Source of the DNA: a virus
IMG/VR virus record: IMGVR_UViG_3300045988_149625
DNA: 64,000 bases
Reading direction: 5' to 3' (one strand)
Within the stretch, counting starts at the first letter, position 1, and every line of letters starts with the position of its first letter. Of this stretch, positions 1 through 64,000 are shown piece by piece. The notes beneath the pieces were generated by a model. The model was not told the origin of the DNA and ran no database searches. It saw only the letters and a list, made by a program, of their open reading frames with translations. Made by a program: the position numbers and the translations under genes.

Positions 1-4
1 ATAA

Positions 5-271
5 ATGCGAACAGTCGTAGTTAATAAAGTGCATGCTTATGATGTTGCTTTCGATGTATCTTTAATAGCACTTAATATCTTTTATGGTATTGACGGAAAG
101 GTAAAATTAATGTACGTTATTGGAGATAAAATTATAGGGTACATTACTACACAGAAGCTCCATTATACAAACAAGGGAGCGTATATTAAATACTTCAGTA
201 GACGCATTTATATGTATGAGTTTGCGCCCGTCGACTTTTACGGCATGGAATTTAGAGGGAGTAGCAGATGA
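5..271 (+). CDS. hypothetical protein
   Basis: 88 aa ORF from track; no recognisable motif. Confidence 0.3.
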   Translation: MRTVVVNKVHAYDVAFDVSLIALNIFYGIDGKVKLMYVIGDKIIGYITTQKLHYTNKGAYIKYFSRRIYMYEFAPVDFYGMEFRGSSR

Positions 272-483
272 GAAGGATTCCTATTAAGCAAGGCTACGCA
301 GGCTGTGGCGTAGTCTTGTATTATAGCGGTGAATATATGATAATTAATAATAATTATCATTTATTCTTCATTGCTAACAGCGATGGAATTATATATGATA
401 CCTTATTACTTGATGGTGAATCAGTAACTATTACTAATAAGGAAGTTAGAACAGTTAAGGGAGAGGTCTTTAATAGGATTTAA
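268..483 (+). CDS. hypothetical protein
   Basis: 71 aa ORF, ATGA overlap with upstream ORF, followed by hairpin terminator. Confidence 0.3.
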   Translation: MRRIPIKQGYAGCGVVLYYSGEYMIINNNYHLFFIANSDGIIYDTLLLDGESVTITNKEVRTVKGEVFNRI

Positions 484-492
484 TCCTATTTA

Positions 493-510
493 GGGAGGCT
501 TCTCCCTTTT
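493..510 (+). terminator. rho-independent terminator (gggag-gctt-ctccc + TTTT)
   Basis: GC stem-loop followed by T run directly after ORF end at 483. Confidence 0.5.
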
Positions 511-595
511 CCCTTGCCTGCCCTGGGACGTTTCATGTCCCACACAGGGATACACCCACCTTCAGAATTTTCTGACTATTCCACCCTGGCAACTT

Positions 596-740
596 GATTA
601 CAAAATTTTCCAAAAAATTTTACTGATTTTTCTAGTACAAAATTTTCGGCATTTTTTAGCATTTTTTCTAGTACAGAATCCTTATTGCATTACAAAATTT
701 TCGGAAATTTTTAGCCGATTTTTCTAGTACAAAAAGGGAC
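596..740. repeat. interleaved direct repeats (TACAAAATTTTCGG x3 and TTTTTCTAGTACA x3), iteron-like
   Basis: three copies of each motif read directly in convergent intergenic region 484-744. Confidence 0.5.
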
Positions 741-744
741 TCCA

Positions 745-1404
745 TTAAGAAGCCCCTAACATATATTCTATGCCCTCTAATTTAAATACCCCTTCTAGGT
801 ACGGCGATACTTTTACCCCCACCCTCTTAGCATTTGTAAAATCTTTGCAGTTAGCAAGGTAAGAATCTGGATATAAAGACTTCTCTATTAAAGGAAGTAG
901 TAATAAATTATCTGTATCAACCTTTTCCGCAATTTCTACACCCATTTTCCGCGCGAGTAGTTCCACACTTAACTTCTTATTAAGCATGTATAAGTCTTTA
1001 TGCACGTGCATCCAATGCTGATAAAGCAGCCTAAAAGGAATAGACAGTTGTGCAAAGTTATCATCTATCACATGCCCTAAATGTTTTACAGGTGAATAGA
1101 TTACATTAAAGAAATAATCTATGAACATACCATCTATGTATTGATGCAGACTTTCTGGGCAATCTACCTGCTTAATGAAGTCAATAGTATACCAAATTAC
1201 TATTGCTTCTATATACTTATCAAATACCCTTTTCACCCTTTTGGGCGTATTTTTAGTATCATAAGGTAGCGATACCAAAGCAGTATATAATTCCTTGCTT
1301 ATAGGATACATACAATGTTCTTTAGAGTATTCTTTGATAGCTAAATAAATATTATATTTAAGCTGTTCATTCTTCTTTAACTTCATATATCTTAACCTTT
1401 CCAC
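745..1404 (-). CDS. hypothetical protein
   Basis: 219 aa ORF, start of leftward block. Confidence 0.5.
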   Translation of the reverse strand: MERLRYMKLKKNEQLKYNIYLAIKEYSKEHCMYPISKELYTALVSLPYDTKNTPKRVKRVFDKYIEAIVIWYTIDFIKQVDCPESLHQYIDGMFIDYFFNVIYSPVKHLGHVIDDNFAQLSIPFRLLYQHWMHVHKDLYMLNKKLSVELLARKMGVEIAEKVDTDNLLLLPLIEKSLYPDSYLANCKDFTNAKRVGVKVSPYLEGVFKLEGIEYMLGAS

Positions 1405-2239
1405 TGTAATTAGGATTCTTTATTCTCCACTTTACCGCGCCCCAAGTTACCCCTAGATACCTTGCTGCATCTTGTATAGATTTTAAATATACTTTTTTGT
1501 CGCCATCCACTACTATTACAGGTTTACTATTAGTCCGCTGTCTTTCAGAGTTTATCTTTATTTCACGCTCCACCTTTATCGGCGTATTTCCTCTGACAGT
1601 TTCTCCTTGTATTTTTGCCCATAAAGTACCGACTGAGTAAAAGGAATTTAATTTTGCATCTGTAATGTTTTCATACGTCTTTTTATTACCGAACTCATCG
1701 GTAATGGTAACTTTCATACCTTCTTTTTCGCAGTCATAACAGATACTTCTATACTTGTTTTCTCTGATTCTTTTAAGCTCAAACTCTTTACCACATTTTG
1801 TACATTTTTGAAATACTCCAGAATGTTTGTTACGATAACGCTCTTTACATTTCCTACTGCAAAACTTTGTCTGCTTAGAAAATACATCTAGGGGAGCACC
1901 ACATTCAATGCAATATTTGTTCCGCTTCTTGTTTAACCGTTCCTGTGCTTTCTGACGCTTTTTATGATAATACCCTTTGTTCCAAGCATTTAAAATCCTA
2001 ACCTTTACCATATCACTATACCAAAGACTGCTTTTCAGCTTGCATGAGGGGCAATAGATATTGTAGTAATGAAGCCCATTATACACAGTAGTTTCTATGG
2101 TACAAGCTGCATGACACTCTGGACAAGTAACTTCTACACCTTTCAAAGAAAGACTGTCAAGAAATTTTTCTTTTTCTTTCTTATCCATAGGTGCAATAGC
2201 TACGCTAGTAGTATCATAAAGCTGTTCAGTTACAAACAT
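1367..2239 (-). CDS. zinc-finger / HTH DNA-binding protein (Ogr/Delta-like CPxC...C..C fingers plus two NUMOD-like HTH repeats)
   Basis: CPECHAAC...CPSCK, CIECG...CSRKC, CTKCG...CYDC pairs; C-terminal repeats ITDAKLNSFYSVGTLWAKIQ and IQDAARYLGVTWGAVKWRIKN resemble homing-endonuclease-associated HTH. Confidence 0.45.
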   Translation of the reverse strand: MFVTEQLYDTTSVAIAPMDKKEKEKFLDSLSLKGVEVTCPECHAACTIETTVYNGLHYYNIYCPSCKLKSSLWYSDMVKVRILNAWNKGYYHKKRQKAQERLNKKRNKYCIECGAPLDVFSKQTKFCSRKCKERYRNKHSGVFQKCTKCGKEFELKRIRENKYRSICYDCEKEGMKVTITDEFGNKKTYENITDAKLNSFYSVGTLWAKIQGETVRGNTPIKVEREIKINSERQRTNSKPVIVVDGDKKVYLKSIQDAARYLGVTWGAVKWRIKNPNYSGKVKIYEVKEE

Positions 2240-2408
2240 TTAAAATCCCCCTTAATAAAAATACCTTGTGTATATTATAACACACAAGGTATGATTTGTA
2301 AAGCACTTAATAAGAAACTCCTATAAAATCCAATACTTTTGCCAACCCTAGCCACCGTTTTCCTTTTAAATGCTTTCTTTAAGCGCACTTTCCTGCATTT
2401 TAAACTGT

Positions 2409-2684
2409 CTAAGTTCTTTCCAAAAATGGCATTTTTTCTCCGTTTTGTACACGTTTAAGAAAATCTTTATGCCCCTTTTCCCCTTCTTCAATAGTTTTAT
2501 ACTTACAACAATATGAAACCACCCAATCAACCTCATTGTTGTCATTAATCCGAAATAATGCAGTTTCAAATGGATACTCTAATGCGCCCATAATCGGATA
2601 TGCGTTAAGTTGAACAGATACATCAATGGTAGATAAGAGATACTTTTTATTATTTATAGTAACTACATCCTTTAAATCTAACAC
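2409..2684 (-). CDS. hypothetical protein
   Basis: 91 aa ORF. Confidence 0.35.
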   Translation of the reverse strand: MLDLKDVVTINNKKYLLSTIDVSVQLNAYPIMGALEYPFETALFRINDNNEVDWVVSYCCKYKTIEEGEKGHKDFLKRVQNGEKMPFLERT

Positions 2685-2726
2685 ATTCCTTTCCCTTTCA
2701 AGAATAAATTTGCTTAAAAATACTTC

Positions 2727-3128
2727 CTACGCCCACAAGACACCATTGTTTTTACGTCTGCCTAAGCCAAAAACCTCTATAAATGCTTTGTGCAGGTCGT
2801 ATGTAATGCCATATGCAGTAATTACAGGATTATAATTCTCTGGCAATGTAATATCTTTCAACGCATGATAAATTACGCTAGACTGTTTTTGGTTAAATTC
2901 AGCACCGCAATCGCAAGCAAAGAGAAAGTCAGCTACTTCATCTGGTACTTTTTCCTCAACTTCCTCTATAAATACGTTATCCATATCTGAAAATGGTGGC
3001 ATAATAGCGGCTAAAAGTGATTCTTTAACGCCGTATGCTTCCGCAACTGCCAACCGATAGCGTAGTAATGCACCATAACCAAAAACACATTCAACAGTTC
3101 TACGTTTATCACTTAATACTACACACAT
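2727..3128 (-). CDS. hypothetical protein
   Basis: 133 aa ORF. Confidence 0.45.
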   Translation of the reverse strand: MCVVLSDKRRTVECVFGYGALLRYRLAVAEAYGVKESLLAAIMPPFSDMDNVFIEEVEEKVPDEVADFLFACDCGAEFNQKQSSVIYHALKDITLPENYNPVITAYGITYDLHKAFIEVFGLGRRKNNGVLWA

Positions 3129-3187
3129 CTGTTATCTCCTTTTTATCTCTGAATAACTACATGATTGATAACCGTTTTGTAAAGTAA

Positions 3188-3442
3188 TCATCTGCTTAAC
3201 CAGACAGCTATTTTATTGAAATCTTGCAATTTATCTTTTTCAACTAAAAGAATATTTTCACTATTGGATATGATAAATTTATATCTATCTAATATAGCTT
3301 CATAAACATCAAGTTCAGTCATAGTAGCGACTTTCTCCACAGGTACAGTATTCATTTTAACTAGCAAGTTTCTAGCAGCTCGTTCTTGACCTATATAATT
3401 GATTTTATCTGCTAAATCTCTAGCAGCATACAAATTAGTCAT
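3188..3442 (-). CDS. hypothetical protein
   Basis: 84 aa ORF. Confidence 0.4.
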   Translation of the reverse strand: MTNLYAARDLADKINYIGQERAARNLLVKMNTVPVEKVATMTELDVYEAILDRYKFIISNSENILLVEKDKLQDFNKIAVWLSR

Positions 3443-3480
3443 TTGCTATCCCTCCGTAACCACAACCGATATATATACTC

Positions 3481-3831
3481 TCACTTCTTTTCCTTAGGTT
3501 CTGACCATTCATCAATGACTTTAATACCGTAAGCAAGCGCACACATACGTTCAATCAAACAGCCCCTAGCATCATGCCAGCCCTTTACAAAGTAAGCAAT
3601 ATCAGCATCAGCCAATAAAGCAATGCTTGCAGCTAAATACTTTAAAGGTTTGTCAAAAGTAGGATGGTCTTGAAAGAAACTGTCAATTACTTCGACATCT
3701 TCCCCGATACGTTCTTGCACTTGTTTAACAGCAAGCTTGCGTACCGCTAATATTTCTTCATCTGTTTTGCCACGCATAGGCTGAGATATAAATAACTTTT
3801 TCATTAATTTTCCTCTCTCTTTCTTACCCAC
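3481..3831 (-). CDS. DUF4406 / nucleoside 2-deoxyribosyltransferase-like protein
   Basis: 116 aa; pattern FISQPMRGKT...DADIAYFVKGWHDARGCLIE typical of phage DUF4406 (N-deoxyribosyltransferase-like fold); from memory, not searched. Confidence 0.4.
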   Translation of the reverse strand: MGKKERGKLMKKLFISQPMRGKTDEEILAVRKLAVKQVQERIGEDVEVIDSFFQDHPTFDKPLKYLAASIALLADADIAYFVKGWHDARGCLIERMCALAYGIKVIDEWSEPKEKK

Positions 3832-4010
3832 TTCTTAATACTTCTTTTTCGCCACTGATGCTGACTTCAAAAACACAATGTTTAAATTCTTGTAGCATTA
3901 CATAACTATTGTGCCACTTGTCACCTATGGGAATATTGTGGTTCATCATATCACCTTCTAAACTTTTATAGGAGATTTTTGCAACATGTTGCATTTTTCT
4001 CTTATAAAGC

Positions 4011-4415
4011 TTATATAAACTTAACCCCCATTTCCGTAGCTACCTTAGGCAGCGCAGCTTCTGCTTCTTCCTTTGTGTGATATACCCAGCCTTTGTCAAG
4101 TAAAGCATACTCATTCGGAAAGCCGTCCCAGTGCAACGAGCCTACACACCATTTGTCGCCCCTGATTAAAAAGGTAAAATAGTGTTCGCCTTTCTTCGGC
4201 TTCCACGGAAGTTTGACGATTTCTTCTTCACCATTTATTAACCACAGAAAATGAGCAAGACAGTTTTCATAAGGCAATACACTACCATCAGTTCTGTAAG
4301 CTATTAATCCGTTGTCGACGAAGTGAAAAATATATTCACGTCCTTTGACTTTAAACTCTTCGCCCAGCTCCACGCCGAGCATTTTACAGATTTCTGGAAT
4401 AAGATTTTTAGCCAT
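4011..4415 (-). CDS. hypothetical protein
   Basis: 134 aa ORF. Confidence 0.45.
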   Translation of the reverse strand: MAKNLIPEICKMLGVELGEEFKVKGREYIFHFVDNGLIAYRTDGSVLPYENCLAHFLWLINGEEEIVKLPWKPKKGEHYFTFLIRGDKWCVGSLHWDGFPNEYALLDKGWVYHTKEEAEAALPKVATEMGVKFI

Positions 4416-4748
4416 TATTTTTCCTCCTTTGGCTCTATACAGCCATTACTATACCTAATGCCTTATATCCTTTTTGAAAAAATCAAGCTGGTTGCGATGC
4501 CCATTAATACGCATCTTGTAATTGATACGGTATGTAAAACAAATTCGTCTGCTTCTAACCAGCTGAGCACTTCTGTTGCTAACAGCAAGAGCATAACGGT
4601 TCTTAATACCATTATTACTTCCACTCCTTAATCTTTCTGCCACAACTTGGACAATAATCATGCCAGTATATTGTGTGGTATACGTCCGATTGACAATGGG
4701 AGCAGCGATATACTACAAATCCTTCCTCAATGCCCGCGTAATTCATCG

Positions 4749-4961
4749 TTACTTTTTTGACATTTCATCAGCTAATGCCTTTAACGCATCTTCTGAAAAC
4801 AGCATTGTTACTTCTTCTGCATCGTATTCAAAATCTGCAAAATCAAAATCATGCGGACGGAAAACACCGTCATCATCAACATATCCATAGCGGAACGGCA
4901 GATTTTCAAAGCCATTAACCTTAGCATATTCATAAAGCTCTTTGATTGTCATTCTGTCCAC
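4749..4961 (-). CDS. hypothetical protein
   Basis: 70 aa acidic ORF. Confidence 0.35.
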   Translation of the reverse strand: MDRMTIKELYEYAKVNGFENLPFRYGYVDDDGVFRPHDFDFADFEYDAEEVTMLFSEDALKALADEMSKK

Positions 4962-4964
4962 CCT

Positions 4965-5189
4965 TTACGTCCATAGCCACAACTTACCAAGTTCTTTAGC
5001 AACCTTTGTCGTTAGCCGAACTTTTGTGCAAGTAGGCTCATGTGGTTCACAATTAGGGCAATAACGCACTAATTCAACGTGTTCACTACCGTGACACTCA
5101 CAAGGGAAGCCATAATAGTAATACTTTCTATTTAAGCTCTTAGATTCTTTGTGACAAATATCACAAATGCCACTTTCACAATCATCCAT
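4965..5189 (-). CDS. Cys-rich zinc-finger protein
   Basis: 74 aa with CDICH, CECH, CPNC, CTK cysteine pairs. Confidence 0.4.
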   Translation of the reverse strand: MDDCESGICDICHKESKSLNRKYYYYGFPCECHGSEHVELVRYCPNCEPHEPTCTKVRLTTKVAKELGKLWLWT

Positions 5190-5205
5190 GTTACTACTCC
5201 TTTAT

Positions 5206-5436
5206 TTATTTAACCTCTTCTACTTCTACATATTCAAGTTCACTGTCAGCATAAATACTTGCTGTTGCTTCATCAGTACCACAAACGCCTATAAGCTTAT
5301 TTGTCCCACCGTTACCACAATAGTTATCAATACTAACATTATCATAAGCCTTTTCAATGGCTTCTTCTTCGTTTTCTGCTTCTACCGTCACTTCAACAAC
5401 TACATTAGCATACCCTGTTACAGTATATTTTTTCAT
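5206..5436 (-). CDS. hypothetical protein
   Basis: 76 aa ORF. Confidence 0.4.
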   Translation of the reverse strand: MKKYTVTGYANVVVEVTVEAENEEEAIEKAYDNVSIDNYCGNGGTNKLIGVCGTDEATASIYADSELEYVEVEEVK

Positions 5437-5442
5437 CAGTTT

Positions 5443-5640
5443 TCATTCCTTTTCTTTATTGATTCTTTCAACAAGGTCATTTACAGCGTTTACAGCTTCC
5501 CTATAGGTGTCATAAGTGTGGCATTTATAAGACACATCACTATTTATAATAAACACGCGAACCTCATTGTTGGCTGAAATACATATAGATTCAATGTATT
5601 GTGTGTTTATCCAATGTTGTTTACCAAACTTAATAAACAT
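5443..5640 (-). CDS. hypothetical protein
   Basis: 65 aa ORF, ATGA-type overlap with downstream gene. Confidence 0.35.
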   Translation of the reverse strand: MFIKFGKQHWINTQYIESICISANNEVRVFIINSDVSYKCHTYDTYREAVNAVNDLVERINKEKE

Positions 5641-6005
5641 TACTTTCCCTCCATAGCCTTACTTGCTTTTAAAATCTTCTCAATCAGCGTGTCTACTGTC
5701 TTTCCAGTAAATTCGCCTGTAGCCTTGATGTTGGCTGGTGTTATACGCTCAGCAGCATACATGGCGTATATTTCCGTTTTTGTTGGGAGGAATACTGCCA
5801 GCGTATCCAAAACAAAAGCCGCACAAACAAGTATTTTGAGTGCCTTGACGGATTCGTCATGCTCATAATCATCTGTCAAGACTGCTATTGCAACCGACAC
5901 GGCAAGCGCAGTTACTACAAGACCTACTACACAGCAGATTATTTGTATAAACTCAATTCTTCCTGCCCAGTATATCAGCCACGGTGAAATAATCGGTTCA
6001 TTCAT
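5640..6005 (-). CDS. membrane protein (2-3 TM helices)
   Basis: 121 aa with hydrophobic stretches IICCVVGLVVTALAVSVAIAVL and ILVCAAFVLDTLAVFL. Confidence 0.45.
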   Translation of the reverse strand: MNEPIISPWLIYWAGRIEFIQIICCVVGLVVTALAVSVAIAVLTDDYEHDESVKALKILVCAAFVLDTLAVFLPTKTEIYAMYAAERITPANIKATGEFTGKTVDTLIEKILKASKAMEGK

Positions 6006-6449
6006 TTATTTTCCCCTTTCTATATAAAGCAACAGCAAGGGATTTCTTGGATTTTACGCAGACCTGTTTCATCAGTTCATAACAATAATGAGCCTACCGT
6101 TGCCAAGTCCGCAACCTACTGCTATTCAGCAACCCTGCCATTGCACCCTAGGGCTTAATTATTATCTACCCCGACAATTACAACGTCATTGCTTACCACT
6201 TCCCAATGTAATTTGGAAAGGCGTATGGCAACACTTGTATCATATGTGTTCCTGCCTATAGCAATATACACTTTAGCATCATCATCATAGTTTTTTAAAA
6301 CGTCAATCAATTCACTTACTGTCATTTTACTTACTCCTTTGTTACACCTTAAGGCTTAATCTTTATTGACGATTTTTACGATTCGTCTACTACCTTTCAT
6401 CCCCTTAACTTTTTCAAAGGGCTTTGAGCTGTTGCGTTTTTTGCAACAG

Positions 6450-6818
6450 TTACAAGAGATTTCGCAACCTGTTGCGGTTCTCTATTCCACTTTCTACCCA
6501 CTCATTAAAACATTTCTTACAGCAATATCCTCTGCTATTGACATGGAAGTCTTTTATATCATCTATCTCTGCGCCGCAGGTATCGCAAATAAAATACCAA
6601 CCGTGGTTTAACCATTCCTCAACAGGAATACTGTCAACATCACCGTATTTATCTGCCCAAGGAGCACGCTGCACTCTGATGTCCTTGTAATGGATTCCGT
6701 TCTCCATGCTAAAATCTTGTTTTGCTTTTCCCGCTGTTTCAGCGAATGTTATTTCTTCCGATATGTCATCCATATCGTAGTCTGAAGCGTTGGCAAAAAT
6801 ATACGCTTTACATTTCAT
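6450..6818 (-). CDS. zinc-ribbon protein
   Basis: 122 aa; CDTCG...CCKKC motif. Confidence 0.4.
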   Translation of the reverse strand: MKCKAYIFANASDYDMDDISEEITFAETAGKAKQDFSMENGIHYKDIRVQRAPWADKYGDVDSIPVEEWLNHGWYFICDTCGAEIDDIKDFHVNSRGYCCKKCFNEWVESGIENRNRLRNLL

Positions 6819-6848
6819 TCTTATCTGCCTTTCAAAATCATACTTTAA

Positions 6849-7088
6849 TCATAAAGCACTTCCTATAATATTAACGCATCCACATCTAGTACATTTGTAA
6901 ATTGGATGCCCACTAAAAGATGCTTCCAATTCTGTGCTGCCACAGCTTGCACAACAATTAGAGTTACTGATTAAAGGACTTAAAATGTATAAAAAGATAA
7001 TCAATAAGACTAATAATAATACGCTATTCATTATTAACCTCCAAATATTGCATCCAACATACTTCCTATAATAAAGGAAATTATACAA
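6849..7088 (-). CDS. small membrane protein with C-terminal Cys cluster
   Basis: 79 aa; TM LLLVLLIIFLYIL then CCASCG...CTRCGC. Confidence 0.3.
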   Translation of the reverse strand: MYNFLYYRKYVGCNIWRLIMNSVLLLVLLIIFLYILSPLISNSNCCASCGSTELEASFSGHPIYKCTRCGCVNIIGSAL

Positions 7089-7315
7089 AGTGCATAGAAA
7101 TCACTTTCTTGATAAATATTAGTATGTTTATCTCTAGGACTGCTCATCATCGTTCTATATGTAGGGTGTCCTAAAATTCTGGACATAACATACAGATTGG
7201 AATGTTTGCTTTTCATAAGAATGTACCTCCATTTCTTGTATCTATTATAATACGTTGGAGGCACATTGTCAAGCACTATTTTAACTTTTTCCGCGAAAAT
7301 CTGGGAATAATTCAT
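7034..7315 (-). CDS. hypothetical protein
   Basis: 93 aa ORF. Confidence 0.3.
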   Translation of the reverse strand: MNYSQIFAEKVKIVLDNVPPTYYNRYKKWRYILMKSKHSNLYVMSRILGHPTYRTMMSSPRDKHTNIYQESDFYALCIISFIIGSMLDAIFGG

Positions 7316-7472
7316 GGGTATTTAGCCATTCAAGCGCTGGTATTCCATTAATTGTAATACCTCCACTCCCTTCTTTAAGAGGCATCCCCATATCTTCAAG
7401 AACCTTTTTAAATAATTCTACATCTTTATCCGTTATTGATTCTTTTCTCTGCTGTTTCATAATAATCCCCAT
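7281..7472 (-). CDS. hypothetical protein
   Basis: 63 aa ORF. Confidence 0.3.
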   Translation of the reverse strand: MGIIMKQQRKESITDKDVELFKKVLEDMGMPLKEGSGGITINGIPALEWLNTHELFPDFRGKS

Positions 7473-8180
7473 TTAATTCTATTCCTATAAAGTTGCGGTT
7501 TGTGTTAAGGCAAGCAACACCTGTACTTCCGCTGCCCATACAATTATCTAAAACTGTATCTCCTTCATGTGTATAGGTTTTGATAAGGTATTCCAATAAA
7601 GGTACAGGCTTTTCAGTAGGGTGGAAACCATTTGTAGGTTTATCAAAATATAAGATATTTCCTGGAAGTCTTTCTGTCACAGTCTTTGGTGCAAAATTTT
7701 CTTTAGGATGAAAATTAGAGACGACAACAGCACTAATGCCACCCTTTCGGTTAGAGCACCATGTATTTTTATAAGGTGCGCCCTTTTCCATAATTGGAAA
7801 GTAATTCATACTTCCCTTTTTAGAATGAGCACTTGCCATTTTAGAGAAAACCATAATATCTTCGTTTAATTTAAACGGTTGAAATTTTGCGTTTAAAAAG
7901 TTGCTTCCTTTATTCTTAACCCATTTCCAATCATACTTGTACGTAAGGGGGGGGGACAAGATAAGCGTAGGTGACTAGAGAATGGTTCATTTCCAAAGAG
8001 TACCACTGCTCCAGATGGCTTGATTAAACGAATATATTCCTGCCAAAGACGTTCAAAGTTTAGTACAGTATCCCATTTACACGCGCTTGTTCCATATGGT
8101 AAATCGCAGAGAATCATGTCAATACTTTCATCTTCTAAAATAGGAAATACTTTAAAACAATCTTCATTAAAAATTTTCAT
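7426..8180 (-). pseudogene. beta-class N6-adenine/N4-cytosine DNA methyltransferase, frame broken at a G9 homopolymer (candidate phase-variable gene)
   Basis: N-part (7893-8180) carries DPPY-like motif ILCDLPYGTS; C-part (7426-7959) carries SAM motif VLDNCMGSGSTGVA; the two frames overlap at GGGGGGGGG 7947-7955; a 10-G tract would give a continuous protein aligning with the paralog at 8794-9558. Confidence 0.75.
7947..7955. repeat. poly-G tract (9 G)
   Basis: homopolymer inside MTase coding sequence at the frame junction. Confidence 0.9.
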
Positions 8181-8479
8181 TGTGCCACACCGCCGTTCAA
8201 AAATGATTCAAAGTCGAAATTTAGATACTTTTTAACACCCCTCAAAGAATTAAAGCAGTCACTAAAATACTGATTTAAAATAAAGGTAGGACTGCCCTTA
8301 AATCTTTCAAGCTCTAAAAGGCTTACCAATCTAGAAACGTATTGGCAGCCATCATCGGTAGCATAATAAAGACGTATCAAGTAAGCAGTATAATCTGCAT
8401 CTAATTCAAAATCTAAATATACTATACTATCGTCAATTTTCCCTATGGGAAGTTTTCTACAATTTGGATAATAAAACAT
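8177..8479 (-). CDS. hypothetical protein
   Basis: 100 aa ORF between the two paralogous MTase genes. Confidence 0.4.
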   Translation of the reverse strand: MFYYPNCRKLPIGKIDDSIVYLDFELDADYTAYLIRLYYATDDGCQYVSRLVSLLELERFKGSPTFILNQYFSDCFNSLRGVKKYLNFDFESFLNGGVAQ

Positions 8480-8636
8480 TATAACAGCTCACTTTCTCAA
8501 ATAAGTTCCCAATCTTCAATGGTTCTAACTACTTTACGGACTTCACCGATAGAACAACCAGCATAATCATTATCACAATATTCTGTTAAACCTACCTCAT
8601 AACTAACACTATAAAGCTTCTCTTTGTAAGGGAAAA

Positions 8637-8876
8637 TTATAATGCAAAGTCCAATCCAACCCCTACATTACCCTCTACTTCATCAATCTCTTTATCCTCA
8701 GCATAGCTAACAACCTTTTTCCATTCTTGCTCGGTAAGTTTTTCGCCATTAATAGCTTTATCAAGTAATTCTTCAATAGTTAATTCAATTTTATCAAAAT
8801 TGTTCATATGTGAGTATCTCCTTTTCAATCCCTTTCTTTGCAGCATTAAAGTATGTTTCATTAAGCTCAAATCCAA
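8637..8876 (-). CDS. hypothetical protein
   Basis: 79 aa ORF. Confidence 0.35.
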   Translation of the reverse strand: MDLSLMKHTLMLQRKGLKRRYSHMNNFDKIELTIEELLDKAINGEKLTEQEWKKVVSYAEDKEIDEVEGNVGVGLDFAL

Positions 8877-9558
8877 TGTAGTTTCTATTAGTATGTAGAC
8901 ATGCTACACCTGTTGACCCACTACCCATACAGTTATCTAGGACTGTTTCTCCCTCATTGGTGTAGGTCTTAATTAGATACTCTAGCAAGGGTATAGGTTT
9001 TTGGGTGGGATGTATTGGTTTGGGAACACAATCAAACTGTAATGTATCCCAAGGATAATTAGTATATTCAGAAATGGTAACATCTTTATGCGAAGGTCTT
9101 TTCCCAGCCATAGTGCCAAATTTTGCTCCGCTTTTACCCCTGCGAATCGTCTTTTTTGCAATCAGTCCTTGGGGAAAGTATTTCATCTTGTTTTTGCCAC
9201 CATTTGCCGTTACACCTTTTGAAAAAACCGCAATTTCTTCATAGGAAGTCATAGGGCGATTTTTAGCATTTACGAAGTTTCCTCGTTTGTTTTTTAACCA
9301 TACCCATTTATATCTATATAACTTTTCGTTGCTGTTAATCAATTTGTGCGTAAACTGTCCACTGCAAAACAACACAATAGCTCCATTATTTTTAATTATT
9401 CGCTCATATTCTCCCCATAATTGGGAGAAGTCAATTACTTTATCCCAACCGCTTGCCGTAGTTCCATATGGCAAGTCACACAAAATCATGTCAACGCTTT
9501 TGTCAGGTATAGCCTTCATTAACTCTAAGCAATTACCTTGTTTAATATAACTCTGCAT
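8794..9558 (-). CDS. beta-class N6-adenine/N4-cytosine DNA methyltransferase (intact paralog)
   Basis: 254 aa; motif IV ILCDLPYGTT near N-term, motif I VLDNCMGSGSTGVAC near C-term (order IV...I, hence beta class). Confidence 0.8.
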   Translation of the reverse strand: MQSYIKQGNCLELMKAIPDKSVDMILCDLPYGTTASGWDKVIDFSQLWGEYERIIKNNGAIVLFCSGQFTHKLINSNEKLYRYKWVWLKNKRGNFVNAKNRPMTSYEEIAVFSKGVTANGGKNKMKYFPQGLIAKKTIRRGKSGAKFGTMAGKRPSHKDVTISEYTNYPWDTLQFDCVPKPIHPTQKPIPLLEYLIKTYTNEGETVLDNCMGSGSTGVACLHTNRNYIGFELNETYFNAAKKGIEKEILTYEQF

Positions 9559-9623
9559 TTATTTCTCCTTATGTTATATAGTGAAGCACTAATCAGCTGA
9601 CTAATGCTCCACCATAAACTTAA

Positions 9624-9923
9624 TTATTTAAAACATACATCTTCGTAAACCATACCACCATTAAGAGGATTAATGGAGATAATTTTCACGTTTTTATTGT
9701 CTAGAAATTTTAAAAATTTATGTTGCAAACATTTGGCATCATTTAAACTAATAGGTGTAATGTTCATTGGAATAGGTTTGTCTACACCAGTTAAAGCAAT
9801 AAAAACAATATAGTTAAATGAACCTGTCGAACTAACTTTTTTATCAAGACGAATACTTGAAAATAACTTTAAGTTAAAATACCAAGATTTTCCACCTAAT
9901 TCAACCAATTCAATATATCTCAT
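9624..9923 (-). CDS. hypothetical protein
   Basis: 99 aa ORF immediately downstream of C5-MTase. Confidence 0.4.
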   Translation of the reverse strand: MRYIELVELGGKSWYFNLKLFSSIRLDKKVSSTGSFNYIVFIALTGVDKPIPMNITPISLNDAKCLQHKFLKFLDNKNVKIISINPLNGGMVYEDVCFK

Positions 9924-9933
9924 ATAAAACTCC

Positions 9934-11013
9934 TTAATTTAGATTACGCACTTGGAAAGCATCCCCAAGTTCAATAATATCTGGGTAGTTGTTCTTAGCA
10001 ACTTTAATTGCAAAGTTGTCTATTTCATACGCTAAATAATGTACATTTGTAAAGCCTAGCTTATCTAAACAGTATCTGCCTGTGGCAATGCCGTCGTATA
10101 AAGAAACAACTTGTAATTCTTCATTTCGTGGAACGTCTTTTAATAAATGTGATAATAAATGAATTATTACCTCAGCCGTCCAACCATTACCTAAACACTT
10201 ATATCTTTGTGAATTACTGATTCCTGCTGTAAAATTATCTGGCAGTGTCTGCAATCTTTCACACTCCACAGGAGTAAGTTTGCGAATTTCATAAATGCCA
10301 TTATCAAGTTTAACATCGTACCATTTATCTCTGATAAGCATTTGCCCATTTTGTACGATGTATCCTTTAGAGGACGGAATGGCATATAATCCTGTCTTTG
10401 CACCAATACCGCCACCGTTAGCGGTTAAATTTACACTCTTACCGTCAATGCTATAAACACGGTAAGCTTGCGAAGTAGAAATTGTTCCATCAGATTTTGG
10501 TAAATTTCCTATTCTAATTGCCACCATATTACGTTGTTTACGCTCTAAAGTATTCCAAGCAACGCAATTACCATAACGTGCTGTTAAACAGTAGGCTTTG
10601 TCATTACAAGTTAAATCAACGCCATTTTCCAAAATATCTCTGAGAACAATCCCTCTATCTTCTGGAATAGGTGCAATTCCATTCAACCAATAATAGCGTT
10701 TACGCATTTGCGCCGAAACAAGTGCGCTGTCAATAGGAATTGGCGAAGTTCTCAATTCATTTGAAATTTGCTCTTTAATTGCGGATGACATAGATTGATT
10801 ATTTTCATATAAGAAAAAGTCTGGTTTGAATTGTTCTTTTGCAATTAAAAAATTCTTAAATAATTCCCAACCTTGCCCCGCAGCTACAACCTCTCTGCCT
10901 TCACGCTTAGCAATGCTCCAATATGTACAGGGAGAAGCGCCTAGAAGTAATTTAATCATAAAATCTGTCCTTTCCGTATAACTTATGCCAATTTTCTCTA
11001 ATTGATTTTGCAA
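9934..11013 (-). CDS. DNA cytosine-5 methyltransferase with permuted motif order (IV,VI,VIII,TRD,IX,X then I,II,III)
   Basis: 359 aa; GASPCTYWS (PC motif) at residues ~25-33, LYENNQS (ENV-like), LTPVECERLQTLPDNF (IX), GNGWTAEV (X), then C-terminal VVSLYDGIATGRYCL (motif I FxGxG), YLAYEIDNFA (II), LGDAFQV (III) just before the stop. Confidence 0.8.
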   Translation of the reverse strand: MQNQLEKIGISYTERTDFMIKLLLGASPCTYWSIAKREGREVVAAGQGWELFKNFLIAKEQFKPDFFLYENNQSMSSAIKEQISNELRTSPIPIDSALVSAQMRKRYYWLNGIAPIPEDRGIVLRDILENGVDLTCNDKAYCLTARYGNCVAWNTLERKQRNMVAIRIGNLPKSDGTISTSQAYRVYSIDGKSVNLTANGGGIGAKTGLYAIPSSKGYIVQNGQMLIRDKWYDVKLDNGIYEIRKLTPVECERLQTLPDNFTAGISNSQRYKCLGNGWTAEVIIHLLSHLLKDVPRNEELQVVSLYDGIATGRYCLDKLGFTNVHYLAYEIDNFAIKVAKNNYPDIIELGDAFQVRNLN

Positions 11014-11024
11014 CTTCTGTAAGT

Positions 11025-11222
11025 ATGAACACTGTAACTATAGCTACTACTAAAATAAGTGACACTAGCACTACCATAAGCATCAGAACGAATGACTGCT
11101 CTAGTAAAGGTGTGCCAACTGTAATCATAGTAATAATCTCCTTTCTTTTAATAAGAGTATATCACATAGCTTTGTGGGTGTCAATAGTCTTTAAAGAAAA
11201 AAGTCCCCCAAAAGGGACTTAA
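11025..11222 (+). CDS. small hydrophobic ORF (doubtful)
   Basis: 65 aa, lone plus-strand ORF inside leftward block. Confidence 0.2.
   Translation: MNTVTIATTKISDTSTTISIRTNDCSSKGVPTVIIVIISFLLIRVYHIALWVSIVFKEKSPPKGT
11194..11219 (-). terminator. rho-independent terminator (AGTCCC-TTTTGG-GGGACT + T6) on minus strand; bidirectional hairpin
   Basis: read on minus strand: aagtcccttttgggggacttttttcttt. Confidence 0.5.
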
Positions 11223-11223
11223 A

Positions 11224-11484
11224 TTATTTTACGTGTGTTTTATTCACAGCATTTATCAAATCATTATCAAGTAAGAAATTTGCATTAGCGAAGCAGCTAC
11301 CAAGCTGTTCCAATACGCGAAATTCTGCAAGTAGTGTACTATAAGCATTTCCATCTGGGAAAGATTCATTCATTTCTAAAAGTTTTTGTACCTTTTTTAC
11401 CTGCGCTCCCCAAAGGTTTAAAACCTCATTTAAACTAATGCTTGCTTGTGATTTTTTCATACAATCCACCTTATTCATCCCCAT
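11224..11484 (-). CDS. hypothetical protein
   Basis: 86 aa ORF. Confidence 0.4.
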   Translation of the reverse strand: MGMNKVDCMKKSQASISLNEVLNLWGAQVKKVQKLLEMNESFPDGNAYSTLLAEFRVLEQLGSCFANANFLLDNDLINAVNKTHVK

Positions 11485-11671
11485 TTAAATAATCTCTCAA
11501 TTTTTTAAAGCTATCTTCTTCTGCACGTTTGTTTTTAAAAATACGGTTTTCCTTGCAATAAGCACAATCTCCGTGATTACGACAGGTTATATCTACGGCT
11601 TTTGCCCCATGAAAGGGCTTTCTATGTTCTTTTCCGTGTAAAATAGCTTTATCAAGACTCATTTTGCTCAC
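11471..11671 (-). CDS. hypothetical protein (CxxC-containing)
   Basis: 66 aa; CRNHGDCAYC. Confidence 0.35.
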   Translation of the reverse strand: MSKMSLDKAILHGKEHRKPFHGAKAVDITCRNHGDCAYCKENRIFKNKRAEEDSFKKLRDYLNGDE

Positions 11672-11891
11672 CTACACACTGTTCTACGTATTTATCAATC
11701 AAGCTCTTAATATATTCTTTATCAATTTTGCCTTTTGATATTTTAATAGCATCTGCACTTGCAAAAAGGGCGGTGTGCAAAAGTAAAGATATGTCACCTT
11801 CAAAAGATGTCATAAGACTTCCATCATCTGCAATTTCAACTTTATAGAAACTATTTTTTTGATGCTCTAGTTTTTTTAATGCAGTCCCCAT
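11652..11891 (-). CDS. hypothetical protein
   Basis: 79 aa ORF. Confidence 0.35.
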   Translation of the reverse strand: MGTALKKLEHQKNSFYKVEIADDGSLMTSFEGDISLLLHTALFASADAIKISKGKIDKEYIKSLIDKYVEQCVGEQNES

Positions 11892-12111
11892 CTATAAATT
11901 CCTCCGAACAAATTTCAAAGCGTTTTGCATCTACAATGTCAATAAGGTCTTTGTAGGAATAGCAGCTGTCCGTCCAAGTACCTACAAAGCGTTGTACATC
12001 CCCTGTTTTAGTAATTCTGTAAGGGCTATGTTCCCCTTTGATAAGAAACGTATCAGAGGCACTAATCCCCATTCCTTCAAGAATGAGCTTTACAATTTTA
12101 GGTTTTAGCAT
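11851..12111 (-). CDS. hypothetical protein
   Basis: 86 aa ORF. Confidence 0.35.
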   Translation of the reverse strand: MLKPKIVKLILEGMGISASDTFLIKGEHSPYRITKTGDVQRFVGTWTDSCYSYKDLIDIVDAKRFEICSEEFIDGDCIKKTRASKK

Positions 12112-12356
12112 AAGATTAAATCCTCTTTACTTAATTCTTGTTTAAGTGGTTCAGATATACGTTGAACCCACACATCATCTTTATCTTTTGGAGCGTCTAA
12201 AACGCGTACAACCTCTCCTACGACTAAGAAGTGATAATTACGAGGTTGTTTAACAATGCCTAAAGTATGCACTGGTTGAAAATAACGATATGTTATTCCC
12301 CAAGGATGTAGGTATCCCCACTTATTCTTTCCAAAATTCTTTCGTGAAAGTAACAT
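12105..12356 (-). CDS. hypothetical protein
   Basis: 83 aa ORF. Confidence 0.35.
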   Translation of the reverse strand: MLLSRKNFGKNKWGYLHPWGITYRYFQPVHTLGIVKQPRNYHFLVVGEVVRVLDAPKDKDDVWVQRISEPLKQELSKEDLILC

Positions 12357-12654
12357 TTTCTAAATCTCCCTCTTTTTCTCTAAGAAACTTTCCATACATA
12401 TAGTCCCACGTGGCTTTATGCTTTATAGAAACCTTTTTGTTTTCGTCCCAAACTATAACGTCCCCTTTCAATGCAGGTAAAACGCCGTTTACAGTGTTTA
12501 CGTATACTGCGCTTTTAACCTCTAGATAGAGGGGGTACTTTTCCCAAGATGTTTCAATCGCAGGTACTGCAACTAAAGTTGGTTCAAGAATTTGTAGCAC
12601 TGGAAAGCTTTGCGCTATTAAATTGGGCTTTAAATTTTCAGACATAAGAATCAC
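12322..12654 (-). CDS. hypothetical protein (first gene of leftward operon)
   Basis: 110 aa ORF, ~100 nt downstream of leftward consensus promoter. Confidence 0.45.
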   Translation of the reverse strand: MILMSENLKPNLIAQSFPVLQILEPTLVAVPAIETSWEKYPLYLEVKSAVYVNTVNGVLPALKGDVIVWDENKKVSIKHKATWDYMYGKFLREKEGDLENVTFTKEFWKE

Positions 12655-12760
12655 CTACTAAACCCCACAATAAAGGCTTACGATAAATTTTAAATGGGAA
12701 TTTAGCCTTTATTAATGGGATTTCAACACTTTTACACTTAATTTTTCACACGATAAATTT

Positions 12761-12789
12761 CCATAATCTTATTATACCACAGGTTTTTA
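12761..12789 (-). promoter_or_regulatory. sigma70-type promoter, leftward (TTGACA-17-TATAAT with TGn)
   Basis: minus-strand read: ggtattgacagatataaaaacctgtggtataat. Confidence 0.7.
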
Positions 12790-12974
12790 TATCTGTCAAT
12801 ACCCTTTACCAAAAATTTTTAAAATATTTTAGCATGAGATTTTCAAAAAGAAATCCTTGAAATTCTTACCAGGTACTTTTCCATTTTAAGACACATTTTT
12901 GTCACATAAAATGGTAAAATCCTTGAAACCCTTGTAAAATGGGGATTTATTTTGTCAAAAGTGTGAAATCCTTA

Positions 12975-13225
12975 AAGAAAAAAGAGAAAAAAGAAAGAAA
13001 AGAAAAGTAACCAAAAGAAAAGAAATAAAAAAGAGATTAAAAGAAACAAAATAATAAATCCTTTTCTAATTAATCTTTATAGATACTTTTAGTCTAAAAT
13101 TCCTTATATATATAATATAATAATATAATATAATAATTTTTATTTTTATTTTTGTTTTTCTTTTGTTTTCTTTTTCTCTTTTCTTTTTGGTTCTTTTTCT
13201 TTTCTCGTTTTCTTTTAAGGATTTT
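12975..13225. repeat. imperfect ~85 bp inverted repeat of polypurine (AAAG-rich) and polypyrimidine (CTTTT-rich) arms flanking an AT-only core (TATATATATAATATAATAATATAAT)
   Basis: left arm tccttaaagaaaaaagagaaaaaagaaagaaaag...; right arm is its approximate reverse complement ...cttttctcgttttcttttaagga. Confidence 0.7.
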
Positions 13226-13237
13226 TGCCTAGGGGTA

Positions 13238-13266
13238 TTGACAAAACTCAAAAAGTGTGGTATAAT
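13238..13266 (+). promoter_or_regulatory. sigma70-type promoter, rightward (TTGACA-17-TATAAT, TGn extended -10)
   Basis: ggtattgacaaaactcaaaaagtgtggtataat. Confidence 0.7.
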
Positions 13267-13304
13267 AGGATTACACGATAAATTTTCACGAAAACAAGCA
13301 AATC

Positions 13305-13649
13305 TTGGAGGGAACGATTTTGATAGATAAGCAATACACACGAGCAGAAATCGTCGATATGGAGCTTTACGAATTTTTTGATTTGATAGCAAAAGCAAGT
13401 ATAAGCCAAGTCCTTGTAATCAAGCAATCTCTTGAAAAAAGCAAGATAGAAACGCTGCATATAGCAGAGCAGTATAAGAAAAAGATGTTTGATTTTACAT
13501 CCGATTCTTTTGACGGTGCAAAATTTGATGAGTATTTCACTCATACCATTAGATGTTTTGCGTTGGCAATGTATATTGACAAGAAGATAACGCTTTGCAA
13601 GCGTCGCGAAGAGGATTTAACTCCCAAAGTTTTTAAAAAAGGCTCTTGA
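13305..13649 (+). CDS. hypothetical protein (first rightward gene)
   Basis: 114 aa ORF downstream of rightward promoter. Confidence 0.45.
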   Translation: MEGTILIDKQYTRAEIVDMELYEFFDLIAKASISQVLVIKQSLEKSKIETLHIAEQYKKKMFDFTSDSFDGAKFDEYFTHTIRCFALAMYIDKKITLCKRREEDLTPKVFKKGS

Positions 13650-13674
13650 CAATCCATAATATCTGTGCTAAAAT
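13646..13674 (+). promoter_or_regulatory. sigma70-type promoter (TTGACA-17-TAAAAT)
   Basis: ctcttgacaatccataatatctgtgctaaaat. Confidence 0.5.
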
Positions 13675-13686
13675 GTTTTTAAAAGA

Positions 13687-14013
13687 TTGGAGGTACAGAT
13701 AATGGACGAAGCAAAAGCAAGACTTTTGATACAGCGTATAGATGCTAGTATTGAAATGTTGAATCAAACTAAACAGGACATTCTTGATTTTCTAGGAAAT
13801 GATTCTTTAGCACAGATTAAAGAATTGGAGGAAAATGAAAAATATACTGTTGAGCCTACTTTTATTGGCGACGACGGCAAAGAGTATAAATGTGGTACAG
13901 CATATTTAAAAGCTAAGACATGGTACTGTTGCGGTTATCCGCTTCAAAAGGAGGTAAAAAATGGTAAGCAAGTATATCATTGTAGCAAGTGCGGCACTGA
14001 TTACAGCGCTTAA
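13687..14013 (+). CDS. hypothetical protein with C-terminal zinc ribbon
   Basis: 108 aa; CGYPLQ...CSKCG. Confidence 0.45.
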   Translation: MEVQIMDEAKARLLIQRIDASIEMLNQTKQDILDFLGNDSLAQIKELEENEKYTVEPTFIGDDGKEYKCGTAYLKAKTWYCCGYPLQKEVKNGKQVYHCSKCGTDYSA

Positions 14014-14479
14014 TTTTAATGTTATTTTTCCAGCTTATTATTTATATGACAGCCTTAGTTCACAAAATAATACCACAATAATTAAGCAGCCCACAATTAA
14101 GCAGACCACGCCTGTGATAGAGCCTTATCAAAAAGCTTCTGCGCATGAAGAAGAGATTGCAGGACTTCATTTTGTAGCTACTGCATATACAGCAGCAGAA
14201 GATGAATGTGGTAAGCCTATGGGGCATCCAGATTATGGTAGAACCGCTAGTGGTGAAATGGTGCGGCGTGGTATTGTAGCCGTAGATACTGATGTTATTC
14301 CAATGCACTCTTTGATTAGAATTGAGGGTGCAGGTGATTTAAGTGGTGTTTACGAGGTGAAAGATACAGGCGGTGCTATAAAAGGGAATAGAGTTGATAT
14401 TTATGTTCCGACTAAACATGAAGCATATAAATTCGGTAAACGAGATATTAAAGTTTTTATTTTAAGAGAGGGTAAGTAA
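13961..14479 (+). CDS. 3D-domain protein (MltA/YuiC-like cell-wall-binding/lytic domain) with N-terminal signal/TM
   Basis: 172 aa; conserved Asp-containing block GIVAVDTDVIPMHSLIRIEGAG...VKDTGGAIKGNRVDIY. Confidence 0.65.
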   Translation: MVSKYIIVASAALITALNFNVIFPAYYLYDSLSSQNNTTIIKQPTIKQTTPVIEPYQKASAHEEEIAGLHFVATAYTAAEDECGKPMGHPDYGRTASGEMVRRGIVAVDTDVIPMHSLIRIEGAGDLSGVYEVKDTGGAIKGNRVDIYVPTKHEAYKFGKRDIKVFILREGK

Positions 14480-14926
14480 TTGGGATACTTTTTTAACGAT
14501 TTATCTAAACGCAGTTTTCATAAAGTGGAAAATGATTCTAGTGGTAATGCAAGGCTGCCAGAGAGAAAGACAGCATTATCAGCAGGATATGACTTCTATC
14601 TAGCACAGGATATTACTATTGCACCTAGAAGCTTAGGAATGGCGCATAGCGGTATTGCTGTTGATATGTATGATACAGATGTTTTGATTATTACGCCTAG
14701 AAGCTCTACCTGCAAACGAGGTTTAATCTTAATGAACTCACCATCAATTATTGATGCAGATTATCACGGAGAGATTATGTTTCCCCTCTATAACTTAAAT
14801 GATTACCCTATTACGTTAAAAGCGGGTGAAAGAGTTACACAAGGAATTTTCCTAAAATACAATACTTTGGGTGACGTTGTAACGCAGCAACGTGTAGGTG
14901 GTTTCGGAAGTACAAAAAATTTTTAA
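14480..14926 (+). CDS. dut: dUTP diphosphatase
   Basis: 148 aa; dUTPase motifs AGYDF, PRSSTCKRG, IDADYHGEIM, RVGGFGSTKN. Confidence 0.9.
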   Translation: MGYFFNDLSKRSFHKVENDSSGNARLPERKTALSAGYDFYLAQDITIAPRSLGMAHSGIAVDMYDTDVLIITPRSSTCKRGLILMNSPSIIDADYHGEIMFPLYNLNDYPITLKAGERVTQGIFLKYNTLGDVVTQQRVGGFGSTKNF

Positions 14927-14934
14927 AAAAGGTA

Positions 14935-14963
14935 TTGACAAACAACAAGACTTGTGATATACT
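14935..14963 (+). promoter_or_regulatory. sigma70-type promoter ahead of tRNA island (TTGACA-17-TATACT)
   Basis: ggtattgacaaacaacaagacttgtgatatact. Confidence 0.6.
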
Positions 14964-15051
14964 ATAATTACAGCAAAGGTAGTACAGCAATGCAGATGAT
15001 ATGTTTGACTGTGAATGTTTGATTTATAGTTTTTGGCACTACCTTGTAAAT

Positions 15052-15123
15052 GCCTCGGTAGTTTAATTGGTAGAACGGTGGACTCCAAATCCATTGGTCT
15101 GGGTTCAAGTCCTAGCCGAGTGT
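15052..15123 (+). tRNA. tRNA-Trp (anticodon CCA)
   Basis: cloverleaf folded by hand; anticodon loop cuCCAaa; top two acceptor pairs mismatched. Confidence 0.55.
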
Positions 15124-15164
15124 GCCAATTTTAAATAATTTTTGTTTTAAAAGGAGAAATAATT

Positions 15165-15551
15165 ATGAGATTACGTTACATTGTAGACAAAGAACATGGC
15201 GTAGTAGTTTGTATTGGTGAGTGCGGTGAATTTGACCTTATGAAAGACCTCGGTATTCTTGATAAAGATTGTTCTAATATTGACGATATTCCTTTACAAG
15301 AACTGCTTGCATATTCTTTAAGCTCTTCATTTAAGGGCGTTGCAAAACTCGCAGATGGGGATGTTTGGGATGAGCAGCTTGGTAAAGATATTGCGCGTGA
15401 GAAATGCTTTGCAAAATATAATTCTGCAAAGAAACATAAAGTTGAGAAACTGATTGAGCAAGCTAAGTCAGTATTGGAAGTTTTAAATGCACATAAAGAA
15501 GCTTACGAAACTCTCGGTACTATCGAGAATTATTACAAAAGACTTAATTAA
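15165..15551 (+). CDS. hypothetical protein inside tRNA island
   Basis: 128 aa ORF with RBS-like aaaggagaaataatt. Confidence 0.5.
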   Translation: MRLRYIVDKEHGVVVCIGECGEFDLMKDLGILDKDCSNIDDIPLQELLAYSLSSSFKGVAKLADGDVWDEQLGKDIAREKCFAKYNSAKKHKVEKLIEQAKSVLEVLNAHKEAYETLGTIENYYKRLN

Positions 15552-15623
15552 TAGTGACTCCTAGATACTTACATTAATTACACATTGCTACAAAATATAC
15601 TCCTATAAGTATCTAGGGTATAT

Positions 15624-15701
15624 GCTCCCTTATCCCAATTCGGCAGAGGAAACTGTCTTAGAAACAGTTTAGTGTGGGTTCAAATCCCACAGGGAGTACC
15701 A
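15624..15701 (+). tRNA. tRNA with anticodon TAG (nominally Leu-CUA) but class I (short variable arm); identity uncertain
   Basis: acceptor gctccct/agggagt, perfect anticodon stem actgt/acagt with loop cuUAGaa, T-arm gtggg-ttcaaat-cccac, encoded CCA. Confidence 0.6.
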
Positions 15702-15708
15702 ATATTAT

Positions 15709-15798
15709 GGAGTGGTGGCAGAGTCTGGTTTATTGCACCTGTCTTGAAAACAGACGAACTGAGAAGTTCCGTGGGTTCAAATCCCACCCACTCCCCCA
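15709..15798 (+). tRNA. tRNA-Ser (anticodon TGA)
   Basis: acceptor ggagtgg/ccactcc, loop cuUGAaa, long variable arm, CCA encoded. Confidence 0.7.
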
Positions 15799-15946
15799 TG
15801 CTTACTAAGTTTATCAGCAGATGGTTACAGTTGGTTGTGTCTTAGTAAGCCTTGCCCAGCAAGAAGGGCATTGTAAAGAATATTTTTGCAGGGGTAGCAT
15901 CCTCTAATCAAAATGTAGAGGGACTGCCTAGGCTTTCCCTCAAAAT

Positions 15947-16033
15947 GGCTTACGTCGCCTAGAGGTCAATGGCAGGGGACTGTAAATCCCCCGCGTTTAC
16001 GCTGCGTGGGTTCAAATCCCACCTAAGCCACCA
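15947..16033 (+). tRNA. tRNA-Tyr (anticodon GTA)
   Basis: anticodon stem gggga/tcccc, loop cuGUAaa, long variable arm, T-arm gtggg-ttcaaat-cccac, CCA. Confidence 0.65.
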
Positions 16034-16169
16034 TAAGCTAAGTGCTCCCAAATCACATGGCTTAATATTCCTTAGTAGTGCGGGGAAAAGAACAGCATTA
16101 CAGTTTGACTTACTTACAAGTGTTTCTGTAAATAGGTAGTCTTTGCAGAGCACTACCTATTTTACACAT

Positions 16170-16263
16170 GGAAAGTTAAGCCTAATGGTAAGGCAGAAGT
16201 TTGCTAAACTTCCAGTAGTCACTTATTAGTGATGTATGGGTTCAAGTCCCATACTTTCCCCCA
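16170..16263 (+). tRNA. tRNA-Ser (anticodon GCT)
   Basis: acceptor ggaaagt/actttcc, loop uuGCUaa, long variable arm, CCA. Confidence 0.7.
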
Positions 16264-16281
16264 AAATTTTCAAATTTAGTA

Positions 16282-16310
16282 TTGACAAATTGGGAAATCC
16301 ATGATATACT
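16282..16310 (+). promoter_or_regulatory. sigma70-type promoter within tRNA island (TTGACA-17-TATACT)
   Basis: gtattgacaaattgggaaatccatgatatact. Confidence 0.55.
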
Positions 16311-16328
16311 AATTACAGTAAAGGAAAT

Positions 16329-16404
16329 GCTCTTTTCATCCAATAGGTAAGGATGCACGACTTATAATCGTGTCATAGAGGTTCAAGTCCCCTAGAGAGC
16401 ACCA
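16329..16404 (+). tRNA. tRNA-Ile (anticodon TAT, reads AUA)
   Basis: acceptor gctcttt/agagagc, D-stem atcc/ggat, anticodon stem cacga/tcgtg loop cuUAUaa, CCA. Confidence 0.7.
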
Positions 16405-16483
16405 TAAAAACTTTTGCTACGGAGTTTGAATAAGGTTTGTTTTTGTTAGCTCCTTTCTGTACCTTATTTTTCAAGTAGCCTAT

Positions 16484-16559
16484 GATGTGTTGGTCTAATG
16501 GTTAGGACAATAGCCTTTCAAGCTGTTAATGCAGAGTTCGATTCTCGCACATATCACCA
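16484..16559 (+). tRNA. tRNA-Glu (anticodon TTC)
   Basis: acceptor gatgtgt/acatatc, loop cuUUCaa, T-stem with one bulged A, CCA. Confidence 0.6.
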
Positions 16560-16614
16560 TGCTCAGTCGAGGGTTCGATTACCTCACTCCCTACTATTAA
16601 TCTTTAATTAAAGA

Positions 16615-16691
16615 GAGCTGTTAGCCAAGTTGGGGAAGGCATTGGTCTGCAAAACCAACATTCAAGGGTTCGATTCCCTTACAGCTCTCCA
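16615..16691 (+). tRNA. tRNA-Cys (anticodon GCA)
   Basis: acceptor gagctgt/acagctc, anticodon stem ttggt/accaa loop cuGCAaa, T-arm aaggg-ttcgatt-ccctt, CCA. Confidence 0.7.
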
Positions 16692-16775
16692 AATTGAGGT
16701 ATCTTCTAAAGGTAGGAAACAAGACTTTGACTCTTGGAATAGTGGTTCGAGTACATTTACCCCAGCCAGGTTTTA

Positions 16776-16852
16776 CGGCATATAGCGCAGTTTGGTAGCG
16801 CACCTGCCTTGGGAGCAGGGGGTCGCAGGTTAAAATCCTGCTATGCCGACCA
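16776..16852 (+). tRNA. tRNA-Pro (anticodon TGG)
   Basis: acceptor cggcata/tatgccg, D-stem gcgc/gcgc, anticodon stem cctgc/gcagg loop cuUGGga, CCA. Confidence 0.7.
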
Positions 16853-16989
16853 TAAGATGCTACAGCAAATTTGAACAAAAATGTTTATGGAAGAAAATAT
16901 TTTAATAGCATCTTGTTTTAAAGTGCCTCAGCAATCTTTTTAAGAACAACATTTCGGAAAACATGTAACTATTAAGGCACTTTGTAAAT

Positions 16990-17060
16990 GCGGGTGTAGT
17001 TTAGTGGTAAAATTACAGCCTTCCAAGCTGATGTTGTGAGTTCGATTCTCATCGCCCGCT
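16990..17060 (+). tRNA. tRNA-Gly (anticodon TCC), CCA not encoded
   Basis: close resemblance to Bacillus-type tRNA-Gly(TCC) (gcgggtgtagtttagtggtaaaa...ccttccaagctgatg...gagttcgattctcatcgcccgct). Confidence 0.75.
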
Positions 17061-17118
17061 CGCCTTGCTAAGTAAGCAACCTTCTCGTGGTGCAAGGTGT
17101 TTTAAACTAATAGCTTAC
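17059..17118 (+). repeat. 60 bp direct repeat copy 1 (ctcgccttgctaagtaagcaaccttctcgtggtgcaaggtgttttaaactaatagcttac)
   Basis: identical copy at 18480-18539; each starts at the 3' end of a tRNA (Gly, Thr). Confidence 0.9.
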
Positions 17119-17179
17119 GTAAACTAAGGAATTAGGGGATAACAACACCTCCCCTTAACAATAGTTAAGGAGGGATTTT

Positions 17180-17815
17180 ATGGCATTTATTTATAAAATT
17201 ACTAATGATATAAATGCTAAGGTGTATATTGGTAAAACTTTAGGTAGTATCAAGAAAAGGTGGAAAGAGCATTTAAAAGACTGTAAGAAGAGGAAAAATG
17301 AAAAACGACCTCTCTACGCTGCTATGAGAAAATATGGCACAGAGCATTTTAAGATTGCCTTAATAGAAGAGTGTCCTGAAGATATTGTTTCTGATAGGGA
17401 AATTTATTGGATTGAATACTTTGGTTCTTTCAAAAGTGGTTATAATGCTACAACAGGTGGGGATGGGAAGTCTTACTTAGACCGCAACATTGTAGGCGTA
17501 TTTTGGATATTTAATAAAAACATACATGAGATACAACAGCTTACAGGTTACTCCTCCTCTACAATTAGAAATGCACTACACCAATTTGGTATAGACCCCT
17601 TTTATATTAAAAAGAGGGGTAGCGAGGGTACTTATAAATCTGTTAGTATGCTCACAAAAGATGGTAAGTTTATTAGGAGCTTCCATTCTATTACCGAAGC
17701 TAATGCTTATATTGAATCTATTTATCATTGTAAAATTAATGGTGGAGGGCATATACCTTGCGTTTGCTCTGGAAAAAGAGTAACAGCTTATGGTTATAAA
17801 TGGGTATATAATTAA
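17180..17815 (+). CDS. GIY-YIG homing endonuclease (SegB/I-TevI-like) with C-terminal HTH
   Basis: 211 aa; FIYKITN...KVYIGKT (GIY...YIG), R/E/N catalytic block KKRWKEH...EIYWIEYF...YNATTGGDG; embedded in tRNA cluster. Confidence 0.85.
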   Translation: MAFIYKITNDINAKVYIGKTLGSIKKRWKEHLKDCKKRKNEKRPLYAAMRKYGTEHFKIALIEECPEDIVSDREIYWIEYFGSFKSGYNATTGGDGKSYLDRNIVGVFWIFNKNIHEIQQLTGYSSSTIRNALHQFGIDPFYIKKRGSEGTYKSVSMLTKDGKFIRSFHSITEANAYIESIYHCKINGGGHIPCVCSGKRVTAYGYKWVYN

Positions 17816-17832
17816 TTCTCATCGCCCGCTCC
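17815..17832 (+). repeat. duplicated 3' fragment of tRNA-Gly (ttctcatcgcccgct + CCA) abutting HEG stop codon
   Basis: 16 nt identical to 17045-17060. Confidence 0.7.
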
Positions 17833-17934
17833 ATATGTTGAGGGTAGAAAGGCGGCTACCGTCTAATAAGAATAGCTTAGATTGAAAATTTCTTATTGGA
17901 AGATGTGGAAAATGTCGTTCCACCAACATTAAAC

Positions 17935-18008
17935 TTCCCCATAGGTTATGGATAAACTAAGGGACTTCTAATCCTTTGCTCTGTGTTCGACTCACAGTGG
18001 GGAAGCCA
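17935..18008 (+). tRNA. tRNA-Arg (anticodon TCT)
   Basis: acceptor ttcccca/tggggaa, loop cuUCUaa, T-arm ctgtg-ttcgact-cacag, CCA. Confidence 0.65.
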
Positions 18009-18012
18009 AAAT

Positions 18013-18088
18013 GCGCACATAACTCAGTTGGTAGAGTAACCGACTTTTAATCGGTATGTCCTAGGTTCAATTCCTAGTGTGCGCACCA
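18013..18088 (+). tRNA. tRNA-Lys (anticodon TTT)
   Basis: acceptor gcgcaca/tgtgcgc, D-arm actc-agttggtag-agta, loop cuUUUaa, CCA. Confidence 0.75.
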
Positions 18089-18094
18089 TTTTAT

Positions 18095-18179
18095 GTGCCT
18101 GTGGCGTAATTGGCAGCCGCAAGGGACTTAAAATCCCTCGGATTTATCCGTACCAGTTCGAGTCTGGTCAGGCACACCA
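18095..18179 (+). tRNA. tRNA-Leu (anticodon TAA)
   Basis: acceptor gtgcctg/caggcac, anticodon stem aggga/tccct loop cuUAAaa, long variable arm, CCA. Confidence 0.75.
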
Positions 18180-18331
18180 AATGCGGCAAAGCACAAGTGT
18201 GTAGTTGAGGAAGCAAGGACTCAAAAGGGTGTGTGCAACTCCTACTTGCCGCGCCATATGGGTTGATAATGTAACAGTTAATACTTTGAACTATAACAAG
18301 GAATTATATTCAAGTATTTCAGCCCAATCTT

Positions 18332-18407
18332 GCTTCTCTAGCTCAGTTGGTAGAGCAAAGGATTGAAAATCATTGTGTGAGTGGTTCGATTCCATTGGGA
18401 AGCACCA
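18332..18407 (+). tRNA. tRNA-Phe (anticodon GAA)
   Basis: D-arm gctc-agttggta-gagc, loop uuGAAaa, T-arm agtgg-ttcgatt-ccatt, CCA. Confidence 0.65.
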
Positions 18408-18410
18408 AAT

Positions 18411-18481
18411 GCTGGCATAGTTTAATGGTAAAACGCTAGTTTTGTAAACTAGCTTTGCGGGTTCGATTCCTGCTGCCAGCT
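18411..18481 (+). tRNA. tRNA-Thr (anticodon TGT), CCA not encoded
   Basis: acceptor gctggca/tgccagc, anticodon stem ctagt/actag loop uuUGUaa. Confidence 0.7.
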
Positions 18482-18539
18482 CGCCTTGCTAAGTAAGCAA
18501 CCTTCTCGTGGTGCAAGGTGTTTTAAACTAATAGCTTAC
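18480..18539 (+). repeat. 60 bp direct repeat copy 2
   Basis: identical to 17059-17118. Confidence 0.9.
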
Positions 18540-18569
18540 AAGAGATTAATTGAGGAAGCCCCCAAAAAT

Positions 18570-18644
18570 TGGCATATAGCTCAATGGTAGAGTAGATGAC
18601 CGTTAATCATTTGGCTGTAGGTTCGAGTCCTACTATGCCAGCCA
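18570..18644 (+). tRNA. tRNA-Asn (anticodon GTT)
   Basis: acceptor tggcata/tatgcca, D-arm gctc-aatggta-gagt, loop ccGUUaa (C33 unusual), CCA. Confidence 0.6.
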
Positions 18645-18670
18645 TTTATTTTAAGAAAGGACTAATTATT

Positions 18671-20206
18671 ATGAGTGTTACTTTTATGACAGCACTACAA
18701 AACGAAGCAAATAAGAGTGTTACAGAAAACGGCGCAGTAGGGTACAACACCACCTACAATGAGCTGTTGGATTTTAATTATAAAGTACCTTCATTGCGTA
18801 AGGCAGATGATGCAAACTTGCAAAAAGAGGTAGCACTACTTGTTAGTAGCATTGTTGACCCCGAACTTTTGCTACGTTACATGTTCTTTTTGCGGGACGC
18901 GCGTGGAGGAATGGGTGAAAGACGTATCTTTCGTGCTATTTTAAAGGAACTTGCAAACAGGAACTTTGAATATGTTCCTAGGATGCTGCCTTTAATAGTT
19001 GAGTATGGAAGATATGACGACCTATTTGTTTTAAAGGATACACCATTTCAAGAGGAAATGGAAGGCTATATTATAGGAACTTTATTGTCAGATGAATATT
19101 CAATGGCTAATAATGAACCTTGTTCCTTACTTGCAAAATGGATGCCATCGGTTAATGCAAGTAGTAAAGAAACCATCAAACTTGCAAATTACTTTGCTAG
19201 AGATGTTTTTAATACTACACCTGCAAAATACCGCAAGCGTCTTTCTGCATTACGCAAGCACTTAAAGGTTGTTGAAGCACAGATTAGTCGCGGAGAGTTT
19301 TCTGAGATTAATTATGAAGGAGTACCTTCAAGAGCAAATCTGCGTTACTCTAATCTTTTCCTAGATAGAGATAATGAACGCAGAAGGCAGTATTTGAAGA
19401 GCTTAGCAAGTGGGAAAGTAAAGATTAATGCAGGAGTTCTTTACCCACAAGATATTGTGGCGAAGCTAAGAGGATTATCCGATTCTGTTTATAGCTTTAG
19501 ATTCTCCAAGCAGATTCCGCAGCTTTATAAGAACCAATATAATGCAATGTGGAAAGGACTCAAAGACTTTGGTGAGCTTAAAAATACTATTGTTGTAGTT
19601 GATACTAGCGGTTCAATGTTTGAACCTGTTAGTTCTTCTATTGCGGCAATAGATGCTTCTGTTGGTTTAGGTCTTTATTTTGCCGAAAGAAATGCGGGTG
19701 TCTTTAAAGATAAAATTATTACGTTTAGTGATAATCCTACATTTGTTGATGTATCTAAATATAACAATATTTTAGATAAATTAATAGCAGTTTCAAAAGC
19801 AGAGTGGGGATTTTCTACAAATGTTGAAGCAGTATTTGATTTAGTTCTAAGAACTGCGGTAGCAAATCACTGTGAACAGTCTGAGATTCCTAGAATCTTA
19901 ATCATTAGTGATATGGAATTTAATTACTGTGTTTCAGATTCAGAGCACTTTTTGATGAAGGATATAGAATCTGACTTTAAGGCAGCAGGTTATGAGCTTC
20001 CAAAGCTTTCATTCTGGAATGTAAATTCAAGAACGAATACTCTGCCTATCACACAGAATAAACAAGGGGTTGCACTTGTTAGTGGCTATTCCACTGCTTC
20101 AATAAAAGCTGTAATGAGCAATGAGGTAGACCCATATAAAGCTTTCCTAGAGTGTTTTTACACTCCTAGGTATGACTTTATAAAAGAAGTGTTGGACATT
20201 AAATGA
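18671..20206 (+). CDS. von Willebrand factor A domain protein (MIDAS DxSxS), possibly DUF2828-like
   Basis: track ORF begins inside tRNA-Asn; likelier start ATG 18671 (MSVTFMTALQ); vWA core IVVVDTSGSMF...ILIISDMEF. Confidence 0.55.
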   Translation: MSVTFMTALQNEANKSVTENGAVGYNTTYNELLDFNYKVPSLRKADDANLQKEVALLVSSIVDPELLLRYMFFLRDARGGMGERRIFRAILKELANRNFEYVPRMLPLIVEYGRYDDLFVLKDTPFQEEMEGYIIGTLLSDEYSMANNEPCSLLAKWMPSVNASSKETIKLANYFARDVFNTTPAKYRKRLSALRKHLKVVEAQISRGEFSEINYEGVPSRANLRYSNLFLDRDNERRRQYLKSLASGKVKINAGVLYPQDIVAKLRGLSDSVYSFRFSKQIPQLYKNQYNAMWKGLKDFGELKNTIVVVDTSGSMFEPVSSSIAAIDASVGLGLYFAERNAGVFKDKIITFSDNPTFVDVSKYNNILDKLIAVSKAEWGFSTNVEAVFDLVLRTAVANHCEQSEIPRILIISDMEFNYCVSDSEHFLMKDIESDFKAAGYELPKLSFWNVNSRTNTLPITQNKQGVALVSGYSTASIKAVMSNEVDPYKAFLECFYTPRYDFIKEVLDIK

Positions 20207-21496
20207 ATAAAAGACTACTCAAATGGGTAGTCTTTTTCCATAAGGAGGTAACAATGGTAAAATTTGTTAAAAAGCGGGATGGAAGTATAGTACCTTTTGA
20301 GAAGCAAAAGATTATAAATGCTATTGGTAAAGCGGGTTTTGTAAAAGAAGATATTAAAGAAAAAATTGCAGATGAAATTCTGCATCAAAAACAAGAAGAA
20401 CTTTCGGTAGAGGCTATACAAGATTTAGTGGAAAATAAGTTAATGGCTTCTTCTTGTAAAGAAACCGCTAAGGAATATATACGTTATCGTTATAAGAGAA
20501 AATTGATTAGAGAAACAAAAGATTCTTTAAGTGAAGTCTTAGATATTGTTAATCTCAGTAATCAAGAAGTGAATGAGGAAAATAGTAATAAAAACCCTGT
20601 TATTAACTCTACGCAGCGTGATTATATGGCTGGTATGGTGTCAAAAGAATTATCTGAGAAATTGTTATTCCCACCAGATGTAATGGAGGCACACAAAGCA
20701 GGTATTATTCATGTACATGACATGGATTATGCTATTCAAAAAATGTATAATTGTGCACTATTAGATATGGAAGATATGCTACAAAATGGTACAGTTATTA
20801 ACGGAACACTGATTGAGAAACCACATAGTTTTGCTACTGCTTGTAATATTGCCACACAGATTATGGCACAAGTTGCTTCTAATCAGTATGGTGGGCAGAG
20901 TGTTTCTATAACACATTTAGCACCATTTGTCAATACTTCAAGACAGAGATTGAGAAAAAAAGTTAGAGAAGAACTTGCTCCTTATTATGAAATCTGTGAG
21001 AGTGTGGTCTTTGATATTGCTGAAAAGCGATTGAAAGAGGAAATCACTAGAGGGGTTCAAACCATGCAGTATCAAATTAACACCCTTATGACTTCCAATG
21101 GTCAGACACCTTTTGTTACCTTATTCCTATATCTCAATGAAGCTAAGAATGAGCAGGAAAAGAAAGACCTTGCTATGGTAATTGAGGAAATCATTCGTCA
21201 GCGTTATCAAGGAGTCAAGAATGAAAAGGGTGCATGGATAACCCCTGCTTTTCCTAAGCTGATATATGTCTTAGAGGAAGATAATGTTAAGGAAGGAACT
21301 CCCTATTTTTACTTAACAAAGATGGCTGCAAAATGTACGGCTAAGAGGATGGTTCCAGATTATGTTTCTGAAAAGATTATGTTAGAGAATAAGAAAACGT
21401 CCGATGGTGTTGGACATTGTTATCCTCCTATGGGATGCAGAAGCTTCTTAACACCATATCTTGATGAAAATGGAAAAGCTAAATTCTATGGACGGT
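20203..21496 (+). CDS. nrdD: anaerobic ribonucleoside-triphosphate reductase NrdD, exon 1 (ATP-cone + catalytic core N-part)
   Basis: ATP-cone VKFVKKRDGSIVPFEKQKIINAI; core GIIHVHDMDY...; ORF ends abruptly without glycyl-radical motif; splices to 22316. Confidence 0.8.
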
Positions 21497-22315
21497 TGAC
21501 CATCTGTTGAGCCGTCCTTAAACTGTGTGAACGCATGATAAAGCGGTGTGGGGAATGAACCCTGCTAACGGTGAAACTCCTAATGGACAATACCGTGCCA
21601 ACTTATATTAATAATTATTCTATAATTGGAGGAAATTATTATGACATCAATATATTTAGAGAATAAAGAATTTAAAGAACTTGATATTAACCCTAACTAT
21701 TTTATCAGTGCCGATGGTGCTGTATTTTCACAATTTGCTAAAAAGTTATTGAAGCCTCTTTATAGAGGTGTACAAGGTAAGCTATATCCTTATGTATGTA
21801 TTTACTATCAAGGCAAGCAAAGAAAATTTGCTGTCCACCGCCTTGTATATCATACATGGGTACATCCTTTAAGTAAAGGGCAGCAAGTAAATCATAAGGA
21901 TGATAATGTGAATAATTGCCACTATACGAATCTTTATGTAGGCACTAAAAAAGATAATATTGGTGATTGTGTTGCTAATGAGCATAGAGTAGGTAACGTA
22001 TTTTATTTAACCTTATTTGATAAGCTCCTTAATAAAGTAATTTCTTTTTGTCCTGCTAGAAACTTCATTGCATATAGTGGGCATATAAATAAGAGTGGTT
22101 CTTTAAATAAATTCTTTTCTAAGCACTGGTTTAAAAAACGTTATGAAATTCTTGAATTTAAACGTATTAAAAATCTTGATGAATTAAAAGGTGTAACGAC
22201 TAATGGTGATGAGTGTAACCATGTAGGATAGAGTTTATCACTATCCGAAGCGCACAGCACTTACTTAGTAAGTGAAGATATAGTCTAATCTTTATAGTAA
22301 TATAAAGTATTTATG
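21497..22315 (+). mobile_element. group I intron in nrdD carrying an HNH homing endonuclease ORF
   Basis: 5' exon ends in U of gacggU; internal guide gccgtc (21513-21518) pairs with it via G.U; intron ends in G (22315); joining gives in-frame cgg-ttc-aac-caa-ggg (GRFNQGVVTINL). Confidence 0.75.
21626..22231 (+). CDS. HNH homing endonuclease (intron-encoded)
   Basis: 201 aa; FAVHRLVYHTWVHPLSKGQQVNHKDDNVNNCHYTNL (H-N-H-like). Confidence 0.8.
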   Translation: MEEIIMTSIYLENKEFKELDINPNYFISADGAVFSQFAKKLLKPLYRGVQGKLYPYVCIYYQGKQRKFAVHRLVYHTWVHPLSKGQQVNHKDDNVNNCHYTNLYVGTKKDNIGDCVANEHRVGNVFYLTLFDKLLNKVISFCPARNFIAYSGHINKSGSLNKFFSKHWFKKRYEILEFKRIKNLDELKGVTTNGDECNHVG

Positions 22316-23241
22316 TCAACCAAGGGGTTGTCACAATAAATCTTGTTGATGTAGGATTATCTGCAAATGGCGATAAAGAAAAATTCTGGAAGATTTTAGA
22401 TGAGCGGTTAGAATTATGCCATAAAGCATTAAGGGTAAGACACCAAAATCTTAAAGGTACAATTTCTAATGTTTCACCTATTCACTGGCAGTATGGGGCT
22501 ATTGCAAGACTTCAAAAGGGAGAGAAGATTGATAAGTTATTGGAGAATGGTTACTCCACAATTTCTTTAGGGTATGCAGGTTTATATGAATGTGTTTTGG
22601 CTATGACAGGTAAATCGCATACTGACCCAGAGGCAAAGCCTTTTGCTTTAGCTATTATGCAGAGATTAAATGATAAATGTGCAGAGTGGAAAGAATTAGA
22701 GGGGTTAGGATATTCTGTATATGGTACTCCTATTGAATCAACAACTTATAAATTTGCAAAATGTTTAAAGAGCCGTTTTGGTGAGATTAAAGGCATTACA
22801 GACCACGATTATATTACTAATAGTTATCATGTTCATGTGAGAGAGCCAATAGATGCTTTTACAAAATTGAAATTTGAATCTGAATTTCAATTACTTAGTC
22901 CAGGTGGGGCTATTAGCTATATTGAATGTGCTGATATGACTAAGAATTTAGATGCTGTTATCACAGTTATTCAGTTTATTTATGATAATATTATGTATGC
23001 TGAATTAAATACTAAGAGTGATTATTGTCAAGTCTGTGGATATGATGGTGAGATTAAGATTGTTACTGACCACGGCAGACTAGAGTGGGAGTGTCCGAAT
23101 TGTGGAAATAAAGACAAGACAAAAATGAATGTCGCGCGTAGGACGTGCGGCTACATTGGAAGTCAGTTTTGGAATCAAGGACGTACCGAAGAAATTCGTG
23201 ACAGATTCGTACATTTAGGTGGGGATTTTAGCGTATTATGA
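22316..23241 (+). CDS. nrdD: NrdD exon 2 (C-terminal Zn-ribbon and glycyl-radical motif)
   Basis: open frame from 22316 reads ...NQGVVTINLVDVGLSANGDKEKFWKILDERLELCHKAL...; CQVCGYDGE...CPNCG; radical motif RRTCGYIGS. Confidence 0.8.
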
Positions 23242-23654
23242 AACTTTTAAATGATTCAATGGTAATAAGTCCTAAACGTGGTGATATGTTACTTACAAAA
23301 CCTGTGGGACGTTTTTATAGTGACGAAACAACTTTAATAGTGAAATGCCCTTTTAAAGAAGTTAATGATTCGCTAGATTATATTCGTATTAACGGTGACT
23401 TAAATATCCCTCTAGGAGTATTAGTTATGACTTCTAGGGGGTTTAAGCCTAGTGCAGATTTAGATGTTGGGGATGTATTAATAAGGTATTTCCTAGATGA
23501 TTTACCCTATGATGCACCACAGAAGCCTTTAAGAATGTCAGAGGAATCAGTCAAGACTATTAAGCAGCTAAAGGCTACAAATTCAATAGAAGTACCCTTC
23601 AAGACATGTATCATAAATGGGCTTTTTCTTAAAGGGGTATTGACAAATACTTAA
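23238..23654 (+). CDS. hypothetical protein
   Basis: 138 aa ORF overlapping nrdD stop (ATGA). Confidence 0.45.
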   Translation: MKLLNDSMVISPKRGDMLLTKPVGRFYSDETTLIVKCPFKEVNDSLDYIRINGDLNIPLGVLVMTSRGFKPSADLDVGDVLIRYFLDDLPYDAPQKPLRMSEESVKTIKQLKATNSIEVPFKTCIINGLFLKGVLTNT

Positions 23655-23668
23655 TTTTGTGTTATAAT
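23640..23668 (+). promoter_or_regulatory. sigma70-type promoter (TTGACA-17-TATAAT)
   Basis: ggtattgacaaatacttaattttgtgttataat. Confidence 0.6.
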
Positions 23669-23684
23669 ATTATTAGGTGATATT

Positions 23685-24257
23685 ATGAAGAAAATGATAA
23701 TTTTAATTAGTGGTAAAGCTGAAAGCGGAAAAGATACCGTAGCAAATATTATATTAGGTAAGCAAGCAAAATTTGGAAACGCATATAATTGGCACTTTGC
23801 AAGTCCTGTAAAGTTTATCGCTACACATTCTTTTGGTTGGGATGGTAAAAAGGATAAAGCAGGAAGAGCATTATTACAAATGATTGGGGATGGCGGCAGG
23901 AATTATAACCCAAACATTTGGGTAAATGAAATGCTGCGCAGTCTAAGAAGTGCTTGTAATCATTCTCTTAAAAGTGAAACAGATGGCTTATTAATAGTCA
24001 TTCCCGATACTCGCTATAAAAATGAGATTGAGCAGGTCTTAAAATTTGGTGAAGAAAACGATGTTTCAGTTGTTACAATACGAGTTGAACGTCCTAATCA
24101 TAAAAATCACCTAACTTCAAAACAGCGTTCTAATTCTAGTGAAACAGATTTAGATGATTGGAAGCTTTGGGATTTTAAAATAGTAAATGATTCTACAAAA
24201 GAAGCTCTTGAAAACGTGGTATTAAATGTTTTGGAGGTAATGCGAATTGCTAAATAA
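23685..24257 (+). CDS. deoxynucleoside monophosphate kinase (T4 gp1-like P-loop kinase)
   Basis: 190 aa; N-term MKKMIILISGKAESGKDTVANII resembles T4 dNMP kinase MKLIFLSGVKRSGKDT. Confidence 0.6.
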   Translation: MKKMIILISGKAESGKDTVANIILGKQAKFGNAYNWHFASPVKFIATHSFGWDGKKDKAGRALLQMIGDGGRNYNPNIWVNEMLRSLRSACNHSLKSETDGLLIVIPDTRYKNEIEQVLKFGEENDVSVVTIRVERPNHKNHLTSKQRSNSSETDLDDWKLWDFKIVNDSTKEALENVVLNVLEVMRIAK

Positions 24258-25356
24258 TTGTGTTAATCCAAATATTTCGCCTATGCTTTGTGCTGAGGGG
24301 GATATGGATGCTTTAGAGAATCCTAACTTTTTAGCACAGGAAAAATTTGATGGGCATAGAGCAATAATGTATGTTGACCAACAAGGTTCTGTCCATTTTT
24401 ACAGTAGGCGTACAAGTAAAGTCACTGGTGAAAAAGAGGATAATACAGACAGGCTTAAAAAGATGTGTGCATTTCCATTCTCAGACTTTAAAGATAGCAT
24501 CTTTGATGGTGAGCTTGTAATGCAAGGCGGTAACACAAATTCTTCAAAGGTGCAGCAGTTACTTGGTTCTACTCCAGAAAGGGCAGAAGAATTATGGGAG
24601 CAAGGTATTAGATTACAATACAAGATTTTTGATGTAATTAAGTTCCAAGGGCTTGACCTAGAGAAAGAACCTTTATTAACGCGCATTTCATTTCTTATGC
24701 TCTTAGAAGATTATCTTACTAAAATGGGGGATTGTGTATTAAGTAATTGTTACGAGGTTACAAGATTCTATTTTAAGAAAGAATTGTATAATCTTTTGGA
24801 CAATAGATTGGCTACAAAGATTGGGAAAAACTTAATATTGGTAGATTCGTTTAAAGACTGCTTTGACAGCATAAGACGTTGTGGTGGTGAGGGGCTTATC
24901 TTAAAGTCCCCTACATCTATTTATAAGCAGGATAAGCGTTCTAAGGAATGGTTAAAGTTTAAAGCAAAGAAAACTGCGGACTTAGTTGTAATGGGTTTTG
25001 AACCGCCAATAAAGAAGTACACTGGAAAATTCACAGTTGATGAGCTGCGTGTTCGTGGTTGGCAGTATTGGGAAGGGGATGAACCTGTAACTAAAACCTA
25101 TGCAAAAGGTTGGGTAGCAGGTTTGAAGTTAGGTGCTTATAAGAATGGAGAACTTATTTACGTAACCACTGCTAAGGGCTTTAGTGATGCAGACCAAGAG
25201 TTTATTAAGACACATACTTCTAAAATGTTCGACATTGTTGTAGAGGTAGAGTATCAAGAGGTTATAAATCAAGATACTAAGAGTTTGCGGCATCCAAGGG
25301 TTAAGGAATTTAGATTTAATAAAGACACTAAAGAGTGCTTATGGGAGAATATATGA
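24247..25356 (+). CDS. ATP-dependent DNA (or RNA) ligase
   Basis: 369 aa; nucleotidyltransferase motifs I KFDGHR, III FDGELV, IV/V EGLILK, KWLKFK. Confidence 0.7.
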   Translation: MLNNCVNPNISPMLCAEGDMDALENPNFLAQEKFDGHRAIMYVDQQGSVHFYSRRTSKVTGEKEDNTDRLKKMCAFPFSDFKDSIFDGELVMQGGNTNSSKVQQLLGSTPERAEELWEQGIRLQYKIFDVIKFQGLDLEKEPLLTRISFLMLLEDYLTKMGDCVLSNCYEVTRFYFKKELYNLLDNRLATKIGKNLILVDSFKDCFDSIRRCGGEGLILKSPTSIYKQDKRSKEWLKFKAKKTADLVVMGFEPPIKKYTGKFTVDELRVRGWQYWEGDEPVTKTYAKGWVAGLKLGAYKNGELIYVTTAKGFSDADQEFIKTHTSKMFDIVVEVEYQEVINQDTKSLRHPRVKEFRFNKDTKECLWENI

Positions 25357-26144
25357 AAGCAAAAGAAGATTATATTTACCAAGATTTAAAAAAGCATATA
25401 GTGCGTTTCAGAACAGAAGCTGATGTTGCCTATTTTGTAAACTTAGGCGACATACATTGGGGTTTATGCGATAAAGAACTTTTTGAGAAAACTTTTCAAT
25501 ATTTAATGAGTATTCCCAATTTATACGTAGGAATTGGTGGTGACGCAGGTAACGGCGCAACTAAATTAAGTAAGAGTGACCTACATGAAGAGTGGAGTGT
25601 TGGCGATGACCAAGTATATCAATTAGCTGAGATTTTAAAGCCCTATGCAGATAGAATCCTTTATATTATAGAGGGTAATCATTGGGCGGGAAGATTGAAG
25701 CATGATGTTTATTTTACTCCAGAGAAGATGTTAGCTACTTTAATAGGCAAGCCTGACATTTATAAAGAAGAATTTTGCTTTCTTTATTTTAATGTAGGCA
25801 AGAATTGTTTCGTACATTTTATTCAGCATTTATCCCCTAAACGTGATGGTGTTTGGGATTGGGTAAATGCGGATGTTACGTGGAGAGAGCATCATCATCA
25901 ACGCTATAAAAAGGAAAAAGTTATTATAGAGCATAACAAGTTTGAAAAAACGCCCTGCCCTAGAATTGTTTATGAGGTATGGAGCGGTACTTTTCAAGTT
26001 TACCCTAATTATGCAAAATATCATGGTATGCGTGTTGGTGTACCTGGCTGCTTTATAGCACAGATGAACAAAGGGAATAAACATAAAAGTACAGATTTGT
26101 TTTTGTGGACAGATGACGAATTTATGCAGATAATGAAATCTTAA
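25335..26144 (+). CDS. calcineurin-like metallophosphoesterase
   Basis: 269 aa; GDxxxG (GIGGDAGNG) and GNHW motifs. Confidence 0.6.
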   Translation: MLMGEYMKAKEDYIYQDLKKHIVRFRTEADVAYFVNLGDIHWGLCDKELFEKTFQYLMSIPNLYVGIGGDAGNGATKLSKSDLHEEWSVGDDQVYQLAEILKPYADRILYIIEGNHWAGRLKHDVYFTPEKMLATLIGKPDIYKEEFCFLYFNVGKNCFVHFIQHLSPKRDGVWDWVNADVTWREHHHQRYKKEKVIIEHNKFEKTPCPRIVYEVWSGTFQVYPNYAKYHGMRVGVPGCFIAQMNKGNKHKSTDLFLWTDDEFMQIMKS

Positions 26145-26161
26145 TAATAAATTAACATCTA

Positions 26162-26190
26162 TTGACAAACTGTTAATTTTATGATATAAT
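26162..26190 (+). promoter_or_regulatory. sigma70-type promoter ahead of packaging genes (TTGACA-17-TATAAT)
   Basis: attgacaaactgttaattttatgatataat. Confidence 0.6.
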
Positions 26191-26353
26191 GTAAATATAA
26201 AGTAAGGAGTTATTCTAATGAGAAGAATTACAAAGAATGAGTATAATAATTATTTGAAAATTCCAAAATATAAAAATAGATTAATTAGAGTAAAATACGG
26301 ATTCTATTTTGTAGAATAATTAAATAGCCTGTTAAGGGCTATTTTCCGTTGTA

Positions 26354-27982
26354 TTGGAGGATAAAATGAGCTGTATAGGTGAGCGACTTTCTACGACTAA
26401 ATTAGTCAGAAAAATAACAATTTTCGCAGAAACATTATGCGGTAAAAGATTTTATGCTTATCAAGTAGAATTTGCACAACGCATCTTTAGGGCTATTTTA
26501 GAGAACGACCAAGATACTATTACAGGTCTTATGGCGCGTCAGTGTGGTAAGAGTTATACAGTATCTTTAACAACGGCAGCAGTAATGATAATACTTCCCA
26601 TATTGGCAAATATGCCAATGTTCTTAGACGACCCTCGGTTGAGGTTGTTTAGGGACGGTATGAAGGTAGGTATTTTCGCCCCATGTAAAGACCAGTCACA
26701 GATTATCTTTGATAATGTTAAGGATTTCTTTTCAAGTGCAAGAGCACGTGAGATACTAGAAAGCCCAGAATTTAATATTAGTTTTGGTACTTTTAATGGA
26801 AATAAGATTACCTTGATATTTAATAATTTAGATATAAAATCTTCAATCGTTTGTAAGTCTGCTAGTGATGGAGCAAATGTCGAAGGTGGTACATATCATT
26901 TATGTATTTGTGATGAATCCCAAGATATAAGTAATTATAAGTATAGGAAATCAATCTTTCCTACCACTTCCCATTTTAACGGAACAAAGATTTTAATTGG
27001 TACGCCGACTATAAAGAAGAATTTCTTTTACGATGCTATTCAATTAAACAAGGCAAAATGGAAAGAAAGAAAAATTGCGTTCAGAAATCATTTAGAGTAT
27101 GATAGTGATACTATTATAAAGTACAATCCTTATTATGCTAAAACTGTCCAAGCAGCTATTGAATTGATGGGTGAGGGCAGTGAGGAATTTTTAATGAACT
27201 ATAAACTAAAATGGCTATTTAATTATGGTATGTTTATTAATAGTGAGAAATTCTTAGCAGAACCTATTGCAATGAGTAAGGTAGGTAGGCAACATTCTTG
27301 CGACCAACCCTGCTATGTAGGAATAGATGTTGGTAAGGCAAATGATAGCACTGTTGTTACTGTGGGTATAGCAGATAAGAGTCACCCAATAATTATAGAG
27401 AAGTCTAAAGAAGTTGGGGCAGAGGATTATGTTATATATGATGTAAAGATAATAGATTGGCTTGAAATTGTTGGCGATAACTATGAACAGCAATTTTATG
27501 AGATAATGGATTATCTAAAGAATTTTAATGTAAAAGTGTGTATCATAGATGGCACTGGTGTTGGAAGTCCTGTTGCAGATAGGTTAGCAGCCAACGTAAG
27601 TTTCCCTGTAATACCTTTTGTTTTCACACCTCCAAGTAAATCTATGTTAATGAAATACTTTAATGCCTACATTAATGCAAAATGTTTTCACTATCCTTCT
27701 AATGAGGAAACACAAAGCACGATTGAATATAGGAAATTCCAAGAGCAGTGTGTAGAACTTACAAAGGATTATAGAGGAAATAATTTAGTGGTTGCTGCCC
27801 CGAAGGAGCGGAATAAACATGATGATTACCCATTTAGTGCAGCTTTAATGGTATGGAGCATGAAACACCAAGTAGGCGATGTGGAAGAAATTTCTACGAA
27901 TAAGTTTATAGAATCATCTTCTAATACTCTTATGAGTGCAAGAAGAGGAAGGACAAGGCGTTATATGCGCAGTAGGTGGTGA
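26354..27982 (+). CDS. terL: terminase large subunit
   Basis: 542 aa; Walker A-like ARQCGKSYT, Walker B HLCICDESQD, nuclease block VGIDVGKANDSTVVTV. Confidence 0.8.
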   Translation: MEDKMSCIGERLSTTKLVRKITIFAETLCGKRFYAYQVEFAQRIFRAILENDQDTITGLMARQCGKSYTVSLTTAAVMIILPILANMPMFLDDPRLRLFRDGMKVGIFAPCKDQSQIIFDNVKDFFSSARAREILESPEFNISFGTFNGNKITLIFNNLDIKSSIVCKSASDGANVEGGTYHLCICDESQDISNYKYRKSIFPTTSHFNGTKILIGTPTIKKNFFYDAIQLNKAKWKERKIAFRNHLEYDSDTIIKYNPYYAKTVQAAIELMGEGSEEFLMNYKLKWLFNYGMFINSEKFLAEPIAMSKVGRQHSCDQPCYVGIDVGKANDSTVVTVGIADKSHPIIIEKSKEVGAEDYVIYDVKIIDWLEIVGDNYEQQFYEIMDYLKNFNVKVCIIDGTGVGSPVADRLAANVSFPVIPFVFTPPSKSMLMKYFNAYINAKCFHYPSNEETQSTIEYRKFQEQCVELTKDYRGNNLVVAAPKERNKHDDYPFSAALMVWSMKHQVGDVEEISTNKFIESSSNTLMSARRGRTRRYMRSRW

Positions 27983-29571
27983 GTAATATTAGTAGTTTAG
28001 GAAAATTGGTCATGCAGAAGTTATTTGCGCCTTTTGCAGTAGCAGATAGGATGAGCCTTTATATGAATGAGGAAGATAAGCAACGACTTAGGGACTATTC
28101 AGACTATTGGAACTTTTATAATGGATACCACTGGGAAGGCATAGTATCAGATGATAGACCAGAAGTAACAACAAACTGGTGCGGACGCTTTGTAGATAAA
28201 TATGTTGCAACAGAATTTAATAGTGGCTTTCTTTTCAAGTTTGATAAGAAGGTAGAAGAAATTGTGTTACCATTCTTGAATAATGTTTGGGACGATAACA
28301 ATGGTTCTGATTTAATGTCTAAGGTTGGGCAGATAAAATCTGTAACTGGGGATGCTTATGTACATGTAGCTTTTGAGGAAGCCGAAGATATGAATGACCC
28401 ATTTGGTATGTATCCAAAAGGACGTATACGTCTTTATGCAATTCCTTCAAGCCTTGTATTCCCAAAATATAAGGATGGTTATAATGATGGTTTTGATGCT
28501 TTAGAATCTGTTACAGTTATGTACGCTGTGGATGATACAGGACTTTTAGGCAAGAATAAGCAGAAGATAATGCGCTATGTTTATACAAATTCATCAATAA
28601 CGATTTTTGAAAATAGCAATGAGGTTGCAGTTTATCCGAATAAGTATGGTGTAATTCCCATTGTACCTTTCAGAAACTTAGTACAGTCTGGTTCAATGTT
28701 TGGTCGTTCGGATTTAAAGGATTTAATTTATCTGAATACTGAATATAATCTGAAAACAAGTGATATTTCGCAAATTCTGGATTATAATGCTGCCCCTACA
28801 ACGATTGTACAGGGTGCAAAGCCGCATAATTTGGAGCGTGGTGCTAATAAGATGTGGTGCGTTCCAGAGAAAGCAAAGGTATATAATTTAGGTTTAGATG
28901 GTGATTTAGTAGCTTCTAATAACTACATTGATAGGGTAATGAATACTATTTATAATGTAGGTAGTATGCCAAAACTTGCAATAGGTGGTGAAAATGCACC
29001 AAGCAATTTAAGTGGTGTAGCTTTAGAGATTGCTTTTATGCCTCTAACAGACTTAATAAATCAGAAGCGCGTTCAAAGCGCAAAATCAATAATACAGATA
29101 AATAAAGTTATTATGAAAATAGGTATTACAGAGGGAATGATTAAAGTTCCAAAGAGAGCAGATAACTTTATTTTCTATAACCATAGAGTTTGGTGGGGGG
29201 ACATTCTACCAAGAGATAGGGCAAAAGAATTGGAAATGATACAGTCTGAATTAAAGGCAGGTCTAACAACAAGGGAAGATGCTATGACAAGGCTTTATAA
29301 AGATGATGTTTCTAATTTAATCTCCAACATTAAACAAGATGTTGCAGATAATCCGCAATTCTATGGAATACAGCCAGTAAGTTTGCCTAGTGGTAACAGG
29401 CTTGTTAGCACTTTTGATGGCAAAGTTATTGTAAAAGAAAAAGAGCAGTCACAAACAACGTCGACTGCTAGTCCACAGGTAGACTTAAAAGGCACTGTTG
29501 GAAGAACACGTGAGGGTAAAGATTCTAAGATAAACAATGGACTTGGAAACATTAATCCCCCAAAGGAATAG
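27976..29571 (+). CDS. portal protein (putative)
   Basis: 531 aa immediately after terL, size and position typical. Confidence 0.55.
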   Translation: MVSNISSLGKLVMQKLFAPFAVADRMSLYMNEEDKQRLRDYSDYWNFYNGYHWEGIVSDDRPEVTTNWCGRFVDKYVATEFNSGFLFKFDKKVEEIVLPFLNNVWDDNNGSDLMSKVGQIKSVTGDAYVHVAFEEAEDMNDPFGMYPKGRIRLYAIPSSLVFPKYKDGYNDGFDALESVTVMYAVDDTGLLGKNKQKIMRYVYTNSSITIFENSNEVAVYPNKYGVIPIVPFRNLVQSGSMFGRSDLKDLIYLNTEYNLKTSDISQILDYNAAPTTIVQGAKPHNLERGANKMWCVPEKAKVYNLGLDGDLVASNNYIDRVMNTIYNVGSMPKLAIGGENAPSNLSGVALEIAFMPLTDLINQKRVQSAKSIIQINKVIMKIGITEGMIKVPKRADNFIFYNHRVWWGDILPRDRAKELEMIQSELKAGLTTREDAMTRLYKDDVSNLISNIKQDVADNPQFYGIQPVSLPSGNRLVSTFDGKVIVKEKEQSQTTSTASPQVDLKGTVGRTREGKDSKINNGLGNINPPKE

Positions 29572-29723
29572 GAGGTTTTTTAATGAGTTATACTAAAGTG
29601 AAGGGTTCTAGTGAGAAAGTATCTGCGCCTAAAGTGCAGTCTTTTAAGAAAAACTCACCTGTACCACCAGCAGAGAAGAAACTGAAATATTCTAAATAAT
29701 TAGTTTAAAGGAGATTAGAAAAA

Positions 29724-30368
29724 ATGGCAGAACCAAATACGAATCCAAATGTAGACCCAAGTATTGATATTCAAGCGGAAATCGAGAAAGCGCGTAAACA
29801 AGAGCGCGATAAGTTACATGCTAACCTAGAAGATTTAAAGTCACAGTTAGCTGAAAAGGTTAAGGCTTGCAATGAAAACTTCTTAACTATAAGCAATTTG
29901 CAAAAAGATGTTGCAAAGCGTGATAAAGATTTACAAGAAGTAGAAGCTAGAATTAATAAAGCTAAGGAGGATGGAAGATTGGAAGGTAGCAAAGACATTG
30001 AAGCATTGCAAAAAGAATTAGAAGAGTATAAAGCAAAGCTTGCAAAATCTGAAAAAGATTTTTCTGCATACAAGGCTGCGGAAGAATTGAATAAATATTT
30101 AATAGGTAAAATCAAAGACATTGATGAAGATTTTAGACCTCTTGTAAAGGGAAACACACAAGAAGAAATTGATGCTTCCTATGAACAGGTAAAGGCTTTA
30201 CAAAATACGGTTAAGGAGAAGTATTCTAAACAGACTGCTAAACCGCCGTTGCCCACACCAAAATCTAGCCCTAAAGCACCTGAAAAAACAGAGAGCCTAA
30301 TTGAAAAGCTTAATAATATGTCTTTTGATGAATATAAAGCAATAAGAGCTAAAGGCTTTAAGCAATAA
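29724..30368 (+). CDS. scaffolding protein (putative)
   Basis: 214 aa, K/E-rich coiled-coil, between portal and capsid genes. Confidence 0.55.
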   Translation: MAEPNTNPNVDPSIDIQAEIEKARKQERDKLHANLEDLKSQLAEKVKACNENFLTISNLQKDVAKRDKDLQEVEARINKAKEDGRLEGSKDIEALQKELEEYKAKLAKSEKDFSAYKAAEELNKYLIGKIKDIDEDFRPLVKGNTQEEIDASYEQVKALQNTVKEKYSKQTAKPPLPTPKSSPKAPEKTESLIEKLNNMSFDEYKAIRAKGFKQ

Positions 30369-30384
30369 TAGGAGTGATGAATAA

Positions 30385-31401
30385 ATGGCAACAAGATGGC
30401 CGCTAGGAAATGAAATTAATACTATCATTAAAACTACTGAAACTGAATTAGATAGTGGTACTGCTGTTCAACTGGTTAATTCTTTAATCCCAGTATTAAG
30501 CAAAGAAATTCTGTTTATGGCAGAACCTGTATATACCTTCTATGAGTTTGCAGCACGTAAAACCGAGCTGACTACAAACCCAGGTAACGAAATTAAGATG
30601 TTGACCTACAACAACTTAAAACTTTCTGAACCATTGGAAGAGGGTAAACACATTAAGACACAAACTTTAAGCTCTAGCACAAAGAGTATTAAAGTTGTTG
30701 AACATGGTACTGCTGTAATGATTACCGAAGCAGCAATTCGTTTCTCTTTTGTAGACGAATTAGAAGTAGCTATGCGCCAACTGTCACGTAACTATGTGCA
30801 GACCATTGAAAAAGAACTGTGCAGTGCTGCTGTAAAAGGTGGTACTGGAACATCTAAAATTTTCGGTAGAGCAAAAGGTGCTGCTAAAATTAGTGCTATT
30901 GGCGAAATTGAAGCAGGTAAGAATGATTTTTCAGTAACAACTGTTAAAGATGCAGTAGAAATACTGACTACTAACAATGTTCCGAAAATCAACGGATACT
31001 ATATAGCAATAATCCATCCGCACCAGGCACGTGCTCTAAGAGAAGACCCAGCATGGATTAATGCTAGTAATTATGGTGCACCAGAACAACTGTTCAATGG
31101 TGAATGTGGACGTATTGATGATGTACGTTTTATCACAACAACCATGATGCCTAATGGTGCAGCAGCAGAGAGTGAATTAGGATATGATGCTAACTTAAAA
31201 GCAAAAGGTAAGAATCGAGAAAATGTATATGATGCAATTATTTTCGGTGAAGATTACTACTGCATTGCAGAAAACTTAGCACCAGAAATCAGAACAGATG
31301 CTACCGCAGATTTCGGACGTGAAATGAAAATTGCATGGTATGGAATTTGGGGTACAGATGTACTGAATCCGACTCACGGAGTAGTTATTCAAACTGCTTA
31401 A
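30385..31401 (+). CDS. major capsid protein (putative, HK97-fold)
   Basis: 338 aa directly after scaffold gene. Confidence 0.6.
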   Translation: MATRWPLGNEINTIIKTTETELDSGTAVQLVNSLIPVLSKEILFMAEPVYTFYEFAARKTELTTNPGNEIKMLTYNNLKLSEPLEEGKHIKTQTLSSSTKSIKVVEHGTAVMITEAAIRFSFVDELEVAMRQLSRNYVQTIEKELCSAAVKGGTGTSKIFGRAKGAAKISAIGEIEAGKNDFSVTTVKDAVEILTTNNVPKINGYYIAIIHPHQARALREDPAWINASNYGAPEQLFNGECGRIDDVRFITTTMMPNGAAAESELGYDANLKAKGKNRENVYDAIIFGEDYYCIAENLAPEIRTDATADFGREMKIAWYGIWGTDVLNPTHGVVIQTA

Positions 31402-31407
31402 TGGGAG

Positions 31408-31683
31408 GTGTCACTAATGGCTATTACCGCTAGTGATGCTTTATACACACAGCAAGCCCCTGCCAAGTTAGCAAGTCTGATTGGCAAGGGTGTAACTGCG
31501 GATGATGTATTCTACATGAAGCAAAATCCGCAAGCTGTTGCTAATAAAGTAGGAATAAGTAAAGACATTGTGTTTAACTCAGAGGCAGGAAGTGTTGAAT
31601 TTGCCAATGCAGTAAATGCAGCATTAGCTACACCACCTGTTAGTGGTAATACACAGTCTGGTGAAAAAGAGAGTCAAAAATAA
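31408..31683 (+). CDS. head-associated small protein
   Basis: 91 aa after capsid gene. Confidence 0.4.
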   Translation: MSLMAITASDALYTQQAPAKLASLIGKGVTADDVFYMKQNPQAVANKVGISKDIVFNSEAGSVEFANAVNAALATPPVSGNTQSGEKESQK

Positions 31684-31709
31684 GGGAGATTTTATTCTCC
31701 CTTTTTCTT
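31684..31709 (+). terminator. rho-independent terminator (gggaga-ttttat-tctccc + T5)
   Basis: read directly after capsid operon. Confidence 0.6.
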
Positions 31710-31724
31710 AAATGGAGGTTACAA

Positions 31725-31961
31725 ATGGCAGTAACAAAGAAAACAGAAGTTACACCCGAAGTAAGTGTAAGTGTAACTATCCCAGAAGCTAAAAAAGAAG
31801 TTGAAAAAGCTATCAATAAAAAAGTAAAAATAGTTCCTAATCAAACCTTTAAAATGGTTTATGGGAATAAATGGTACTATTTTTCTGAGGGAATTGAATT
31901 GGAAGTATCCGAGGAATTAAAAGCATATCTGAAAGCGCAAGGAGCGTTGGCAGTAGTTTAA
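31725..31961 (+). CDS. hypothetical structural protein
   Basis: 78 aa. Confidence 0.4.
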   Translation: MAVTKKTEVTPEVSVSVTIPEAKKEVEKAINKKVKIVPNQTFKMVYGNKWYYFSEGIELEVSEELKAYLKAQGALAVV

Positions 31962-31979
31962 ATTTAGGAGGGTGAGCGC

Positions 31980-32732
31980 ATGGAAGATAAACTACAAGAC
32001 CTAATTAAATATTTAGAAGATAGTTTAGTTCTTTCTACGCCTTTAATTGAGAACGACCCCTCGTATCAGCAGATAAAGGATAATATTCCATCCATCATAG
32101 AAATGTCTTTGATGGGTATGGGAAAGTCAGTTGATGATGAACTAACTCCAAAAGAAAAGTATCTAGTTGTGTTAAAAAGCCTTTATGTATTATACATGAG
32201 GCTTGCAACAGCATCTGCCCCAGAATTTGATGTAAGTGCGGAGCAAGTAAGCTTTAAGAAAGGCGATAGGTTCTTCCATTACACTTCCTTAGCTGAAAAA
32301 GCACAAGCGGATATTGAGAAAGCAGAGCAGAGTGATATAGAATGTGCAGATATTACTATAAGCATACGTAATGGAACTATTCGTAACTATAACTTATCTA
32401 AAGGACAGAAAGTAAACTTACAAGTTGGTACAGTAAGTTCAACATCTGCGGAGTTAAGTTGGAATATGTTTAATCTAGGCTATGGAGAGTTTTGTAAATA
32501 TGCTTTAATGTATAGCACTAAGTCTATCTATGATGAATACTCTGTGCCAATCTTACGGCAGGGGAATGATGTAGATGCAATTTCTTTTTGGGACATTAAG
32601 AGGACTAAATATCGTTTAATGAATTTAAGTCCAAATACAACATACTATATAGTAATGGTATTTTATAATAGGGATGGTCATAAATCTATTGAGCAGGTTG
32701 AGTTAATGACTGGGGATGCTGAAAATGGATAG
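31980..32732 (+). CDS. head-tail connector/decoration-like protein with FN3/Ig-like C-terminal domain
   Basis: 250 aa; C-terminal NLQVGTVSSTSAELSWNM...YYIVMVFYNRDG resembles fibronectin type III. Confidence 0.45.
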   Translation: MEDKLQDLIKYLEDSLVLSTPLIENDPSYQQIKDNIPSIIEMSLMGMGKSVDDELTPKEKYLVVLKSLYVLYMRLATASAPEFDVSAEQVSFKKGDRFFHYTSLAEKAQADIEKAEQSDIECADITISIRNGTIRNYNLSKGQKVNLQVGTVSSTSAELSWNMFNLGYGEFCKYALMYSTKSIYDEYSVPILRQGNDVDAISFWDIKRTKYRLMNLSPNTTYYIVMVFYNRDGHKSIEQVELMTGDAENG

Positions 32733-33204
32733 TATTAGTAGGTATTTAAGTAATTCAATCGACCAAGTTTATGGTATTATAGGGAATAGGGAAATGAAAT
32801 TTTATTATGTCCCTGTTCTTGAAAGAAAATACCTTGAAAGTAAGGACTTTATAGATTATGATTTTGAAAATAAAATACGCATAAATGCAACTTTAAATTC
32901 TGATTTAGCCAGCGATATAGATTTAGAGCGGGCTAAGGATTATTTAACAGTTACACAGGAGTCAGCAACAATACAGTTTGCTTTAACAAGTATTAGACCA
33001 CATATTCCTAATAAATTAGACCGCATTTATATAGAGTATCCAAATGGAAAGACAGCCAATTATTTAATTGTGGGCATAGATGATGGCGTTTTACTACAAG
33101 GTATTTATGTAAGTGTGCGTGTTTTTAAGATGGATGGTGTAATTACAAATTTTCAGTGGGCTAATAATGGGGTAATGCCAAATGGTTATGAGTTACAACT
33201 CTAA
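32716..33204 (+). CDS. head-tail joining protein (putative)
   Basis: 162 aa, position. Confidence 0.4.
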   Translation: MLKMDSISRYLSNSIDQVYGIIGNREMKFYYVPVLERKYLESKDFIDYDFENKIRINATLNSDLASDIDLERAKDYLTVTQESATIQFALTSIRPHIPNKLDRIYIEYPNGKTANYLIVGIDDGVLLQGIYVSVRVFKMDGVITNFQWANNGVMPNGYELQL

Positions 33205-33697
33205 TGTATTTCAGCGGATTAGTAGCGAACTTATAGATAAATCTCTCCGAATGGAGGGGGCTTTAAGGGAAGCTGCTAAGCTGTGTGCAGAGGATTTATT
33301 GAGGGAGTCAGAAGTGCAAGTACCTGTTGATACAGGCGCATTGATTTTAAGTGGTGAGGTCGTAGATAATGGTAATTCCTTTGATGTTGTCTATTCTGCA
33401 ACACAGAGAGATAGGCATTTATTAGACCCCTCAAAGCCTTTGGGGAGTAACCCAGATTATAATTATGCGCTTATTCAGCATGAAGCCACATGGTTTAAAC
33501 ACCCAAATGGGGGTAAAGACCATTACTTAAGTGACCCATATAATGCAAATAAGCAGACATATATGGAGATTATGAAAGCGTCTGTAAGAGAAGCAATTCT
33601 TGAAGATGTTCCTATAAATGCTGGAAGTAGTAAATCTGTTAGGGGAAAGAAAAGCAGGCGTAAAGCTAAGCAGCGCGCGCGTAAGCATATGAAGTAG
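33182..33697 (+). CDS. head-tail joining protein (putative)
   Basis: 171 aa, position. Confidence 0.4.
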   Translation: MVMSYNSNVFQRISSELIDKSLRMEGALREAAKLCAEDLLRESEVQVPVDTGALILSGEVVDNGNSFDVVYSATQRDRHLLDPSKPLGSNPDYNYALIQHEATWFKHPNGGKDHYLSDPYNANKQTYMEIMKASVREAILEDVPINAGSSKSVRGKKSRRKAKQRARKHMK

Positions 33698-33707
33698 GTG
33701 AGGGAAA

Positions 33708-34094
33708 ATGTTCGCGGAAAGTATGGCAGGTTTTTTGGAAACAAATGAATATGGCATAGTGGATAAGAATATTTTTGTAAACCTTTTTCCTCAAAGGACA
33801 GAAATACCTGACGCAATATGTGTAACAGAAATGCAGCCTTTTAGCATTAAAGGGCGCGCTAGAAATAGTGTAAACTTTAATTGCCAGATAAGGGTAAGGA
33901 ATAGGTTTAGTTCTAAAGCGCAAGAAATTGCACTAAATATATATAATCTTTTAAATAAAGATGGTTTTATGATTGACACTAATGGAAAGCGTTTTACAGT
34001 AAGACCAATGAACCCGCCAATGTATCTTACAACGGATACTGGGGGCAGGGCGAATTGGGTACTCAATGTAACAGGGCTTTCATTGAATTATTAG
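33708..34094 (+). CDS. tail completion protein (putative)
   Basis: 128 aa, position. Confidence 0.4.
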   Translation: MFAESMAGFLETNEYGIVDKNIFVNLFPQRTEIPDAICVTEMQPFSIKGRARNSVNFNCQIRVRNRFSSKAQEIALNIYNLLNKDGFMIDTNGKRFTVRPMNPPMYLTTDTGGRANWVLNVTGLSLNY

Positions 34095-34110
34095 AAAGGA
34101 TTGAAAGCAT

Positions 34111-34695
34111 ATGGCAGGAAAGATTCTTGACACAAGAGTAGTTTTAATGGAGCTGAGTGACGTAAAAGTTGCACCTCTATTAACCGACCCAACCGAGGGC
34201 GAAACTACTTACGGTGCATTTGTAGATTTAGCAGGTGTCCTTTCTTTACAGGTTTCACCAGAAATGGTTTCTAAGACACTTTATGGTGACTCAACTGTAA
34301 TGGATAACTATGCACGTACCACAAGTATTAACTTTACTGTTACAAACAGTGTAATAAGTTATAGTGGACTAAAGTGTATCTTAGGTGGTAATGTAAGTAC
34401 CGAGGGTACAGATGGGACTGAAAAAGTTACTTATAGCATAACAGCAGCAAATGCTACCCCAGGTTACTTTAAGCTAGAGGGTAAATGGGATTATGCAAGT
34501 ACAGATGACACTGTAAAAGATGCCCATGTAGTGCTTTATAAATGTAGATTAAGTGAAGCCCCAGATTTCACCATTAACGATTCTAGTGGCGATTTTGGCG
34601 ACTGTTCTTTCAGCGGTGTAGCAATGCCTACAAACAGTGATGGAAAGTGGATGGATATGACACTTAACGCTACTGCAGCAGCTATTGGTGGTTGA
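34111..34695 (+). CDS. major tail protein (putative)
   Basis: 194 aa directly upstream of chaperone pair and tape measure; followed by terminator. Confidence 0.5.
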   Translation: MAGKILDTRVVLMELSDVKVAPLLTDPTEGETTYGAFVDLAGVLSLQVSPEMVSKTLYGDSTVMDNYARTTSINFTVTNSVISYSGLKCILGGNVSTEGTDGTEKVTYSITAANATPGYFKLEGKWDYASTDDTVKDAHVVLYKCRLSEAPDFTINDSSGDFGDCSFSGVAMPTNSDGKWMDMTLNATAAAIGG

Positions 34696-34706
34696 TAATG
34701 AATTTT

Positions 34707-34739
34707 AAGGGTGTTTTATACACCCTTATTTTATTTTTT
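34707..34739 (+). terminator. rho-independent terminator (aagggtg-ttttata-caccctt + T-rich)
   Basis: read directly. Confidence 0.6.
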
Positions 34740-34746
34740 AAGGGTA

Positions 34747-34775
34747 TTGACAAAATCTTAATTATATGATATAAT
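34747..34775 (+). promoter_or_regulatory. sigma70-type promoter (TTGACA-17-TATAAT)
   Basis: ggtattgacaaaatcttaattatatgatataat. Confidence 0.6.
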
Positions 34776-34813
34776 ATAGTTAAGATATTAATACATAAAG
34801 GAGAGTAATAAAT

Positions 34814-35149
34814 ATGTCAAAATTAAGCTTATTAAAACCACAAGGAACGGTTCTTCAAATTGGAGAAAAAGATTATGAATTAGTTTATGATTTCAACGCA
34901 TTTGCAATGTTAGAGGATAAATTCGGAAGTGTGCAAAAAGCCTTTGATGCACTCACTGGAACACCTAGATTTGCTGACGTTTTAGCTATTTTACAGGCAG
35001 GGTTTGCGTCAAGTAAGGATAAAATGACGGATAAAGAATTAGGAAGTTATTTAACACCTAAAAATATTCCAGATGTAATTAGTTTGGTTAATGAAGCTTT
35101 AACTAAGGTAATGCCAGAAGTTAAAGAAACTAAGAGTTCAAAAAACTAA
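34814..35149 (+). CDS. tail assembly chaperone (G-like)
   Basis: 111 aa between major tail and tape measure genes. Confidence 0.55.
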   Translation: MSKLSLLKPQGTVLQIGEKDYELVYDFNAFAMLEDKFGSVQKAFDALTGTPRFADVLAILQAGFASSKDKMTDKELGSYLTPKNIPDVISLVNEALTKVMPEVKETKSSKN

Positions 35150-35388
35150 AGAAAGCCCTTTCCCATGAAGAAGATGATTCGTGGGATTGGGTAGCTTTTT
35201 ACTATTTTGCAAAGAGAGTTTTAAAAATGTCAGATACAGAATTTTGGGAAAGCTCTCCTGCAAAAATATTTGCTTTATTGGACTATCATGTAAAGGTGGA
35301 GAACCCAGATAAGGCAAAGAATGATGTCAAGAATATGCCGAAAATGACACCAGATTTATTTAAACAGTGGGGCGGTGGTATAAAATAG
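34814..35388 (+). CDS. tail assembly chaperone G-T fusion via -1 programmed frameshift at A AAA AAC (35140-35146)
   Basis: slippery heptamer AAAAAAC 3 nt before stop; the -1 frame is open from 35134 to 35388 (adds ~80 aa ...MSDTEFWESSPAKIFALLDYH...). Confidence 0.5.
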
Positions 35389-35399
35389 CCCCAAATTGA

Positions 35400-38300
35400 T
35401 TGGAGGGAGAAAAGATGGCTAATGCAGATGTAGGTAAACTAACAGCTAGTATAGCTTTAGATGTTAGTAATCTTACAAAAGGCGTGGCAAAGGCAGACCA
35501 GCAATTAGAGCAGCTTTCTACTTCATTCCAAAAATCGCAGAAAAAAGTAAATTCATCATTAAATAGTATAGATACAAAAGTGGCAATGACTGCCAAAAAT
35601 GTTATTGCTACAATTAGGGCGCAGACTAATCAGATAAATGCGCAGATGGCAACGCAAAGAAATTTGCTGACTAAGAGCTTAAACGCACAAACAAAAACTC
35701 TTGAATCTTCTATGCAACAGCAGATAAGGGCGACACAGAAGTTATCAACTGCTGTTGGGGTAAACACTTCTCTAGTATCTGCTAGTATAATGTCAATGAA
35801 TAAGAATGTTTCAGAGGCACTTAGTCAACTGACAAGTGCTTTTGAAAGAATGTCTACACGTTCTGGACAGAGTATGACAAATGCTAGAAAAACATTATCA
35901 CAGCAAGCTGTACAGATGGCAGGGGATTTAGAGAAGTTAAAAGTAAAAGCTGAACAAACACAAGTTACTCTGAATAATAGACAGACACAAAAATTAAATT
36001 ATAAAGCTACTAAAACGGACACTGCAAAACTTGATAGTAAGCTCTCTAGAATGGATACTGTTTCATTCACACCCACCATGAACACCTCTGGGGCAGTTTC
36101 ACAAGTTAATGGCTTGGAAAGTGCTTTAGCAAAAGCAAATACGCAAGCAGTTACTTTGAGCGGAAGTTTAAGTAAGGCTTGGGAAATTTATGAAACAATA
36201 TCTTTTAGTGCTTTTAAATTAGTCTATGGTATTGACGCTATTGGACAGGCAGTAACAGCATTGGTTTCACCTGGGTGGCAACTTGCAAATTTATTGGAAA
36301 CAGAACAAATAGGTATGGCAGGTATCCTAAGCTCCATGACTTCTTTACATGGTGAGAGCTTAAAGTGGAATAGCGCAATGTCCATGTCGAAATCTATTAT
36401 GAAAGACCTTACAGTTGAGGCAGCAAAAACTGCGGCAACAAGTGAGGAATTGATTACTACTTTTAGAGCACTGCTTGGTCCAGGTTTAGGGGCAGGAATG
36501 AGCGTTGAGGAGATTAAGCAAGCCACTGTTACAGGTGTAAATGCTGTTAAATCAATGGGACTTGATGGTAGACAGCTAGTACAGGAATTAAGGGATTTAG
36601 TTCAAGGTGGTATTCAAGCTTCAAGCTCAACTTTAGCAACAGCTTTAGGTTTAACTGATAAGGATATTAAGGCAGCTAAACAAAGTAGCGAAGGTTTATT
36701 TAAATTCTTAATGAAACGCCTAGAAGGTTTTAAACAATCTTCCACAGAGTATGGCAATACTTTAAGTGGTATGCTTGCACAGGTTAAGGAAGGTTATGCA
36801 CTTGCACAGGCACAAGCTGTTGAACCTTTACGTGATGCTGCTAAGGGCATCTTAAAAGATATAAGGGATGTTCTCTATACAAAAGATATGCAAATAAATC
36901 CTGCTTTTGTGGAAGGATTTAAGGAAGTTGGAAATTACGTTTTAAAAATTTGGGAAGCTTTAAAAGAGGTAGGCAGTAGTTTTATGCCTGCTATTGAAGC
37001 AGCTTTAAATATTGCAGTTCCTTTAGTTAAGTTAATAGTAGACAATCTTAAAGAGCTTACTATAATGTTCTTGACTTGGAACATTGCTAAAAAGGTAAAC
37101 ACTTTATTTCAGATTAAAGAAGCCACTGATAGTGTAACTAGCAGTCAGATAGCACAAAATAAAGCCATTGAGGAAGCAGAAGCAAAATACAAAAAGGCAC
37201 AGAACGCTGCAATGGATTATGCTAATAGTTCTGCTTTAAAGTTTAATGCGCATGTCGAAGCAAATAATCAGAGAATAAATACAAATGCTATAGCAGGGCA
37301 GGTTAAGATGCTAGGCTCTATGTCTAATGATAAGTCCTTACAACTTTGGGGAGAGGAACTAACTAAGTTGGAAGGTAAGTATCAAAAGCTTGGAGCATCT
37401 GCAAATGAAGCCGCTAAGTATGCAAATCTTGTAGCAGAAATTACTATAAAAGGCAGTAAAGAATCTGCAAAGGAACTTGATAGAGAAATAGAAAAACGTC
37501 TAGAAGTAGCACGTGCCGCTGAAAAAGAATATCAAGGACAAATTAAGCTTGAAGGCGAAAAGAAGAAAAACTTAGAATCTACAAACAAGCTAATGGGCAA
37601 ATTTAGTGTCTTTGCTAATGTGACAGGTGGCGTTGGAGATGCTTTAATGAGCCTAGGTTTAATTTTAGGACTAACCGCAGATAAAAACGATGAATCTGCT
37701 AGACAGACCGCCGCTAATATTGAGCAATTTGGCTTTTTAATGGCAATGGCAGGAAATTTAGCATCTACACTTACAAATACCCTAGTTCCTGCGATAATGA
37801 AAGCTGTTGAATGGTTTGCAAAGCTAAAACTTGTAGCTGCAATGGGTGGTGTGGGTGCTGCCTTAGGTAAAGGTGCTTTAGTGCTTTCACCTGCTTTAAT
37901 AGCCGCAGGTGCTGCAAACTACTTTAAAAAAGACGACGACCCTACCAAGATAAAATTTGACAGTTTTGAAAGTGTTGGCGCAGGGCTTTGGCGCAATTAT
38001 ATTTATAACCCAAAAGCTGAAAAAGAAAAATTGGAGGCAGCTGCTAAAGCGGCTGCGGATAAAAAAGCTGCTGATGAAAAAGAAATGCAAGAGCAGGCAG
38101 AAAAGATTAGGCAACAATTAGCAGGTTTAGAGCTTAAATTCCCTAAGAGTCCTACTGGCGGTGGTACTAAAGGAAGCGCCGCCGCAGGTAGGGCAGCAGA
38201 TAAGGCAGCTAGAAATCAAGCTAAAAACGCCTATAAAGTTTTAGAAACTGCTTTAAAAGCGGAAAAAGAAGCAATTAAACAACAGCAGTTACAACTTGAA

Positions 38301-40304
38301 AGTGCTTATAAATTTGACTTAACTTCTACACAAGATTATATGCAGACTAAGTTTAAATACGATTCTGATATAATAGAAGCAGAAATTAAGAATTATGAAA
38401 AGCGCAGGGAGATTGCAAAATCTTTAGGACAAGATTCTGACGTAGAATCATTCACGAATAAGATAGGTGAACTTAAAGAATCTGCTATTACAAAATACAT
38501 AGAATATGTAAATGATTTAAAAGATAAGTATAAAGAATTATATGATAGATTAGATGATATAAAAGGCAAGTATGAAGATATAGTTGGTGTATCAGAAGAA
38601 GCTTTTAAAACAAATTTAGTTAAAGAGTATGCAGCAGATTTTTCAAGGGTATATGCAGAGCTTGAAACTGCGCAAAAAGGTTTAGCAAAAGCGCAAGAAG
38701 ATGGTAACACAAGTGATATAAAAGCTTGGAGTACCTTGATAAGCAAAATGCAGGTTGCTAAACAGCAATTAGAGCAGATAGTATACTTACGAAAACTAGA
38801 GCGTGATGCACAAGAGTCTATCGCTCGTGCTCAGAATGTAGGATTACAAGCACAGTCTGCAAACCTTGACTATCAGCTTTCAACAGGTGTTCATAGTGAC
38901 TTTCAGAAAGAAAGTGACTTATGGATTAGAAGCCATTCTGATATGCAGTCTGTAATAGACCAGTATAGAACTGCGATTGCTAATTACACTGCTCAACTGA
39001 GTATGGCAAATAGTGAAGAGAGAAAGAGCCAAATACTACAAAATATTGTAGACGCTAAACAAGCTATTAAAGATTTGATGGACGAAGTACATCCATTAGA
39101 ATCTTTAATTAAGGATAATTTAGTTAGTGGTTTATCAGATGCTTTTCAAAGTATTTACTGGGGAGAAAAATCAGCGAAAGAAGCCTTACAAGATTTTGCA
39201 AATACTTTCTTACAGACCTTTACTAAGAAGATGTTTGATACAGCTTTTGATGAGTTGTTTGGTAATATCTTTGACAGTATTTCTGGAAGAAATACTTTGG
39301 ATACAGATGTTGTAACAAATGTTGAATCACGTGTTACAGTTGATATGACAAAGTTTCAGCAAGATGTTACAGATGCAGGACTTACTTTACAGCAGGAGCT
39401 TAATGGTCAGTTAATACCTTCTTTCCAAGCTTTAAATTCTGTTATACAGGAAATTTTGACAAAAGCAGGTGTAACAAGCGTTGGTGTTAGCGGTGCAACA
39501 GGTATCAGCGGTGTCACAGGAAGTGTCACAGGAAGTGTCACAGGAAGTGTCACAGGACAGCCTAACACTGAAAGCACAACTATTGGAAGTGGCATAGCAA
39601 TGCCAGACTTATCTAGCTCCGTTAAGGGTTTAGAAAGATTTGACAAAGGTGTTATTTCTGCAACAGGTGCTATCGCAGAAGATACAGCGGCTACTAAGAT
39701 AAGCACTGGTGCTACTGATAATTTAAGCAGTGTTACTAAATCCACAGGAAATAGCGCAATGCCTGCTTTAATGGCAGCCGTAACCGCTGTAAGTGGTAGT
39801 TTAGGAAAATTTGGTACTGTATTACAGACTGTAATGATGATATTGCAGATTGCGCAAGCAACCCACATTCTTGGACTTGCAGATGGTGGTGCTGTTAGTG
39901 GGGCAGGTACAGGTACTAGCGATAGTATTCCTGCTAGATTGTCTAATGGGGAGTATGTAATAAAGGCAAGTTCTGCAAAGGCTTTAGGTACAAATTTCCT
40001 TGACCGCTTAAACAGTGTTGGTGATGGAAGAACAATTCGTAGTGGTAGACTTCCACGTTTTAAATACGCAGATGGTGGCGAAGTAAGAACAGAGGATAGT
40101 CAGCTAGGAAATACAATGCCTATGCAACAGGCAAATGAATTGCCCTCAACAGTAGGCGTTACTATGAATATGACATTCCAGTCACTTGACCCAGAGGCTA
40201 ATATGAAGCTGTTTAATAAGCAATATGAGAACTTTAAGAGTAAGTTAATAAATGATATTCAGAAAAATACAAGTATGCGAACAGCAATTAGAGGTGTTAC
40301 ATAA
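35400..40304 (+). CDS. tail tape measure protein
   Basis: 1634 aa, coiled-coil rich, follows the chaperones; contains 12-bp tandem repeat at 39511-39558. Confidence 0.8.
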   Translation: MEGEKMANADVGKLTASIALDVSNLTKGVAKADQQLEQLSTSFQKSQKKVNSSLNSIDTKVAMTAKNVIATIRAQTNQINAQMATQRNLLTKSLNAQTKTLESSMQQQIRATQKLSTAVGVNTSLVSASIMSMNKNVSEALSQLTSAFERMSTRSGQSMTNARKTLSQQAVQMAGDLEKLKVKAEQTQVTLNNRQTQKLNYKATKTDTAKLDSKLSRMDTVSFTPTMNTSGAVSQVNGLESALAKANTQAVTLSGSLSKAWEIYETISFSAFKLVYGIDAIGQAVTALVSPGWQLANLLETEQIGMAGILSSMTSLHGESLKWNSAMSMSKSIMKDLTVEAAKTAATSEELITTFRALLGPGLGAGMSVEEIKQATVTGVNAVKSMGLDGRQLVQELRDLVQGGIQASSSTLATALGLTDKDIKAAKQSSEGLFKFLMKRLEGFKQSSTEYGNTLSGMLAQVKEGYALAQAQAVEPLRDAAKGILKDIRDVLYTKDMQINPAFVEGFKEVGNYVLKIWEALKEVGSSFMPAIEAALNIAVPLVKLIVDNLKELTIMFLTWNIAKKVNTLFQIKEATDSVTSSQIAQNKAIEEAEAKYKKAQNAAMDYANSSALKFNAHVEANNQRINTNAIAGQVKMLGSMSNDKSLQLWGEELTKLEGKYQKLGASANEAAKYANLVAEITIKGSKESAKELDREIEKRLEVARAAEKEYQGQIKLEGEKKKNLESTNKLMGKFSVFANVTGGVGDALMSLGLILGLTADKNDESARQTAANIEQFGFLMAMAGNLASTLTNTLVPAIMKAVEWFAKLKLVAAMGGVGAALGKGALVLSPALIAAGAANYFKKDDDPTKIKFDSFESVGAGLWRNYIYNPKAEKEKLEAAAKAAADKKAADEKEMQEQAEKIRQQLAGLELKFPKSPTGGGTKGSAAAGRAADKAARNQAKNAYKVLETALKAEKEAIKQQQLQLESAYKFDLTSTQDYMQTKFKYDSDIIEAEIKNYEKRREIAKSLGQDSDVESFTNKIGELKESAITKYIEYVNDLKDKYKELYDRLDDIKGKYEDIVGVSEEAFKTNLVKEYAADFSRVYAELETAQKGLAKAQEDGNTSDIKAWSTLISKMQVAKQQLEQIVYLRKLERDAQESIARAQNVGLQAQSANLDYQLSTGVHSDFQKESDLWIRSHSDMQSVIDQYRTAIANYTAQLSMANSEERKSQILQNIVDAKQAIKDLMDEVHPLESLIKDNLVSGLSDAFQSIYWGEKSAKEALQDFANTFLQTFTKKMFDTAFDELFGNIFDSISGRNTLDTDVVTNVESRVTVDMTKFQQDVTDAGLTLQQELNGQLIPSFQALNSVIQEILTKAGVTSVGVSGATGISGVTGSVTGSVTGSVTGQPNTESTTIGSGIAMPDLSSSVKGLERFDKGVISATGAIAEDTAATKISTGATDNLSSVTKSTGNSAMPALMAAVTAVSGSLGKFGTVLQTVMMILQIAQATHILGLADGGAVSGAGTGTSDSIPARLSNGEYVIKASSAKALGTNFLDRLNSVGDGRTIRSGRLPRFKYADGGEVRTEDSQLGNTMPMQQANELPSTVGVTMNMTFQSLDPEANMKLFNKQYENFKSKLINDIQKNTSMRTAIRGVT
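39511..39558 (+). repeat. 12-bp tandem repeat (gtgtcacaggaa x3.9) encoding (GSVT)n
   Basis: read directly in TMP coding sequence. Confidence 0.9.
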
Positions 40305-40732
40305 TGTTAGGTTTAGATATAACTACAAATACTGATTATAAAGCTGCTGGCAATTTAGAAGTTTGGGGTATAACTGCTTTACAGTTATACTCCTACACCC
40401 TTGAATTTAATACACTTGTTGATGAAAAGTGGACAGGTAATGAACAGCGTAGGGCGCAGTGGTCAGAACCTAGAAGAACTTGGACACTCAAATTCCAAAA
40501 GACACCTGCGGGCGGCAGGAAGTTAGAGGAATTTTTTAAGCAAGTGAAAGGTAAATATAGAGCTTTTAAATTTAAGTGGGCAAGGATTTATGCAGATGAT
40601 GGCACTGATAATGGCGGCGACGATAATTGGTATTATGTTAGATTTGACAGTGACTCCATGCAGTTTACCATGAATTATATGGGGTACAGAGAAGTTTCTA
40701 TAAATTTAATAGAAGTAAGGAATGGTTCATAA
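40304..40732 (+). CDS. distal/minor tail protein (lambda gpM-like position)
   Basis: 142 aa, ATGA overlap with TMP stop. Confidence 0.45.
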   Translation: MLGLDITTNTDYKAAGNLEVWGITALQLYSYTLEFNTLVDEKWTGNEQRRAQWSEPRRTWTLKFQKTPAGGRKLEEFFKQVKGKYRAFKFKWARIYADDGTDNGGDDNWYYVRFDSDSMQFTMNYMGYREVSINLIEVRNGS

Positions 40733-41349
40733 TGACAGTAGGTATTAAACAAGACATTGCTCAATACTTAGCACAAAGCGAGATTGAAACGCGCCTATTA
40801 GTAGTTATTGAGTATGATAAAGATAACATATATAGATTTATAGCAGATGAAAGTTTAGAATCTTTTGAAATTTGTGGAAATACTTACTTATCTACACAAA
40901 TTGAGAGAGGTAGTAGGCAGGAGAACGCAGATAACTCTATTGATAGTGTTTCTTTGACACTCTCTAATCATTGGCAAGAATGGGCAGCGATTGTAGCGAA
41001 TCATGGCAACGAATTTCTGGGAAAAAGGTGTACGCTTTATGAGTGGTTTCCAGAATATCCAGAGGATGAGCCAGTACCTATGTATAGTGGCGTTTTAGAT
41101 GAAATTAAAATGTCAGCCACAAGTTTTGAAATGGAGGTTGTTAGGGTATTAGGTGACTACGACCAAGAAGCACCTTTAATGACCTACGACCCGAACTGTC
41201 AGTTTATTTATAAGGATGCTAGATGTAAGGCAAAAAATACAATTTACTATTCATGTGGTAAAACGCTGAATGACTGCATACAGCGTGGTAACGTATTAAA
41301 TTTCGGTGGGTATGTCGCCGTACCGAGAGAATATTTAGTTAAACATTAA
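40732..41349 (+). CDS. minor tail protein (lambda gpL-like position)
   Basis: 205 aa. Confidence 0.45.
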   Translation: MTVGIKQDIAQYLAQSEIETRLLVVIEYDKDNIYRFIADESLESFEICGNTYLSTQIERGSRQENADNSIDSVSLTLSNHWQEWAAIVANHGNEFLGKRCTLYEWFPEYPEDEPVPMYSGVLDEIKMSATSFEMEVVRVLGDYDQEAPLMTYDPNCQFIYKDARCKAKNTIYYSCGKTLNDCIQRGNVLNFGGYVAVPREYLVKH

Positions 41350-41350
41350 A

Positions 41351-41361
41351 GGGGGGGGGGG
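41351..41361. repeat. poly-G tract (11 G) forming the spacer/RBS of the next gene
   Basis: taa-a-GGGGGGGGGGG-caggATG. Confidence 0.9.
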
Positions 41362-41365
41362 CAGG

Positions 41366-41755
41366 ATGATTCCCAGAGAAGATGTAAAAGATTACATAGG
41401 ATTACCTTTTGTACAGGAAAAGGACGGATACGCTTGGGGATGTCTTGCTCCTTTTTATCAAATTCACCCAGAATTTGAGCATATTAAAGCATATAGGTAT
41501 CCTGTAAGTGAGGATGCTAATATGCTAAAGCATTTTAAAAGCCATTTTAAAGAAGTTGATTTAGAAGATGCCGTTTATGGGGATGTTTTGGTTATAAAAT
41601 TACCTATGAATCAATGGCATTTAGCAGTGTATTTAGGGGACGGCAAGTTAATGCACTGTACATTACATATAGACACAGAAATTACAAGACTTGAAAATTT
41701 TTCACAAGGCAGGATAAAGGGGGTATTTAGGTGTCAGGTGCAGCAGCAGCATTAG
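41366..41755 (+). CDS. NlpC/P60-like tail protein (lambda gpK-like position)
   Basis: 129 aa; Cys...His...His pattern (GYAWGCL, HLAVYLGDGKLMHC). Confidence 0.5.
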   Translation: MIPREDVKDYIGLPFVQEKDGYAWGCLAPFYQIHPEFEHIKAYRYPVSEDANMLKHFKSHFKEVDLEDAVYGDVLVIKLPMNQWHLAVYLGDGKLMHCTLHIDTEITRLENFSQGRIKGVFRCQVQQQH

Positions 41756-44742
41756 GTTGGGTAGGTATTGGTATTGCCCTTGTCAGTATGTTTGTAAGCC
41801 TTAGACAACAAAAGAAATTGTCTAAAAAAAAGGCTTCCTATACATACGGTGAGGGCGCACTGACTACCAACGTGAGCACCACAGACCCAGTACCTATTAT
41901 ATATGGTACTGTAAAAACTGCGGGAAACATGATTTATTCTAGATTAAGTAATGATAAAAAAGTGCTCTATAAATTAGTATCTGTTGCGGATGGTAAGATT
42001 AAGGGCATAAGGGATTTGCAATTTGATGATTTAGATGCAAATAGCAGTAAGTATGAGGGCGTTAGCTATAACTATTACTATGGTGATGGCGTACAAGAAA
42101 TAGATAGCCGTGTAATCGGAGATACACAAGAAGATAAAGCAATGCTAGTTGGCGGTTTAAAGTATTTGGCATACATAGCTTTACAGGCAAAGGCGAATGA
42201 AAATTTAAGCAGTAGTTTTAATGTTACTTGTTTAGTAGACGGTTCTATTGTAAAGATATATGAGAACGCAAACGATTTGACGCAGTATCGAGAGGAATGG
42301 ACGGATAATCCTGCATGGTGTGTTTTAGATTTTATGACACGTTATAATGGATGCGGAATGAGCCTTGATGAAATTGATGTTCAAAGTTTTATAGACGGAG
42401 CTAAATTCTTTAAAGAAAAGAATTATACATTAAATTTAGCTTTAGATGAACAAAGAAGCCGTTTAGAGTGGATACAGTATATGTTAAACTGTTGCCGTTC
42501 ACTGCTTATATATAGAGCAGGTAAATATAGTTTATTCGTGGAAAAGGCAGATGAGGTAGTTCAATCATATACTCCGAATGACATACACGATTTGAGTATA
42601 TGGTTCAGTCCTTTATCAGAAGTCCCAGATATTTATAGAATTACTTATATTGACCCTAAAAATGAGTGGGTAAAAGTAAATGCAGAAGCTTCTTTAAGCC
42701 CAGATAGCTATTTAAGAAAACAGCCAATGGTTGAAACTTTGGAGCTAATGGGTGTAACAACTTTTGACCAAGCAAGTAGATTAGCATGGTTCTACTTAAA
42801 TCAAGCACTGACTTGTCAAACCTACATTTCTTTTAAAACAGATAGACGCGCTTTAAATAGAACTGTTGGCGATGTAATAGAGGTTACAGACTATGTAACA
42901 GAGTTTCAAAAGAAAAAATTTAGAATAATAAAAATTGAAGATGAGCAAAATGAAAGTATAAAGCTTACATGTAGAGAGTACAACGAATCTATTTATAGTG
43001 AGCAACGTGGAGCGAGTGACCCTGTAATAAATGTTACAGAACTCACTGACCCGCAACAAACGCCGCCAGAAATAGTATATGTAGGAAATGAGCAAGACTA
43101 TTATATACTACCAGATAAAACGGTAGTAAGTAATATAATGTTAGATGTAATTTATACAGATTGGACTTATAATAAGAGTTTCAATGTTTCGTACCGTAAG
43201 AAGGATTCAGATAAGTGGCTTTTTGGTGGAACATTTGATGATGGTACTTACAGGGCTGTTATAGAGAATATGGAAATATACGAAACCTACATTTTCAGAT
43301 TTCAGAATATGAGTAAGTACGGCAAATTTTCAGCATATACTTATTCCCCAGAGATTTACATTACAGGTAAAAATGTAGCTCCTAATATGCCTTCTAATTT
43401 TCACGGTGAAGAGGTGGTAGGAGGTTTTAAACTTTATTGGGACGCTGGTGAAAAGGATGTAGATTATTATTTGTTATATTTAGGTTCTGTATCAGAAGAA
43501 GCTAAAATAGCACAAGTATATGGAACATCTTATTACTATCCTGCAGATGTTGGTGAATATACTTTTTATTTAGTAGCTGTTGATACAGCAGGTAATCGTT
43601 CCACTCCTGCAAGACTACTTTTAGAAATTTTATGCCCCTCAGACGTAAACGGCTTTGACTGTGTACAGAATGAACGCAACATAGAGTTTCATTGGAATTT
43701 AGTGGAAGGAGCTTCTTACTATGTACTTAAAGAGGGTGAGAACTGGGAATATGGTAATACCTTAGCAACAAGTTCTGGACATTTCTTTAGTTACCCATAT
43801 GCACAAGCAACAAGCACTACTTTTTGGATGAAAGCGTATACTGAATATGGCGTGCCTAGTGTAAACCCTGCATACTGTCAATTAAGTGTAGCATCTATAC
43901 CTAATAGGAACATGATTTTAGAATATGATGCAGTAGAAGATGGTTGGAGTGGTAAGAAATATAACATGCACGTAAATGCAGGTGGTATACAATTAGATGC
44001 AGGCAAGGTTTATGGGGACTATATATATCCTATGGAGTTAGACCAAGAGTATTGCGCAAGAAACTGGACAGAGAAAACTATCAAGCCAGTAAACGCGGAG
44101 TTAGAGCTTATGTGGAAGGATGCTCATTTTACATGGGCGAGTGCGAACGCTAAACGAAGAACTTGGTTTCCATTAGGCATAGATGATATATACAATTCAT
44201 GGACGGAAATTGCAATATATAATGAAGCAAGTAAAGAGGATATAGTCGAAAGAATGTCATTGAATGAAACACTTGTTTCAGATAGTGGTAAAAAGCCTGT
44301 AGGAAATGTTGGTACACCCACATATGGTGCAGGAAGATTTGAAAAAGGTCTTGTGTTAGATGGAAAGTGCCGTCCAAAATGGAAAAATTTGCCCATTGAT
44401 GATGCTTTCTCATTCAGTTTTAATCTTTACGTGCCTTTTGACAGTGTAAATAATTACTCGATTCTTACTTTAAGGAATGATTTAGGTGATTATTTATGGC
44501 TTCATTATAGAGAAGATGATGATATGTTTGTATGTACCTTTTCAGATGGTAGAGAGTATGAGTTAAAAGATTTTTCTGGAAAGGGCGATTATCTACATTT
44601 TATAATTTCACAAGGCGCAGGATATTTTACATTTGTTATATATGACGTAGGTTATGATTCCTATGTTATAAATAGAAAGAAAATTTCTACAATGAAGCGA
44701 TACACGCAGGTAGCTTTGTACGGTGATTTCAATAGGGAATAG
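41731..44742 (+). CDS. tail tip / host specificity protein (gpI-J-like) with N-terminal TM segment
   Basis: 1003 aa; N-term AAALGWVGIGIALVSMFVSL; large size after gpK-like gene. Confidence 0.55.
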   Translation: MSGAAAALGWVGIGIALVSMFVSLRQQKKLSKKKASYTYGEGALTTNVSTTDPVPIIYGTVKTAGNMIYSRLSNDKKVLYKLVSVADGKIKGIRDLQFDDLDANSSKYEGVSYNYYYGDGVQEIDSRVIGDTQEDKAMLVGGLKYLAYIALQAKANENLSSSFNVTCLVDGSIVKIYENANDLTQYREEWTDNPAWCVLDFMTRYNGCGMSLDEIDVQSFIDGAKFFKEKNYTLNLALDEQRSRLEWIQYMLNCCRSLLIYRAGKYSLFVEKADEVVQSYTPNDIHDLSIWFSPLSEVPDIYRITYIDPKNEWVKVNAEASLSPDSYLRKQPMVETLELMGVTTFDQASRLAWFYLNQALTCQTYISFKTDRRALNRTVGDVIEVTDYVTEFQKKKFRIIKIEDEQNESIKLTCREYNESIYSEQRGASDPVINVTELTDPQQTPPEIVYVGNEQDYYILPDKTVVSNIMLDVIYTDWTYNKSFNVSYRKKDSDKWLFGGTFDDGTYRAVIENMEIYETYIFRFQNMSKYGKFSAYTYSPEIYITGKNVAPNMPSNFHGEEVVGGFKLYWDAGEKDVDYYLLYLGSVSEEAKIAQVYGTSYYYPADVGEYTFYLVAVDTAGNRSTPARLLLEILCPSDVNGFDCVQNERNIEFHWNLVEGASYYVLKEGENWEYGNTLATSSGHFFSYPYAQATSTTFWMKAYTEYGVPSVNPAYCQLSVASIPNRNMILEYDAVEDGWSGKKYNMHVNAGGIQLDAGKVYGDYIYPMELDQEYCARNWTEKTIKPVNAELELMWKDAHFTWASANAKRRTWFPLGIDDIYNSWTEIAIYNEASKEDIVERMSLNETLVSDSGKKPVGNVGTPTYGAGRFEKGLVLDGKCRPKWKNLPIDDAFSFSFNLYVPFDSVNNYSILTLRNDLGDYLWLHYREDDDMFVCTFSDGREYELKDFSGKGDYLHFIISQGAGYFTFVIYDVGYDSYVINRKKISTMKRYTQVALYGDFNRE

Positions 44743-44753
44743 GAGAGGATTAA

Positions 44754-45200
44754 ATGAATACAGAAATGTCAGTTGTTGTTACAGGAATACTGTATGACGA
44801 GAATAATAATATTAAACAAAAGTTTGTAAAGCATAATTTGATTACAAGTGTAGGTTTTGATTTTGTAAGTAATTGCTTGGGTTCAACAACAAGACCAAAA
44901 CCTATTAGTCAAATTGGTGTAGGAACTAATAATACTGCCCCCGCTCTAGGGGATACAAACTTGAAAGCACTTAAACTTAAAAAGGCTTGTACCTACACTC
45001 ATACAGCAGGAACTACTTCCCTTGTATTCCAGACAGTTTTTGGTGCTGGGGAGGCAACGGGCGCTTTGGTGGAAGCGGGTATTTTTACAGGGGATGGTAT
45101 TTTATTTGATAGAGTTGTATACCCAGTAATTAATAAAGAAGATGTAGATACTTATGCAATGACTTTTGAAATTATTTTGAAGGAAGTATCAGTAGTATGA
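44754..45200 (+). CDS. tail/baseplate protein
   Basis: 148 aa. Confidence 0.4.
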   Translation: MNTEMSVVVTGILYDENNNIKQKFVKHNLITSVGFDFVSNCLGSTTRPKPISQIGVGTNNTAPALGDTNLKALKLKKACTYTHTAGTTSLVFQTVFGAGEATGALVEAGIFTGDGILFDRVVYPVINKEDVDTYAMTFEIILKEVSVV

Positions 45201-45937
45201 GTTTTACGATTAGAGAGGAAATTCGTGGCATAAAATTAAAAGAAGTCGCATTTCCTATCAGCCATTTTAAAGGGAAACGCTTAAAAGATTTTCGAGGAAC
45301 AGCTTACATTGCAGACTGGAAAGATTTACTAAGCTTCGACCTAGATGCTACAACTGTAAATGCTTATTCTAGAAAATTTAGTACAGCATTGGGGATACAA
45401 GAGGCACATAATAAGAAAACTATAAAGCATATTAAAGAGATATTTGGAATTGGTGTATTAAAAATAAATAATGCACAACAAGTATTAAGTGATTTACGCT
45501 TCTATGATAAGGTTCTAAATGAAACAAATTTTGATGAAACATTTACACCTTTTGGTTATAGTAAGTGGAAGAAAATGATTACAGGCGATTATATATATCA
45601 AAAAGCATTATGTAAATATGTAATGCAAGCTAGTCTTAATGCAGATAGACCTAATGCAAGGGCGTATACGCATAAAGTAGATGTGCCAGACCTTTTGGCT
45701 CAAGGTACGGTAGAATTAACAGTGAGTAATCAACCACGGGAGGTACACTTTCCTAAGGATAGGACTTTCCATATTGTACCAGAAATGAATATATCTATTA
45801 AGAGTTACAGTGGCACAGGTGCAACACCTTTAGTGTTGGCTTACAATGTTACTACAAAAGGTTTTATGGTGTCTATGAAAAACGAAGATGGCGGCTATGT
45901 TGAGGGGACAATAACTTATGCAGCCCGCGGATATTGA
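45197..45937 (+). CDS. tail/baseplate protein
   Basis: 246 aa. Confidence 0.4.
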   Translation: MSFTIREEIRGIKLKEVAFPISHFKGKRLKDFRGTAYIADWKDLLSFDLDATTVNAYSRKFSTALGIQEAHNKKTIKHIKEIFGIGVLKINNAQQVLSDLRFYDKVLNETNFDETFTPFGYSKWKKMITGDYIYQKALCKYVMQASLNADRPNARAYTHKVDVPDLLAQGTVELTVSNQPREVHFPKDRTFHIVPEMNISIKSYSGTGATPLVLAYNVTTKGFMVSMKNEDGGYVEGTITYAARGY

Positions 45938-45946
45938 GGTGAGATA

Positions 45947-46552
45947 ATGCAGAGATTAAGAAGAATAGAAGAAACTGAAACACTTGCAAACTCCTTAGAC
46001 CCTATAAATAAGAATTTTGAAAGTGTACAATCACAACATAGTGGTACAAGTTTCCCCCAAGATAATTTAGTTTTGGGACAACCTTGTTTTAGAACAGATA
46101 CAATGAGTCTTTATATCCTATCTAATGTGGAGTATAACTTATGGATAAAGGTAGCAGATTTAACATTAACACTTGTTAATAAGGAGTATGTGGATACATT
46201 CCATATCCCTCTTAGCAGGGTGGATGATATAATAGATGCTGCTACAAATAAGATTAAAATGAGCCTTATGTATACAGGCACACAAAATGGACAATTAGTA
46301 ATGGTAGGAAATAATAATAAGATAGCAACAAGCCTTATTGATACAGGGGTTAAGGCAGGACAGGTTGTGATGGTAAATGCAGATGGTAAAATACCTAATG
46401 GTATTTTAAATATAGGTTATGGTAGGGAAGAGATACCTATATTGAATGATAAAGCACTTATTCCAGATACCATTTTACCGAGTAATTTAGCGCGTTTTAA
46501 TGAGAGCGGACAAATAGTATTTCCTAATGGTACGAAAATGTGGGTGAAATAG
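45947..46552 (+). CDS. tail fibre-associated protein
   Basis: 201 aa. Confidence 0.4.
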   Translation: MQRLRRIEETETLANSLDPINKNFESVQSQHSGTSFPQDNLVLGQPCFRTDTMSLYILSNVEYNLWIKVADLTLTLVNKEYVDTFHIPLSRVDDIIDAATNKIKMSLMYTGTQNGQLVMVGNNNKIATSLIDTGVKAGQVVMVNADGKIPNGILNIGYGREEIPILNDKALIPDTILPSNLARFNESGQIVFPNGTKMWVK

Positions 46553-46553
46553 T

Positions 46554-47357
46554 ATGGGTGTAACAGAGCATGTTTTAAACATACAAAGTAGTAATAATAA
46601 AAAAGTAGTTCCTTTATATGATACACCTACTTGTAGCTATACAGGAAGGTCTTTACCAATTAAATTAGCTAATGGTTCAACTGTGTATGCACCTCTAGGT
46701 GTTACAGATGATTTGTATGGAACACAGCTTTGGGTAGAAATTGATGGAGCGTCTTATAGAGTGGTTGAGCAAAGTGTGCAAGGTATTCAAGGTGTAAACT
46801 TTGATAAGACTGTAAAAATAGAATTTAGTGGTAGCGGTGAGCGCACAGCTAAATATGATACTTTTTATTTTGTAGCACCAAGAAGAACCAAGTTTCATTA
46901 TAAAAGTATGGTTAATTACGGACAAACTGGTTGGGGATACAGCTCTGATAGGTGGCAACGTAGTGATATATGGATAAACTTAGATGGAAATCTACTTGTT
47001 AAGAAAACTTTTAGACGCAGTGCAGGCATTAATTGGAAAACTCTATATGATGGGGACATTGAATTAGATGCAGGAACACATCGAATGGAACTTTGGCTTT
47101 TGGGGCAAGGCTCTAGTAAAGATAGTCATTTAACTGTTTGTTATGCTTGGAACAATGATTTGTTAATGTCTGGACAACAATTTGTCCAATATTCAAGTCC
47201 AGGTACGTATGACTTCACAGTTCCTAAGGGTGTGGAAAGCATTACCATCGTGACTGTTGGTGGTGGCGGTGGTGGAGCAGGGTATGGATACACCCCCCAA
47301 GAAGATAGTGGTAGCGGCCCCAGTCAAGGTGAAGGTAGTGGAGGCGAAGGAGCATGA
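46554..47357 (+). CDS. tail fibre protein with Gly-rich C-terminus
   Basis: 267 aa ending TVGGGGGGAGYGYTPQEDSGSGPSQGEGSGGEGA. Confidence 0.45.
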   Translation: MGVTEHVLNIQSSNNKKVVPLYDTPTCSYTGRSLPIKLANGSTVYAPLGVTDDLYGTQLWVEIDGASYRVVEQSVQGIQGVNFDKTVKIEFSGSGERTAKYDTFYFVAPRRTKFHYKSMVNYGQTGWGYSSDRWQRSDIWINLDGNLLVKKTFRRSAGINWKTLYDGDIELDAGTHRMELWLLGQGSSKDSHLTVCYAWNNDLLMSGQQFVQYSSPGTYDFTVPKGVESITIVTVGGGGGGAGYGYTPQEDSGSGPSQGEGSGGEGA

Positions 47358-47836
47358 GTAGTTATCCTTATACACAAGTTATTGTAGATGCTAAAGGCAC
47401 AGATGGTGGAAATTCTAAGGCTTCTTTAAATGGAGCAGATATAATTCTTGCAACTGGGGGCAGTGGTGCAAAATATAAAAGAACTCGTACCCATGTTAAT
47501 TGGCACAGCTCTACTGAGTCCGAAGAAAAGCAGGTAGGTAGGGGTGGTACACCAAATGGCATAGATGGCACTTATTCAGTATCTGGCACAAAGGGGTATG
47601 ATATTCGTCCAGAGGTTACTAGAGGTTCTTATGGTAGCGGGGGAGGTTGTTCAAATACTAATACAGTTGTATATCCTGTATCTGGGGGCAGTGGTGGTAT
47701 TAATATTGTCACCATTCCTGTTAAGGAAGGGGATAGATTACAAATCACTGTTGGAAGCGCGGGTGCAGGTGGTGGAATTGGTTTAGCAGGAAATGCAGGA
47801 GCGGTAGCATTATGGTATTACAAATTGGGAAACTAA
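47354..47836 (+). CDS. Gly-rich tail fibre-associated protein
   Basis: 160 aa; SYGSGGGCSNT, VSGGSGGINIV, GSAGAGGGIGLAGNAGAVALWYY; 3' end overlaps radical-SAM gene start by 25 nt. Confidence 0.45.
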   Translation: MSSYPYTQVIVDAKGTDGGNSKASLNGADIILATGGSGAKYKRTRTHVNWHSSTESEEKQVGRGGTPNGIDGTYSVSGTKGYDIRPEVTRGSYGSGGGCSNTNTVVYPVSGGSGGINIVTIPVKEGDRLQITVGSAGAGGGIGLAGNAGAVALWYYKLGN

Positions 47837-49035
47837 TAGATAATATATTAGTGGCAAAATTTATAACAAATAATACATTAAAAGAGTTTAAAGATTTAGT
47901 TGGGGAAGGAGATTATGTGGATATTACAGGGGTCGACATTCAAGAGGGTGACAAATTTGTTAATGGGGATGCTATTCATTGTGAGGGCGATTCATTATCC
48001 AAGGAAGGTGTAAAAGCACTTTATCTGATGCTAGGCAGTGCGTGTAATATGTCTTGCAGACATTGTACACAAACTCCTATTAAAGGTAATGTTGCTTTTC
48101 CTACTACTGAGTTAAGTAAGGATGTACTAGATTTTATAGTAAATTGGGATAAAAATGGCGGTGGAAGGTTATATTTTTGGGGCGGTGAACCTTTACTTTA
48201 TTGGAATACAATAAAGAAACTTATAGAAGAGTTTGAAAAAATGGGAATGAGAAATACTTCTTATCGCATTTTCACCAATGGTCTATTACTTTCAAATTCC
48301 ATTGTAGACTTTTGTAACAAACATAATATATGGGTAATTATGAGTTATGATGCACCTAACCCCTTAGCTGCAAGAAACGCCATGCCGTCAGAGAGAAATA
48401 TAGAAGCTTTCTTGTTGGCAGAAAAAAGAACAGTAAATGGTGTATACAATGCCTTAAACTGTGATATGGTAGCTGCTTTTAAATACTTGGAGTCAAAATT
48501 TCCTAATACTGAGGTAACTCTAGGGTTTATAAATGTATTATGGGATATACCAAAAGACTTATACGCTTTTGGAAAAGGCGAAGTAAGAAAGGCGGTAAAA
48601 GATTTATTTGAATATTATAAAGAAACAAGGGATTCAAATGTACACAGGTGGTTTGAAACTAAACTTAGAAGAGGGAATTACTTTTCCATTGAAGAATTTA
48701 TGCTTTCCCCATTTCCTCCCTGTGCACCTGGGCGTATCTCTTTATCTATAGATTTTGCAGGTAATATAATAAGATGCCACAATGACGATAAAGTGGTTGC
48801 AAATATTAAAGATGATTATTCAGATATATTAAAAGCACATGAAATGGAGTGGCTAAAGTTATTGCCAAGAAATTGTGCAGAATGTGAATGTCTACCTTTG
48901 TGCAGGTCAATTTGTCCAATAGCCTATAAGAAAGAAAACAAAGAAGAATTTGTACAATGTGATTATATAAGGGAGTTTTTTAGCGCGGTGCAGGAATGTG
49001 CCGATGATTTTTGGAGAATGGAAGGTGAGATGTAA
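47812..49035 (+). CDS. radical SAM enzyme with C-terminal SPASM domain (anSME/peptide-maturase clade)
   Basis: 407 aa; CNMSCRHC (CxxxCxxC), WGGEPLL, C-terminal seven-Cys cluster CAPGRIS...RCHNDD...NCAECECLPLCRSICP; stop abuts ATG of DGR target gene. Confidence 0.85.
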   Translation: MVLQIGKLIDNILVAKFITNNTLKEFKDLVGEGDYVDITGVDIQEGDKFVNGDAIHCEGDSLSKEGVKALYLMLGSACNMSCRHCTQTPIKGNVAFPTTELSKDVLDFIVNWDKNGGGRLYFWGGEPLLYWNTIKKLIEEFEKMGMRNTSYRIFTNGLLLSNSIVDFCNKHNIWVIMSYDAPNPLAARNAMPSERNIEAFLLAEKRTVNGVYNALNCDMVAAFKYLESKFPNTEVTLGFINVLWDIPKDLYAFGKGEVRKAVKDLFEYYKETRDSNVHRWFETKLRRGNYFSIEEFMLSPFPPCAPGRISLSIDFAGNIIRCHNDDKVVANIKDDYSDILKAHEMEWLKLLPRNCAECECLPLCRSICPIAYKKENKEEFVQCDYIREFFSAVQECADDFWRMEGEM

Positions 49036-50970
49036 ATGGCAAGCTTTCATAACTGGACAGGTGATGAATTAATTGATACACAAGTCCCACAGTTTTTAAA
49101 TGAAGATAATGCAGCAACACAGGAGAAATTAGACACTAAATTTAATAAATCCTTAGATATAGCAGAAGCCTCAGACTTAAACAATTTTAAGGATGAGGGG
49201 TTCTACTGCTGTAATTCTAATTCTCGTGCTGAAACTATTTTAAATTGTCCTACTAATTATGCTTTCGGTTTAATGGTATGGGGTAAAGGCGAAATAGTCT
49301 ATCAAGAAGTGCGCGAATTTAACAGAGGCTCTAACCAAGATTACAATAACTGTTGGAGAAGAAGTTATTCTGGGGGCGGACAAGGTGTGTGGTCTAACTG
49401 GCAGAAAGTGGCTTATGCAGCTACTACTTTAGCAGAATACGGAATAACAGACGGTATGGGCAAGAACGCCACAAACAGTGTGGGTGTGACAGATATTATT
49501 AAAAGAAGTATTAATACGTCGTACTTGCGTTTAACAGGTGGCAATACATTTGATAAAAGTGCAACTCTTCAACTCTGCGGAGGTACTTATGCAACAAACG
49601 CAGGACAGTTTTTATTAAAAGCAGCAGATTCAGCACACTCAGCAACTCTTTCAGGTAATCCTTCTGGGCTACTTAAATGGAATGATAAAAATATAGTACG
49701 TTCAGTAAATAATTCTGTTGCAGATGAACATGGTAATGTAACTTTACTGTTCCCCGACTCAGATGTAACGCAGGAAGGCGCGGGGTACTGGAAGCCTAAT
49801 GAATCAGTACAAGAAGGGGATATACGTTATGTGTATGGTAGAGGAAACACAGGTGTTGTTTTAAAATGTGTGAAAGCAGGAATAACAGGAGCAGAATTAC
49901 CAGATTTAGAGGCTGCTTCAAATGCTGTGCAATTAGTAACAGAAACTACTACTGAGGTAAAACCTTTTGATATATTGGATTATGTATCACAAGTACCAGA
50001 ATATTACACACGCCCTAGTTTGTATACAGTTTCAAAAAAATCTATAACTATACCTAAGGGGTTACGTGTAAGAATTGGTGATAAAGGTTATGAGAGTGTT
50101 AGTACAACTACATTAAGCACTACATCTTTGGGAAGTTTGGCAGCAAAAGATGTTTATATATATGCTTGTGCTCCTATTACTTTATCTACTGAGCCAATAT
50201 TTGTACTTTCATTAAATAGTACAGTACCTAGTGGGTATACCGCAGAAAACAGTCGCAAGATTGGCGGTTTTCATTGCTTATGTGCAGATGTTGGTACAAT
50301 AAGTGGACATACTTTAAGTGGTTATGTAGCAGGTGACATACTTCCTGCTTCTGCATGGGATTTAATTCATCGTCCACGATGTTCCCCCGAAGCAATGGTG
50401 TATTGTGATACGGTGGACTTTTGGGTCGATATATATTTGGATAGTTGGGATGGTAACAAATTAGTATCTGTATACAAAGGTGTTACAGCAGACGGAACTT
50501 CCACTAAAAAGTTTCATGGTGAGCTTTTTGTAGATGAGCTTGCAAAATTGAATAAAAGACTACCTCCAAGAAGAGTATTTCAAGCAATAATGAAAGGCTC
50601 AAATGAACGCACCAATGTTAAAGGTTCGAAAGACGTAAATACTACTGGTGGTAATGTAGATACAGCAGGTCGAAGAATGATAAGTAATTATGGTTGTGAA
50701 GATGGCTGCGGTTTCTTGTGGCAATGGTCTGATGAACTAGGTTTTGCAGGTGGTAGTGCATGGACAGATTCAGTATATAATTCAAGTGTCGATTCTGAAA
50801 GAATTGGACAAACTTATGGAACTTTGTATAGAGCTGCGCTGGGCGGTTGCTGGGTTCACGGCGGTTCTTGTGGTTCGCGGTCGGTGTTTTGCAGCCATTC
50901 CTCGGCTCTTGTCAGTGCTTATTTTGGCGGTCGCGGCGCTTGCGAGCCGAAGGTCGCAAAGTTCTATTAG
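49036..50970 (+). CDS. DGR target protein: tail fibre/receptor-binding protein with C-terminal variable (C-type-lectin-like) region
   Basis: 644 aa; 3' 115 nt form VR matching TR except at TR adenines. Confidence 0.85.
   Translation: MASFHNWTGDELIDTQVPQFLNEDNAATQEKLDTKFNKSLDIAEASDLNNFKDEGFYCCNSNSRAETILNCPTNYAFGLMVWGKGEIVYQEVREFNRGSNQDYNNCWRRSYSGGGQGVWSNWQKVAYAATTLAEYGITDGMGKNATNSVGVTDIIKRSINTSYLRLTGGNTFDKSATLQLCGGTYATNAGQFLLKAADSAHSATLSGNPSGLLKWNDKNIVRSVNNSVADEHGNVTLLFPDSDVTQEGAGYWKPNESVQEGDIRYVYGRGNTGVVLKCVKAGITGAELPDLEAASNAVQLVTETTTEVKPFDILDYVSQVPEYYTRPSLYTVSKKSITIPKGLRVRIGDKGYESVSTTTLSTTSLGSLAAKDVYIYACAPITLSTEPIFVLSLNSTVPSGYTAENSRKIGGFHCLCADVGTISGHTLSGYVAGDILPASAWDLIHRPRCSPEAMVYCDTVDFWVDIYLDSWDGNKLVSVYKGVTADGTSTKKFHGELFVDELAKLNKRLPPRRVFQAIMKGSNERTNVKGSKDVNTTGGNVDTAGRRMISNYGCEDGCGFLWQWSDELGFAGGSAWTDSVYNSSVDSERIGQTYGTLYRAALGGCWVHGGSCGSRSVFCSHSSALVSAYFGGRGACEPKVAKFY
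50831..50945 (+). repeat. DGR variable repeat (VR)
   Basis: 115 nt aligned to TR: 26 mismatches, all at TR A positions; GC-rich 3' end ggcggtcgcggcgcttgcga (IMH-like). Confidence 0.9.
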
Positions 50971-51046
50971 AACTAGGTATACGGCTACATGAAGTTGTTA
51001 AGGAACACGAAGTAGTCTTGAATATACTGGGTTGTGGTTGTTAAAA

Positions 51047-51161
51047 GAGCTAAACTAGGCGGTAACTGGGATAACAGCAGTTCTTGTAGTTCGCAGTCAG
51101 TGAATTGCAACAATTCCTCAGCTAATGTCAATGCTAATTATGGCGGTCGCGGCGCTTGCGA
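51047..51161 (+). repeat. DGR template repeat (TR)
   Basis: AAC/AAT-rich (LGGNWDNSSSCSSQSVNCNNSSANVNANYGGRGACD in VR frame), non-coding copy. Confidence 0.9.
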
Positions 51162-51416
51162 TACGGAGAGAGCTATTCCTTCGGCTGAACCACAATCCAT
51201 TCTAGCAGAGAAATACTGTATAGAAAAACACACAACAGGAGTATAGAAGGGCTAGTAGTGTAAACGAACGTCATTCTATAAAACTCCGTATCTTTAAATA
51301 AAGGAGAAATAAACTTGAAAAGAATTGGGAATTTATGAACTAAAATTATAGATAAAGAAAATATTAAGGAGAGTATTTTAAGCGCTGCAAAACATAAGAA
51401 AAAGCGCCCTGCGGTA

Positions 51417-52709
51417 ATGAAGGTACTCAATAATATAGACGAATATGTAGAAAAGATTCACAAATTGTTAGTAAACAAGGAGTATAAAGTTTCGGAATAT
51501 TATATAAAAGCAATTTATGAGCCTAAGCTAAGGCTTATTTACATATTACCCTTTTATCCAGATAATATAATATTTCACTGCATAATGAGGGTATTAGAGC
51601 CTATATGGGACAGTAGGTTTATTTATGATACTTATTCATGCAGGAAGGGTAAGGGGCAACATAAAGGAATGTTAAAGAGCACTATATACGTAAAGAATTA
51701 CAAATACTGCTTAAAATGTGATATAAGTCAGTTTTACCCAAGCCTTAATCATAGAATACTAAAGGAAAGTTTCCGTTGGAAAATCAAAGATAAGGACGTA
51801 TTGGAGCTACTTGACTTAATAGTAGATAGTGTTTCTGTGCGGGAAAGGAATCTAGATTTTTTAAAGTGCTGCAAGGCAAGTGATAAACATATGATGGAAC
51901 AGAAGCTTCAAACATTAAAAGAAGAGTTCCCAGAAGGAGATTTCGGTGTGCCTATTGGTAATTATCCTTCACAATGGTTCGGAAACCTTTATATGAACCC
52001 TTTAGATAACCTTATTAAGTACTGTTTCCATGCAAAAGCATATGTAAGATACTGCGACGATTTTGTTGTTTACAGTAATGATAAAAAGTGGTTACATAGT
52101 GTAGCTGCGGAGATAGAGAACTTTTGTAAGGAAAGATTAAAATTAAAGATGAGTAAGTGTCGGGTATTTCCTACGAAGTGTGGAGTAGATTTCTTAGGGT
52201 ATAAAGCATTTCCCAGTGGTAAGATTCTTTTGCGTAAAAGGACAGCAAAAAGAGTCCATAAACAAATAAAAGCATTATGGAAAGAGCTATCTTATGGGAA
52301 CTATGAACAAATGCTTTCTAAAGTGGGAAGCAGAATGGGGTATTTAAGGTACGCTAAAAGTTATAATTTTAGATTACAAATAAAGATTAAAGAGTTGGAA
52401 AGGGAACTAAAAAGGAGGATTAGTATGGTAGGTTATCCAAAAAATTTAAGCACAAAAGAAGATTATGAGTACGTGAGAACACATTTCCCTAAAAGTGATT
52501 GGCAGAAAGACTTTGAAAGTCTTTTACCTCGCAAGGAATGGTTCTTCATTGAAGAAACTAAGGTTAATAAAAAAGAAGATGCTACTCATAAAACAGAACC
52601 CTCTGACGATGAAGGGGTATTCTATCGTTATGAATTGAGGGGGGTAAGTAAGGCAGCAGAAATTGGATATACGGTAGAAGAAGTAGAGAAGATTCTAAGG
52701 AGTGAATAA
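51417..52709 (+). CDS. DGR reverse transcriptase
   Basis: 430 aa; RT motifs LKCDISQFYPS, GVPIGNYPSQ, YVRYCDDFVV (YxDD); the frame is open upstream to 51339 with RT-like residues but no ATG. Confidence 0.9.
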   Translation: MKVLNNIDEYVEKIHKLLVNKEYKVSEYYIKAIYEPKLRLIYILPFYPDNIIFHCIMRVLEPIWDSRFIYDTYSCRKGKGQHKGMLKSTIYVKNYKYCLKCDISQFYPSLNHRILKESFRWKIKDKDVLELLDLIVDSVSVRERNLDFLKCCKASDKHMMEQKLQTLKEEFPEGDFGVPIGNYPSQWFGNLYMNPLDNLIKYCFHAKAYVRYCDDFVVYSNDKKWLHSVAAEIENFCKERLKLKMSKCRVFPTKCGVDFLGYKAFPSGKILLRKRTAKRVHKQIKALWKELSYGNYEQMLSKVGSRMGYLRYAKSYNFRLQIKIKELERELKRRISMVGYPKNLSTKEDYEYVRTHFPKSDWQKDFESLLPRKEWFFIEETKVNKKEDATHKTEPSDDEGVFYRYELRGVSKAAEIGYTVEEVEKILRSE

Positions 52710-52711
52710 TA

Positions 52712-53719
52712 ATGGTAGTAGATAATACAGTACAGTGGTTACAGCTTAATTTAAAAGAAACAGGTTTGCCAGTAGGGTTTGAATACTTTACAATGAACCC
52801 AAACATACCCGCAGGAAGTTTGCCGCTACAAGGTGGTCTTTATAGCAGATTAGCATATTCAGACCTTTGGGAATGGGTACAGAAACAGACAGGATATTTA
52901 AAGGCTGAGTCAGAGTGGCAGGAACTTGCGGTCAGTAATAGTGGAAATGTGCCGTTTTACAGTAGCGGTGATGGTAGCACTACATTTAGAGTTCCTGCGC
53001 TGAAATGCTGGGTGCGGGGTGCTAGTAGCATTAGTGAGGTTGGTGGCTATTTGACTGCTGGATTGCCGAATATTACAGGAAGTATGGGACTAGCTGGTGC
53101 TCCTATATCAAATGCTAATAATAGAAACTTATATCCAAGCATTCTAAATGGTGTGTTTGAGATACAAGAAGGGCAAGAAGAACATTGGGCGGGTGAGCAT
53201 AAGGCAAATACTTTTTCAAAAGATGCGATTATATTTAACGCTTTTCTTTCTAATCCCATCTACGGTGCATCCGATACTGTACAACCACCATCCATCGTAG
53301 GCTTATGGTGTGTAAAGGCTTATGGCACTGTTACAAATGTTGGTAGCACGGATGTGGCTAATTTAGCACAAGGACTAACACAAACTGAAACACGTATAAG
53401 TGCATTGGAAACAAACAAGGTTGACAAGGCTGGTAATGCATGGGTGGTAGAATCTTACCGCAACGGCACTGAATGGTATAGAGTATGGTCAGATGGTTGG
53501 GTAGAACAAGGTGGATATTTTGAAAAGAAAAGAGACACGGCTTTAACTGTTACATTTTTGAAGCCTTACGTAGATAATGAATATACGTTTGCTTGTATGC
53601 TAGCTAGAGAAAATGGTTCTACACCAAAACTAACCACAAAGACTACAACAGGTTTTTCTATGTACACTGCCTCATGGGACTATGATATGTATTGGCGCAC
53701 AGAAGGTAAGGGGGCTTAA
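52712..53719 (+). CDS. tail fibre protein (putative)
   Basis: 335 aa downstream of DGR. Confidence 0.4.
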   Translation: MVVDNTVQWLQLNLKETGLPVGFEYFTMNPNIPAGSLPLQGGLYSRLAYSDLWEWVQKQTGYLKAESEWQELAVSNSGNVPFYSSGDGSTTFRVPALKCWVRGASSISEVGGYLTAGLPNITGSMGLAGAPISNANNRNLYPSILNGVFEIQEGQEEHWAGEHKANTFSKDAIIFNAFLSNPIYGASDTVQPPSIVGLWCVKAYGTVTNVGSTDVANLAQGLTQTETRISALETNKVDKAGNAWVVESYRNGTEWYRVWSDGWVEQGGYFEKKRDTALTVTFLKPYVDNEYTFACMLARENGSTPKLTTKTTTGFSMYTASWDYDMYWRTEGKGA

Positions 53720-53725
53720 TTTATT

Positions 53726-54205
53726 ATGTTAGGCACAAAAATCTATAAAACTGATATGAGCAATTACACTGATTGTGCTATTTGGTGTAATCAAAACAAA
53801 GCAACTATTGAGGATAGGGGCACTTATTACGAAGTGGTAACTTTACCACTCCCGACGCTGCAAGAAATTAAGGTTGCCAAAATCGCAGAGCTTAAAGCCG
53901 AGAGGGATGCAAAAGAGGTTGAGCCGATTACCTACAACGGCAACAGCTATGATTACGATGACAAGGCACGTGACCGCATTAATGCAGCTATTGTTGCCCT
54001 GTCTGTACAAGGCACTGGTGCTGACTTAATGTGGACTACCGCTGACAACAAAGAAGTCCCTGTGACTGCCGACGATTTACGTATGGTAATCGCTGCTGTG
54101 GCGGTACGTAGCAATGCTTTGCATACTGCCTACCGTATAGCGAAAGAAAAAGTTGAAGCAGCGCAGAATAAAGAAGAAGTTGAAGCTATAATATTAAATG
54201 TGTAA
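53726..54205 (+). CDS. tail fibre assembly/accessory protein (putative)
   Basis: 159 aa. Confidence 0.35.
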   Translation: MLGTKIYKTDMSNYTDCAIWCNQNKATIEDRGTYYEVVTLPLPTLQEIKVAKIAELKAERDAKEVEPITYNGNSYDYDDKARDRINAAIVALSVQGTGADLMWTTADNKEVPVTADDLRMVIAAVAVRSNALHTAYRIAKEKVEAAQNKEEVEAIILNV

Positions 54206-54223
54206 TATTGAGAGGGTGGACTA

Positions 54224-54514
54224 ATGGATGGAAGAAATTTTGCAAATAGATTAAATAAAATGTCAAAGAATGTACTTAAACCTTTAATACCTGCACTTGG
54301 TTTACACAAGCGGGTTGAAAGGGTATTATATTTGAGGTACATTGAAGAGCAAAGTATTTATGATATAGCAGAGGATGCAGGAATGTCCTTTGATTCTCTT
54401 AATAATTATCTTAGTTTTGCAAGACATGAAATGCTTTCTACAATGCAACGAGATTTTGAGATATTACCAGATGATATTAAAAAGTTGATTAACATTGTAT
54501 TATCAGACTGTTAA
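54224..54514 (+). CDS. sigma-70 region 4-like HTH protein (putative late transcription regulator)
   Basis: 96 aa; LHKRVERVLYLRYIEEQSIYDIAEDAGMSFDSLNNYL resembles sigma region 4.2. Confidence 0.45.
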   Translation: MDGRNFANRLNKMSKNVLKPLIPALGLHKRVERVLYLRYIEEQSIYDIAEDAGMSFDSLNNYLSFARHEMLSTMQRDFEILPDDIKKLINIVLSDC

Positions 54515-54579
54515 AAGTTAGTTATTCACCCTTTAAAATATATGCTATAATTAAAATGTAAGTTGAGGAGGGGTGTGAA

Positions 54580-54990
54580 ATGTATCCTAATAATAATTAC
54601 TTTGGGCAAGGTTATATGAATTACCCATATTTTAATATGAATCAATCTGGGCAGCAAGGTTTTCAGCAGGGACAACAAGTAATGCCCCCAAATAAACCTC
54701 AAATGCCAAAAACCGCATTTGTAGCAAGTTTTGATGAGGTTAAATCTGCCGCTGTAGATTATGATGGAAGCCTTAAGGTTTTTGTAGATACGCAGCAGGA
54801 CAGAATTTATACAAAACAGTTTACAAATGAGGGTAAAGTTGATTATAAAGTATTTATTTTAAGTAAGGATGAACCGAGGGAAATAAGCCCTGCAAATTTT
54901 GCAACTAAAGACGACTTAGAGGTGTTGCTAAGTGAAGTTGCAGAATTAAAGGATAGTTTGAATAGGTTGGAAGGGGGAGCTACTAAATGA
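54580..54990 (+). CDS. Q/N/Y-rich (prion-like, spore-coat-like) protein
   Basis: 136 aa; N-term YPNNNYFGQGYMNYPYFNMNQSGQQGFQQGQQ. Confidence 0.45.
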   Translation: MYPNNNYFGQGYMNYPYFNMNQSGQQGFQQGQQVMPPNKPQMPKTAFVASFDEVKSAAVDYDGSLKVFVDTQQDRIYTKQFTNEGKVDYKVFILSKDEPREISPANFATKDDLEVLLSEVAELKDSLNRLEGGATK

Positions 54991-55214
54991 TGAATCCGAT
55001 GCAGTTAATGGGAATGGTACAGGGGTCACAAAATCCCATGCAGTTAATGCAACAAATGTTTGGTGGCAATCCCCTATTTAACCAAGCTATGCAAATGGGA
55101 CGGGGGAAAAGCCCTGAACAGTTGCAACAAATAGTTAGAAATATTGCGCATACAAAAGGTATGAGTGATAATGATTTAAATAATTTTCTTTCACAATTTA
55201 ACCTAAGATTTTAG
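54987..55214 (+). CDS. Met/Gln-rich small protein
   Basis: 75 aa; MMNPMQLMGMVQGSQNPMQLMQQMFGG. Confidence 0.4.
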   Translation: MMNPMQLMGMVQGSQNPMQLMQQMFGGNPLFNQAMQMGRGKSPEQLQQIVRNIAHTKGMSDNDLNNFLSQFNLRF

Positions 55215-55271
55215 CAGACGCGCGGGCTAGAAGATTGGGCTGAAAATAAATCAATATAGGAGGTACTTACT

Positions 55272-55946
55272 ATGGAAGGTACTGGTGTTGTTCCTGTAAT
55301 GAATATGAACCGTGGATATGACAACGATTGGAGTAATGGTTGTGGTATGTGGTTCATGTGGATTATTGTTATCTTTGCCTTAATGGGCGGATGGGGAAAT
55401 GGTTTCGGTAATAACAGGGGTTTAAACGAAGCCTTAACTAGAAGCGACCTGCAAGCAGGTTTTGATAACCAATCTGTTCAAAGAGGTATAGCAGGTATTC
55501 AAAATGGTCTGTGTGACGGCTTTTATGCACAGAACACAACTATGTTAAACGGTTTCAATGGAGTACAGCGTGATTTAATGGCGAATGGTTATCAGTTAGG
55601 TAATCAAATCGCAGAAAACCGCTTTGCTGCACAAGATTGTTGCTGCACCACAAATCGCAACATAGATTCTGTAAGAGCTGAAAACTATAAGAATACTTGT
55701 GAAATTGTGAACGCAATTAATGCGGATGGTGAAAAGACACGTGCAGTAATGGTAGCTAATACCATTCAAGAACTTCGTGATAAACTTGCTGACAGAGATA
55801 GAGATTTGCAGACTGCTAATTTCCAGCTTAGTCAACAAGCGCAAAGTGCAGCCTTAATTGGTGCGCTTAGACCCTTCCCGCAGCCTGCATTTTTAACCTG
55901 CTCTCCTTATCAGAGCGCAGCAAATAATGTTTGTGGTTGTGTTTAA
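55272..55946 (+). CDS. membrane protein with Gly/Asn-rich region and CCC motif
   Basis: 224 aa; TM MWFMWIIVIFALMGGW. Confidence 0.4.
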   Translation: MEGTGVVPVMNMNRGYDNDWSNGCGMWFMWIIVIFALMGGWGNGFGNNRGLNEALTRSDLQAGFDNQSVQRGIAGIQNGLCDGFYAQNTTMLNGFNGVQRDLMANGYQLGNQIAENRFAAQDCCCTTNRNIDSVRAENYKNTCEIVNAINADGEKTRAVMVANTIQELRDKLADRDRDLQTANFQLSQQAQSAALIGALRPFPQPAFLTCSPYQSAANNVCGCV

Positions 55947-55953
55947 ATAACTT

Positions 55954-55978
55954 GGGGTGTTAGTTCACCCCTTTATTT
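55954..55978 (+). terminator. rho-independent terminator (ggggtg-ttagtt-cacccc + TTTATTT)
   Basis: read directly. Confidence 0.55.
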
Positions 55979-55994
55979 AAAGGAGGGATAAGGA

Positions 55995-56420
55995 ATGGCT
56001 TACTTAAATGCTATTAACTCTGTCACTCAGACAGTGGTAGCTGATGGGTATTTAGTATACGACACAAAAGCTGTAAGCGGTTGCAATAGTTGTTGCAATC
56101 AAGGAATTTTATTTACAGCAGGTAGTAATACAATTACTTTACGTAAAGCAGGAACTTACTTAGTCACTGTTAATGCGAATGTTACACCTACTGCGGCGGG
56201 GGATATTTCCCTACGCTTGGTTAAGAACGGTGTAGCAGTCCCTGGTGCTAGTGCTACTGCGACAGGTGTGGTAGCTACTACATTCCCTGCAAGTTTTACC
56301 ACTTTGATTACGGTTCTACCTTCTTGCAAAGCTATCAATAATGTAGCTTCACTGCAAGTACAGTTGACAGCTGCGGGAACGGTAACAAGCACTTCTTTCA
56401 CCGCTGTAAAAATTGCGTAG
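55995..56420 (+). CDS. BclA-C-terminal/C1q-like beta-sandwich protein (putative)
   Basis: 141 aa; Thr/Ala/Val-rich beta pattern TLITVLPS...VQLTAAGTVTSTSFTAVKIA. Confidence 0.35.
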   Translation: MAYLNAINSVTQTVVADGYLVYDTKAVSGCNSCCNQGILFTAGSNTITLRKAGTYLVTVNANVTPTAAGDISLRLVKNGVAVPGASATATGVVATTFPASFTTLITVLPSCKAINNVASLQVQLTAAGTVTSTSFTAVKIA

Positions 56421-56432
56421 AAGGGTGATTGA

Positions 56433-56762
56433 ATGGATAAAGAGGATAAATTACTAGAAGCTTTATTGAAGTCCACTAGCGATTGTGCTGAAATCAAGCA
56501 TAGTCAAGAAAGAGATATGAAAGAGATAGATGCAGTTAGAGAAAAGCTTGAACTGCAAGGCAAAAATATTGCCTTTCTTGAAGCCTCTTTGAAAGGTTTA
56601 GGGGAGTCCTTAGACCAAGAACGTAAACTTAATAGAGATAGACAGTTGGATTTTTCAAAATTATTGGAAGATAAGATAGGCACTCTGTATAAAGGAGTGT
56701 CTATTCTTACTGCTATAATATCTTTAGTTATAAGTTTAATTCATAATTTCTTTTCAAAGTAA
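56433..56762 (+). CDS. putative holin/lysis accessory protein (coiled coil + C-terminal TM)
   Basis: 109 aa; C-term GVSILTAIISLVISLIHNFF. Confidence 0.4.
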   Translation: MDKEDKLLEALLKSTSDCAEIKHSQERDMKEIDAVREKLELQGKNIAFLEASLKGLGESLDQERKLNRDRQLDFSKLLEDKIGTLYKGVSILTAIISLVISLIHNFFSK

Positions 56763-56765
56763 GGA

Positions 56766-57029
56766 GTGCATTATATGAAAAGTTGGCTAGAAGTTTTTAA
56801 AGAGGGTGGAATCCTCAGTTTAACAAGGATATTAATAACACTTGGTTATGTAACATTTTTAGTGCTTTCTTGTATTCTTGCATTAACAGGACATTTTTGG
56901 GGCAATTATGCAGAATTTGCGTTTGCTACTGGTGGTGCGGTACTCGTACAGCTTGGTAATAAATACATTAATTCTCGTTATAATACGCCAGAAGGTTGTT
57001 TAGGCAAGGAAGTGAAACGTGATGTATAA
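56766..57029 (+). CDS. holin (two TM helices)
   Basis: 87 aa; ILITLGYVTFLVLSCILAL and FAFATGGAVLVQL; immediately upstream of endolysin. Confidence 0.55.
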   Translation: MHYMKSWLEVFKEGGILSLTRILITLGYVTFLVLSCILALTGHFWGNYAEFAFATGGAVLVQLGNKYINSRYNTPEGCLGKEVKRDV

Positions 57030-57447
57030 AAGTAAACATTGGACAGTAAATGAATGGGACTGCTTACAACGCAGCGAAAATCCATTTGCTTGGACAGAAG
57101 GTGGTAGACTTTGTACAGATGATGAGAGAACTGCAAATCTCTTTAAGATATTGGATATGCTAAGGGATTGGAATCCAAACTGGGTAGTTAATACTACAAA
57201 TGCAGGATATAAAAGCGGTTATCGTACAGAGTATATTAACGCCCTAGTTGGTGGTACAGGGGGAAGCTTGCATACACAAGGCTGTGCTGCTGACATACAT
57301 ATAGCAGGGCAAGACGATACAGATACAGCATTAGCAGATACAGTGTTGGTAGCTGCGGATGCTTGGGGCTTAAAAGATAAGCTAGGTATTGGATACTATG
57401 GTGATTGGATTCACATAGACTGCCGTGGGTATACATCAAGATGGTAA
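57019..57447 (+). CDS. endolysin, peptidase M15 (VanY/L-Ala-D-Glu peptidase-like)
   Basis: 142 aa; zinc ligand pattern SLHTQGCAADIHI ... WIHIDCR. Confidence 0.7.
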   Translation: MMYKSKHWTVNEWDCLQRSENPFAWTEGGRLCTDDERTANLFKILDMLRDWNPNWVVNTTNAGYKSGYRTEYINALVGGTGGSLHTQGCAADIHIAGQDDTDTALADTVLVAADAWGLKDKLGIGYYGDWIHIDCRGYTSRW

Positions 57448-57450
57448 TTT

Positions 57451-57478
57451 AGGGGTACAAAAGTACCCCTTATTTTTT
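57451..57478 (+). terminator. rho-independent terminator (aggggtac-aaaa-gtacccct + T6)
   Basis: read directly after endolysin. Confidence 0.65.
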
Positions 57479-57482
57479 ATTC

Positions 57483-57511
57483 TTGACAGATGTTGTGTAA
57501 TATGTTATACT
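57483..57511 (+). promoter_or_regulatory. sigma70-type promoter (TTGACA-17-TATACT)
   Basis: cttgacagatgttgtgtaatatgttatact. Confidence 0.55.
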
Positions 57512-57544
57512 AACCATAGTTTAAAAATGAAAGGAGTCTTAGAG

Positions 57545-57880
57545 ATGAAAGTAGTAGATTTGATTAAAATATTGCAGGGGCATCCAATGGACGCTTCTGT
57601 TTCTATTGAAGGTGATATGCTTAGAGTAGCAGGTTACGATAGCTGCATCTGTTCCACCGCTTACATATCTTTAAAAGATATTGTAAGCAAAAAGTTTCCT
57701 TTATCTAAAGAAAAAAGAGATGCAGTTTTAGAAGCATTGAATTTATTACATAATACATGCAAAGGTACAGACTGCTCGGACTGTGTTTTAGCTAGTGATT
57801 CTGGTGATTGTATCCTACTATTAAATTCGCCTGATAGGTGGGGTTTGAAAATAGTGGAACAGAATTGTAAGGAGGAATAA
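57545..57880 (+). CDS. hypothetical protein
   Basis: track ORF 57425-57880 runs through terminator/promoter; likelier start ATG 57545 with RBS aaggag. Confidence 0.45.
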   Translation: MKVVDLIKILQGHPMDASVSIEGDMLRVAGYDSCICSTAYISLKDIVSKKFPLSKEKRDAVLEALNLLHNTCKGTDCSDCVLASDSGDCILLLNSPDRWGLKIVEQNCKEE

Positions 57881-58063
57881 ATGAAAGTATCAGAGTTTTG
57901 TGAAAGATTGTTAAGGCTCAGTGATGCGGACGGTGAATTGGTGTTTGTAACAGATACAGGTAGATTATATCATGCAGAGGATTGTGACATTTACCTAAAA
58001 GTTTTCGGAGCAAATACAGATAGGCTAATAATTGCCTTAGATGGTGATTTGGAGGGACATTAA
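57881..58063 (+). CDS. hypothetical protein
   Basis: 60 aa. Confidence 0.35.
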   Translation: MKVSEFCERLLRLSDADGELVFVTDTGRLYHAEDCDIYLKVFGANTDRLIIALDGDLEGH

Positions 58064-58065
58064 AA

Positions 58066-58254
58066 ATGTTAGTAGGCGTTAATTCAGATGAGAGAATTGT
58101 CATTAAGAAGGATAATCATATTGAAATTGCTTATTTAGATGATGCAGGAATCCCACACATTACATTAAATTTTTTTAAGTTAAACAGTAAAGAAGTGCAG
58201 GCGTTTTGGGAGTTGGTTAATAAATTTAGGGGAGATATAAATGATAACTTATGA
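58066..58254 (+). CDS. hypothetical protein
   Basis: 62 aa. Confidence 0.35.
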   Translation: MLVGVNSDERIVIKKDNHIEIAYLDDAGIPHITLNFFKLNSKEVQAFWELVNKFRGDINDNL

Positions 58255-59728
58255 AGAAAAACAGGGGCAGAAGTTGTTTAAAGGATTAACTCTTGAACAG
58301 CTTTCTAAGATTAAAGAAGATTTAACTTTTGATAACCCACAATATCAGAGTGCTATCCATTACAGTAAGTGGGGAAGTGTGCGTATTCCTTCAAAATTAA
58401 GATACTATAAACTAATTTCAAATGATATTTTAGTTCCTTTGGGGTACGAGGCACGTCCTTGTGCGGTTTTTGTTAAGAGCGACGCAAAGGATGATGTTGT
58501 CGAATACCCCCCTTTTCAATTAGAATTACGTGATATTCAAAAGAAAGCAGTTTCTACTTTTAGGGGCTTAGGAACACTTGTTTTACCAACAGGTACTGGA
58601 AAGAGTATTTGCGGTCTTTATTTGGCAGGTAAATTAGGTAAGAAAACTTTAATCGTGGTAAATAAAGATGATTTAGTAGATGGCTGGATTCAAGATGCAA
58701 AACTAGCCTATAATGATGCTTTGGATATTGGTTTGGTTAAAGGTAAGGTATTCAAAATTGGTGAACATATTACACTTACTACAATACAAACACTTTCTCG
58801 TTTAGGTGCGGATAAGCTTAAAAAATTGCATAATGAAATTTCCATGCTGATTGTAGATGAGGTACATCGTGCAGGTGCAGTTAGTTATCAAGTTCTTAAT
58901 GAGTTCCCTGCATACATTAGGTTAGGTCTGACAGCTACTAAAATGCGTAATGATGGCTTAGTAGATGTTATTGACTTACTCTGCGGCAGAACCTTATTTG
59001 ATGGGACAATGTGTGAAACAGATGCAATAATTCCTGCTGAGAACATTCATGTCATAAGCAGGAAAAGCAATATTTTTTGGCGGCCTAAAAAGGCGTATTA
59101 TAGTGTACACACAAAGAGAACTATAGAAGATTATGTCTGCAATCACAAAACTTATAAACGTGGTACTATTGAATGGGTATTAAAAATGGAAGAGCTTGTA
59201 TCAGAAGGTCTTGTGAAGCCATATCCATTACGTTTGCATGATGCTTATGATAAAATTGCAACAGATGAGGAATTTAATAACTTAGTTTGTGAGGATATTA
59301 AAAATGCTTATATGCAGAACAAGTCTTGCATAGTTTTCTGTAAAACTATTGAGCAGCTAGAACTTCTTTATAATAAGTTAATTCCTACCTGCCCTAAAAT
59401 TCAGAAATTTTATGGGAATATGTCTGATTCAAAGGCAGATATTAAAGCACGTGCTGAAAGTAAGGAAGTTCTTGTAACATTAGCAACGCTTTCCATTGCG
59501 TGTGAGGGTACAAATGTTAAAGCTTGGGAATATGGGTTTTTGGTAGCAGATATTGCAAATGACAAAGACTTGATACAAGCACTTGGAAGGTTGCGGAGAA
59601 CAGTTGAGGGAAAGACTGATGTTTATATTTTTGACTACCAACATCCTTTAATGGTAGCCATTAAAAACCATTGGTCTAAGCGTGTAGAATGTTATAAATC
59701 TCTTGGAATACCTATTGACAACTTTTAA
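58241..59728 (+). CDS. superfamily 2 DNA helicase (DEAD/DEAH-box, DEVH)
   Basis: 495 aa; Walker A LPTGTGKS, motif II LIVDEVHRAG, C-terminal helicase domain. Confidence 0.7.
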   Translation: MITYEEKQGQKLFKGLTLEQLSKIKEDLTFDNPQYQSAIHYSKWGSVRIPSKLRYYKLISNDILVPLGYEARPCAVFVKSDAKDDVVEYPPFQLELRDIQKKAVSTFRGLGTLVLPTGTGKSICGLYLAGKLGKKTLIVVNKDDLVDGWIQDAKLAYNDALDIGLVKGKVFKIGEHITLTTIQTLSRLGADKLKKLHNEISMLIVDEVHRAGAVSYQVLNEFPAYIRLGLTATKMRNDGLVDVIDLLCGRTLFDGTMCETDAIIPAENIHVISRKSNIFWRPKKAYYSVHTKRTIEDYVCNHKTYKRGTIEWVLKMEELVSEGLVKPYPLRLHDAYDKIATDEEFNNLVCEDIKNAYMQNKSCIVFCKTIEQLELLYNKLIPTCPKIQKFYGNMSDSKADIKARAESKEVLVTLATLSIACEGTNVKAWEYGFLVADIANDKDLIQALGRLRRTVEGKTDVYIFDYQHPLMVAIKNHWSKRVECYKSLGIPIDNF

Positions 59729-59743
59729 AGTGTGTGGTATAAT
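59715..59743 (+). promoter_or_regulatory. sigma70-type promoter (TTGACA-17-TATAAT, TGn)
   Basis: attgacaacttttaaagtgtgtggtataat overlapping helicase 3' end. Confidence 0.5.
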
Positions 59744-59920
59744 TAGTTACAGACATTGAGAAATGTTTATTTAAAGATTATTTGGAGGTTTTAAGAATGG
59801 ACGAAAAACAATTTAAGGATTTTAAAAGACGTATTCCAATGTGCACAAAGAGCCGTAAATGGTTGCCCAATAATGCAGTAGAACGCCGTTTGTGGACAAA
59901 AATGCGCAAGGAGAATAAGA

Positions 59921-60391
59921 ATGAAAATTAATATTCCAACCAAAGAGAAGCAAATTGTTGATTTAAATGAAGCACCAAAAGAAACAACATTGACTGAGCT
60001 TTATGATGCGTATGCCTTATTCAGTAAAGTAGAAAATGATGCTAAAAAGAAAAAGGCAGAGATTAAGAAGCAGTTAGATGAATATTTTGACACGCAAGGT
60101 GTTAAAGATACTATGGGTAATGTTTGGCTTAACACACCGAACGGAAGCTTTAAAAAGCAGCAAAGGGTATCTCTTGGAATTAATGAAGAACTTGCAACAC
60201 AGGTATTAAGACGCTTAGATTTATTTGATAAGGTTGTTTCCTATGAACCAGTCTTTGATGTAGATGCGATTCAAGGATTTATTGCAGACGGCGTTATTTC
60301 CGATGAAGATATGAATAAGATATTTGAAAGGAAGATTACATATGCCCTTACCACGCAAAAAGGGAAGAAAGCGGAAGAAGTTTCCGAATAA
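59921..60391 (+). CDS. hypothetical protein
   Basis: 156 aa. Confidence 0.45.
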   Translation: MKINIPTKEKQIVDLNEAPKETTLTELYDAYALFSKVENDAKKKKAEIKKQLDEYFDTQGVKDTMGNVWLNTPNGSFKKQQRVSLGINEELATQVLRRLDLFDKVVSYEPVFDVDAIQGFIADGVISDEDMNKIFERKITYALTTQKGKKAEEVSE

Positions 60392-60440
60392 GCGCAGATG
60401 TTCTGCCCACTTTAAAGAGTGGGCGACAAATGGCAGGAAG

Positions 60441-60737
60441 ATGATTATAAACGGAAAAGAAATGACTGTTTATACAAGTGGTAAATTGGTAGAAGCATTT
60501 GCCAATGTAGGAATACCCAGAACTTATATGTGCTTTCATTTGTGGATTAAAAATGGTTATATGCCAGAGTCCCCAATTAAAACAAAGAATAGGTCATGGT
60601 ACACTAGAGGTATGATTGAGTGTCTTGCAATGACGGCACTCGAATGTGGTATGACAAAGACTACACCTAACATGGAATTTATGAAAGTACGTTGGTTTGA
60701 GGAATTTGATAAAGTAGTTAGAAAGGAGTTAATGTAA
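60441..60737 (+). CDS. hypothetical protein
   Basis: track ORF 60324-60737 overlaps upstream gene by 68 nt; internal ATG 60441 with RBS ggcaggaag is the likelier start. Confidence 0.35.
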   Translation: MIINGKEMTVYTSGKLVEAFANVGIPRTYMCFHLWIKNGYMPESPIKTKNRSWYTRGMIECLAMTALECGMTKTTPNMEFMKVRWFEEFDKVVRKELM

Positions 60738-60940
60738 TGGAAAAGGGTGAAACTTTAGTTAGAGTTGTTAAAAGCTTTACAAAAAATTTAGGTAACTATG
60801 AGAGTGCTAGGATTGAGCTTGGCATGGAGAGAATTGTAGAGGACTCTAAAATTGAGTTTACTAAACAACAATTAAGCGCAGAAATTGATGAATTTATCAA
60901 CGCTGAAATTACAGATTTGGTTTCTGATAATGCACATTAA
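60737..60940 (+). CDS. hypothetical protein
   Basis: 67 aa. Confidence 0.35.
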   Translation: MEKGETLVRVVKSFTKNLGNYESARIELGMERIVEDSKIEFTKQQLSAEIDEFINAEITDLVSDNAH

Positions 60941-61376
60941 TAAAGCAATGAGTGCTGCCCTCTTTGGTAGGGCAGTAGTCACACCGAAAGCAAGTGGCAT
61001 TATTAAATCAGATGTAGATGTTTCTGTCTTTACTCCTACTGATTTTCTGCGTTATTGGAAGGATAAAGCGAAACAGCGTGACATAAAGTATGTCACAGTT
61101 CAATATAAGGATAATGCCATTTTGAAGTCAGTAATGAAGTCCTATACTAATACAGAGGTTAAATTAATGATAGACTATCTTTGGGATAGTGGAGAGCGCA
61201 TTTCTAGTAATGATAAAGAAATCCCCTATACAGATTACGGTATTTACTTACTTTCGTCTGGTTGGGCAAATTCCATTTATAATCGTGCTAACTTTTGGAA
61301 GAAGCACTTTAAGGATAAGGAATTGCGCGGTTGGGAAAATACAAGAGGTGAGAATGTTGCCGAAATTGAGTTCTAG
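60885..61376 (+). CDS. hypothetical protein (replication-associated?)
   Basis: 163 aa. Confidence 0.4.
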   Translation: MMNLSTLKLQIWFLIMHINKAMSAALFGRAVVTPKASGIIKSDVDVSVFTPTDFLRYWKDKAKQRDIKYVTVQYKDNAILKSVMKSYTNTEVKLMIDYLWDSGERISSNDKEIPYTDYGIYLLSSGWANSIYNRANFWKKHFKDKELRGWENTRGENVAEIEF

Positions 61377-61965
61377 GAGAACATTTTTAAGCAGAGAAGC
61401 CTTATCTTTAATGGGCATCCCTATTATGTACCAAGGTCTTTCTTGGAAAGATTATCGGTTTCCCAACGAACAAATGGAACATCTGTTACGTGGTTATACA
61501 ACGCATTGTGATGAAATGTTGCGGGACTGTGTTGGACTTCTTTTTATAGGGCAGAATGGTTGTGGTAAATCATTCGTATCTAGTATTATACTGCAATATT
61601 GTTATTCTTATTACCATACATGCAGAATGACAACTTTTAAAGAACTTATTTCCAAGGCTTTCAGTAAGGATGATTCTTATAACGAGTTTCTTGGGGCAGA
61701 GTTCTTAGTAATTGATGAACTTGGTGCAGAAGTAAGTTTGAAGTCAGATGCTGAAAAGTCGCTCTTAGAGGATATTCTAAAGCAGAGATTTACGAAAGGA
61801 TACCCAACGATTATTTGTAGTAATTTAGATACTGTGCAGTTAAAAGAGCGTTATGGAAATACTTTCTATTCTATGCTTTCAGAATTTGTTAAGGTTAAGC
61901 TTTTAGGTGAGGATGGCAGAAAGCAGGCTTTTCGTAATAAAAAAGCCTTGGAGTTTTTAAAGTAA
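61354..61965 (+). CDS. DnaC/IstB-like AAA+ helicase loader
   Basis: Walker A GQNGCGKS, Walker B FLVIDELG; track ORF starts 61189 but ATG 61354 with RBS agaggtg is the likelier start. Confidence 0.65.
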   Translation: MLPKLSSRRTFLSREALSLMGIPIMYQGLSWKDYRFPNEQMEHLLRGYTTHCDEMLRDCVGLLFIGQNGCGKSFVSSIILQYCYSYYHTCRMTTFKELISKAFSKDDSYNEFLGAEFLVIDELGAEVSLKSDAEKSLLEDILKQRFTKGYPTIICSNLDTVQLKERYGNTFYSMLSEFVKVKLLGEDGRKQAFRNKKALEFLK

Positions 61966-61977
61966 GGAAGTGATTAT

Positions 61978-62139
61978 ATGATTAAAAAAGATGAGTGCTT
62001 TAATTGCGGAAGCAAAGATGTTACAGGTTTTGCAGGAAAACAAGAATTTCCTTTATGCACAGCTTGCTGGCAAAAGCTTTTGGCTAAAGAATTGACCTTA
62101 GAATCTTTGGAGAATAAGCTAAATGAACAGAAAAGGTGA
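61978..62139 (+). CDS. small zinc-ribbon protein
   Basis: 53 aa; CFNCGS...CTACW. Confidence 0.3.
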   Translation: MIKKDECFNCGSKDVTGFAGKQEFPLCTACWQKLLAKELTLESLENKLNEQKR

Positions 62140-62518
62140 ACTTTCTAATAGAGTAGCGGCCATCGTAGCTATCGATTACGATACAATTTTTAGTAAAAAA
62201 CCTTCTTTAAAGGATTTTTTTACGAAAAGTAAGTTACAACGCACCTTTAAGCAGGAATATAGGGATTTAACCCTAAAGTTGTATTCTGCTGGGTTTAGTA
62301 TTTATATTATAAGTAAGGATTTAAAAAAGACAAAATCAGAGCTTGACGACTTGTATTTTGGTAGGTATATATTCTATACAGACTTTATACAGTATGAGAA
62401 TCTTAATGATTTAGCAGTAGATTGTAGGTCACTTTTTAAATATTTTATTTGCGAAACCCCAAAAGGTGCGTTTTTAGATAATGTGTATTCCTTAGAGTCT
62501 TTCAAGGAGTTGTTATAA
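62123..62518 (+). CDS. hypothetical protein
   Basis: 131 aa. Confidence 0.4.
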   Translation: MNRKGELSNRVAAIVAIDYDTIFSKKPSLKDFFTKSKLQRTFKQEYRDLTLKLYSAGFSIYIISKDLKKTKSELDDLYFGRYIFYTDFIQYENLNDLAVDCRSLFKYFICETPKGAFLDNVYSLESFKELL

Positions 62519-63774
62519 TGTCAGTAGAAAATAAGTTAATTTTAAAACTCCTAGAGAGTAAGGATTGGGACGTTGTAGTTGATAAAGGTATTACACAGAA
62601 CTACTTTACAGGCTCTAACAAACGTGCCTTTAAGTGGATAAGTAACTTCAAACTTAACTATGGTACATTACCAGACCTAGATACTTTTAAGAAACACTTC
62701 CCTGAAGTAAATCTTCTAGTAGATGCTAGAGAATGTACTGCTTACTATTGCGACGAGGTTCGTAAGAAGATTAGGCAGAATAAGTTGGTGTCTGTACTAG
62801 AGGGGGCTGCGGATAAAATAAATGCAGGTAATGTAGATTCTGTCTATACAGATTTAACGAAGTTACTCATGGAAGTCAACACAGAGTTCACTTTTGCCGA
62901 GAAAGTGGATATTGGTAGACAGACTGAGGAACGCTTTAAAGAGTACGAGCTTAATAAGATAACAGGCGGTATGACAGGTATTCCATTAGGTATTTTACCA
63001 ATAGATAAGCAAACTGGCGGTGTAAAGGATATGGACTTGTACACTTTCCTCGGAAAATCTGGTTCTGGCAAGAGTTGGATGCTTTGTATTTTAGCTGCCA
63101 ATCTTATTAAGGCAGGGTATAAAGTAATGCTACTTACTAAAGAAATGTCCCCTAAACAGCTCTTAAAGCGTATGGATGCTATCATGGCGTGTGTTAGTTA
63201 TAATGCTTTGAAGAATGGTAAATTACCTGCAAATGAAGAAGCACAGTACAAAACATACTTAGAACAATACGCTCCTAAATACAAGGACAAACTTAGTATT
63301 GAGCTTGTTACAAATGGTGTTGATGAAGCTATCAGTAAAATAGATAACTTTCAACCAGACATTGCTTTGGTAGATGGCGGTTATCTGTTGAGTGAGGGCG
63401 CAGACCCAGAAGATTGGAAAGCAGTTATTGGTGTATGGAAAGCTTTCAAAGTATTTGCTTTAAGCAGAAAAATACCAGTCATTCTTACATCACAATTAAC
63501 TGATAAGAATACTGTTGCATACTCAACTGGTTTAAAGCAATATTGTGACGGTATTTGGGCTATGAAGCAGGACGATGTACAAAGGGCAGCCAAAGAGATT
63601 CAAATAGAGAACATTAAGATTCGTGACGGTGAACATTTATTACCCTTTACAATGTCTTGGGACTTTTCAAGCTCACCAATGAATTATGAAGTAGTGCATC
63701 AAGCATATAACTCTGAAACAAATAAAGGCTTTTTAGTGAAAGATGAGCCAATAAGCTTAAAGAAGGTAGAATAG
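62518..63774 (+). CDS. replicative DNA helicase (DnaB-like)
   Basis: 418 aa; Walker A LGKSGSGKS, KEMS, ALVDGGYLL (RecA-like C-domain). Confidence 0.75.
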   Translation: MSVENKLILKLLESKDWDVVVDKGITQNYFTGSNKRAFKWISNFKLNYGTLPDLDTFKKHFPEVNLLVDARECTAYYCDEVRKKIRQNKLVSVLEGAADKINAGNVDSVYTDLTKLLMEVNTEFTFAEKVDIGRQTEERFKEYELNKITGGMTGIPLGILPIDKQTGGVKDMDLYTFLGKSGSGKSWMLCILAANLIKAGYKVMLLTKEMSPKQLLKRMDAIMACVSYNALKNGKLPANEEAQYKTYLEQYAPKYKDKLSIELVTNGVDEAISKIDNFQPDIALVDGGYLLSEGADPEDWKAVIGVWKAFKVFALSRKIPVILTSQLTDKNTVAYSTGLKQYCDGIWAMKQDDVQRAAKEIQIENIKIRDGEHLLPFTMSWDFSSSPMNYEVVHQAYNSETNKGFLVKDEPISLKKVE

Positions 63775-63939
63775 ATGAATTGTGATAAATGTAAATATTC
63801 TCAAAAGTTTAATGGTATGTGTATGTGCCATAAGTTTAAAAAGATAGTCGCTAATGAAACAGGTGACAAACCTTGTTTTGAACCTAGAAATTCTGGTGAG
63901 TTTTTAAAAGATTTTTTTAATTTAGTAGGTGGGTATTGA
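63775..63939 (+). CDS. small Cys-rich protein
   Basis: 54 aa; MNCDKCKYSQKFNGMCMCHKF. Confidence 0.3.
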   Translation: MNCDKCKYSQKFNGMCMCHKFKKIVANETGDKPCFEPRNSGEFLKDFFNLVGGY

Positions 63940-63964
63940 CACGCTTATAAAAGTGTGTTATAAT
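63936..63964 (+). promoter_or_regulatory. sigma70-type promoter (TTGACA-17-TATAAT)
   Basis: ggtattgacacgcttataaaagtgtgttataat. Confidence 0.55.
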
Positions 63965-64000
63965 AGATACATGAGGTGTTAAGAAATGTTAGCAGACGAA

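What the first reader, a model, noticed from the sequence alone, without database searches (positions are those of the whole stretch)
7426..8180. Phage DNA methyltransferase interrupted by a G9 homopolymer, a candidate slipped-strand phase-variation switch
A beta-class N6A/N4C MTase is split into two overlapping ORFs exactly at GGGGGGGGG (7947-7955; C9 on the coding strand). Adding one G fuses the frames into a protein that aligns along its length with the intact paralog at 8794-9558 (...LFGNEPFSSHLRLSCPPPLTYKYDWKWVKNKGSNF vs ...LFCSGQFTHKLINSNEKLYRYKWVWLKNKRGNF). The genome is AT-rich and has only two G-runs of 9 or more, the other at 41351, so this tract stands out. Length variation here would toggle one of the phage's three MTases, possibly tuning anti-restriction methylation. 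A sequencing homopolymer error is the trivial alternative.
Basis: partly seen in the sequence, partly recalled or inferred. Interest (0 to 1): 0.6.

Follow-up and report, generated by a model that had tools for sequence, protein, structure and literature searches.

The report
Slippery C-run switches phage methylase
A gut phage's DNA methyltransferase gene carries a run of nine C's that puts it out of frame here, and related phages carry 6 to 12 C's, so the gene is repeatedly knocked out at this one spot, and presumably restored there, much like bacterial phase variation.

Summary
G9 at 7947-7955 (C9 on the coding strand) splits a beta-class N6A/N4C DNA methyltransferase gene (7426-8180, minus strand). 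One extra C restores a 251-aa protein.

The tract is a real frameshift hot spot. About 40 related contigs from human-gut metagenomes (a ~100 kb siphovirus) carry in-frame alleles: C10TT, C9ATT, C8TATT and interrupted tracts. Others carry out-of-frame alleles: C6, C7, C8 and C9 seen in DNA, and C11 and C12 inferred from truncated products. Near-identical backbones differ only in tract length.

No out-of-frame allele in the DNA alignment has a second lesion. dN/dS is 0.03-0.2 even between OFF alleles, so these are young, recurrent knock-outs of a gene under purifying selection. This window holds an OFF allele.

An adaptive role is inferred, not shown. The proposed role is toggling phage DNA methylation between hosts with restriction-modification systems and hosts with methylation-dependent restriction. 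Reversion and within-sample mixtures could not be tested without reads.

There is precedent:
- Bordetella phage BPP-1 bpm (G8/G9/G10, checked here)
- T2 agt (2025 preprint)
- Campylobacter phage polyG tracts

This is a new member of a known kind.

The parts
7426..8180 (-). Whole beta-class N6A/N4C DNA methyltransferase gene, frameshifted in this window (OFF allele). With C10 it encodes 251 aa.
   Evidence: AlphaFold model and Foldseek hits to M.BceJIV, M.MboIIA, RsrI and M1.HpyAVI.
7947..7955 (-). Homopolymer tract: G9 on the + strand, C9 on the coding strand. It covers codons 76-78 (Pro-Pro-Pro) of the repaired protein and is the frameshift hot spot.
   Evidence: Length polymorphism C6-C10 in related DNA; C11 and C12 inferred from truncated products.
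7893..8180 (-). N-terminal ORF (95 aa) holding catalytic motif IV (CDLPYG, 8091-8108). It runs through the tract into 17 out-of-frame codons and a stop.
   Evidence: This exact 95-aa product is on record on 7-9 contigs from NCBI, JGI, Logan and ENA.
7426..7959 (-). C-terminal reading frame (177 codons from a TTG inside the tract) holding SAM-binding motif I (MGSGSTG, 7519-7539). It has no stop or other lesion.
7810..7821 (-). Site homologous to a second frameshift spot in relatives. It reads A5G3 here. Lineages with an interrupted C-tract read A4G5, with G4 and G6 frameshift alleles.
8794..9558 (-). Intact paralogous beta-class methyltransferase (254 aa, 49% identical) with no tract. Only a minority of related phages carry it.
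9934..11013 (-). C5 cytosine methyltransferase in the same early-gene block. It served as the control gene for background frameshift frequency.

Best explanation
The C-run is a hypermutable simple-sequence repeat, a contingency locus, inside an orphan beta-class DNA methyltransferase gene of an uncultivated ~100 kb gut siphovirus.

Proposed mechanism: during phage DNA replication the polymerase slips on the run and gains or loses C's. In the common haplotype, C10 followed by TT is in frame (ON). C9, C8, C6, C11 and C12 are out of frame (OFF). The out-of-frame product is a 81-96 aa fragment that has catalytic motif IV but lacks SAM-binding motif I, so it cannot methylate.

This window carries an OFF allele (C9). 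Phage populations would therefore be mixtures of particles whose DNA does or does not carry this enzyme's methyl mark. ON should protect against host restriction enzymes of matching specificity. OFF should avoid methylation-dependent (Type IV-like) restriction, or avoid a cost of the enzyme.

Shown here: the tract, the frames, the natural length polymorphism, its concentration at the tract, and purifying selection on the rest of the gene. Inferred: slippage as the mutational process, OFF-to-ON reversion, within-population mixtures, and the selective trade-off.
For: (1) Tract alleles in related DNA.
- ON: C10TT on 6 backbones (e.g. L004 at 57x, L006 at 42x, L016 at 101x coverage), C9ATT (L049, L054), C8TATT (L001), and interrupted CCCCTACCTC or CCTCTGCCCC (L008, L059).
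- OFF: C9TT (window, L028, L029, L007 at 24.6x), C8TT (L002/L009, L025-L027; 8 contigs on record), C7ATT (L050), C6TT (L005).

(2) Near-identical pairs differ at the tract. L049 (C9ATT, ON) and L050 (C7ATT, OFF) have identical backbones. L006 (C10) and L007 (C9) differ at 2 synonymous sites.

(3) Truncated N-terminal products form separate clusters of 47 and 3 distinct sequences. Their tails imply further alleles: C11TT, C12TT, C9TCTT and C10TATT. Both expansions and contractions therefore occur.

(4) At least 5 of 9 independent frameshift events fall in 10 of the 1835 nt of this gene plus the neighbouring C5 methyltransferase gene (binomial P = 6e-10).

(5) In the DNA alignment every tract-OFF allele is otherwise intact. 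dN/dS is 0.03-0.2 at dS 0.1-0.37, including OFF-OFF pairs. On the tree each OFF allele is a tip with ON relatives.

(6) The tract is a lineage-specific two-codon insertion into a conserved stretch: SCPPPLTYKYD against SNxx[LM]YKYD in 31 homologs. It lies in a loop of the model. It uses CCC, which makes up 11% of Pro codons, and PPP occurs 0 times in 12,048 other codons.

(7) In an unselected sample, about 40% of contigs are OFF: 3 of 6 from the pattern scans, 1 of 4 among paralog-carrying contigs, plus the window.

(8) Precedents. BPP-1 bpm carries G8, G9 and G10 in sister phages. T2 agt has an A9 contingency locus that trades off TgvAB against McrBC restriction (bioRxiv 10.1101/2025.10.21.683753).
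Against: - No reads were available, so within-sample mixtures and switching rates are unknown.
- No in-frame C7TT or C13TT allele was seen that would prove passage through OFF and back to ON.
- Frameshift alleles also circulate at sites that are not long repeats: G5 to G4 or G6, a T deletion, and one after IMEK. Loss of function is therefore tolerated or favoured by itself, without needing a switch.
- Five of 18 backbones have interrupted the tract, so it is not strictly maintained.
- The target motif, the host, and any matching restriction system are unknown.
- Some contigs have very low coverage (L050 at 1.75x, L045 at 1.24x).
- The window's own sequencing platform is unknown.
Confidence: 0.67

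Rival explanations
1. Non-adaptive decay. The methyltransferase is dispensable in many settings. The C-run is simply its weakest point mutationally, and OFF alleles are dead-end pseudogenes that are lost rather than reverted. There is no selected switch.
For: - Frameshift alleles at non-tract sites also circulate in several samples: G4 or G6 at a G5 run, a T deletion (L046-L048 in three runs), and P0161.
- About 40% of contigs are OFF.
- The surrounding block has variable methyltransferase content between strains: paralog, D12-class methyltransferase, PAPS-reductase-like gene.
- Five of 18 backbones have eroded the tract.
Against: - Purifying selection is strong even between OFF alleles (dN/dS 0.04-0.15 at dS 0.16-0.36).
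- No tract-OFF allele in the DNA alignment has a second lesion.
- OFF alleles are tips of the tree with ON sisters.
- The tract is retained in 13 of 18 backbones despite rare codons.
- This rival differs from the best explanation only on reversion and selection, which the data cannot separate.
Confidence: 0.2
2. Sequencing or assembly error in this window only. The real genome has C10 and an intact gene.
For: Homopolymers of 9-10 are error-prone on several platforms, and the platform behind the window is unknown. C10 is the commonest in-frame length in relatives. Two contigs end inside the tract (L051, L052), which shows that assemblers have trouble there.
Against: - The exact 95-aa product of the C9 allele is on record on 7-9 contigs from NCBI, JGI/IMG, Logan and ENA, most of them 50-200 kb.
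- C9 also occurs on four other backbones, including a contig at 24.6x coverage.
- Alleles 2-4 bases away from in-frame (C8, C7A, C6) recur across samples and cannot be single-base consensus errors.
Confidence: 0.07
3. Recoding. The C9 allele still yields full-length enzyme through programmed -1 ribosomal frameshifting on C CCC CCC, or through RNA polymerase slippage that adds a C. The gene would then not really be OFF.
For: C CCC CCC formally fits the X XXY YYZ slippery pattern, and a -1 shift gives exactly the 251-aa protein. Homopolymers of 9 or more are known sites of transcriptional slippage (established knowledge, mostly for A and T runs).
Against: - The out-of-frame arrangement is not conserved. 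Most relatives are in frame, and the others need different shifts (C8 and C11 against C9, C6 and C12).
- The 121 nt from the tract onward fold no better than shuffles (z = +0.87).
- There is no Rfam match in the region.
- Low-level leakiness cannot be excluded.
Confidence: 0.03
4. Redundancy. The gene is being discarded because this strain acquired the paralogous methyltransferase at 8794-9558.
For: The first three paralog-carrying genomes seen (window, L042, L043) were all OFF, each with a different lesion.
Against: When contigs were picked by the paralog alone, both states appeared: L049 and L059 are ON, L054 is in frame at the tract, and L050 is OFF. Many OFF alleles occur in genomes without the paralog, such as the C8 group, L028 and L005.
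Confidence: 0.03

Closest known systems
Poly-G tract in bpm, the adenine methyltransferase gene of Bordetella phage BPP-1 (Liu et al. 2004, as cited in bioRxiv 10.1101/2025.10.21.683753)
   Same: - A 251-aa beta-class N6_N4 methyltransferase of a phage with a G/C homopolymer inside the ORF.
- Checked here: G8 in BPP-1 and vB_BbrP_003 (annotated intact), G9 in BIP-1, G10 in BMP-1.
- It is the only G/C run of 8 or more in that genome.
- Both phages also carry a diversity-generating retroelement on a tail protein gene.
   Different: - The phage is unrelated: a 42 kb temperate Bordetella podovirus at 65% G+C, against a ~100 kb, 36% G+C gut siphovirus.
- The proteins share only a 62-residue C-terminal match (42% identity).
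- The tract sits at codon 195 near motif I, not at codons 76-78, so the two arose independently.
- The BPP-1 tract was noted but, according to the preprint, not studied further.
Contingency locus in the phage T2 agt gene (alpha-glucosyltransferase), Gomez, Barrick and Waters, bioRxiv 2025
   Same: A homopolymer (A9) inside a phage DNA-modification gene gives +/-1 frameshifts. Reversion is about 1000-fold more frequent than for a point mutant. Phage DNA modification toggles to escape one restriction system (TgvAB) at the price of another (McrA/BC). This is the mechanism proposed here.
   Different: The T2 case is shown experimentally, in a virulent coliphage, for glucosylation of hmC, with an A-run. 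The case here is a methyltransferase with a C-run, supported only by population genomics. The opposing defence systems are unknown.
Hypermutable polyG tracts in receptor-binding protein genes of Campylobacter Fletchervirus phages (Sorensen et al. 2021, cited)
   Same: G-runs of 7-11 in an AT-rich phage genome create ON/OFF subpopulations.
   Different: The target there is host recognition, not DNA modification.
Bacterial phase-variable methyltransferases: Type III mod phasevarions, and the C. jejuni cj0031 Type IIG polyG tract (PMC4889913; review PMC11868660)
   Same: A simple repeat within a methyltransferase ORF, ON/OFF switching by frameshift, and population heterogeneity in methylation.
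   Different: Those are chromosomal restriction-modification components, and their switching reprogrammes host gene expression. This is an orphan Type II-like methyltransferase of a phage with no adjacent nuclease found.

Membership tests
Beta-class N6-adenine/N4-cytosine DNA methyltransferase (Pfam PF01555) | Full-length match to the family profile above the curated cut-off | tested here: met
   The repaired 251-aa protein scores 97.1 bits against a cut-off of 26.7, covering profile positions 1-221 of 221.
Beta-class N6-adenine/N4-cytosine DNA methyltransferase (Pfam PF01555) | Circular permutation of class beta: catalytic motif IV (D/S-P-P-Y) lies N-terminal to SAM-binding motif I (FxGxG) | tested here: met
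   CDLPYG is at residues 25-30 and MGSGSTG at 215-221. D-L-P-Y is invariant in all 33 aligned homologs. It reads DLPY rather than the canonical DPPY.
Beta-class N6-adenine/N4-cytosine DNA methyltransferase (Pfam PF01555) | Fold of solved beta-class enzymes | tested here: met
   AlphaFold model with pLDDT 78.7 and pTM 0.79. Foldseek top hits are M.BceJIV, M.MboIIA, RsrI, M1.HpyAVI and CcrM, with E down to 1.8e-15.
Beta-class N6-adenine/N4-cytosine DNA methyltransferase (Pfam PF01555) | Methyltransferase activity, target base and recognition sequence | not testable with these tools
   Needs expression and methylome sequencing.
Simple-sequence-repeat contingency locus (slipped-strand phase variation) | Homopolymer of about 7 or more inside the ORF, so that +/-1 changes shift the frame | tested here: met
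   C9 at codons 76-78 of 251.
Simple-sequence-repeat contingency locus (slipped-strand phase variation) | Repeat length differs among closely related genomes, with both gains and losses, giving in-frame and out-of-frame alleles | tested here: met
   C6, C7, C8, C9 and C10 in DNA. C11 and C12 inferred from products. An identical backbone carries C9ATT and C7ATT.
Simple-sequence-repeat contingency locus (slipped-strand phase variation) | Mutation concentrated at the repeat relative to surrounding sequence | tested here: met
   At least 5 of 9 frameshift events fall in 10 of 1835 nt (P = 6e-10). The C5 methyltransferase control has 1 frameshift in 18 sequences. This counts events in assemblies; it is not a measured rate.
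Simple-sequence-repeat contingency locus (slipped-strand phase variation) | Gene otherwise kept functional (no decay in OFF alleles) | tested here: met
   No further stops or frameshifts in tract-OFF alleles in the DNA alignment. dN/dS is 0.03-0.2.
Simple-sequence-repeat contingency locus (slipped-strand phase variation) | Reversible switching (OFF back to ON) at high frequency | not testable with these tools
   Only indirect: OFF alleles are tree tips with ON sisters. No in-frame C7TT or C13TT allele was found.
Simple-sequence-repeat contingency locus (slipped-strand phase variation) | Mixed repeat lengths within one population | not testable with these tools
   No reads available. Two contigs break inside the tract (L051, L052), which is only a hint.
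Programmed -1 ribosomal frameshift site | Out-of-frame arrangement and slippery site conserved among relatives | tested here: not met
   Most relatives are in frame. The out-of-frame ones need different shifts.
Programmed -1 ribosomal frameshift site | Stimulatory RNA structure downstream of the slippery site | tested here: not met
   MFE -15.4 kcal/mol against a shuffle mean of -18.0, z = +0.87. No Rfam match.
Phasevarion (phase-variable methyltransferase of a host restriction-modification system that regulates host genes) | The methyltransferase is the mod or hsd component of a chromosomal Type I or III system | tested here: not met
   The gene is phage-borne among small early ORFs and other methyltransferases. 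Pfam found no nuclease or specificity subunit next to it. No prophage copy was found in 185,579 species-representative genomes.

The most novel reading that the evidence does not exclude
An abundant, uncultivated gut phage runs two independent bet-hedging devices. A diversity-generating retroelement acts on its tail fibre, and a selected C-run switch acts on an anti-restriction methyltransferase. Each burst would then contain methylated and unmethylated genomes suited to hosts with classical or methylation-dependent restriction. Where the C-run has been interrupted, a short G-run in the same gene takes over. The same pairing in Bordetella phage BPP-1 would make this a convergent, general phage strategy.
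Probability: 0.35. Interest if true: 0.65.

Novelty: new member of a known kind. Interest (0 to 1): 0.55.

Why it matters
Phage contingency loci have only just been put forward as a general idea, in laboratory coliphages. This locus offers a natural example from the human gut, with allele frequencies visible in public metagenomes: roughly four in ten assembled genomes are OFF.

If the switch is adaptive, phage methylation state, and therefore host range against restriction systems, is a population-level mixture rather than a fixed trait. That affects host prediction, phage therapy design, and the reading of 'pseudogenes' in viral metagenome assemblies.

There is also a practical point for annotation. 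Split methyltransferase calls at this locus are biology, not junk.

Tried and rejected
- Phage GenBank collection (megablast of 7000-10000): one 100-nt hit only, so no close cultured relative. TerL is 46% identical to Bacillus phage BCD7.
- First exact-flank pattern in IMG/VR: no hits. A relaxed pattern was needed.
- Species-representative genomes: neither the DNA pattern nor the protein search found the phage. The only hit was a 46%-identical methyltransferase in a Clostridia MAG. There is no prophage copy and no host assignment.
- Paralog-redundancy idea: suggested by the first three paralog-carrying genomes, then weakened by contigs selected through the paralog.
- Programmed frameshift: no downstream structure and no Rfam hit.
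- Apparent truncation of the C5 methyltransferase in L049 is a scaffold gap of N's.
- The stop codon in L054 lies among several T-to-G changes at a contig end and was treated as a likely error.
- The exact products P0121 and the window's paralog were not retrievable as encoding contigs.
- Liu et al. 2004 is not held, so the BPP-1 precedent was checked directly on GenBank records instead.
- No integrase or repressor was found among the ORFs scanned, so lifestyle is undetermined.

Full report
**Observation**

The + strand carries G9 at 7947-7955. On the minus strand an ATG ORF (7893-8180, 95 aa) and an overlapping frame (7426-7959) meet in the run. Setting the run to C10 or C7 gives a single ORF of 251 or 250 aa. 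C8, C9, C11 and C12 do not.

The repaired protein has these properties:
- It matches Pfam PF01555 over the whole profile (97 bits).
- It is 49% identical, end to end, to the intact paralog at 8794-9558.
- Motif IV (CDLPYG, residues 25-30) lies N-terminal to motif I (MGSGSTG, 215-221), which is the beta-class order.
- Its AlphaFold model (pLDDT 78.7) hits M.BceJIV, M.MboIIA, RsrI, M1.HpyAVI and CcrM.

The window is 36% G+C. Its only G/C runs longer than 6 are this G9 and a G11 at 41351-41361, against 0.03 expected. A C5 methyltransferase lies at 9934-11013.

**What the genome is**

The window encodes TerL, portal, major head protein, a 1634-aa tape-measure-sized ORF and tail genes. TerL is 46% identical to that of Bacillus phage BCD7. 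Related contigs are 97-105 kb and come from human-gut metagenomes. No copy was found in species-representative bacterial genomes. It is an uncultivated ~100 kb siphovirus, probably of an anaerobic Firmicute given the anaerobic ribonucleotide reductase. Host and lifestyle are not established.

**Relatives**

The repaired protein has a 97%-identical full-length relative. That relative represents a 90% cluster of 387 distinct sequences. The next homologs are 61% identical or less.

In an alignment of 33 homologs, only this lineage has SCPPPLTYKYD where the others have SNxx[LM]YKYD. The run is therefore a lineage-specific two-codon insertion between invariant residues. In the model it is the loop between helix 67-74 and strand 80-90. 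CCC makes up 11% of Pro codons in the window, and PPP occurs nowhere else in 12,048 codons.

**Tract alleles**

I collected about 40 related contigs by DNA pattern, by protein and by exact-product look-up and aligned the gene.

In-frame alleles:
- C10TT on six backbones, including contigs at 42x, 57x and 101x coverage
- C9ATT
- C8TATT
- two interrupted forms, CCCCTACCTC and CCTCTGCCCC

Out-of-frame alleles:
- C9TT (window, L028, L029, and L007 at 24.6x)
- C8TT (L002/L009 and L025-L027; eight contigs on record)
- C7ATT (L050)
- C6TT (L005)

L049 (ON) and L050 (OFF) have identical backbones. L006 (C10) and L007 (C9) differ at two synonymous sites.

Truncated N-terminal products form separate clusters of 47 and 3 distinct sequences. 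Their out-of-frame tails imply C11TT, C12TT, C9TCTT and C10TATT as well. Lengths from 6 to 12 thus surround the in-frame length of 10, with both gains and losses.

**Is the tract special?**

Outside the tract, the gene shows three further frameshift alleles in my DNA set:
- G4 and G6 at an A4G5 run, in the lineage whose C-tract is interrupted
- a T deletion, seen in three runs

The neighbouring C5 methyltransferase gene shows one frameshift in 18 sequences. An apparent second one is an N gap. Counting conservatively, at least 5 of 9 events fall in 10 of 1835 nt (P = 6e-10). In 268 kb of related loci, the only G/C runs of 7 or more are this tract and the G11.

**Is the gene decaying?**

No tract-OFF allele in the DNA alignment has any other stop or frameshift. 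Pairwise dN/dS is 0.03-0.2 at dS 0.1-0.37, including pairs in which both alleles are OFF: window against L028 is 0.037, and L028 against the C8 group is 0.052. On a neighbour-joining tree every OFF allele is a tip whose nearest relatives are ON.

The OFF states are therefore young and recurrent on a gene that has been translated full-length through most of its history. In samples not chosen by state, about 40% of contigs are OFF.

**Rivals**

- *Error in this window.* The exact C9 product is on record on 7-9 contigs from four sources. Alleles 2-4 bases from in-frame recur. A consensus error for this single record cannot be excluded without reads.
- *Recoding.* The arrangement is not conserved, and there is no downstream structure (z = +0.87) or Rfam hit.
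- *Redundancy with the paralog.* The paralog is in a minority of genomes (cluster of 17 against 387). Contigs chosen through the paralog are both ON and OFF.
- *Non-adaptive hot spot.* This is the serious rival. Non-tract frameshifts show that loss is tolerated, and five of 18 backbones have interrupted the run. The data cannot show reversion or selection for switching.

**Mechanism proposed**

Polymerase slippage on the C-run during phage replication yields progeny with and without a functional enzyme. The OFF product lacks the SAM-binding half. Phage DNA is then methylated or unmethylated at this enzyme's unknown target. That would trade protection from matching restriction enzymes against exposure to methylation-dependent restriction or a cost of the enzyme. 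The trade-off is inferred by analogy with T2 agt.

**Comparison with known cases**

- *BPP-1 bpm.* This 251-aa beta-class methyltransferase has G8 at codon 195. BIP-1 has G9, BMP-1 has G10, and vB_BbrP_003 has G8. A 2025 preprint notes this tract and says it was not studied further. The proteins share only a C-terminal 62-residue match, and the tracts are at different positions, so this is convergence.
- *T2 agt.* The same preprint shows experimentally that an A9 run in T2 agt is a reversible contingency locus toggling DNA glucosylation between two Type IV systems.
- *Others.* Campylobacter phages use polyG tracts in receptor-binding genes, and bacterial phase-variable methyltransferases are classical.

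The finding is therefore a new member of a known kind. Its value is the breadth of natural-population evidence in a gut phage.

**Verdict**

The adaptive switch and its anti-restriction role remain hypotheses with clear tests.

Noticed in passing
window 41351-41361: The second long run, G11, lies between the stop of ORF 40732-41349 and the ATG at 41366 of a minor tail protein gene, in the ribosome-binding region. Relatives read AGGAGGGGGCAGG or AAGGAGGGGCAGG there, a normal Shine-Dalgarno sequence. G11 is shared only with L032 (ERR209452). It is a lineage-specific expansion, 3 nt longer, not a conserved variable tract. Any effect on translation is unknown.
   Followed up: partly
window 49036-52709: A diversity-generating retroelement. 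A variable repeat at 50830-50952 ends the 644-aa tail ORF 49036-50970. The template repeat is at 51046-51168, and a reverse transcriptase (Pfam RVT_1) is at 51417-52709. Within the repeat core, the differences lie at template adenines.
   Followed up: partly
window 20203-23241: The anaerobic ribonucleotide reductase gene nrdD is in two pieces (20203-21510 and 22540-23241). An HNH endonuclease ORF (21626-22231) lies between them, which suggests an intron or intein-type insertion. A GIY-YIG/NUMOD1 homing-endonuclease-like ORF is at 17180-17815.
   Followed up: no
L042-L045, L059 (homologous to window 7810-7821): In the lineage whose C-tract is interrupted (CCTCTGCCCC), the same gene is knocked out at an A4G5 run: G5 in L059 (ON), G4 in L042, G6 in L043-L045. 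A secondary, shorter repeat behaves as the frameshift site there.
   Followed up: partly
L046-L048 (homologous to window 7738-7747); P0161: Frameshift alleles occur at sites that are not long repeats. Deletion of T in AAAGGGTGGC is seen in three runs of one study. A frameshift after IMEK is seen in P0161, on three contigs up to 99 kb.
   Followed up: no
window 8480-9930 versus L016-L028, L043, L049, L059: The methyltransferase block differs between strains. The paralog with its flanking 99-aa and 103-aa ORFs is present in a minority of strains. Other strains carry a PAPS-reductase-like gene or a D12-class methyltransferase downstream (L016, L025, L059) that this window lacks.
   Followed up: partly
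L028 1583-2610: The C5 methyltransferase of this relative is split by a single-base deletion (AGTAATT to AGTATT). This was the only frameshift in that gene among 18 sequences. L028 is a Logan contig from a single run, so an error is possible.
   Followed up: partly
L051 and L052 (contig ends): Two megahit contigs from different runs (ERR321485, ERR209472) end inside the C-tract. This is compatible with mixed lengths or with poor read quality there.
   Followed up: no
window 8180: The window's gene starts with ATG, where the relatives examined (L001, L049, L050, L054, L059) have GTG. The gene overlaps the upstream 100-aa ORF by 4 nt and the downstream 63-aa ORF by 47 nt, so early termination in the OFF state might affect translation of the downstream ORF. 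This is an inference.
   Followed up: no

What the first reader, a model, noticed from the sequence alone, without database searches (positions are those of the whole stretch)
12655..13304. Divergent early-control region: back-to-back consensus promoters, direct-repeat operator candidates, and a polypurine/polypyrimidine palindrome around an AT-only core
Leftward (12761-12789) and rightward (13238-13266) promoters are both perfect TTGACA-17-TATAAT with TGn and share flanks (GGTATTGACA...GTGGTATAAT). Each is followed by CACGATAAATTT in the same plus-strand orientation (12751, 13275; a third copy is at 12691). Four AAATCCTT(G/A)AA(A/G) repeats lie between them. The centre has a ~34-nt pure-purine run, an AT-only stretch (TATATATATAATATAATAATATAAT...), and then the roughly complementary pyrimidine run. 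This imperfect ~85-bp palindrome could form a cruciform or H-DNA. The region is likely the early/late genetic switch, an origin with an unwinding element, or both. The two long minus-strand ORFs called across it (13066-13398, 13248-13544) translate to poly-K/poly-I and are spurious.
Basis: seen in the sequence. Interest (0 to 1): 0.55.

Follow-up and report, generated by a model that had tools for sequence, protein, structure and literature searches.

The report
Phage divergent promoters flanking triplex-prone origin-like element
Between the two strongest outward-facing promoters of a roughly 100-kb phage lies a conserved non-coding module, two mirror-symmetric purine/pyrimidine arms around an A+T-only core, that evolution has kept able to form triple-stranded DNA and that most likely serves as the replication origin.

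Summary
Two perfect TTGACA-17-TGnTATAAT promoters (12799-12771 minus strand, 13238-13266 plus strand) fire outward. Between them are the longest A+T-only run, the most purine-rich and most pyrimidine-rich stretches, and the least stable duplex of the 64-kb window.

In seven related phage lineages (flanking proteins 30-77% identical) the order stays the same: leftward promoter, purine arm, AT-only core, pyrimidine arm, rightward promoter.

The new result concerns the arms. Each arm is a perfect homopurine/homopyrimidine mirror repeat, the classic H-DNA motif. Tract lengths differ between lineages but change identically in both halves, so mirror symmetry is under selection. Dyad symmetry between the two arms is not maintained.

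The arm core (AAGAAAAGTAACCAAAAGAAAA) also occurs in two other settings:
- next to an AT-only run upstream of a replication-initiator gene in unrelated marine phages;
- as a multi-copy hairpin in many bacterial phyla.

Best reading: a structural module driven by supercoiling from the divergent promoters, probably the replication origin (confidence about 0.45). An early/late switch is not supported. The ACGATAAATTT sites remain plausible lineage-specific operators. Two of the four AAATCCTT repeats are not conserved.

The parts
12322..12645 (-). First gene of the leftward arm (107 aa from ATG 12645; RBS AGGTGAT at 12649-12656). Function unknown.
   Evidence: ORF list. No PHROG or Pfam hit. Homologues 30-98% identical hold the same position in relatives.
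12646..12764 (-). 5' leader of the leftward transcript, about 120 nt. It carries two ACGATAAATTT copies (12680-12690 and 12750-12760, read as AAAUUUAUCGU in the RNA). A 19-bp hairpin (12660-12678 / 12704-12722) presents the first copy in its loop.
   Evidence: L005 has an equivalent hairpin with a different stem (TTGACAGATA/TATCTGTCAA) and ACACGAT in the loop.
12771..12799 (-). Leftward promoter: TTGACA, 17-nt spacer, TGG-TATAAT (extended -10).
   Evidence: 12/12 match with TG. A consensus leftward promoter is kept in L002, L005, L068, L009, L121 and L314.
12800..12965 (.). Variable spacer. It holds AAATCCTTGAA copies 1 and 2 (12851-12861, 12917-12927), an imperfect hairpin (12870-12925) and the block AAGACACATTTTTGTCACA (12888-12906).
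   Evidence: Copies 1 and 2 are mutated in L001/L002. The spacer runs from about 5 to about 365 nt in relatives. The 12888-12906 block is shared only with L005.
12966..13035 (+). Purine arm. From outside in: outer boundary AAATCCTTAAAG (12966-12977); mirror repeat 1 at 12974-12996 (11-nt arms); mirror repeat 2 at 12994-13025, AAAGAAAAGAAAA|GTAACC|AAAAGAAAAGAAA (13-nt arms). The widespread 22-mer is at 13000-13021.
   Evidence: The 33-nt core is near-identical in relatives whose flanking proteins are 30-57% identical.
13036..13103 (.). A/T-rich transition holding an 11-bp palindrome, TTTAGTCTAAA (13087-13097). The midpoint between the two arm cores is about 13100.
   Evidence: Read. Relatives carry a different short dyad at the same place: L121/L007 ATTACGTTAGTAAT, L314 AATACTAACGTATT, L068 ACTAAAC-TATC-GTTTAGT.
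13104..13153 (.). AT-only core, 50 nt, including (TA)5 at 13105-13114. Candidate DNA unwinding element.
   Evidence: Longest AT-only run and least stable duplex of the window. The longest AT-only run in each of the eight relatives' intergenic regions examined is 32-64 nt; composition is conserved but sequence is not.
13137..13224 (+). Pyrimidine arm. Mirror repeat at 13155-13175 (10-nt arms); mirror repeat at 13176-13206, CTCTTTTCTTTTT|GGTTC|TTTTTCTTTTCTC (13-nt arms); outer boundary CTTTTAAGGATTT (13212-13224).
13238..13266 (+). Rightward promoter: TTGACA, 17-nt spacer, TGG-TATAAT (extended -10).
   Evidence: The hexamers and the TGTG are invariant in six lineages.
13273..13319 (+). 5' leader of the rightward transcript. 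ACGATAAATTT lies at 13275-13285, overlapping the expected start site. RBS GGAGGG at 13307-13312.
   Evidence: Related ACGAT/ACGAA motifs occur at the same place in L005, L009 and L068.
13320..13649 (+). First gene of the rightward arm (109 aa, TTG start). A four-helix protein of unknown function.
   Evidence: Ten homologues 52-98% identical. AlphaFold model with pLDDT 91 and no significant PDB fold match. No Pfam or PHROG hit.

Best explanation
This is the central cis-acting hub of a roughly 100-kb tailed phage, probably with an anaerobic Gram-positive host. Two host-type consensus promoters face away from each other and start the leftward and rightward gene arms.

Between them lies a conserved, non-coding structural module. 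Two inverted arms flank an A+T-only core, which is the easiest place to melt in the 64-kb window. Each arm is built from perfect homopurine/homopyrimidine mirror repeats around a G(T)AACC spacer.

Proposed mechanism
1. Heavy divergent transcription pumps negative supercoils into the roughly 440 bp between the promoters.
2. That torsion opens the AT core, flips the mirror-repeat arms into intramolecular triplexes (H-DNA), or does both. Either change exposes defined single strands.
3. The phage uses this opened DNA as its replication origin. It is the entry site for the DnaC-like loader and DnaB-like helicase encoded at 61-64 kb. A lineage-specific short dyad next to the core may be the initiator site.
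4. The ACGATAAATTT sites at the two transcript starts are candidate operators that shut both promoters off together.

Shown: the anatomy, its statistical extremity, its conservation, and the mirror-compensatory evolution of the arms.

Inferred: triplex formation in vivo, supercoil coupling, origin function and operator function.
For: Extremity
- The region holds the longest AT-only run, the most extreme purine and pyrimidine 60-mers and the lowest duplex stability in 64 kb.
- The only four R/Y mirror repeats with arms of at least 10 nt in the window all lie here. None appeared in 5 Markov-chain simulations.

Conserved architecture
- The order leftward promoter, R arm, AT-only core, Y arm, rightward promoter is seen in the window, L002, L005, L068, L009, L121 and L314/L010.
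- Flanking proteins in these lineages are only 30-77% identical.

Mirror-compensatory evolution
- Y arms are T5-C-T4-C-T-C in the window, T6-C-T5-C-T-C-TT in L005, T4-C-T5-C-T4-C-TT in L121 and T4-C-T6-C-T5 in L010.
- Each is perfectly mirrored about its spacer, with arms of 13-18 nt.
- L068, L009 and L314 changed the spacer itself (GCTAC, GTGCTAC, GAAGC) yet kept the symmetry.
- In shuffles that keep the base runs but permute their order, the observed symmetry is reached in 0.0004-0.06 of trials per arm.
- Complementarity between the two arms is not kept.

Position relative to the promoters
- The distance from arm to -35 varies from about 5 to about 365 nt on the left and about 5 to 45 nt on the right. 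A fixed-phase activator or UP-element role is therefore unlikely.
- A/T tracts repeat every 5-6 nt, not every 10-11, so this is not classic curved DNA.

Links to replication
- In an unrelated family of marine phages the same core, followed by 100-130 nt of AT-rich to AT-only DNA and a TTGACA -35-like hexamer, sits directly upstream of a gene for an RHH plus 'replication initiation O-like' protein. An exonuclease, RusA and a Sak-like annealing protein follow.
- Other occurrences lie inside a replication-initiator/DnaD-like gene (L030), beside iterons and a helicase (L088), and at the edge of a primase/helicase module (L017).
- The window itself encodes a helicase, a DnaC-like loader and a DnaB-like helicase.
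- The gene-strand switch and the cumulative GC-skew minimum both fall here.
Against: - There is no direct evidence of replication initiation.
- The GC-skew switch coincides with the gene-orientation switch. In co-directional relatives skew does not change at the motif, so skew is uninformative.
- The recognisable replication genes lie about 45 kb away, not beside the element. No initiator was identified.
- There are no DnaA boxes within about 1.5 kb to the left or 4.5 kb to the right.
- The motif also occurs upstream of a small terminase subunit gene (L015) and a PhuZ tubulin gene (L016). It also occurs as a hairpin in bacterial intergenic DNA with no link to replication. Its primary property may therefore be structural rather than origin-specific.
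- The closest cultured relative, Bacillus phage BCD7, lacks the element.
- H-DNA formation at neutral pH in vivo is assumed, not shown.
Confidence: 0.45

Rival explanations
1. The module serves transcription only. It is a torsional buffer or insulator and upstream activating region for the two back-to-back promoters. The AT core and triplex-prone arms absorb the negative supercoils made by divergent transcription, or tune promoter coupling, and play no part in replication.
For: The module always lies between two consensus outward promoters in this clade. In L009 and L068 the arms abut the -35 regions. T-rich DNA upstream of -35 is a known activator of Gram-positive promoters (own knowledge). 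H-DNA and melting are both supercoil sinks.
Against: The arm-to-promoter distance is highly variable. There is no helical phasing. The other consensus promoters whose upstream flanks were printed work without such a module, and the window holds no other mirror repeat of this kind. In marine phages the same core plus AT run lies between co-directional genes, beside an initiator gene.
Confidence: 0.25
2. The locus is the junction of the physical genome ends, acting as a terminal-repeat boundary, packaging site or telomere-like site. On this view the arms are inverted terminal sequences, with promoters reading inward from both ends of the virion DNA.
For: Several contigs stop inside or beside the element: L011, a 100.5-kb scaffold, ends in the AT core; L008 ends at the R arm; L007 and L010 end nearby. 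One unrelated occurrence of the motif lies upstream of a small terminase subunit gene.
Against: Five contigs of about 100 kb, the window, and the small contigs L314/L315 all read straight through the element. Their own ends fall at various other places. Runs of 100% A+T and shared repeats are ordinary causes of assembly breaks. The centre has no perfect palindrome beyond (TA)5. No protelomerase-sized or terminal-protein gene was seen among the window ORFs that were profile-searched, but several long ORFs (for example 41731-44742, 47812-49035, 49036-50970) were not searched. The large terminase subunit gene is 13 kb away.
Confidence: 0.08
3. The arms act as RNA. They would be transcribed copies of the widespread U-rich clamp / A-rich tract hairpin that in bacteria follows genes and TwoAYGGAY RNAs, forming an RNA triple helix that stabilises 3' ends, or they would bind such RNAs.
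For: The arm core is identical to the 22-mer of a multi-copy bacterial hairpin. 103 of 125 of those copies have the complementary 5' arm. Covariation suggests an extra stem. The hairpin follows TwoAYGGAY RNA directly in Dyella and lies next to TwoAYGGAY matches in L042.
Against: In the phage the arms lie upstream of both outward promoters. No convincing inward promoter exists. The arm order (purine, 110-170 nt, pyrimidine) is the reverse of the bacterial hairpin, and the partner strand is far away. There is no Rfam hit in the region.
Confidence: 0.07
4. The region is an early/late genetic switch. A regulator bound to the repeated AAATCCTT and ACGATAAATTT sites would choose between the leftward and rightward programmes.
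For: The repeats are statistically enriched and clustered. ACGATAAATTT overlaps both start sites and is partly conserved in L005.
Against: AAATCCTT copies 1 and 2 are not conserved even at 94% identity. No DNA-binding fold or family was found in the adjacent genes. Promoters of the same class drive genes throughout both arms, so there is no obvious either/or choice. The motifs are missing from more distant relatives that keep the rest of the architecture.
Confidence: 0.1
5. The element is a degenerate mobile element (MITE-like) or slippage-generated low-complexity DNA with no function of its own.
For: The element is bounded by a perfect 11-12-bp inverted repeat (12966-12977 / 13212-13224). Its core occurs in many unrelated genomes. 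Close relatives differ by slippage-type indels.
Against: It is single-copy and syntenic in all clade members. No target-site duplication is visible. The outer repeat is the least conserved part. Mirror symmetry maintained through lineage-specific changes is not expected from neutral slippage.
Confidence: 0.05

Closest known systems
H-DNA / intramolecular triplex motifs (homopurine-homopyrimidine mirror repeats; own knowledge, Mirkin and Frank-Kamenetskii)
   Same: Each arm is a perfect R/Y mirror repeat of 10-18 nt with a 1-7-nt spacer. The arms are mostly A.T, so T.A-T triplets need no acid pH. They sit where transcription-driven negative supercoiling should be highest.
   Different: Here the symmetry is preserved by compensatory evolution across phage lineages. 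The motifs come in pairs, in inverted orientation, around an AT-only core. The spacer sequence G(T)AACC is itself conserved and is shared across phyla, which triplex formation alone does not require.
Herpes simplex virus oriS/oriL, and archaeal oriC with inverted ORB boxes around a DUE (own knowledge)
   Same: An A+T centre is flanked by two inverted conserved boxes. In HSV the origin lies between divergently transcribed genes.
   Different: Those boxes are dyad-symmetric protein sites (UL9, Orc1/Cdc6) and the initiator is known. Here the arms are mirror-symmetric, no initiator is identified and origin activity is untested.
Phage origins that depend on nearby transcription: lambda ori (iterons plus AT-rich region), T4 oriF/oriG, T7 primary origin, and Lactococcus phage c2 ori between divergent early and late promoters (own knowledge)
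   Same: A strong promoter or promoters lie next to an AT-rich unwinding region. In c2 the origin sits in the intergenic region between divergent gene blocks.
   Different: No iterons are conserved here. The promoters transcribe away from the AT core rather than into it. The origin is not inside or beside an initiator gene in this clade.
TwoAYGGAY RNA (Rfam RF01731) and the hairpin that accompanies it
   Same: The 22-mer of the left arm is identical to the 3' arm plus tail of a hairpin that is followed within 350 nt by hairpins with AYGGAY-type loops in 28 of 125 bacterial copies. TwoAYGGAY itself was matched beside the hairpin in L042 and L173.
   Different: The window has no TwoAYGGAY match. 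It has no local hairpin and the arm order is reversed. The function of the RNA family is itself unknown to me. A 2026 preprint that discusses it could not be opened.
Extended -10 (TGn) sigma-A promoters of Gram-positive phages, for example SPO1 and phi29 early promoters (own knowledge)
   Same: Perfect -35 and -10 hexamers, 17-nt spacing, a TG at -15/-14, a TRTG motif and many copies per genome.
   Different: Nothing unusual. This part is ordinary.

Membership tests
Sigma-70/sigma-A promoter with extended -10 | TTGACA and TATAAT hexamers 17 nt apart, with TG one base upstream of the -10 | tested here: met
   Both sites score 12/12 with TG. They belong to a 17-member set against 1.6 expected.
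Sigma-70/sigma-A promoter with extended -10 | Correct position and orientation upstream of a gene with an RBS, conserved in relatives | tested here: met
Sigma-70/sigma-A promoter with extended -10 | Transcription initiates there | not testable with these tools
   Needs 5'-end mapping.
H-DNA-forming mirror repeat | Homopurine on one strand, perfect mirror symmetry of at least 10 nt, short spacer | tested here: met
   Four such repeats lie at 12974-12996, 12994-13025, 13155-13175 and 13176-13206. They are the only ones in 64 kb.
H-DNA-forming mirror repeat | Symmetry maintained by selection (mirror-compensatory change) | tested here: met
   Seven lineages have different tract patterns, all perfectly mirrored.
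H-DNA-forming mirror repeat | A triplex actually forms under physiological supercoiling | not testable with these tools
   Needs chemical or nuclease probing.
Bacterial/phage theta-type replication origin | A+T-rich DNA unwinding element | tested here: met
   A 50-nt AT-only run that is the least stable duplex of the window. The AT-only composition is conserved.
Bacterial/phage theta-type replication origin | Repeated initiator-binding sites (iterons or DnaA boxes) | tested here: inconclusive
   No DnaA box is present. The AAATCCTT repeats are not conserved. Short lineage-specific dyads lie next to the core. The arms are conserved but mirror-symmetric.
Bacterial/phage theta-type replication origin | Located within or beside the initiator or replication genes | tested here: not met
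   The replication module lies at 58-64 kb. This feature is met in the unrelated marine phages that carry the same core.
Bacterial/phage theta-type replication origin | Replication starts there | not testable with these tools
   Needs marker-frequency analysis, 2D gels or a plasmid assay.
Cruciform-forming palindrome | Dyad symmetry between the arms, maintained in evolution | tested here: not met
   The arms are 71-79% complementary. Tract lengths of the two arms differ from each other in the window, L005 and L121.
Protelomerase target (telRL-type) | A long perfect palindrome and a protelomerase gene | tested here: not met
   Only (TA)5 is a perfect palindrome. No candidate gene turned up among the window ORFs that were profile-searched, but several long ORFs, such as 41731-44742 and 49036-50970, were not searched, and about 36 kb of the genome lies outside the window.
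MITE / small transposable element | Terminal inverted repeats, target-site duplication and multiple copies | tested here: not met
   A 12-bp outer inverted repeat is present. No duplication is visible. The element is single-copy and syntenic.
TwoAYGGAY RNA (RF01731) or any other Rfam family | Covariance-model match | tested here: not met
   There is no match in 12000-15200 apart from a tRNA.

The most novel reading that the evidence does not exclude
The arms are phage copies of a cross-phylum nucleic-acid module: a mirror repeat of (GAAAA)n-type tracts around G(T)AACC, whose selected property is triple-helix formation.

In bacteria the module occurs as a self-contained hairpin (U-rich clamp plus A-rich tract) behind genes and TwoAYGGAY RNAs. 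In phages it is deployed in duplex DNA next to AT-only runs, as a supercoil-triggered opening device for replication origins.

That would be the first case where comparative sequence evolution (mirror-compensatory change) demonstrates selection for H-DNA, and it would link that selection to a defined biological role.
Probability: 0.25. Interest if true: 0.85.

Novelty: new variant of a known kind. Interest (0 to 1): 0.66.

Why it matters
Whether H-DNA and other non-B structures have selected functions in vivo is an old, largely unresolved question. Most of the evidence comes from motif enrichment or from artificial constructs. Here symmetry-preserving changes in at least seven phage lineages give an evolutionary signature analogous to base-pair covariation in RNA.

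The element is small and single-copy, lies between two strong promoters, and belongs to a phage, so it can be tested directly by breaking and then restoring the symmetry. If it is the origin, it defines a new origin architecture for a widespread group of roughly 100-kb gut or rumen phages and for a family of marine phages.

The identical 22-mer in many bacterial phyla points to an unrecognised, widely shared structural element. That finding deserves a study of its own.

Tried and rejected
- Nucleotide similarity to cultured phages: none, by megablast or blastn. The closest isolate, Bacillus phage BCD7 (major capsid protein 51% identical), has no comparable element.
- Rfam: nothing in the region and nothing at the motif in other loci.
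- DnaA boxes: none near the region.
- Curved DNA: tract spacing is 5-6 nt with no 10-11-nt phasing.
- GC skew as origin evidence: it follows gene orientation only.
- AAATCCTT as iterons shared with the replication module (59812, 60270): those two copies lie in coding DNA, and copies 1 and 2 are not conserved.
- Product of the adjacent gene 13320-13649 as a regulator: it is a confident four-helix model with no DNA-binding fold match.
- Initiator search in 59.9-62.5 kb: no family hit.
- A conserved protein partner of the motif: none in metagenome loci beyond the marine-phage synteny, and none in bacterial genomes.
- CRISPR array in L146: rejected. The whole 68-nt unit repeats, so these are tandem repeats.
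- Inward promoters that could prime an R-loop with purine-rich RNA: none convincing.
- Literature search for the motif sequence: no relevant hit.
- A 2026 preprint on TwoAYGGAY appeared in the search results but could not be opened.
- Scans of IMG/VR for the full R-arm / AT / Y-arm architecture with 95-156-nt spacing found only this clade.
- Cyanophage KBS-S-2A, the nearest isolate to the marine group, gave no annotated clue.
Full report
WHAT THE WINDOW IS

The 64-kb window comes from a tailed phage of about 100 kb with about 35% G+C. It encodes:
- 17 tRNA genes at 15052-18644;
- an anaerobic ribonucleotide reductase, a DNA ligase, the large terminase subunit, the portal and the major capsid protein;
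- a diversity-generating retroelement;
- a replication module with a helicase, a DnaC-like loader and a DnaB-like helicase at 58-64 kb.

All long ORFs left of 12645 are on the minus strand, apart from two plus-strand ORFs (4323-4631, which overlaps a minus-strand ORF, and 5167-5577, which has no family hit). The gene series right of 13320 is on the plus strand. Cultured phages show no nucleotide similarity. The nearest isolate by capsid protein is Bacillus phage BCD7, at 51% identity. Consensus -35/-10 promoters with TG, GGAGG ribosome-binding sites and the anaerobic reductase point to an anaerobic Gram-positive host. This is an inference.

CHECK OF THE OBSERVATION

- The leftward promoter is at 12799-12771, not 12761-12789. 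The rightward one is at 13238-13266. Both are 12/12 with TG.
- The shared flanks are a property of the whole promoter family. There are 17 matches to TTGACA-N14-TGNTATAAT against 1.6 expected. The 14 whose flanks were printed are all co-oriented with the genes, and most are preceded by TA.
- ACGATAAATTT occurs exactly three times, at 12680, 12750 and 13275, all on the plus strand, and nowhere else in the window.
- AAATCCTTRAA occurs exactly six times against 0.23 expected. Four copies lie here, at 12851, 12917 and 12966 on the plus strand and 13214 on the minus strand.
- The 34-nt pure-purine run, the 50-nt AT-only run, the most purine-rich and most pyrimidine-rich 60-mers and the least stable duplex of the window (z 4.5-4.75) all fall in 12974-13216.
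- The 'palindrome' is two arms of about 60 nt, 71-79% complementary, about 110 nt apart. As a single strand the segment folds far better than shuffles (z = -5.4).
- The ORFs called across the region are low-complexity artefacts.

RELATIVES

Two IMG/VR contigs are about 94% identical across the region. Even at this distance AAATCCTT copies 1 and 2 have changed, while everything from 12966 to 13290 is almost invariant.

Homologues of the first rightward gene (52-77% identical) led to more distant genomes. A motif scan added L068 and L121/L137, whose flanking proteins are 30-67% identical to those of the window.

In the window, L002, L005, L068, L009, L121 and L314/L315 the order is always: consensus leftward promoter, purine arm, AT-only run (32-64 nt in the lineages measured), pyrimidine arm, consensus rightward promoter. 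What varies:
- the distance between each arm and its promoter, from about 5 to about 365 nt on the left and about 5 to 45 nt on the right;
- the sequence of the AT core;
- a short dyad beside the core (TTTAGTCTAAA in the window at 13087-13097, other palindromes in other lineages);
- the ACGAT-type motif at the transcript starts, which is shared only with the closer relatives.

L007 is rearranged. L010 carries a different left half joined to an identical right half within the AT core. That suggests either recombination at the core or a chimeric contig.

THE KEY RESULT: MIRROR SYMMETRY

Each arm is a perfect homopurine/homopyrimidine mirror repeat.
- In the window the two main repeats are AAAGAAAAGAAAA|GTAACC|AAAAGAAAAGAAA (12994-13025) and CTCTTTTCTTTTT|GGTTC|TTTTTCTTTTCTC (13176-13206).
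- Each has a second, shorter mirror repeat next to it, at 12974-12996 and 13155-13175.
- These four are the only such repeats with arms of at least 10 nt in 64 kb. Markov-chain simulations gave none.

Across lineages the tract lengths differ, but both halves change together.
- The pyrimidine arms have mirrored halves of 17 nt in L005, 18 in L121, 18 in L010, 14 in L068 and 11 in L009.
- The purine arms have mirrored halves of 11-14 nt.
- In L068, L009 and L314 even the spacer changed while the symmetry persisted.
- Conservative shuffles that only permute the order of the base runs reach the observed symmetry in 0.0004-0.06 of trials per arm.

By contrast, the two arms of one genome are not kept complementary to each other. 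The window, L005 and L121 have different tract lengths in their two arms.

Mirror symmetry has no meaning for a dimeric DNA-binding protein, which reads dyad symmetry. It is the defining requirement for an intramolecular triplex (H-DNA; own knowledge). I therefore conclude that triplex-forming potential, not cruciform potential, is under selection. Whether a triplex forms in vivo is inferred.

THE ARM CORE IS NOT PRIVATE TO THIS CLADE

The 20-22-mer around GTAACC (window 13000-13021) has exact matches in unrelated viral contigs. It also matches more than 120 metagenome contigs and more than 120 places in bacterial genomes of many phyla, several copies per genome. Some metagenome matches are chance hits in lysine-rich coding DNA. 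Two non-random contexts stand out.

(a) Marine AT-rich phages. In a syntenic family the mirrored core is followed by 100-130 nt of AT-rich to AT-only DNA and a TTGACA -35-like hexamer. It sits directly upstream of a gene whose product has an RHH domain and matches 'replication initiation O-like' (E 2e-8). An exonuclease, RusA and a Sak-like annealing protein follow. Further single cases lie inside a replication-initiator/DnaD-like gene, beside iterons and a helicase, and at the edge of a primase/helicase module. Others lie upstream of a small terminase subunit gene and a PhuZ tubulin gene.

(b) Bacterial genomes. Here the motif is the 3' arm and tail of a hairpin, GTTACTTTTCTTT-loop-AAAGAAAAGTAAC-CAAAAGAAAA.
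- 103 of 125 copies have the 5' arm.
- There is no constant neighbouring gene.
- The hairpin often follows a gene or a tRNA.
- In 28 of 125 cases hairpins with AYGGAY-type loops follow. Rfam's TwoAYGGAY RNA was matched beside the hairpin in two loci.
- The loop tends to pair with the bases after the tail (observed 3.31 against 3.09 +/- 0.06 in permutations).
- Read on the other strand, the element is a U-rich strand, GGUUAC, a second U-rich strand, a loop and an A-rich tract. That is the layout of a fold-back triple helix. This is my reading of the sequence and is untested.

I found no description of this element. A preprint that mentions TwoAYGGAY could not be opened. The full arrangement of R arm, AT core and Y arm was found in IMG/VR only in the present clade.

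HOW IT MOST LIKELY WORKS

Shown so far: two conserved outward consensus promoters; between them a conserved, non-coding, single-copy module that is the easiest place to open in the window; and arms selected for mirror symmetry.

Established knowledge: divergent transcription makes the DNA between two promoters negatively supercoiled (the twin-domain model). Negative supercoiling drives both the melting of AT-rich DNA and H-DNA formation.

Inference: early in infection the two promoters load the roughly 440-bp spacer with torsion. The AT core opens, the arms flip into triplexes, or both happen. Either change exposes single strands. The phage uses this as its origin of replication, with its own loader and helicase. 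The lineage-specific dyad beside the core is the best candidate for an initiator site.

The association of the same core plus AT run with an initiator gene in unrelated phages is the strongest independent support. I put this explanation at about 0.45. The weaker claim, that this is a selected structural DNA element with triplex potential, I put at about 0.8.

The ACGATAAATTT sites overlap both expected start sites (about +1 to +12 on the right and +5 to +17 on the left) in the same genomic orientation. A third copy sits in the loop of a leader hairpin. The arrangement recurs in L005 with a different stem. They are plausible operators for joint shut-off. They could instead act as complementary RNA segments of the two leaders. 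Neither role was tested.

RIVALS

- A transcription-only role as torsional buffer or upstream activator cannot be excluded (0.25). It is weakened by the variable arm-promoter spacing, the lack of helical phasing and the marine-phage context.
- A genome terminus or packaging site (0.08) is suggested by contigs that end in the element. However, most long contigs cross it, and AT-only DNA and shared repeats break assemblies anyway.
- An RNA role for the arms (0.07) lacks a promoter.
- An early/late switch (0.1) lacks conserved operators and a regulator.
- A junk or mobile-element origin (0.05) does not explain the maintained symmetry.

COMPARISON WITH KNOWN SYSTEMS

The promoters are ordinary extended -10 sigma-A promoters. 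The central module works like a DUE-containing origin and resembles three known arrangements (own knowledge): HSV oriS/oriL and archaeal origins (inverted boxes around an A+T centre, in HSV between divergent genes), and the origin of lactococcal phage c2 (between divergent promoters).

It fails or leaves open several defining features of a classical origin. No conserved iterons or DnaA boxes are present. No adjacent initiator gene is present. Its arms are mirror-symmetric rather than dyad-symmetric.

It meets the sequence definition of H-DNA motifs. It is not a member of any Rfam family. It is not a protelomerase site or a MITE.

I class it as a new variant of a known kind: an origin-like divergent control region whose conserved elements are triplex motifs.

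VERDICT

The finding is real and more interesting than first described. The promoters are ordinary. The centre is a conserved structural element with an unusual evolutionary signature, and it has an unexplained link to a widespread bacterial hairpin. Interest is 0.66.

Noticed in passing
window 49036-52709: A complete diversity-generating retroelement. The variable repeat is at 50830-50952, at the 3' end of ORF 49036-50970. The template repeat is at 51046-51168. The reverse transcriptase gene is at 51417-52709, followed by a tail-fibre gene at 52712-53719. 24 of the 26 mismatches fall at adenines of the template.
   Followed up: yes
L141-L260 (bacterial genomes) and L022-L140 (metagenomes): A multi-copy intergenic hairpin, GTTACTTTTCTTT-loop-AAAGAAAAGTAAC-CAAAAGAAAA, has an identical 22-mer core in many phyla, including Mucilaginibacter, Dyella, Selenomonadales, Lentisphaerae, Clostridia, Saprospiraceae, Desulfobacterales and Leptospirales. 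It is often followed by hairpins with AYGGAY-type loops, with TwoAYGGAY RNA matched beside it in L042 and L173, and shows covariation for an extra stem. On the opposite strand it has the layout of a fold-back triple helix. It is not in Rfam and I found no description of it.
   Followed up: partly
L025, L049, L053 and about 18 further marine metagenome loci: A syntenic family of AT-rich marine phages, distantly related to cyanophage KBS-S-2A. They carry the same mirrored core plus 100-130 nt of AT-rich to AT-only DNA upstream of an RHH/O-like replication-initiator gene.
   Followed up: partly
window 23640, 26162, 34747 versus 12799, 13238, 59715, 63936: The consensus promoters fall into two spacer classes. 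One has ...CTTAATTWTRTGWTATAAT and precedes genes at 23.6, 26.2 and 34.7 kb. The other has ...AAAGTGTGKTATAAT and is found at the divergent hub and the replication module. This may mark differently regulated sets.
   Followed up: no
window 20203-23241: The anaerobic ribonucleotide reductase large subunit is split. 20203-21510 matches the N-terminal part of the family profile and 22540-23241 the C-terminal part. An unassigned ORF (21626-22231) lies between them, which may be an intron or a homing-endonuclease insertion.
   Followed up: no
window 15052-18644: A cluster of 17 tRNA genes is interrupted by a GIY-YIG-type homing endonuclease gene at 17180-17815.
   Followed up: no
window 7426-11013: The leftward arm carries three DNA methyltransferase genes: 7426-7959, 8794-9558 and 9934-11013. 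The last has a C5-methylase-like domain.
   Followed up: no
L015 (about 380 nt beside the motif) and L010 1-330: Long tracts built from a restricted set of bases lie next to the motif in other phages. L015 has an adenine-free tract upstream of a small terminase subunit gene. L010 has an almost purely A+C tract.
   Followed up: no
L010 versus L314/L315: The right half is identical (pyrimidine arm, promoter, gene) but the left halves differ, and they are joined inside the AT core. This suggests either recombination at the core or a chimeric contig.
   Followed up: partly
window 12680-12690, 12750-12760, 13275-13285: CGATAAATT is nine-tenths of the high-affinity H-NS nucleation motif TCGATAAATT of proteobacteria. 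I recalled this from memory and did not test it. The host here is probably not a proteobacterium.
   Followed up: no
L146 3226-3458: Three tandem 68-nt repeats, each carrying the 22-mer, lie directly after a dUTPase gene in an Oscillospiraceae genome bin. This is not a CRISPR array.
   Followed up: partly
window 11201-11220: A symmetric G+C-rich hairpin is scored as terminator-like on both strands. It lies just upstream of the -35 of the leftward promoter at 11184-11156.
   Followed up: no

What the first reader, a model, noticed from the sequence alone, without database searches (positions are those of the whole stretch)
20203..23241. nrdD split by a group I intron carrying an HNH homing endonuclease (T4 sunY/nrdD-like arrangement)
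The first NrdD ORF has an ATP-cone and catalytic core but stops at 21510 without the glycyl-radical motif. The C-terminal part (Zn ribbon CxxC...CxxC and RRTCGYIGS) lies 800 nt downstream in an open frame with no proper ATG. Exon 1 ends in U (gacggU, 21496), which can pair with an internal guide gccgtc at 21513-21518 through a G.U wobble. The intervening sequence ends in G (22315). Joining gives in-frame ...FYGR-F-NQGVVTINL..., the conserved NrdD core. The 819-nt intervening sequence encodes an HNH endonuclease (21626-22231).
Basis: partly seen in the sequence, partly recalled or inferred. Interest (0 to 1): 0.65.

Follow-up and report, generated by a model that had tools for sequence, protein, structure and literature searches.

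The report
Group I intron splitting phage nrdD

Summary
nrdD is split into exon 1 (20254-21496) and exon 2 (22316-23241) by an 819-nt intron (21497-22315). Pfam NRDD positions 1-276 fall in exon 1 and 278-562 in exon 2. The spliced 722-aa protein aligns without a gap to solved NrdD structures. The intron has every group I (IA2) core element, and covariation supports the helices: 94.5% of cells pair against 33-43% for slid controls. At least nine other viral contigs carry the same intron at the same YGR|F codon. Two of them lack the ORF, and close relatives have an uninterrupted site. The 196-aa ORF (21641-22231) resembles the HNH endonuclease I-HmuI, sits in the P6 loop, and its last 14 codons are core RNA.

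The arrangement is not T4's. T4's intron is at codon 180 (residue 273 here, against 415), and its GIY-YIG ORF lies after P9. The two cores are nevertheless about 70% identical.

Split phage nrdD genes are already well documented, so this is a new member of a known kind. One extra is a conserved two-hairpin cassette between P3 and P4, and its carriers miss Rfam's threshold.

The parts
20254..21496 (+). nrdD exon 1 (ATP-cone plus N-terminal half of the NrdD core). It ends in the first base of codon F415.
   Evidence: Pfam ATP-cone 1.2e-19 and NRDD 1e-81, profile positions 1-276. RBS AGGAGG lies upstream of ATG 20254.
21497..22315 (+). Group I (IA2-type) intron, 819 nt.
   Evidence: Core elements listed below. 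Family covariation. Homologous introns at the same codon in L022, L070, L114, L156, L157, L160, L165, L167 and L168.
21490..21496 (+). P1 5' strand (last 7 nt of exon 1, GGACGGU). U21496 is the splice-site U of the U.G wobble.
   Evidence: Pairs with 21511-21517. Compensatory changes in L070 (GUCGGU/GCCGAC) and L114 (GGUCGCU/GGUGACC).
21506..21510 (+). P10 guide (GUUGA), pairing with the first 5 nt of exon 2 (UCAAC, 22316-22320). It overlaps the in-frame stop UGA at 21508-21510.
   Evidence: L070 has GGUUGA/UCAAUC and L114 has UUAA/UUAA, co-varying with their exons.
21511..21517 (+). Internal guide sequence, the P1 3' strand (GCCGUCC).
   Evidence: Recovered by the MFE fold.
21523..21529 (+). 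P3 5' strand (CUGUGUG).
   Evidence: Pairs with 22251-22257. Five of 7 pairs show double-sided changes in 24 sequences. L114 and L157 have CGAUGUG/UGCAUCG and L165 has CGAAGUG/CGCUUCG.
21532..21565 (+). Lineage-specific two-hairpin cassette inserted in J3/4. hp1 is CGC-AUGAUAAA-GCG (21532-21545) and hp2 is GUGGGG-AAUGAA-CCCUGC (21548-21565).
   Evidence: Present in 17 distinct viral introns. The hp1 stem is complementary in 17 of 17 with 6 stem variants, and hp2 always folds as a hairpin. Recovered by the MFE fold. Absent from T4 sunY and from the other IA2 relatives.
21568..21596 (+). P4-J4/5-P5-J5/4-P4' (ACGGUG-AAA-C-UCC-UAAU-GGA-CAA-UACCGU).
   Evidence: The same string occurs in more than 120 viral loci. 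The first P4 pair co-varies U-A/A-U, 18 to 6.
21597..21599 (+). P6 5' strand (GCC). The P6 loop that follows holds the ORF.
   Evidence: Pairs with GGU at 22190-22192. The third pair co-varies C-G/G-C/U-A.
21641..22231 (+). HNH homing-endonuclease ORF, 196 aa, with RBS GGAGG at 21628-21632. Its last 14 codons (KGVTTNGDECNHVG*) are encoded by P6'-J6/7-P7-P7.1-P7.2.
   Evidence: PHROG 59 and 959 'HNH endonuclease', E 2e-24 and 3.5e-23. PDB 1U3E I-HmuI, E 3e-5. Pfam HNH_3 scores 23.6 bits, below the 24.8 cut-off. Catalytic H85, D87-D88-N89 and N97 are invariant in three orthologs.
22190..22202 (+). P6 3' strand (GGU), J6/7 (GUAAC) and P7 5' strand (GACUA, 22198-22202).
   Evidence: Invariant in 24 family members. 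P7 pairs with UAGUC at 22281-22285 in 100% of cells.
22203..22250 (+). The IA2 hallmark region: P7.1 (AUGGU-GAUGAGUGUA-ACCAU), GUAG, P7.2 (GGAUAG-AGUUUAUCA-CUAUCC) and GAAG.
   Evidence: Both stems are compensated in L070 and L114. The P7.1 loop GAUGARUGUA and GUAG are shared with the T4 sunY intron.
22251..22257 (+). P3 3' strand (CGCACAG).
22258..22274 (+). P8 hairpin (CACUUAC-UUA-GUAAGUG).
   Evidence: L022 has C22264U, turning C-G into U.G. L070 and L114 have different stems that still pair.
22275..22285 (+). J8/7 (AAGAUA) and P7 3' strand (UAGUC), the catalytic-core consensus.
   Evidence: Rfam RF00028 alignment. Invariant in the family.
22290..22307 (+). P9 hairpin (CUUUAUA-GUAA-UAUAAAG) with a GNRA loop.
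   Evidence: Six of 7 pairs show double-sided changes. L070 lacks P9.
22315..22315 (+). Terminal G of the intron (omega-G).
   Evidence: Conserved in L070, L114, L157 and L165.
22316..23241 (+). nrdD exon 2 (C-terminal half: Zn ribbon and glycyl-radical motif RRTCGYIGS).
   Evidence: Pfam NRDD 1.2e-103, profile positions 278-562, and Gly_radical 2.4e-17.

Best explanation
[quoted passage not shown] It lies within codon F415 of the phage's class III ribonucleotide reductase gene nrdD.

Proposed mechanism, inferred from the anatomy:

1. The ribosome translating exon 1 stops at UGA 21508-21510, four codons into the intron.
2. The RNA folds. The guide sequence at 21511-21517 pairs with the exon 1 end to form P1, with U21496.G21511 marking the 5' splice site.
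3. An exogenous guanosine bound at the P7 G-C pair (G22198-C22285) attacks the 5' splice site.
4. P10 (21506-21510 with 22316-22320) aligns exon 2.
5. The terminal G22315 is exchanged into the site and the exons are ligated. The resulting mRNA encodes a 722-aa NrdD.

The P6 loop carries a gene for an I-HmuI-like HNH endonuclease. That enzyme presumably nicks or cuts intron-less nrdD alleles of co-infecting phages near GGNCGNTT|YAAYCARGG. Repair from the intron-bearing copy then spreads the intron (homing).

Shown here: the split, the exact junctions, the conserved and co-varying RNA structure, empty sites in relatives, ORF-less siblings, and intact HNH catalytic residues. Inferred only: actual splicing, endonuclease activity and target.
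For: **Gene split and junction.**
- Pfam NRDD profile positions 1-276 and 278-562 fall on either side of the insert.
- The spliced protein aligns without a gap across the junction to PDB 9d3x (E 5.6e-126) and to T4 NrdD 1h78 (E 9.9e-112).

**RNA structure.**
- After the ORF is removed, the core aligns column for column with ORF-less phage introns that score 54-90 bits on RF00028.
- On 24 sequences, 94.5% of cells pair against 33-43% for slid controls.
- There are 106 compensatory cells against 11-35 for slid controls.
- No shuffle out of 500 reaches the observed covariation score.
- P1, P10, P3, P7.1, P7.2, P8 and P9 are compensated among nrdD introns that share only about 77% core identity.
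- The MFE fold independently recovers P1, P3, P4, P5, P6, P8 and P9, with z = -2.9.
- Rfam matches the 3' core at E 3.7e-8.

**Mobility.**
- The same intron sits at the same codon in at least nine other contigs.
- L157 and L165 lack the ORF.
- L002-L005 have uninterrupted target sites.

**ORF.**
- PHROG HNH families, E 2e-24.
- I-HmuI, E 3e-5.
- The catalytic residues H, D-D-N and N are invariant at 47-59% overall identity.
- Six of the 8 nucleotide differences from strain L022 are synonymous.

**Precedent.** Split phage nrdD genes, with splicing confirmed by metatranscriptomes, are reported in PMC3653736 and PMC12880540.
Against: - No RNA data for this phage, so splicing is inferred.
- RF00028 scores 39 bits on the window and 45 bits on an ORF-less sibling. 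Both are below the gathering score of 50.
- Pfam HNH_3 is just below its cut-off, 23.6 against 24.8 bits.
- A 34-nt cassette interrupts J3/4, a joining segment that normally makes tertiary contacts. Its compatibility with catalysis is assumed from conservation, not shown.
- tblastn with a relative's NrdG found no nrdG activase gene in the 64-kb window, so the functional context of NrdD is incomplete.
Confidence: 0.93

Rival explanations
1. The intron is a decayed relic that no longer splices, and nrdD in this phage is a pseudogene.
For: The Rfam score is below the gathering threshold. There is an unusual insert in J3/4. No nrdG was found in the window.
Against: - Every catalytic-core element is intact and identical to the family consensus.
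- Both exons keep open frames with all NrdD motifs.
- The same arrangement persists in lineages whose NrdD has diverged to 63-75% identity, with compensatory changes maintaining the helices. That requires ongoing selection on the RNA.
- The J3/4 insert is itself conserved and co-varying in 17 introns.
Confidence: 0.04
2. nrdD is a true split gene. A free-standing HNH endonuclease gene inserted into it, and the two halves are made as separate polypeptides that assemble, as in Aeromonas phage Aeh1 nrdA split by mobE. No RNA splicing is involved.
For: Such cases exist in phage RNR genes (PMC3653736). Gene callers annotate the 435-aa stub and the HNH gene as separate genes.
Against: - Exon 2 has no start codon or RBS. 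The first in-frame start is at 22540, 75 codons in.
- The split falls inside a codon.
- The flanks of the ORF form a complete, co-varying group I core, with P1 and P10 pairing to both exon ends.
- ORF-less versions of the same insert exist. A free-standing endonuclease model cannot explain those.
Confidence: 0.02
3. The interruption is an intein or another protein-level element.
For: Close relatives L002 and L003 do carry an intein in nrdD.
Against: The reading frame closes at 21510 and is not continuous through the insert. There are no intein splicing motifs. The intein in the relatives is at a different site (HNC|F...N|C).
Confidence: 0.005

Closest known systems
Phage T4 nrdD (sunY) group I intron encoding I-TevII
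   Same: - Same host gene.
- Same intron class, with P7.1/P7.2 between P7 and P3'.
- The core is about 70% identical from P4 to J8/7, with the same P7.1 loop GAUGARUGUA and GUAG motif.
- There is an in-frame stop just inside the intron.
   Different: - T4's insertion site is codon 180, equivalent to Y273 here. This intron is at F415, equivalent to T4 N310.
- T4's ORF is GIY-YIG and lies downstream of P9. This ORF is HNH and lies in P6.
- T4 lacks the J3/4 cassette.
Bacillus phage SPO1 DNA-polymerase intron encoding I-HmuI (PDB 1U3E)
   Same: The endonuclease here is an I-HmuI-type HNH enzyme. I-HmuI is its only PDB match, E 3e-5 over residues 17-110, covering the N-terminal DNA-binding sheet and the HNH motif. 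Both enzymes are encoded in phage group I introns.
   Different: The host gene differs (DNA polymerase against nrdD). Protein similarity is low. The C-terminal half of this ORF has no match. Nicking as opposed to double-strand cutting was not tested.
Staphylococcus phage Twort nrdE introns (one with the HNH enzyme I-TwoI) and other split phage RNR genes
   Same: These are group I introns, some carrying HNH ORFs, inserted at highly conserved codons of a ribonucleotide reductase catalytic subunit in Firmicutes phages (PMC3653736).
   Different: The host is the class Ib gene nrdE, not the class III gene nrdD. No sequence comparison was made here.
Group I introns fragmenting nrdD in human-gut 'Jug' jumbo phages (PMC12880540)
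   Same: Human-gut phages with nrdD interrupted by group I introns, HNH genes and inteins. Splicing was verified by metatranscriptome reads.
   Different: Those are 360-402 kb Bacteroides phages with short introns of about 206 nt. This is a phage of about 100 kb whose NrdD is closest to Enterocloster and Clostridioides phages. Whether the insertion site is shared was not checked.

Membership tests
Group I intron (Rfam RF00028) | P1 formed by the exon 1 end and an internal guide, with U.G at the 5' splice site | tested here: met
   GGACGGU (21490-21496) pairs with GCCGUCC (21511-21517). Compensatory changes occur in L070 and L114.
Group I intron (Rfam RF00028) | P10 between the guide and the start of exon 2, and a terminal G | tested here: met
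   GUUGA (21506-21510) pairs with UCAAC (22316-22320), and G22315 is the last intron base. The pairing co-varies in L070 and L114.
Group I intron (Rfam RF00028) | Conserved core helices P3-P8 and P4-P6 in the canonical order, with the P3/P7 pseudoknot | tested here: met
   94.5% of cells pair on 24 sequences against 33-43% for slid controls. There are 106 compensatory cells. See also the alignment.
Group I intron (Rfam RF00028) | P7 guanosine-binding G-C pair and the J8/7 consensus | tested here: met
   GACUA (22198-22202) pairs with UAGUC (22281-22285), and J8/7 is AAGAUA. All are invariant in the family. Being invariant, these positions give no covariation evidence.
Group I intron (Rfam RF00028) | Score at or above Rfam's gathering threshold of 50 bits | tested here: not met
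   39.0 bits (E 3.7e-8) on the window, covering the 3' core only. The ORF-less sibling L165 scores 45.0 bits. ORF-less relatives without the J3/4 cassette score 54-90 bits. The shortfall is explained by the ORF and the cassette, which the model mis-threads.
Group I intron (Rfam RF00028) | GTP-dependent self-splicing | not testable with these tools
   Needs in-vitro transcription and GTP labelling, or RT-PCR.
Subgroup IA2 | Extra helices P7.1 and P7.2 between P7 and the 3' strand of P3 | tested here: met
   P7.1 is at 22203-22222 and P7.2 at 22226-22246. Both are compensated in L070 and L114 and are homologous to those of T4 sunY. Subgroup-specific covariance models were not available.
Intron-encoded HNH homing endonuclease (I-HmuI type) | HNH (beta-beta-alpha metal) catalytic motif | tested here: met
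   VNHKDDNVNNCHYTNL. H85, D87-D88-N89 and N97 are invariant in three orthologs. PHROG 59, E 2e-24. 1U3E, E 3e-5. Pfam HNH_3 scores 23.6 bits, just below the 24.8 cut-off.
Intron-encoded HNH homing endonuclease (I-HmuI type) | ORF is an optional passenger in a peripheral loop, and empty target sites exist | tested here: met
   The ORF is in the P6 loop. ORF-less introns occur at the same site in L157 and L165. Intron-less sites occur in L002-L005.
Intron-encoded HNH homing endonuclease (I-HmuI type) | Site-specific cleavage of the intron-less allele | not testable with these tools
   Needs expressed protein and a target DNA substrate.
T4 sunY/nrdD intron (orthologous insertion) | Same insertion site in nrdD | tested here: not met
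   T4 is at codon 180 (AFQAYE|YEVNTL), equivalent to Y273 here. This intron is at F415.
T4 sunY/nrdD intron (orthologous insertion) | GIY-YIG ORF (I-TevII) downstream of P9 | tested here: not met
   The ORF here is HNH and lies in P6.
Class III ribonucleotide reductase NrdD | ATP-cone, NrdD core, Zn ribbon and C-terminal glycyl-radical motif in one polypeptide | tested here: met
   Met after splicing. Pfam ATP-cone, NRDD positions 1-562 and Gly_radical. Full-length alignment to 9d3x and 1h78.

The most novel reading that the evidence does not exclude
The intron belongs to a structurally distinct sub-lineage of IA2-type phage introns. Its defining feature is a conserved two-hairpin cassette inserted into J3/4: GUGAA^C-stem-RUGAYRAA-stem-GU-GUG...UGC-U^AACGGUG. 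J3/4 is normally a 3-nt joint that makes core tertiary contacts. The sub-lineage has colonised nrdD at the YGR|F codon and several other phage genes. Even its ORF-less members tested here fall below Rfam's group I gathering threshold. If it is undescribed, it is a peripheral domain in a new position and a blind spot for intron annotation in phage metagenomes.
Probability: 0.35. Interest if true: 0.45.

Novelty: new member of a known kind. Interest (0 to 1): 0.3.

Why it matters
**Annotation.** Gene callers report a truncated 435-aa NrdD plus a stand-alone HNH gene on the source contig. The phage in fact encodes a complete 722-aa class III reductase.

**Biology.** This adds one more example to the established pattern that phage ribonucleotide reductase genes are hot spots for mobile introns and inteins. 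Within one group of gut phages, nrdD carries either this intron at F415 or an intein at another site.

**The one less routine point.** The intron's lineage has a conserved, co-varying cassette in J3/4, and carriers tested here score below Rfam's threshold (45 bits for L165). Surveys that rely on RF00028 at its gathering score may therefore miss introns of this lineage.

Tried and rejected
1. **First hand parses of the core were wrong.** I initially placed the P7 5' strand at ACUAU (22242-22246) and then at GGAC (21586-21589). I also tried P4 as GCAUG/CGUGC or GCGGU/ACCGU. All were rejected once alignment to ORF-less relatives showed three things. The canonical GUAACGACUA lies inside the ORF's 3' end. 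ACUAU belongs to P7.2. GGAC is the P5 3' strand (GGA) plus the first J5/4 base.
2. **Rfam's own threading is wrong in places.** In one search it used CACUAUCCG as the P3 5' strand. In one search it read the cassette as P2/P3. Both are contradicted by P3 covariation (CUGUGUG/CGCACAG, CGAUGUG/UGCAUCG, CGAAGUG/CGCUUCG).
3. **The cassette is not a substitute for the missing P2.** L159-type members have both P2 and the cassette.
4. **An alternative P3 using the second conserved GUGUG** gives only 5 bp and has no covariation, so I rejected it.
5. **H2 and H12, two-piece tblastn hits** that I expected to be introns, turned out to be inteins at another site.
6. **Megablast of the whole region** against deposited phages found only a 45-nt match to an intron in a different gene of Bajarodcaudo virus 1.
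7. **Literature search for a J3/4 or P3.1 insertion** failed. One query was malformed and the other returned only noise. The novelty of the cassette is therefore unresolved.
8. **Loci L002-L006 never reached the Python sandbox**, so I analysed them with the built-in tools instead.
9. **Two regex mis-hits** (L070 P1/P10 and L114 P3/P8) were corrected by hand from the sequences.

Full report
**What is in the sequence**

The region reads as the first-stage reader described.

- An ORF with an ATP-cone and the N-terminal half of NrdD runs to a UGA at 21508-21510.
- A 196-201-aa ORF follows at 21626/21641-22231.
- An open frame with no start codon before 22540 carries the Zn ribbon (CQVC...CPNC) and the glycyl-radical motif RRTCGYIGS, and runs to 23241.
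- Pfam places NRDD profile positions 1-276 in the first piece and 278-562 in the second.
- Joining 21496 to 22316 is in frame. It gives a 722-aa protein, counted from ATG 20254, with the split inside codon F415.
- That protein aligns end to end, with no gap at the junction, to solved NrdD structures: 9d3x at E 5.6e-126 and T4 1h78 at E 9.9e-112. FYGRFNQGVVTINL aligns with LDGRNNLGVVTLNL in T4.

Three coordinates need correction.

- The guide GCCGUCC is at 21511-21517.
- The endonuclease most likely starts at ATG 21641, behind GGAGG at 21628-21632.
- nrdD most likely starts at ATG 20254, behind AGGAGG, not at 20203.

**Is it a group I intron?**

Rfam's RF00028 does not reach its gathering score. 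It gives 39 bits (E 3.7e-8), and only for the 3' core at 22159-22307. I therefore worked out the structure by comparison with relatives.

- The 3' core string GAAGAUAUAGUCUAAUCUUUAUAG occurs in 29 viral contigs.
- The P4-P5 string CGGUGAAACUCC...GGACAAUACCG occurs in more than 120 viral contigs.
- ORF-less members of this set score 54-90 bits on RF00028.

Once the ORF is removed, the window's intron aligns column for column with these relatives from P4 onward. That alignment corrected my first hand parses. The canonical J6/7-P7 string GUAACGACUA lies at 22193-22202, inside the 3' end of the ORF.

The resulting anatomy is as follows.

| Element | Coordinates and sequence |
|---|---|
| P1 | 21490-21496 with 21511-21517, U.G at the splice site |
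| P10 | 21506-21510 with 22316-22320 |
| P3 | 21523-21529 with 22251-22257 |
| P4, J4/5 | ACGGUG/UACCGU, J4/5 AAA |
| P5 | UCC/GGA |
| P6 | GCC (21597-21599) with GGU (22190-22192); the ORF sits in its loop |
| P7 | GACUA (22198-22202) with UAGUC (22281-22285) |
| P7.1 | 22203-22222 |
| GUAG | 22223-22226 |
| P7.2 | 22226-22246 |
| GAAG | 22247-22250 |
| P8 | 22258-22274 |
| J8/7 | AAGAUA |
| P9 | 22290-22307, GUAA loop |
| Terminal G | 22315 |

P7.1 and P7.2 between P7 and P3' mark the IA2 type.

**Statistical support**

I counted pairs on an alignment of 24 sequences, made of 4 trimmed nrdD introns and 20 ORF-less relatives.

| Measure | Proposed P3, P4, P5, P6, P7, P9 | Controls |
|---|---|---|
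| Cells that pair | 94.5% | 33-43% when the 3' partners are slid by 1-3 columns |
| Cells changed on both sides | 106 | 11-35 when slid |
| Shuffles reaching the covariation score | 0 of 500 | n/a |

- P3 has 5 of 7 pairs with double-sided changes, and P9 has 6 of 7.
- The first pair of P4 and the third pair of P6 also co-vary.
- P5 and P7 never vary, so they are uninformative for covariation.
- The MFE fold of the ORF-deleted sequence knows nothing of my parse. It recovers P1, the long-range P3, P4, P5, P6, P8 and P9, with z = -2.9 and 1 of 200 shuffles folding as well.

**The same intron in other nrdD genes**

At least nine other viral contigs carry a homologous intron at exactly the same codon (...Y/W-G-R|F-N-Q-G...). 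They are L022, L070, L114, L156/L166, L157, L160, L165, L167 and L168.

- L022 is a 98.7%-identical strain.
- L070 and L114 are diverged. NrdD exon 2 is 63% and 75% identical, the intron core is 78% and 77% identical, and the ORF is 47% and 59% identical.

The exon ends differ among these lineages, and the guide sequences compensate.

| Helix | Window | L070 | L114 | Other |
|---|---|---|---|---|
| P1 | GGACGGU/GCCGUCC | GUCGGU/GCCGAC | GGUCGCU/GGUGACC | |
| P10 | GUUGA/UCAAC | GGUUGA/UCAAUC | UUAA/UUAA | |
| P3 | CUGUGUG/CGCACAG | CUGUGUG/CGCACAG | CGAUGUG/UGCAUCG | L157 CGAUGUG/UGCAUCG; L165 CGAAGUG/CGCUUCG |

P7.1, P7.2, P8 and P9 are compensated as well. This fixes both splice sites independently of the protein argument.

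**Mobility**

- L157 and L165 carry the intron without the ORF.
- The closest NrdD relatives in deposited phage records are 61-65% identical, come from human faecal scaffolds, and are mostly uninterrupted.
- Four of them have the contiguous target GGNCGNTTYAAYCARGGNGTNGT.
- Two of those four, L002 and L003, carry an intein elsewhere in nrdD.

**The ORF**

- PHROGs assigns it to HNH endonuclease families, E 2e-24 and 3.5e-23.
- Its only PDB match is I-HmuI, the intron-encoded HNH nicking enzyme of phage SPO1, at E 3e-5 over residues 17-110.
- Pfam HNH_3 scores just under its cut-off.
- The catalytic His, Asp-Asp-Asn and Asn are invariant in three orthologs.
- Six of the 8 nucleotide differences from strain L022 are synonymous.
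- The last 14 codons (KGVTTNGDECNHVG*) are encoded by P6', J6/7, P7, P7.1 and the start of P7.2. That stretch therefore serves both as protein-coding sequence and as ribozyme core.

**Comparison with T4**

The T4 record annotates nrdD as a two-piece join with I-TevII (GIY-YIG) inside it. T4's splice site is ...AFQAYE|YEVNTL... at codon 180, equivalent to Y273 here. That is 142 codons upstream of this intron's site.

T4's ORF lies after P9, and T4 goes directly from P3 to P4. The cores are nonetheless homologous.

- blastn finds about 70% identity over 145 nt, from P4 to J8/7, in 34 Escherichia-phage records and related Shigella and Salmonella phage records.
- In the one hit I inspected (H42, a Tequatrovirus), the match lies directly after nrdD exon 1.
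- The P7.1 loop GAUGARUGUA and the GUAG motif are shared.

So 'T4-like' is right for the gene and the intron class. It is wrong for the insertion site, the endonuclease family and the ORF position.

**An unexplained extra**

Between P3 and P4 the window has 34 nt that ordinary relatives lack (21532-21565). Removing it restores the canonical joint GUGAA-AACGGUG.

- It folds as two hairpins: CGC-AUGAUAAA-GCG, then GUGGGG-AAUGAA-CCCUGC.
- A pattern search found the cassette in 17 distinct introns, both in nrdD and in other genes.
- The first stem is complementary in 17 of 17, with six stem variants and a constant RUGAYRAA loop.
- The second element is always a hairpin of 15-50 nt closed by GUG/UGC.
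- None of the five cassette carriers tested at the gathering threshold gave a hit.
- The ORF-less carrier L165 scores 45 bits.
- I found no description of such an insert, but my literature search was ineffective.

**Context and novelty**

- The window matches a 100,623-bp contig from a human gut metagenome, ENA ERZ916599. Gene calling there splits nrdD into a 435-aa stub and a separate HNH gene.
- Split phage RNR genes are well documented. nrdD was the most often split RNR gene in a survey of 128 phage genomes (PMC3653736).
- In gut Jug phages, nrdD is fragmented by group I introns or inteins in 95 of 104 genomes, with splicing confirmed by RNA reads (PMC12880540).
- The finding is therefore correct but ordinary: a new member of a known kind. 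Interest is about 0.3, and the cassette lineage is the only part that might repay further work.

Noticed in passing
window 31059 (inside ORF 30385-31401); L022 10209-11047: The 98.7%-identical strain L022 has an insert of about 840 nt that the window lacks. It lies inside a 338-aa ORF that looks like the major capsid protein (...EDPAWI|NASNYG...; my reading, no family search run). The insert encodes an HNH-type ORF (VNHIDGNKLNNRVENLEW) and ends with a group I-like GUGAUAGUCUAAUC plus a hairpin. Rfam gave no hit at E<=0.01. It is probably a second mobile intron that is polymorphic between strains.
   Followed up: partly
window 21532-21565; L159, L162, L163, L172, L175-L177, L179 and the nrdD loci: A conserved, co-varying two-hairpin cassette is inserted in J3/4 of a sub-lineage of phage group I introns. 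None of the five carriers tested at Rfam's gathering threshold gave a hit. The ORF-less carrier L165 scores 45 bits against a threshold of 50.
   Followed up: partly
L002 about 1130-2030; L003 about 1130-2030: The closest deposited NrdD relatives (MT836495, MT835556) carry an intein of about 300 aa at ...HNC|FKGNT...VTGN|C.... This is a different site from the intron, so related gut phages have nrdD invaded by different mobile elements.
   Followed up: partly
window 15054-18641: An array of 17 tRNA genes, with a 'skipping-rope' RNA (RF02924, 44 bits) embedded at 17833-17931.
   Followed up: no
window 18596-20206: The 536-aa ORF directly upstream of nrdD has DUF2828, DUF7788 and a weak VWA_2 match. 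It starts inside the last tRNA.
   Followed up: no
window 23238-23654: The ORF immediately downstream of nrdD sits where relatives have the activase nrdG. It has no Pfam or PHROG match. tblastn with a relative's NrdG finds nothing in the window.
   Followed up: partly
L001 3148-4042 (Bajarodcaudo virus 1, PQ006092): A group I intron in a large unannotated gene shares a 45-nt 3' core that is 95.6% identical with the window's intron. It carries an annotated 'endonuclease' ORF that lies between the P7 5' strand and P3' and reads through P3', P8 and J8/7 into P7'.
   Followed up: partly
L041, L109, L146, L163: Several viral contigs carry two or three RF00028-positive introns within 1-3 kb.
   Followed up: no
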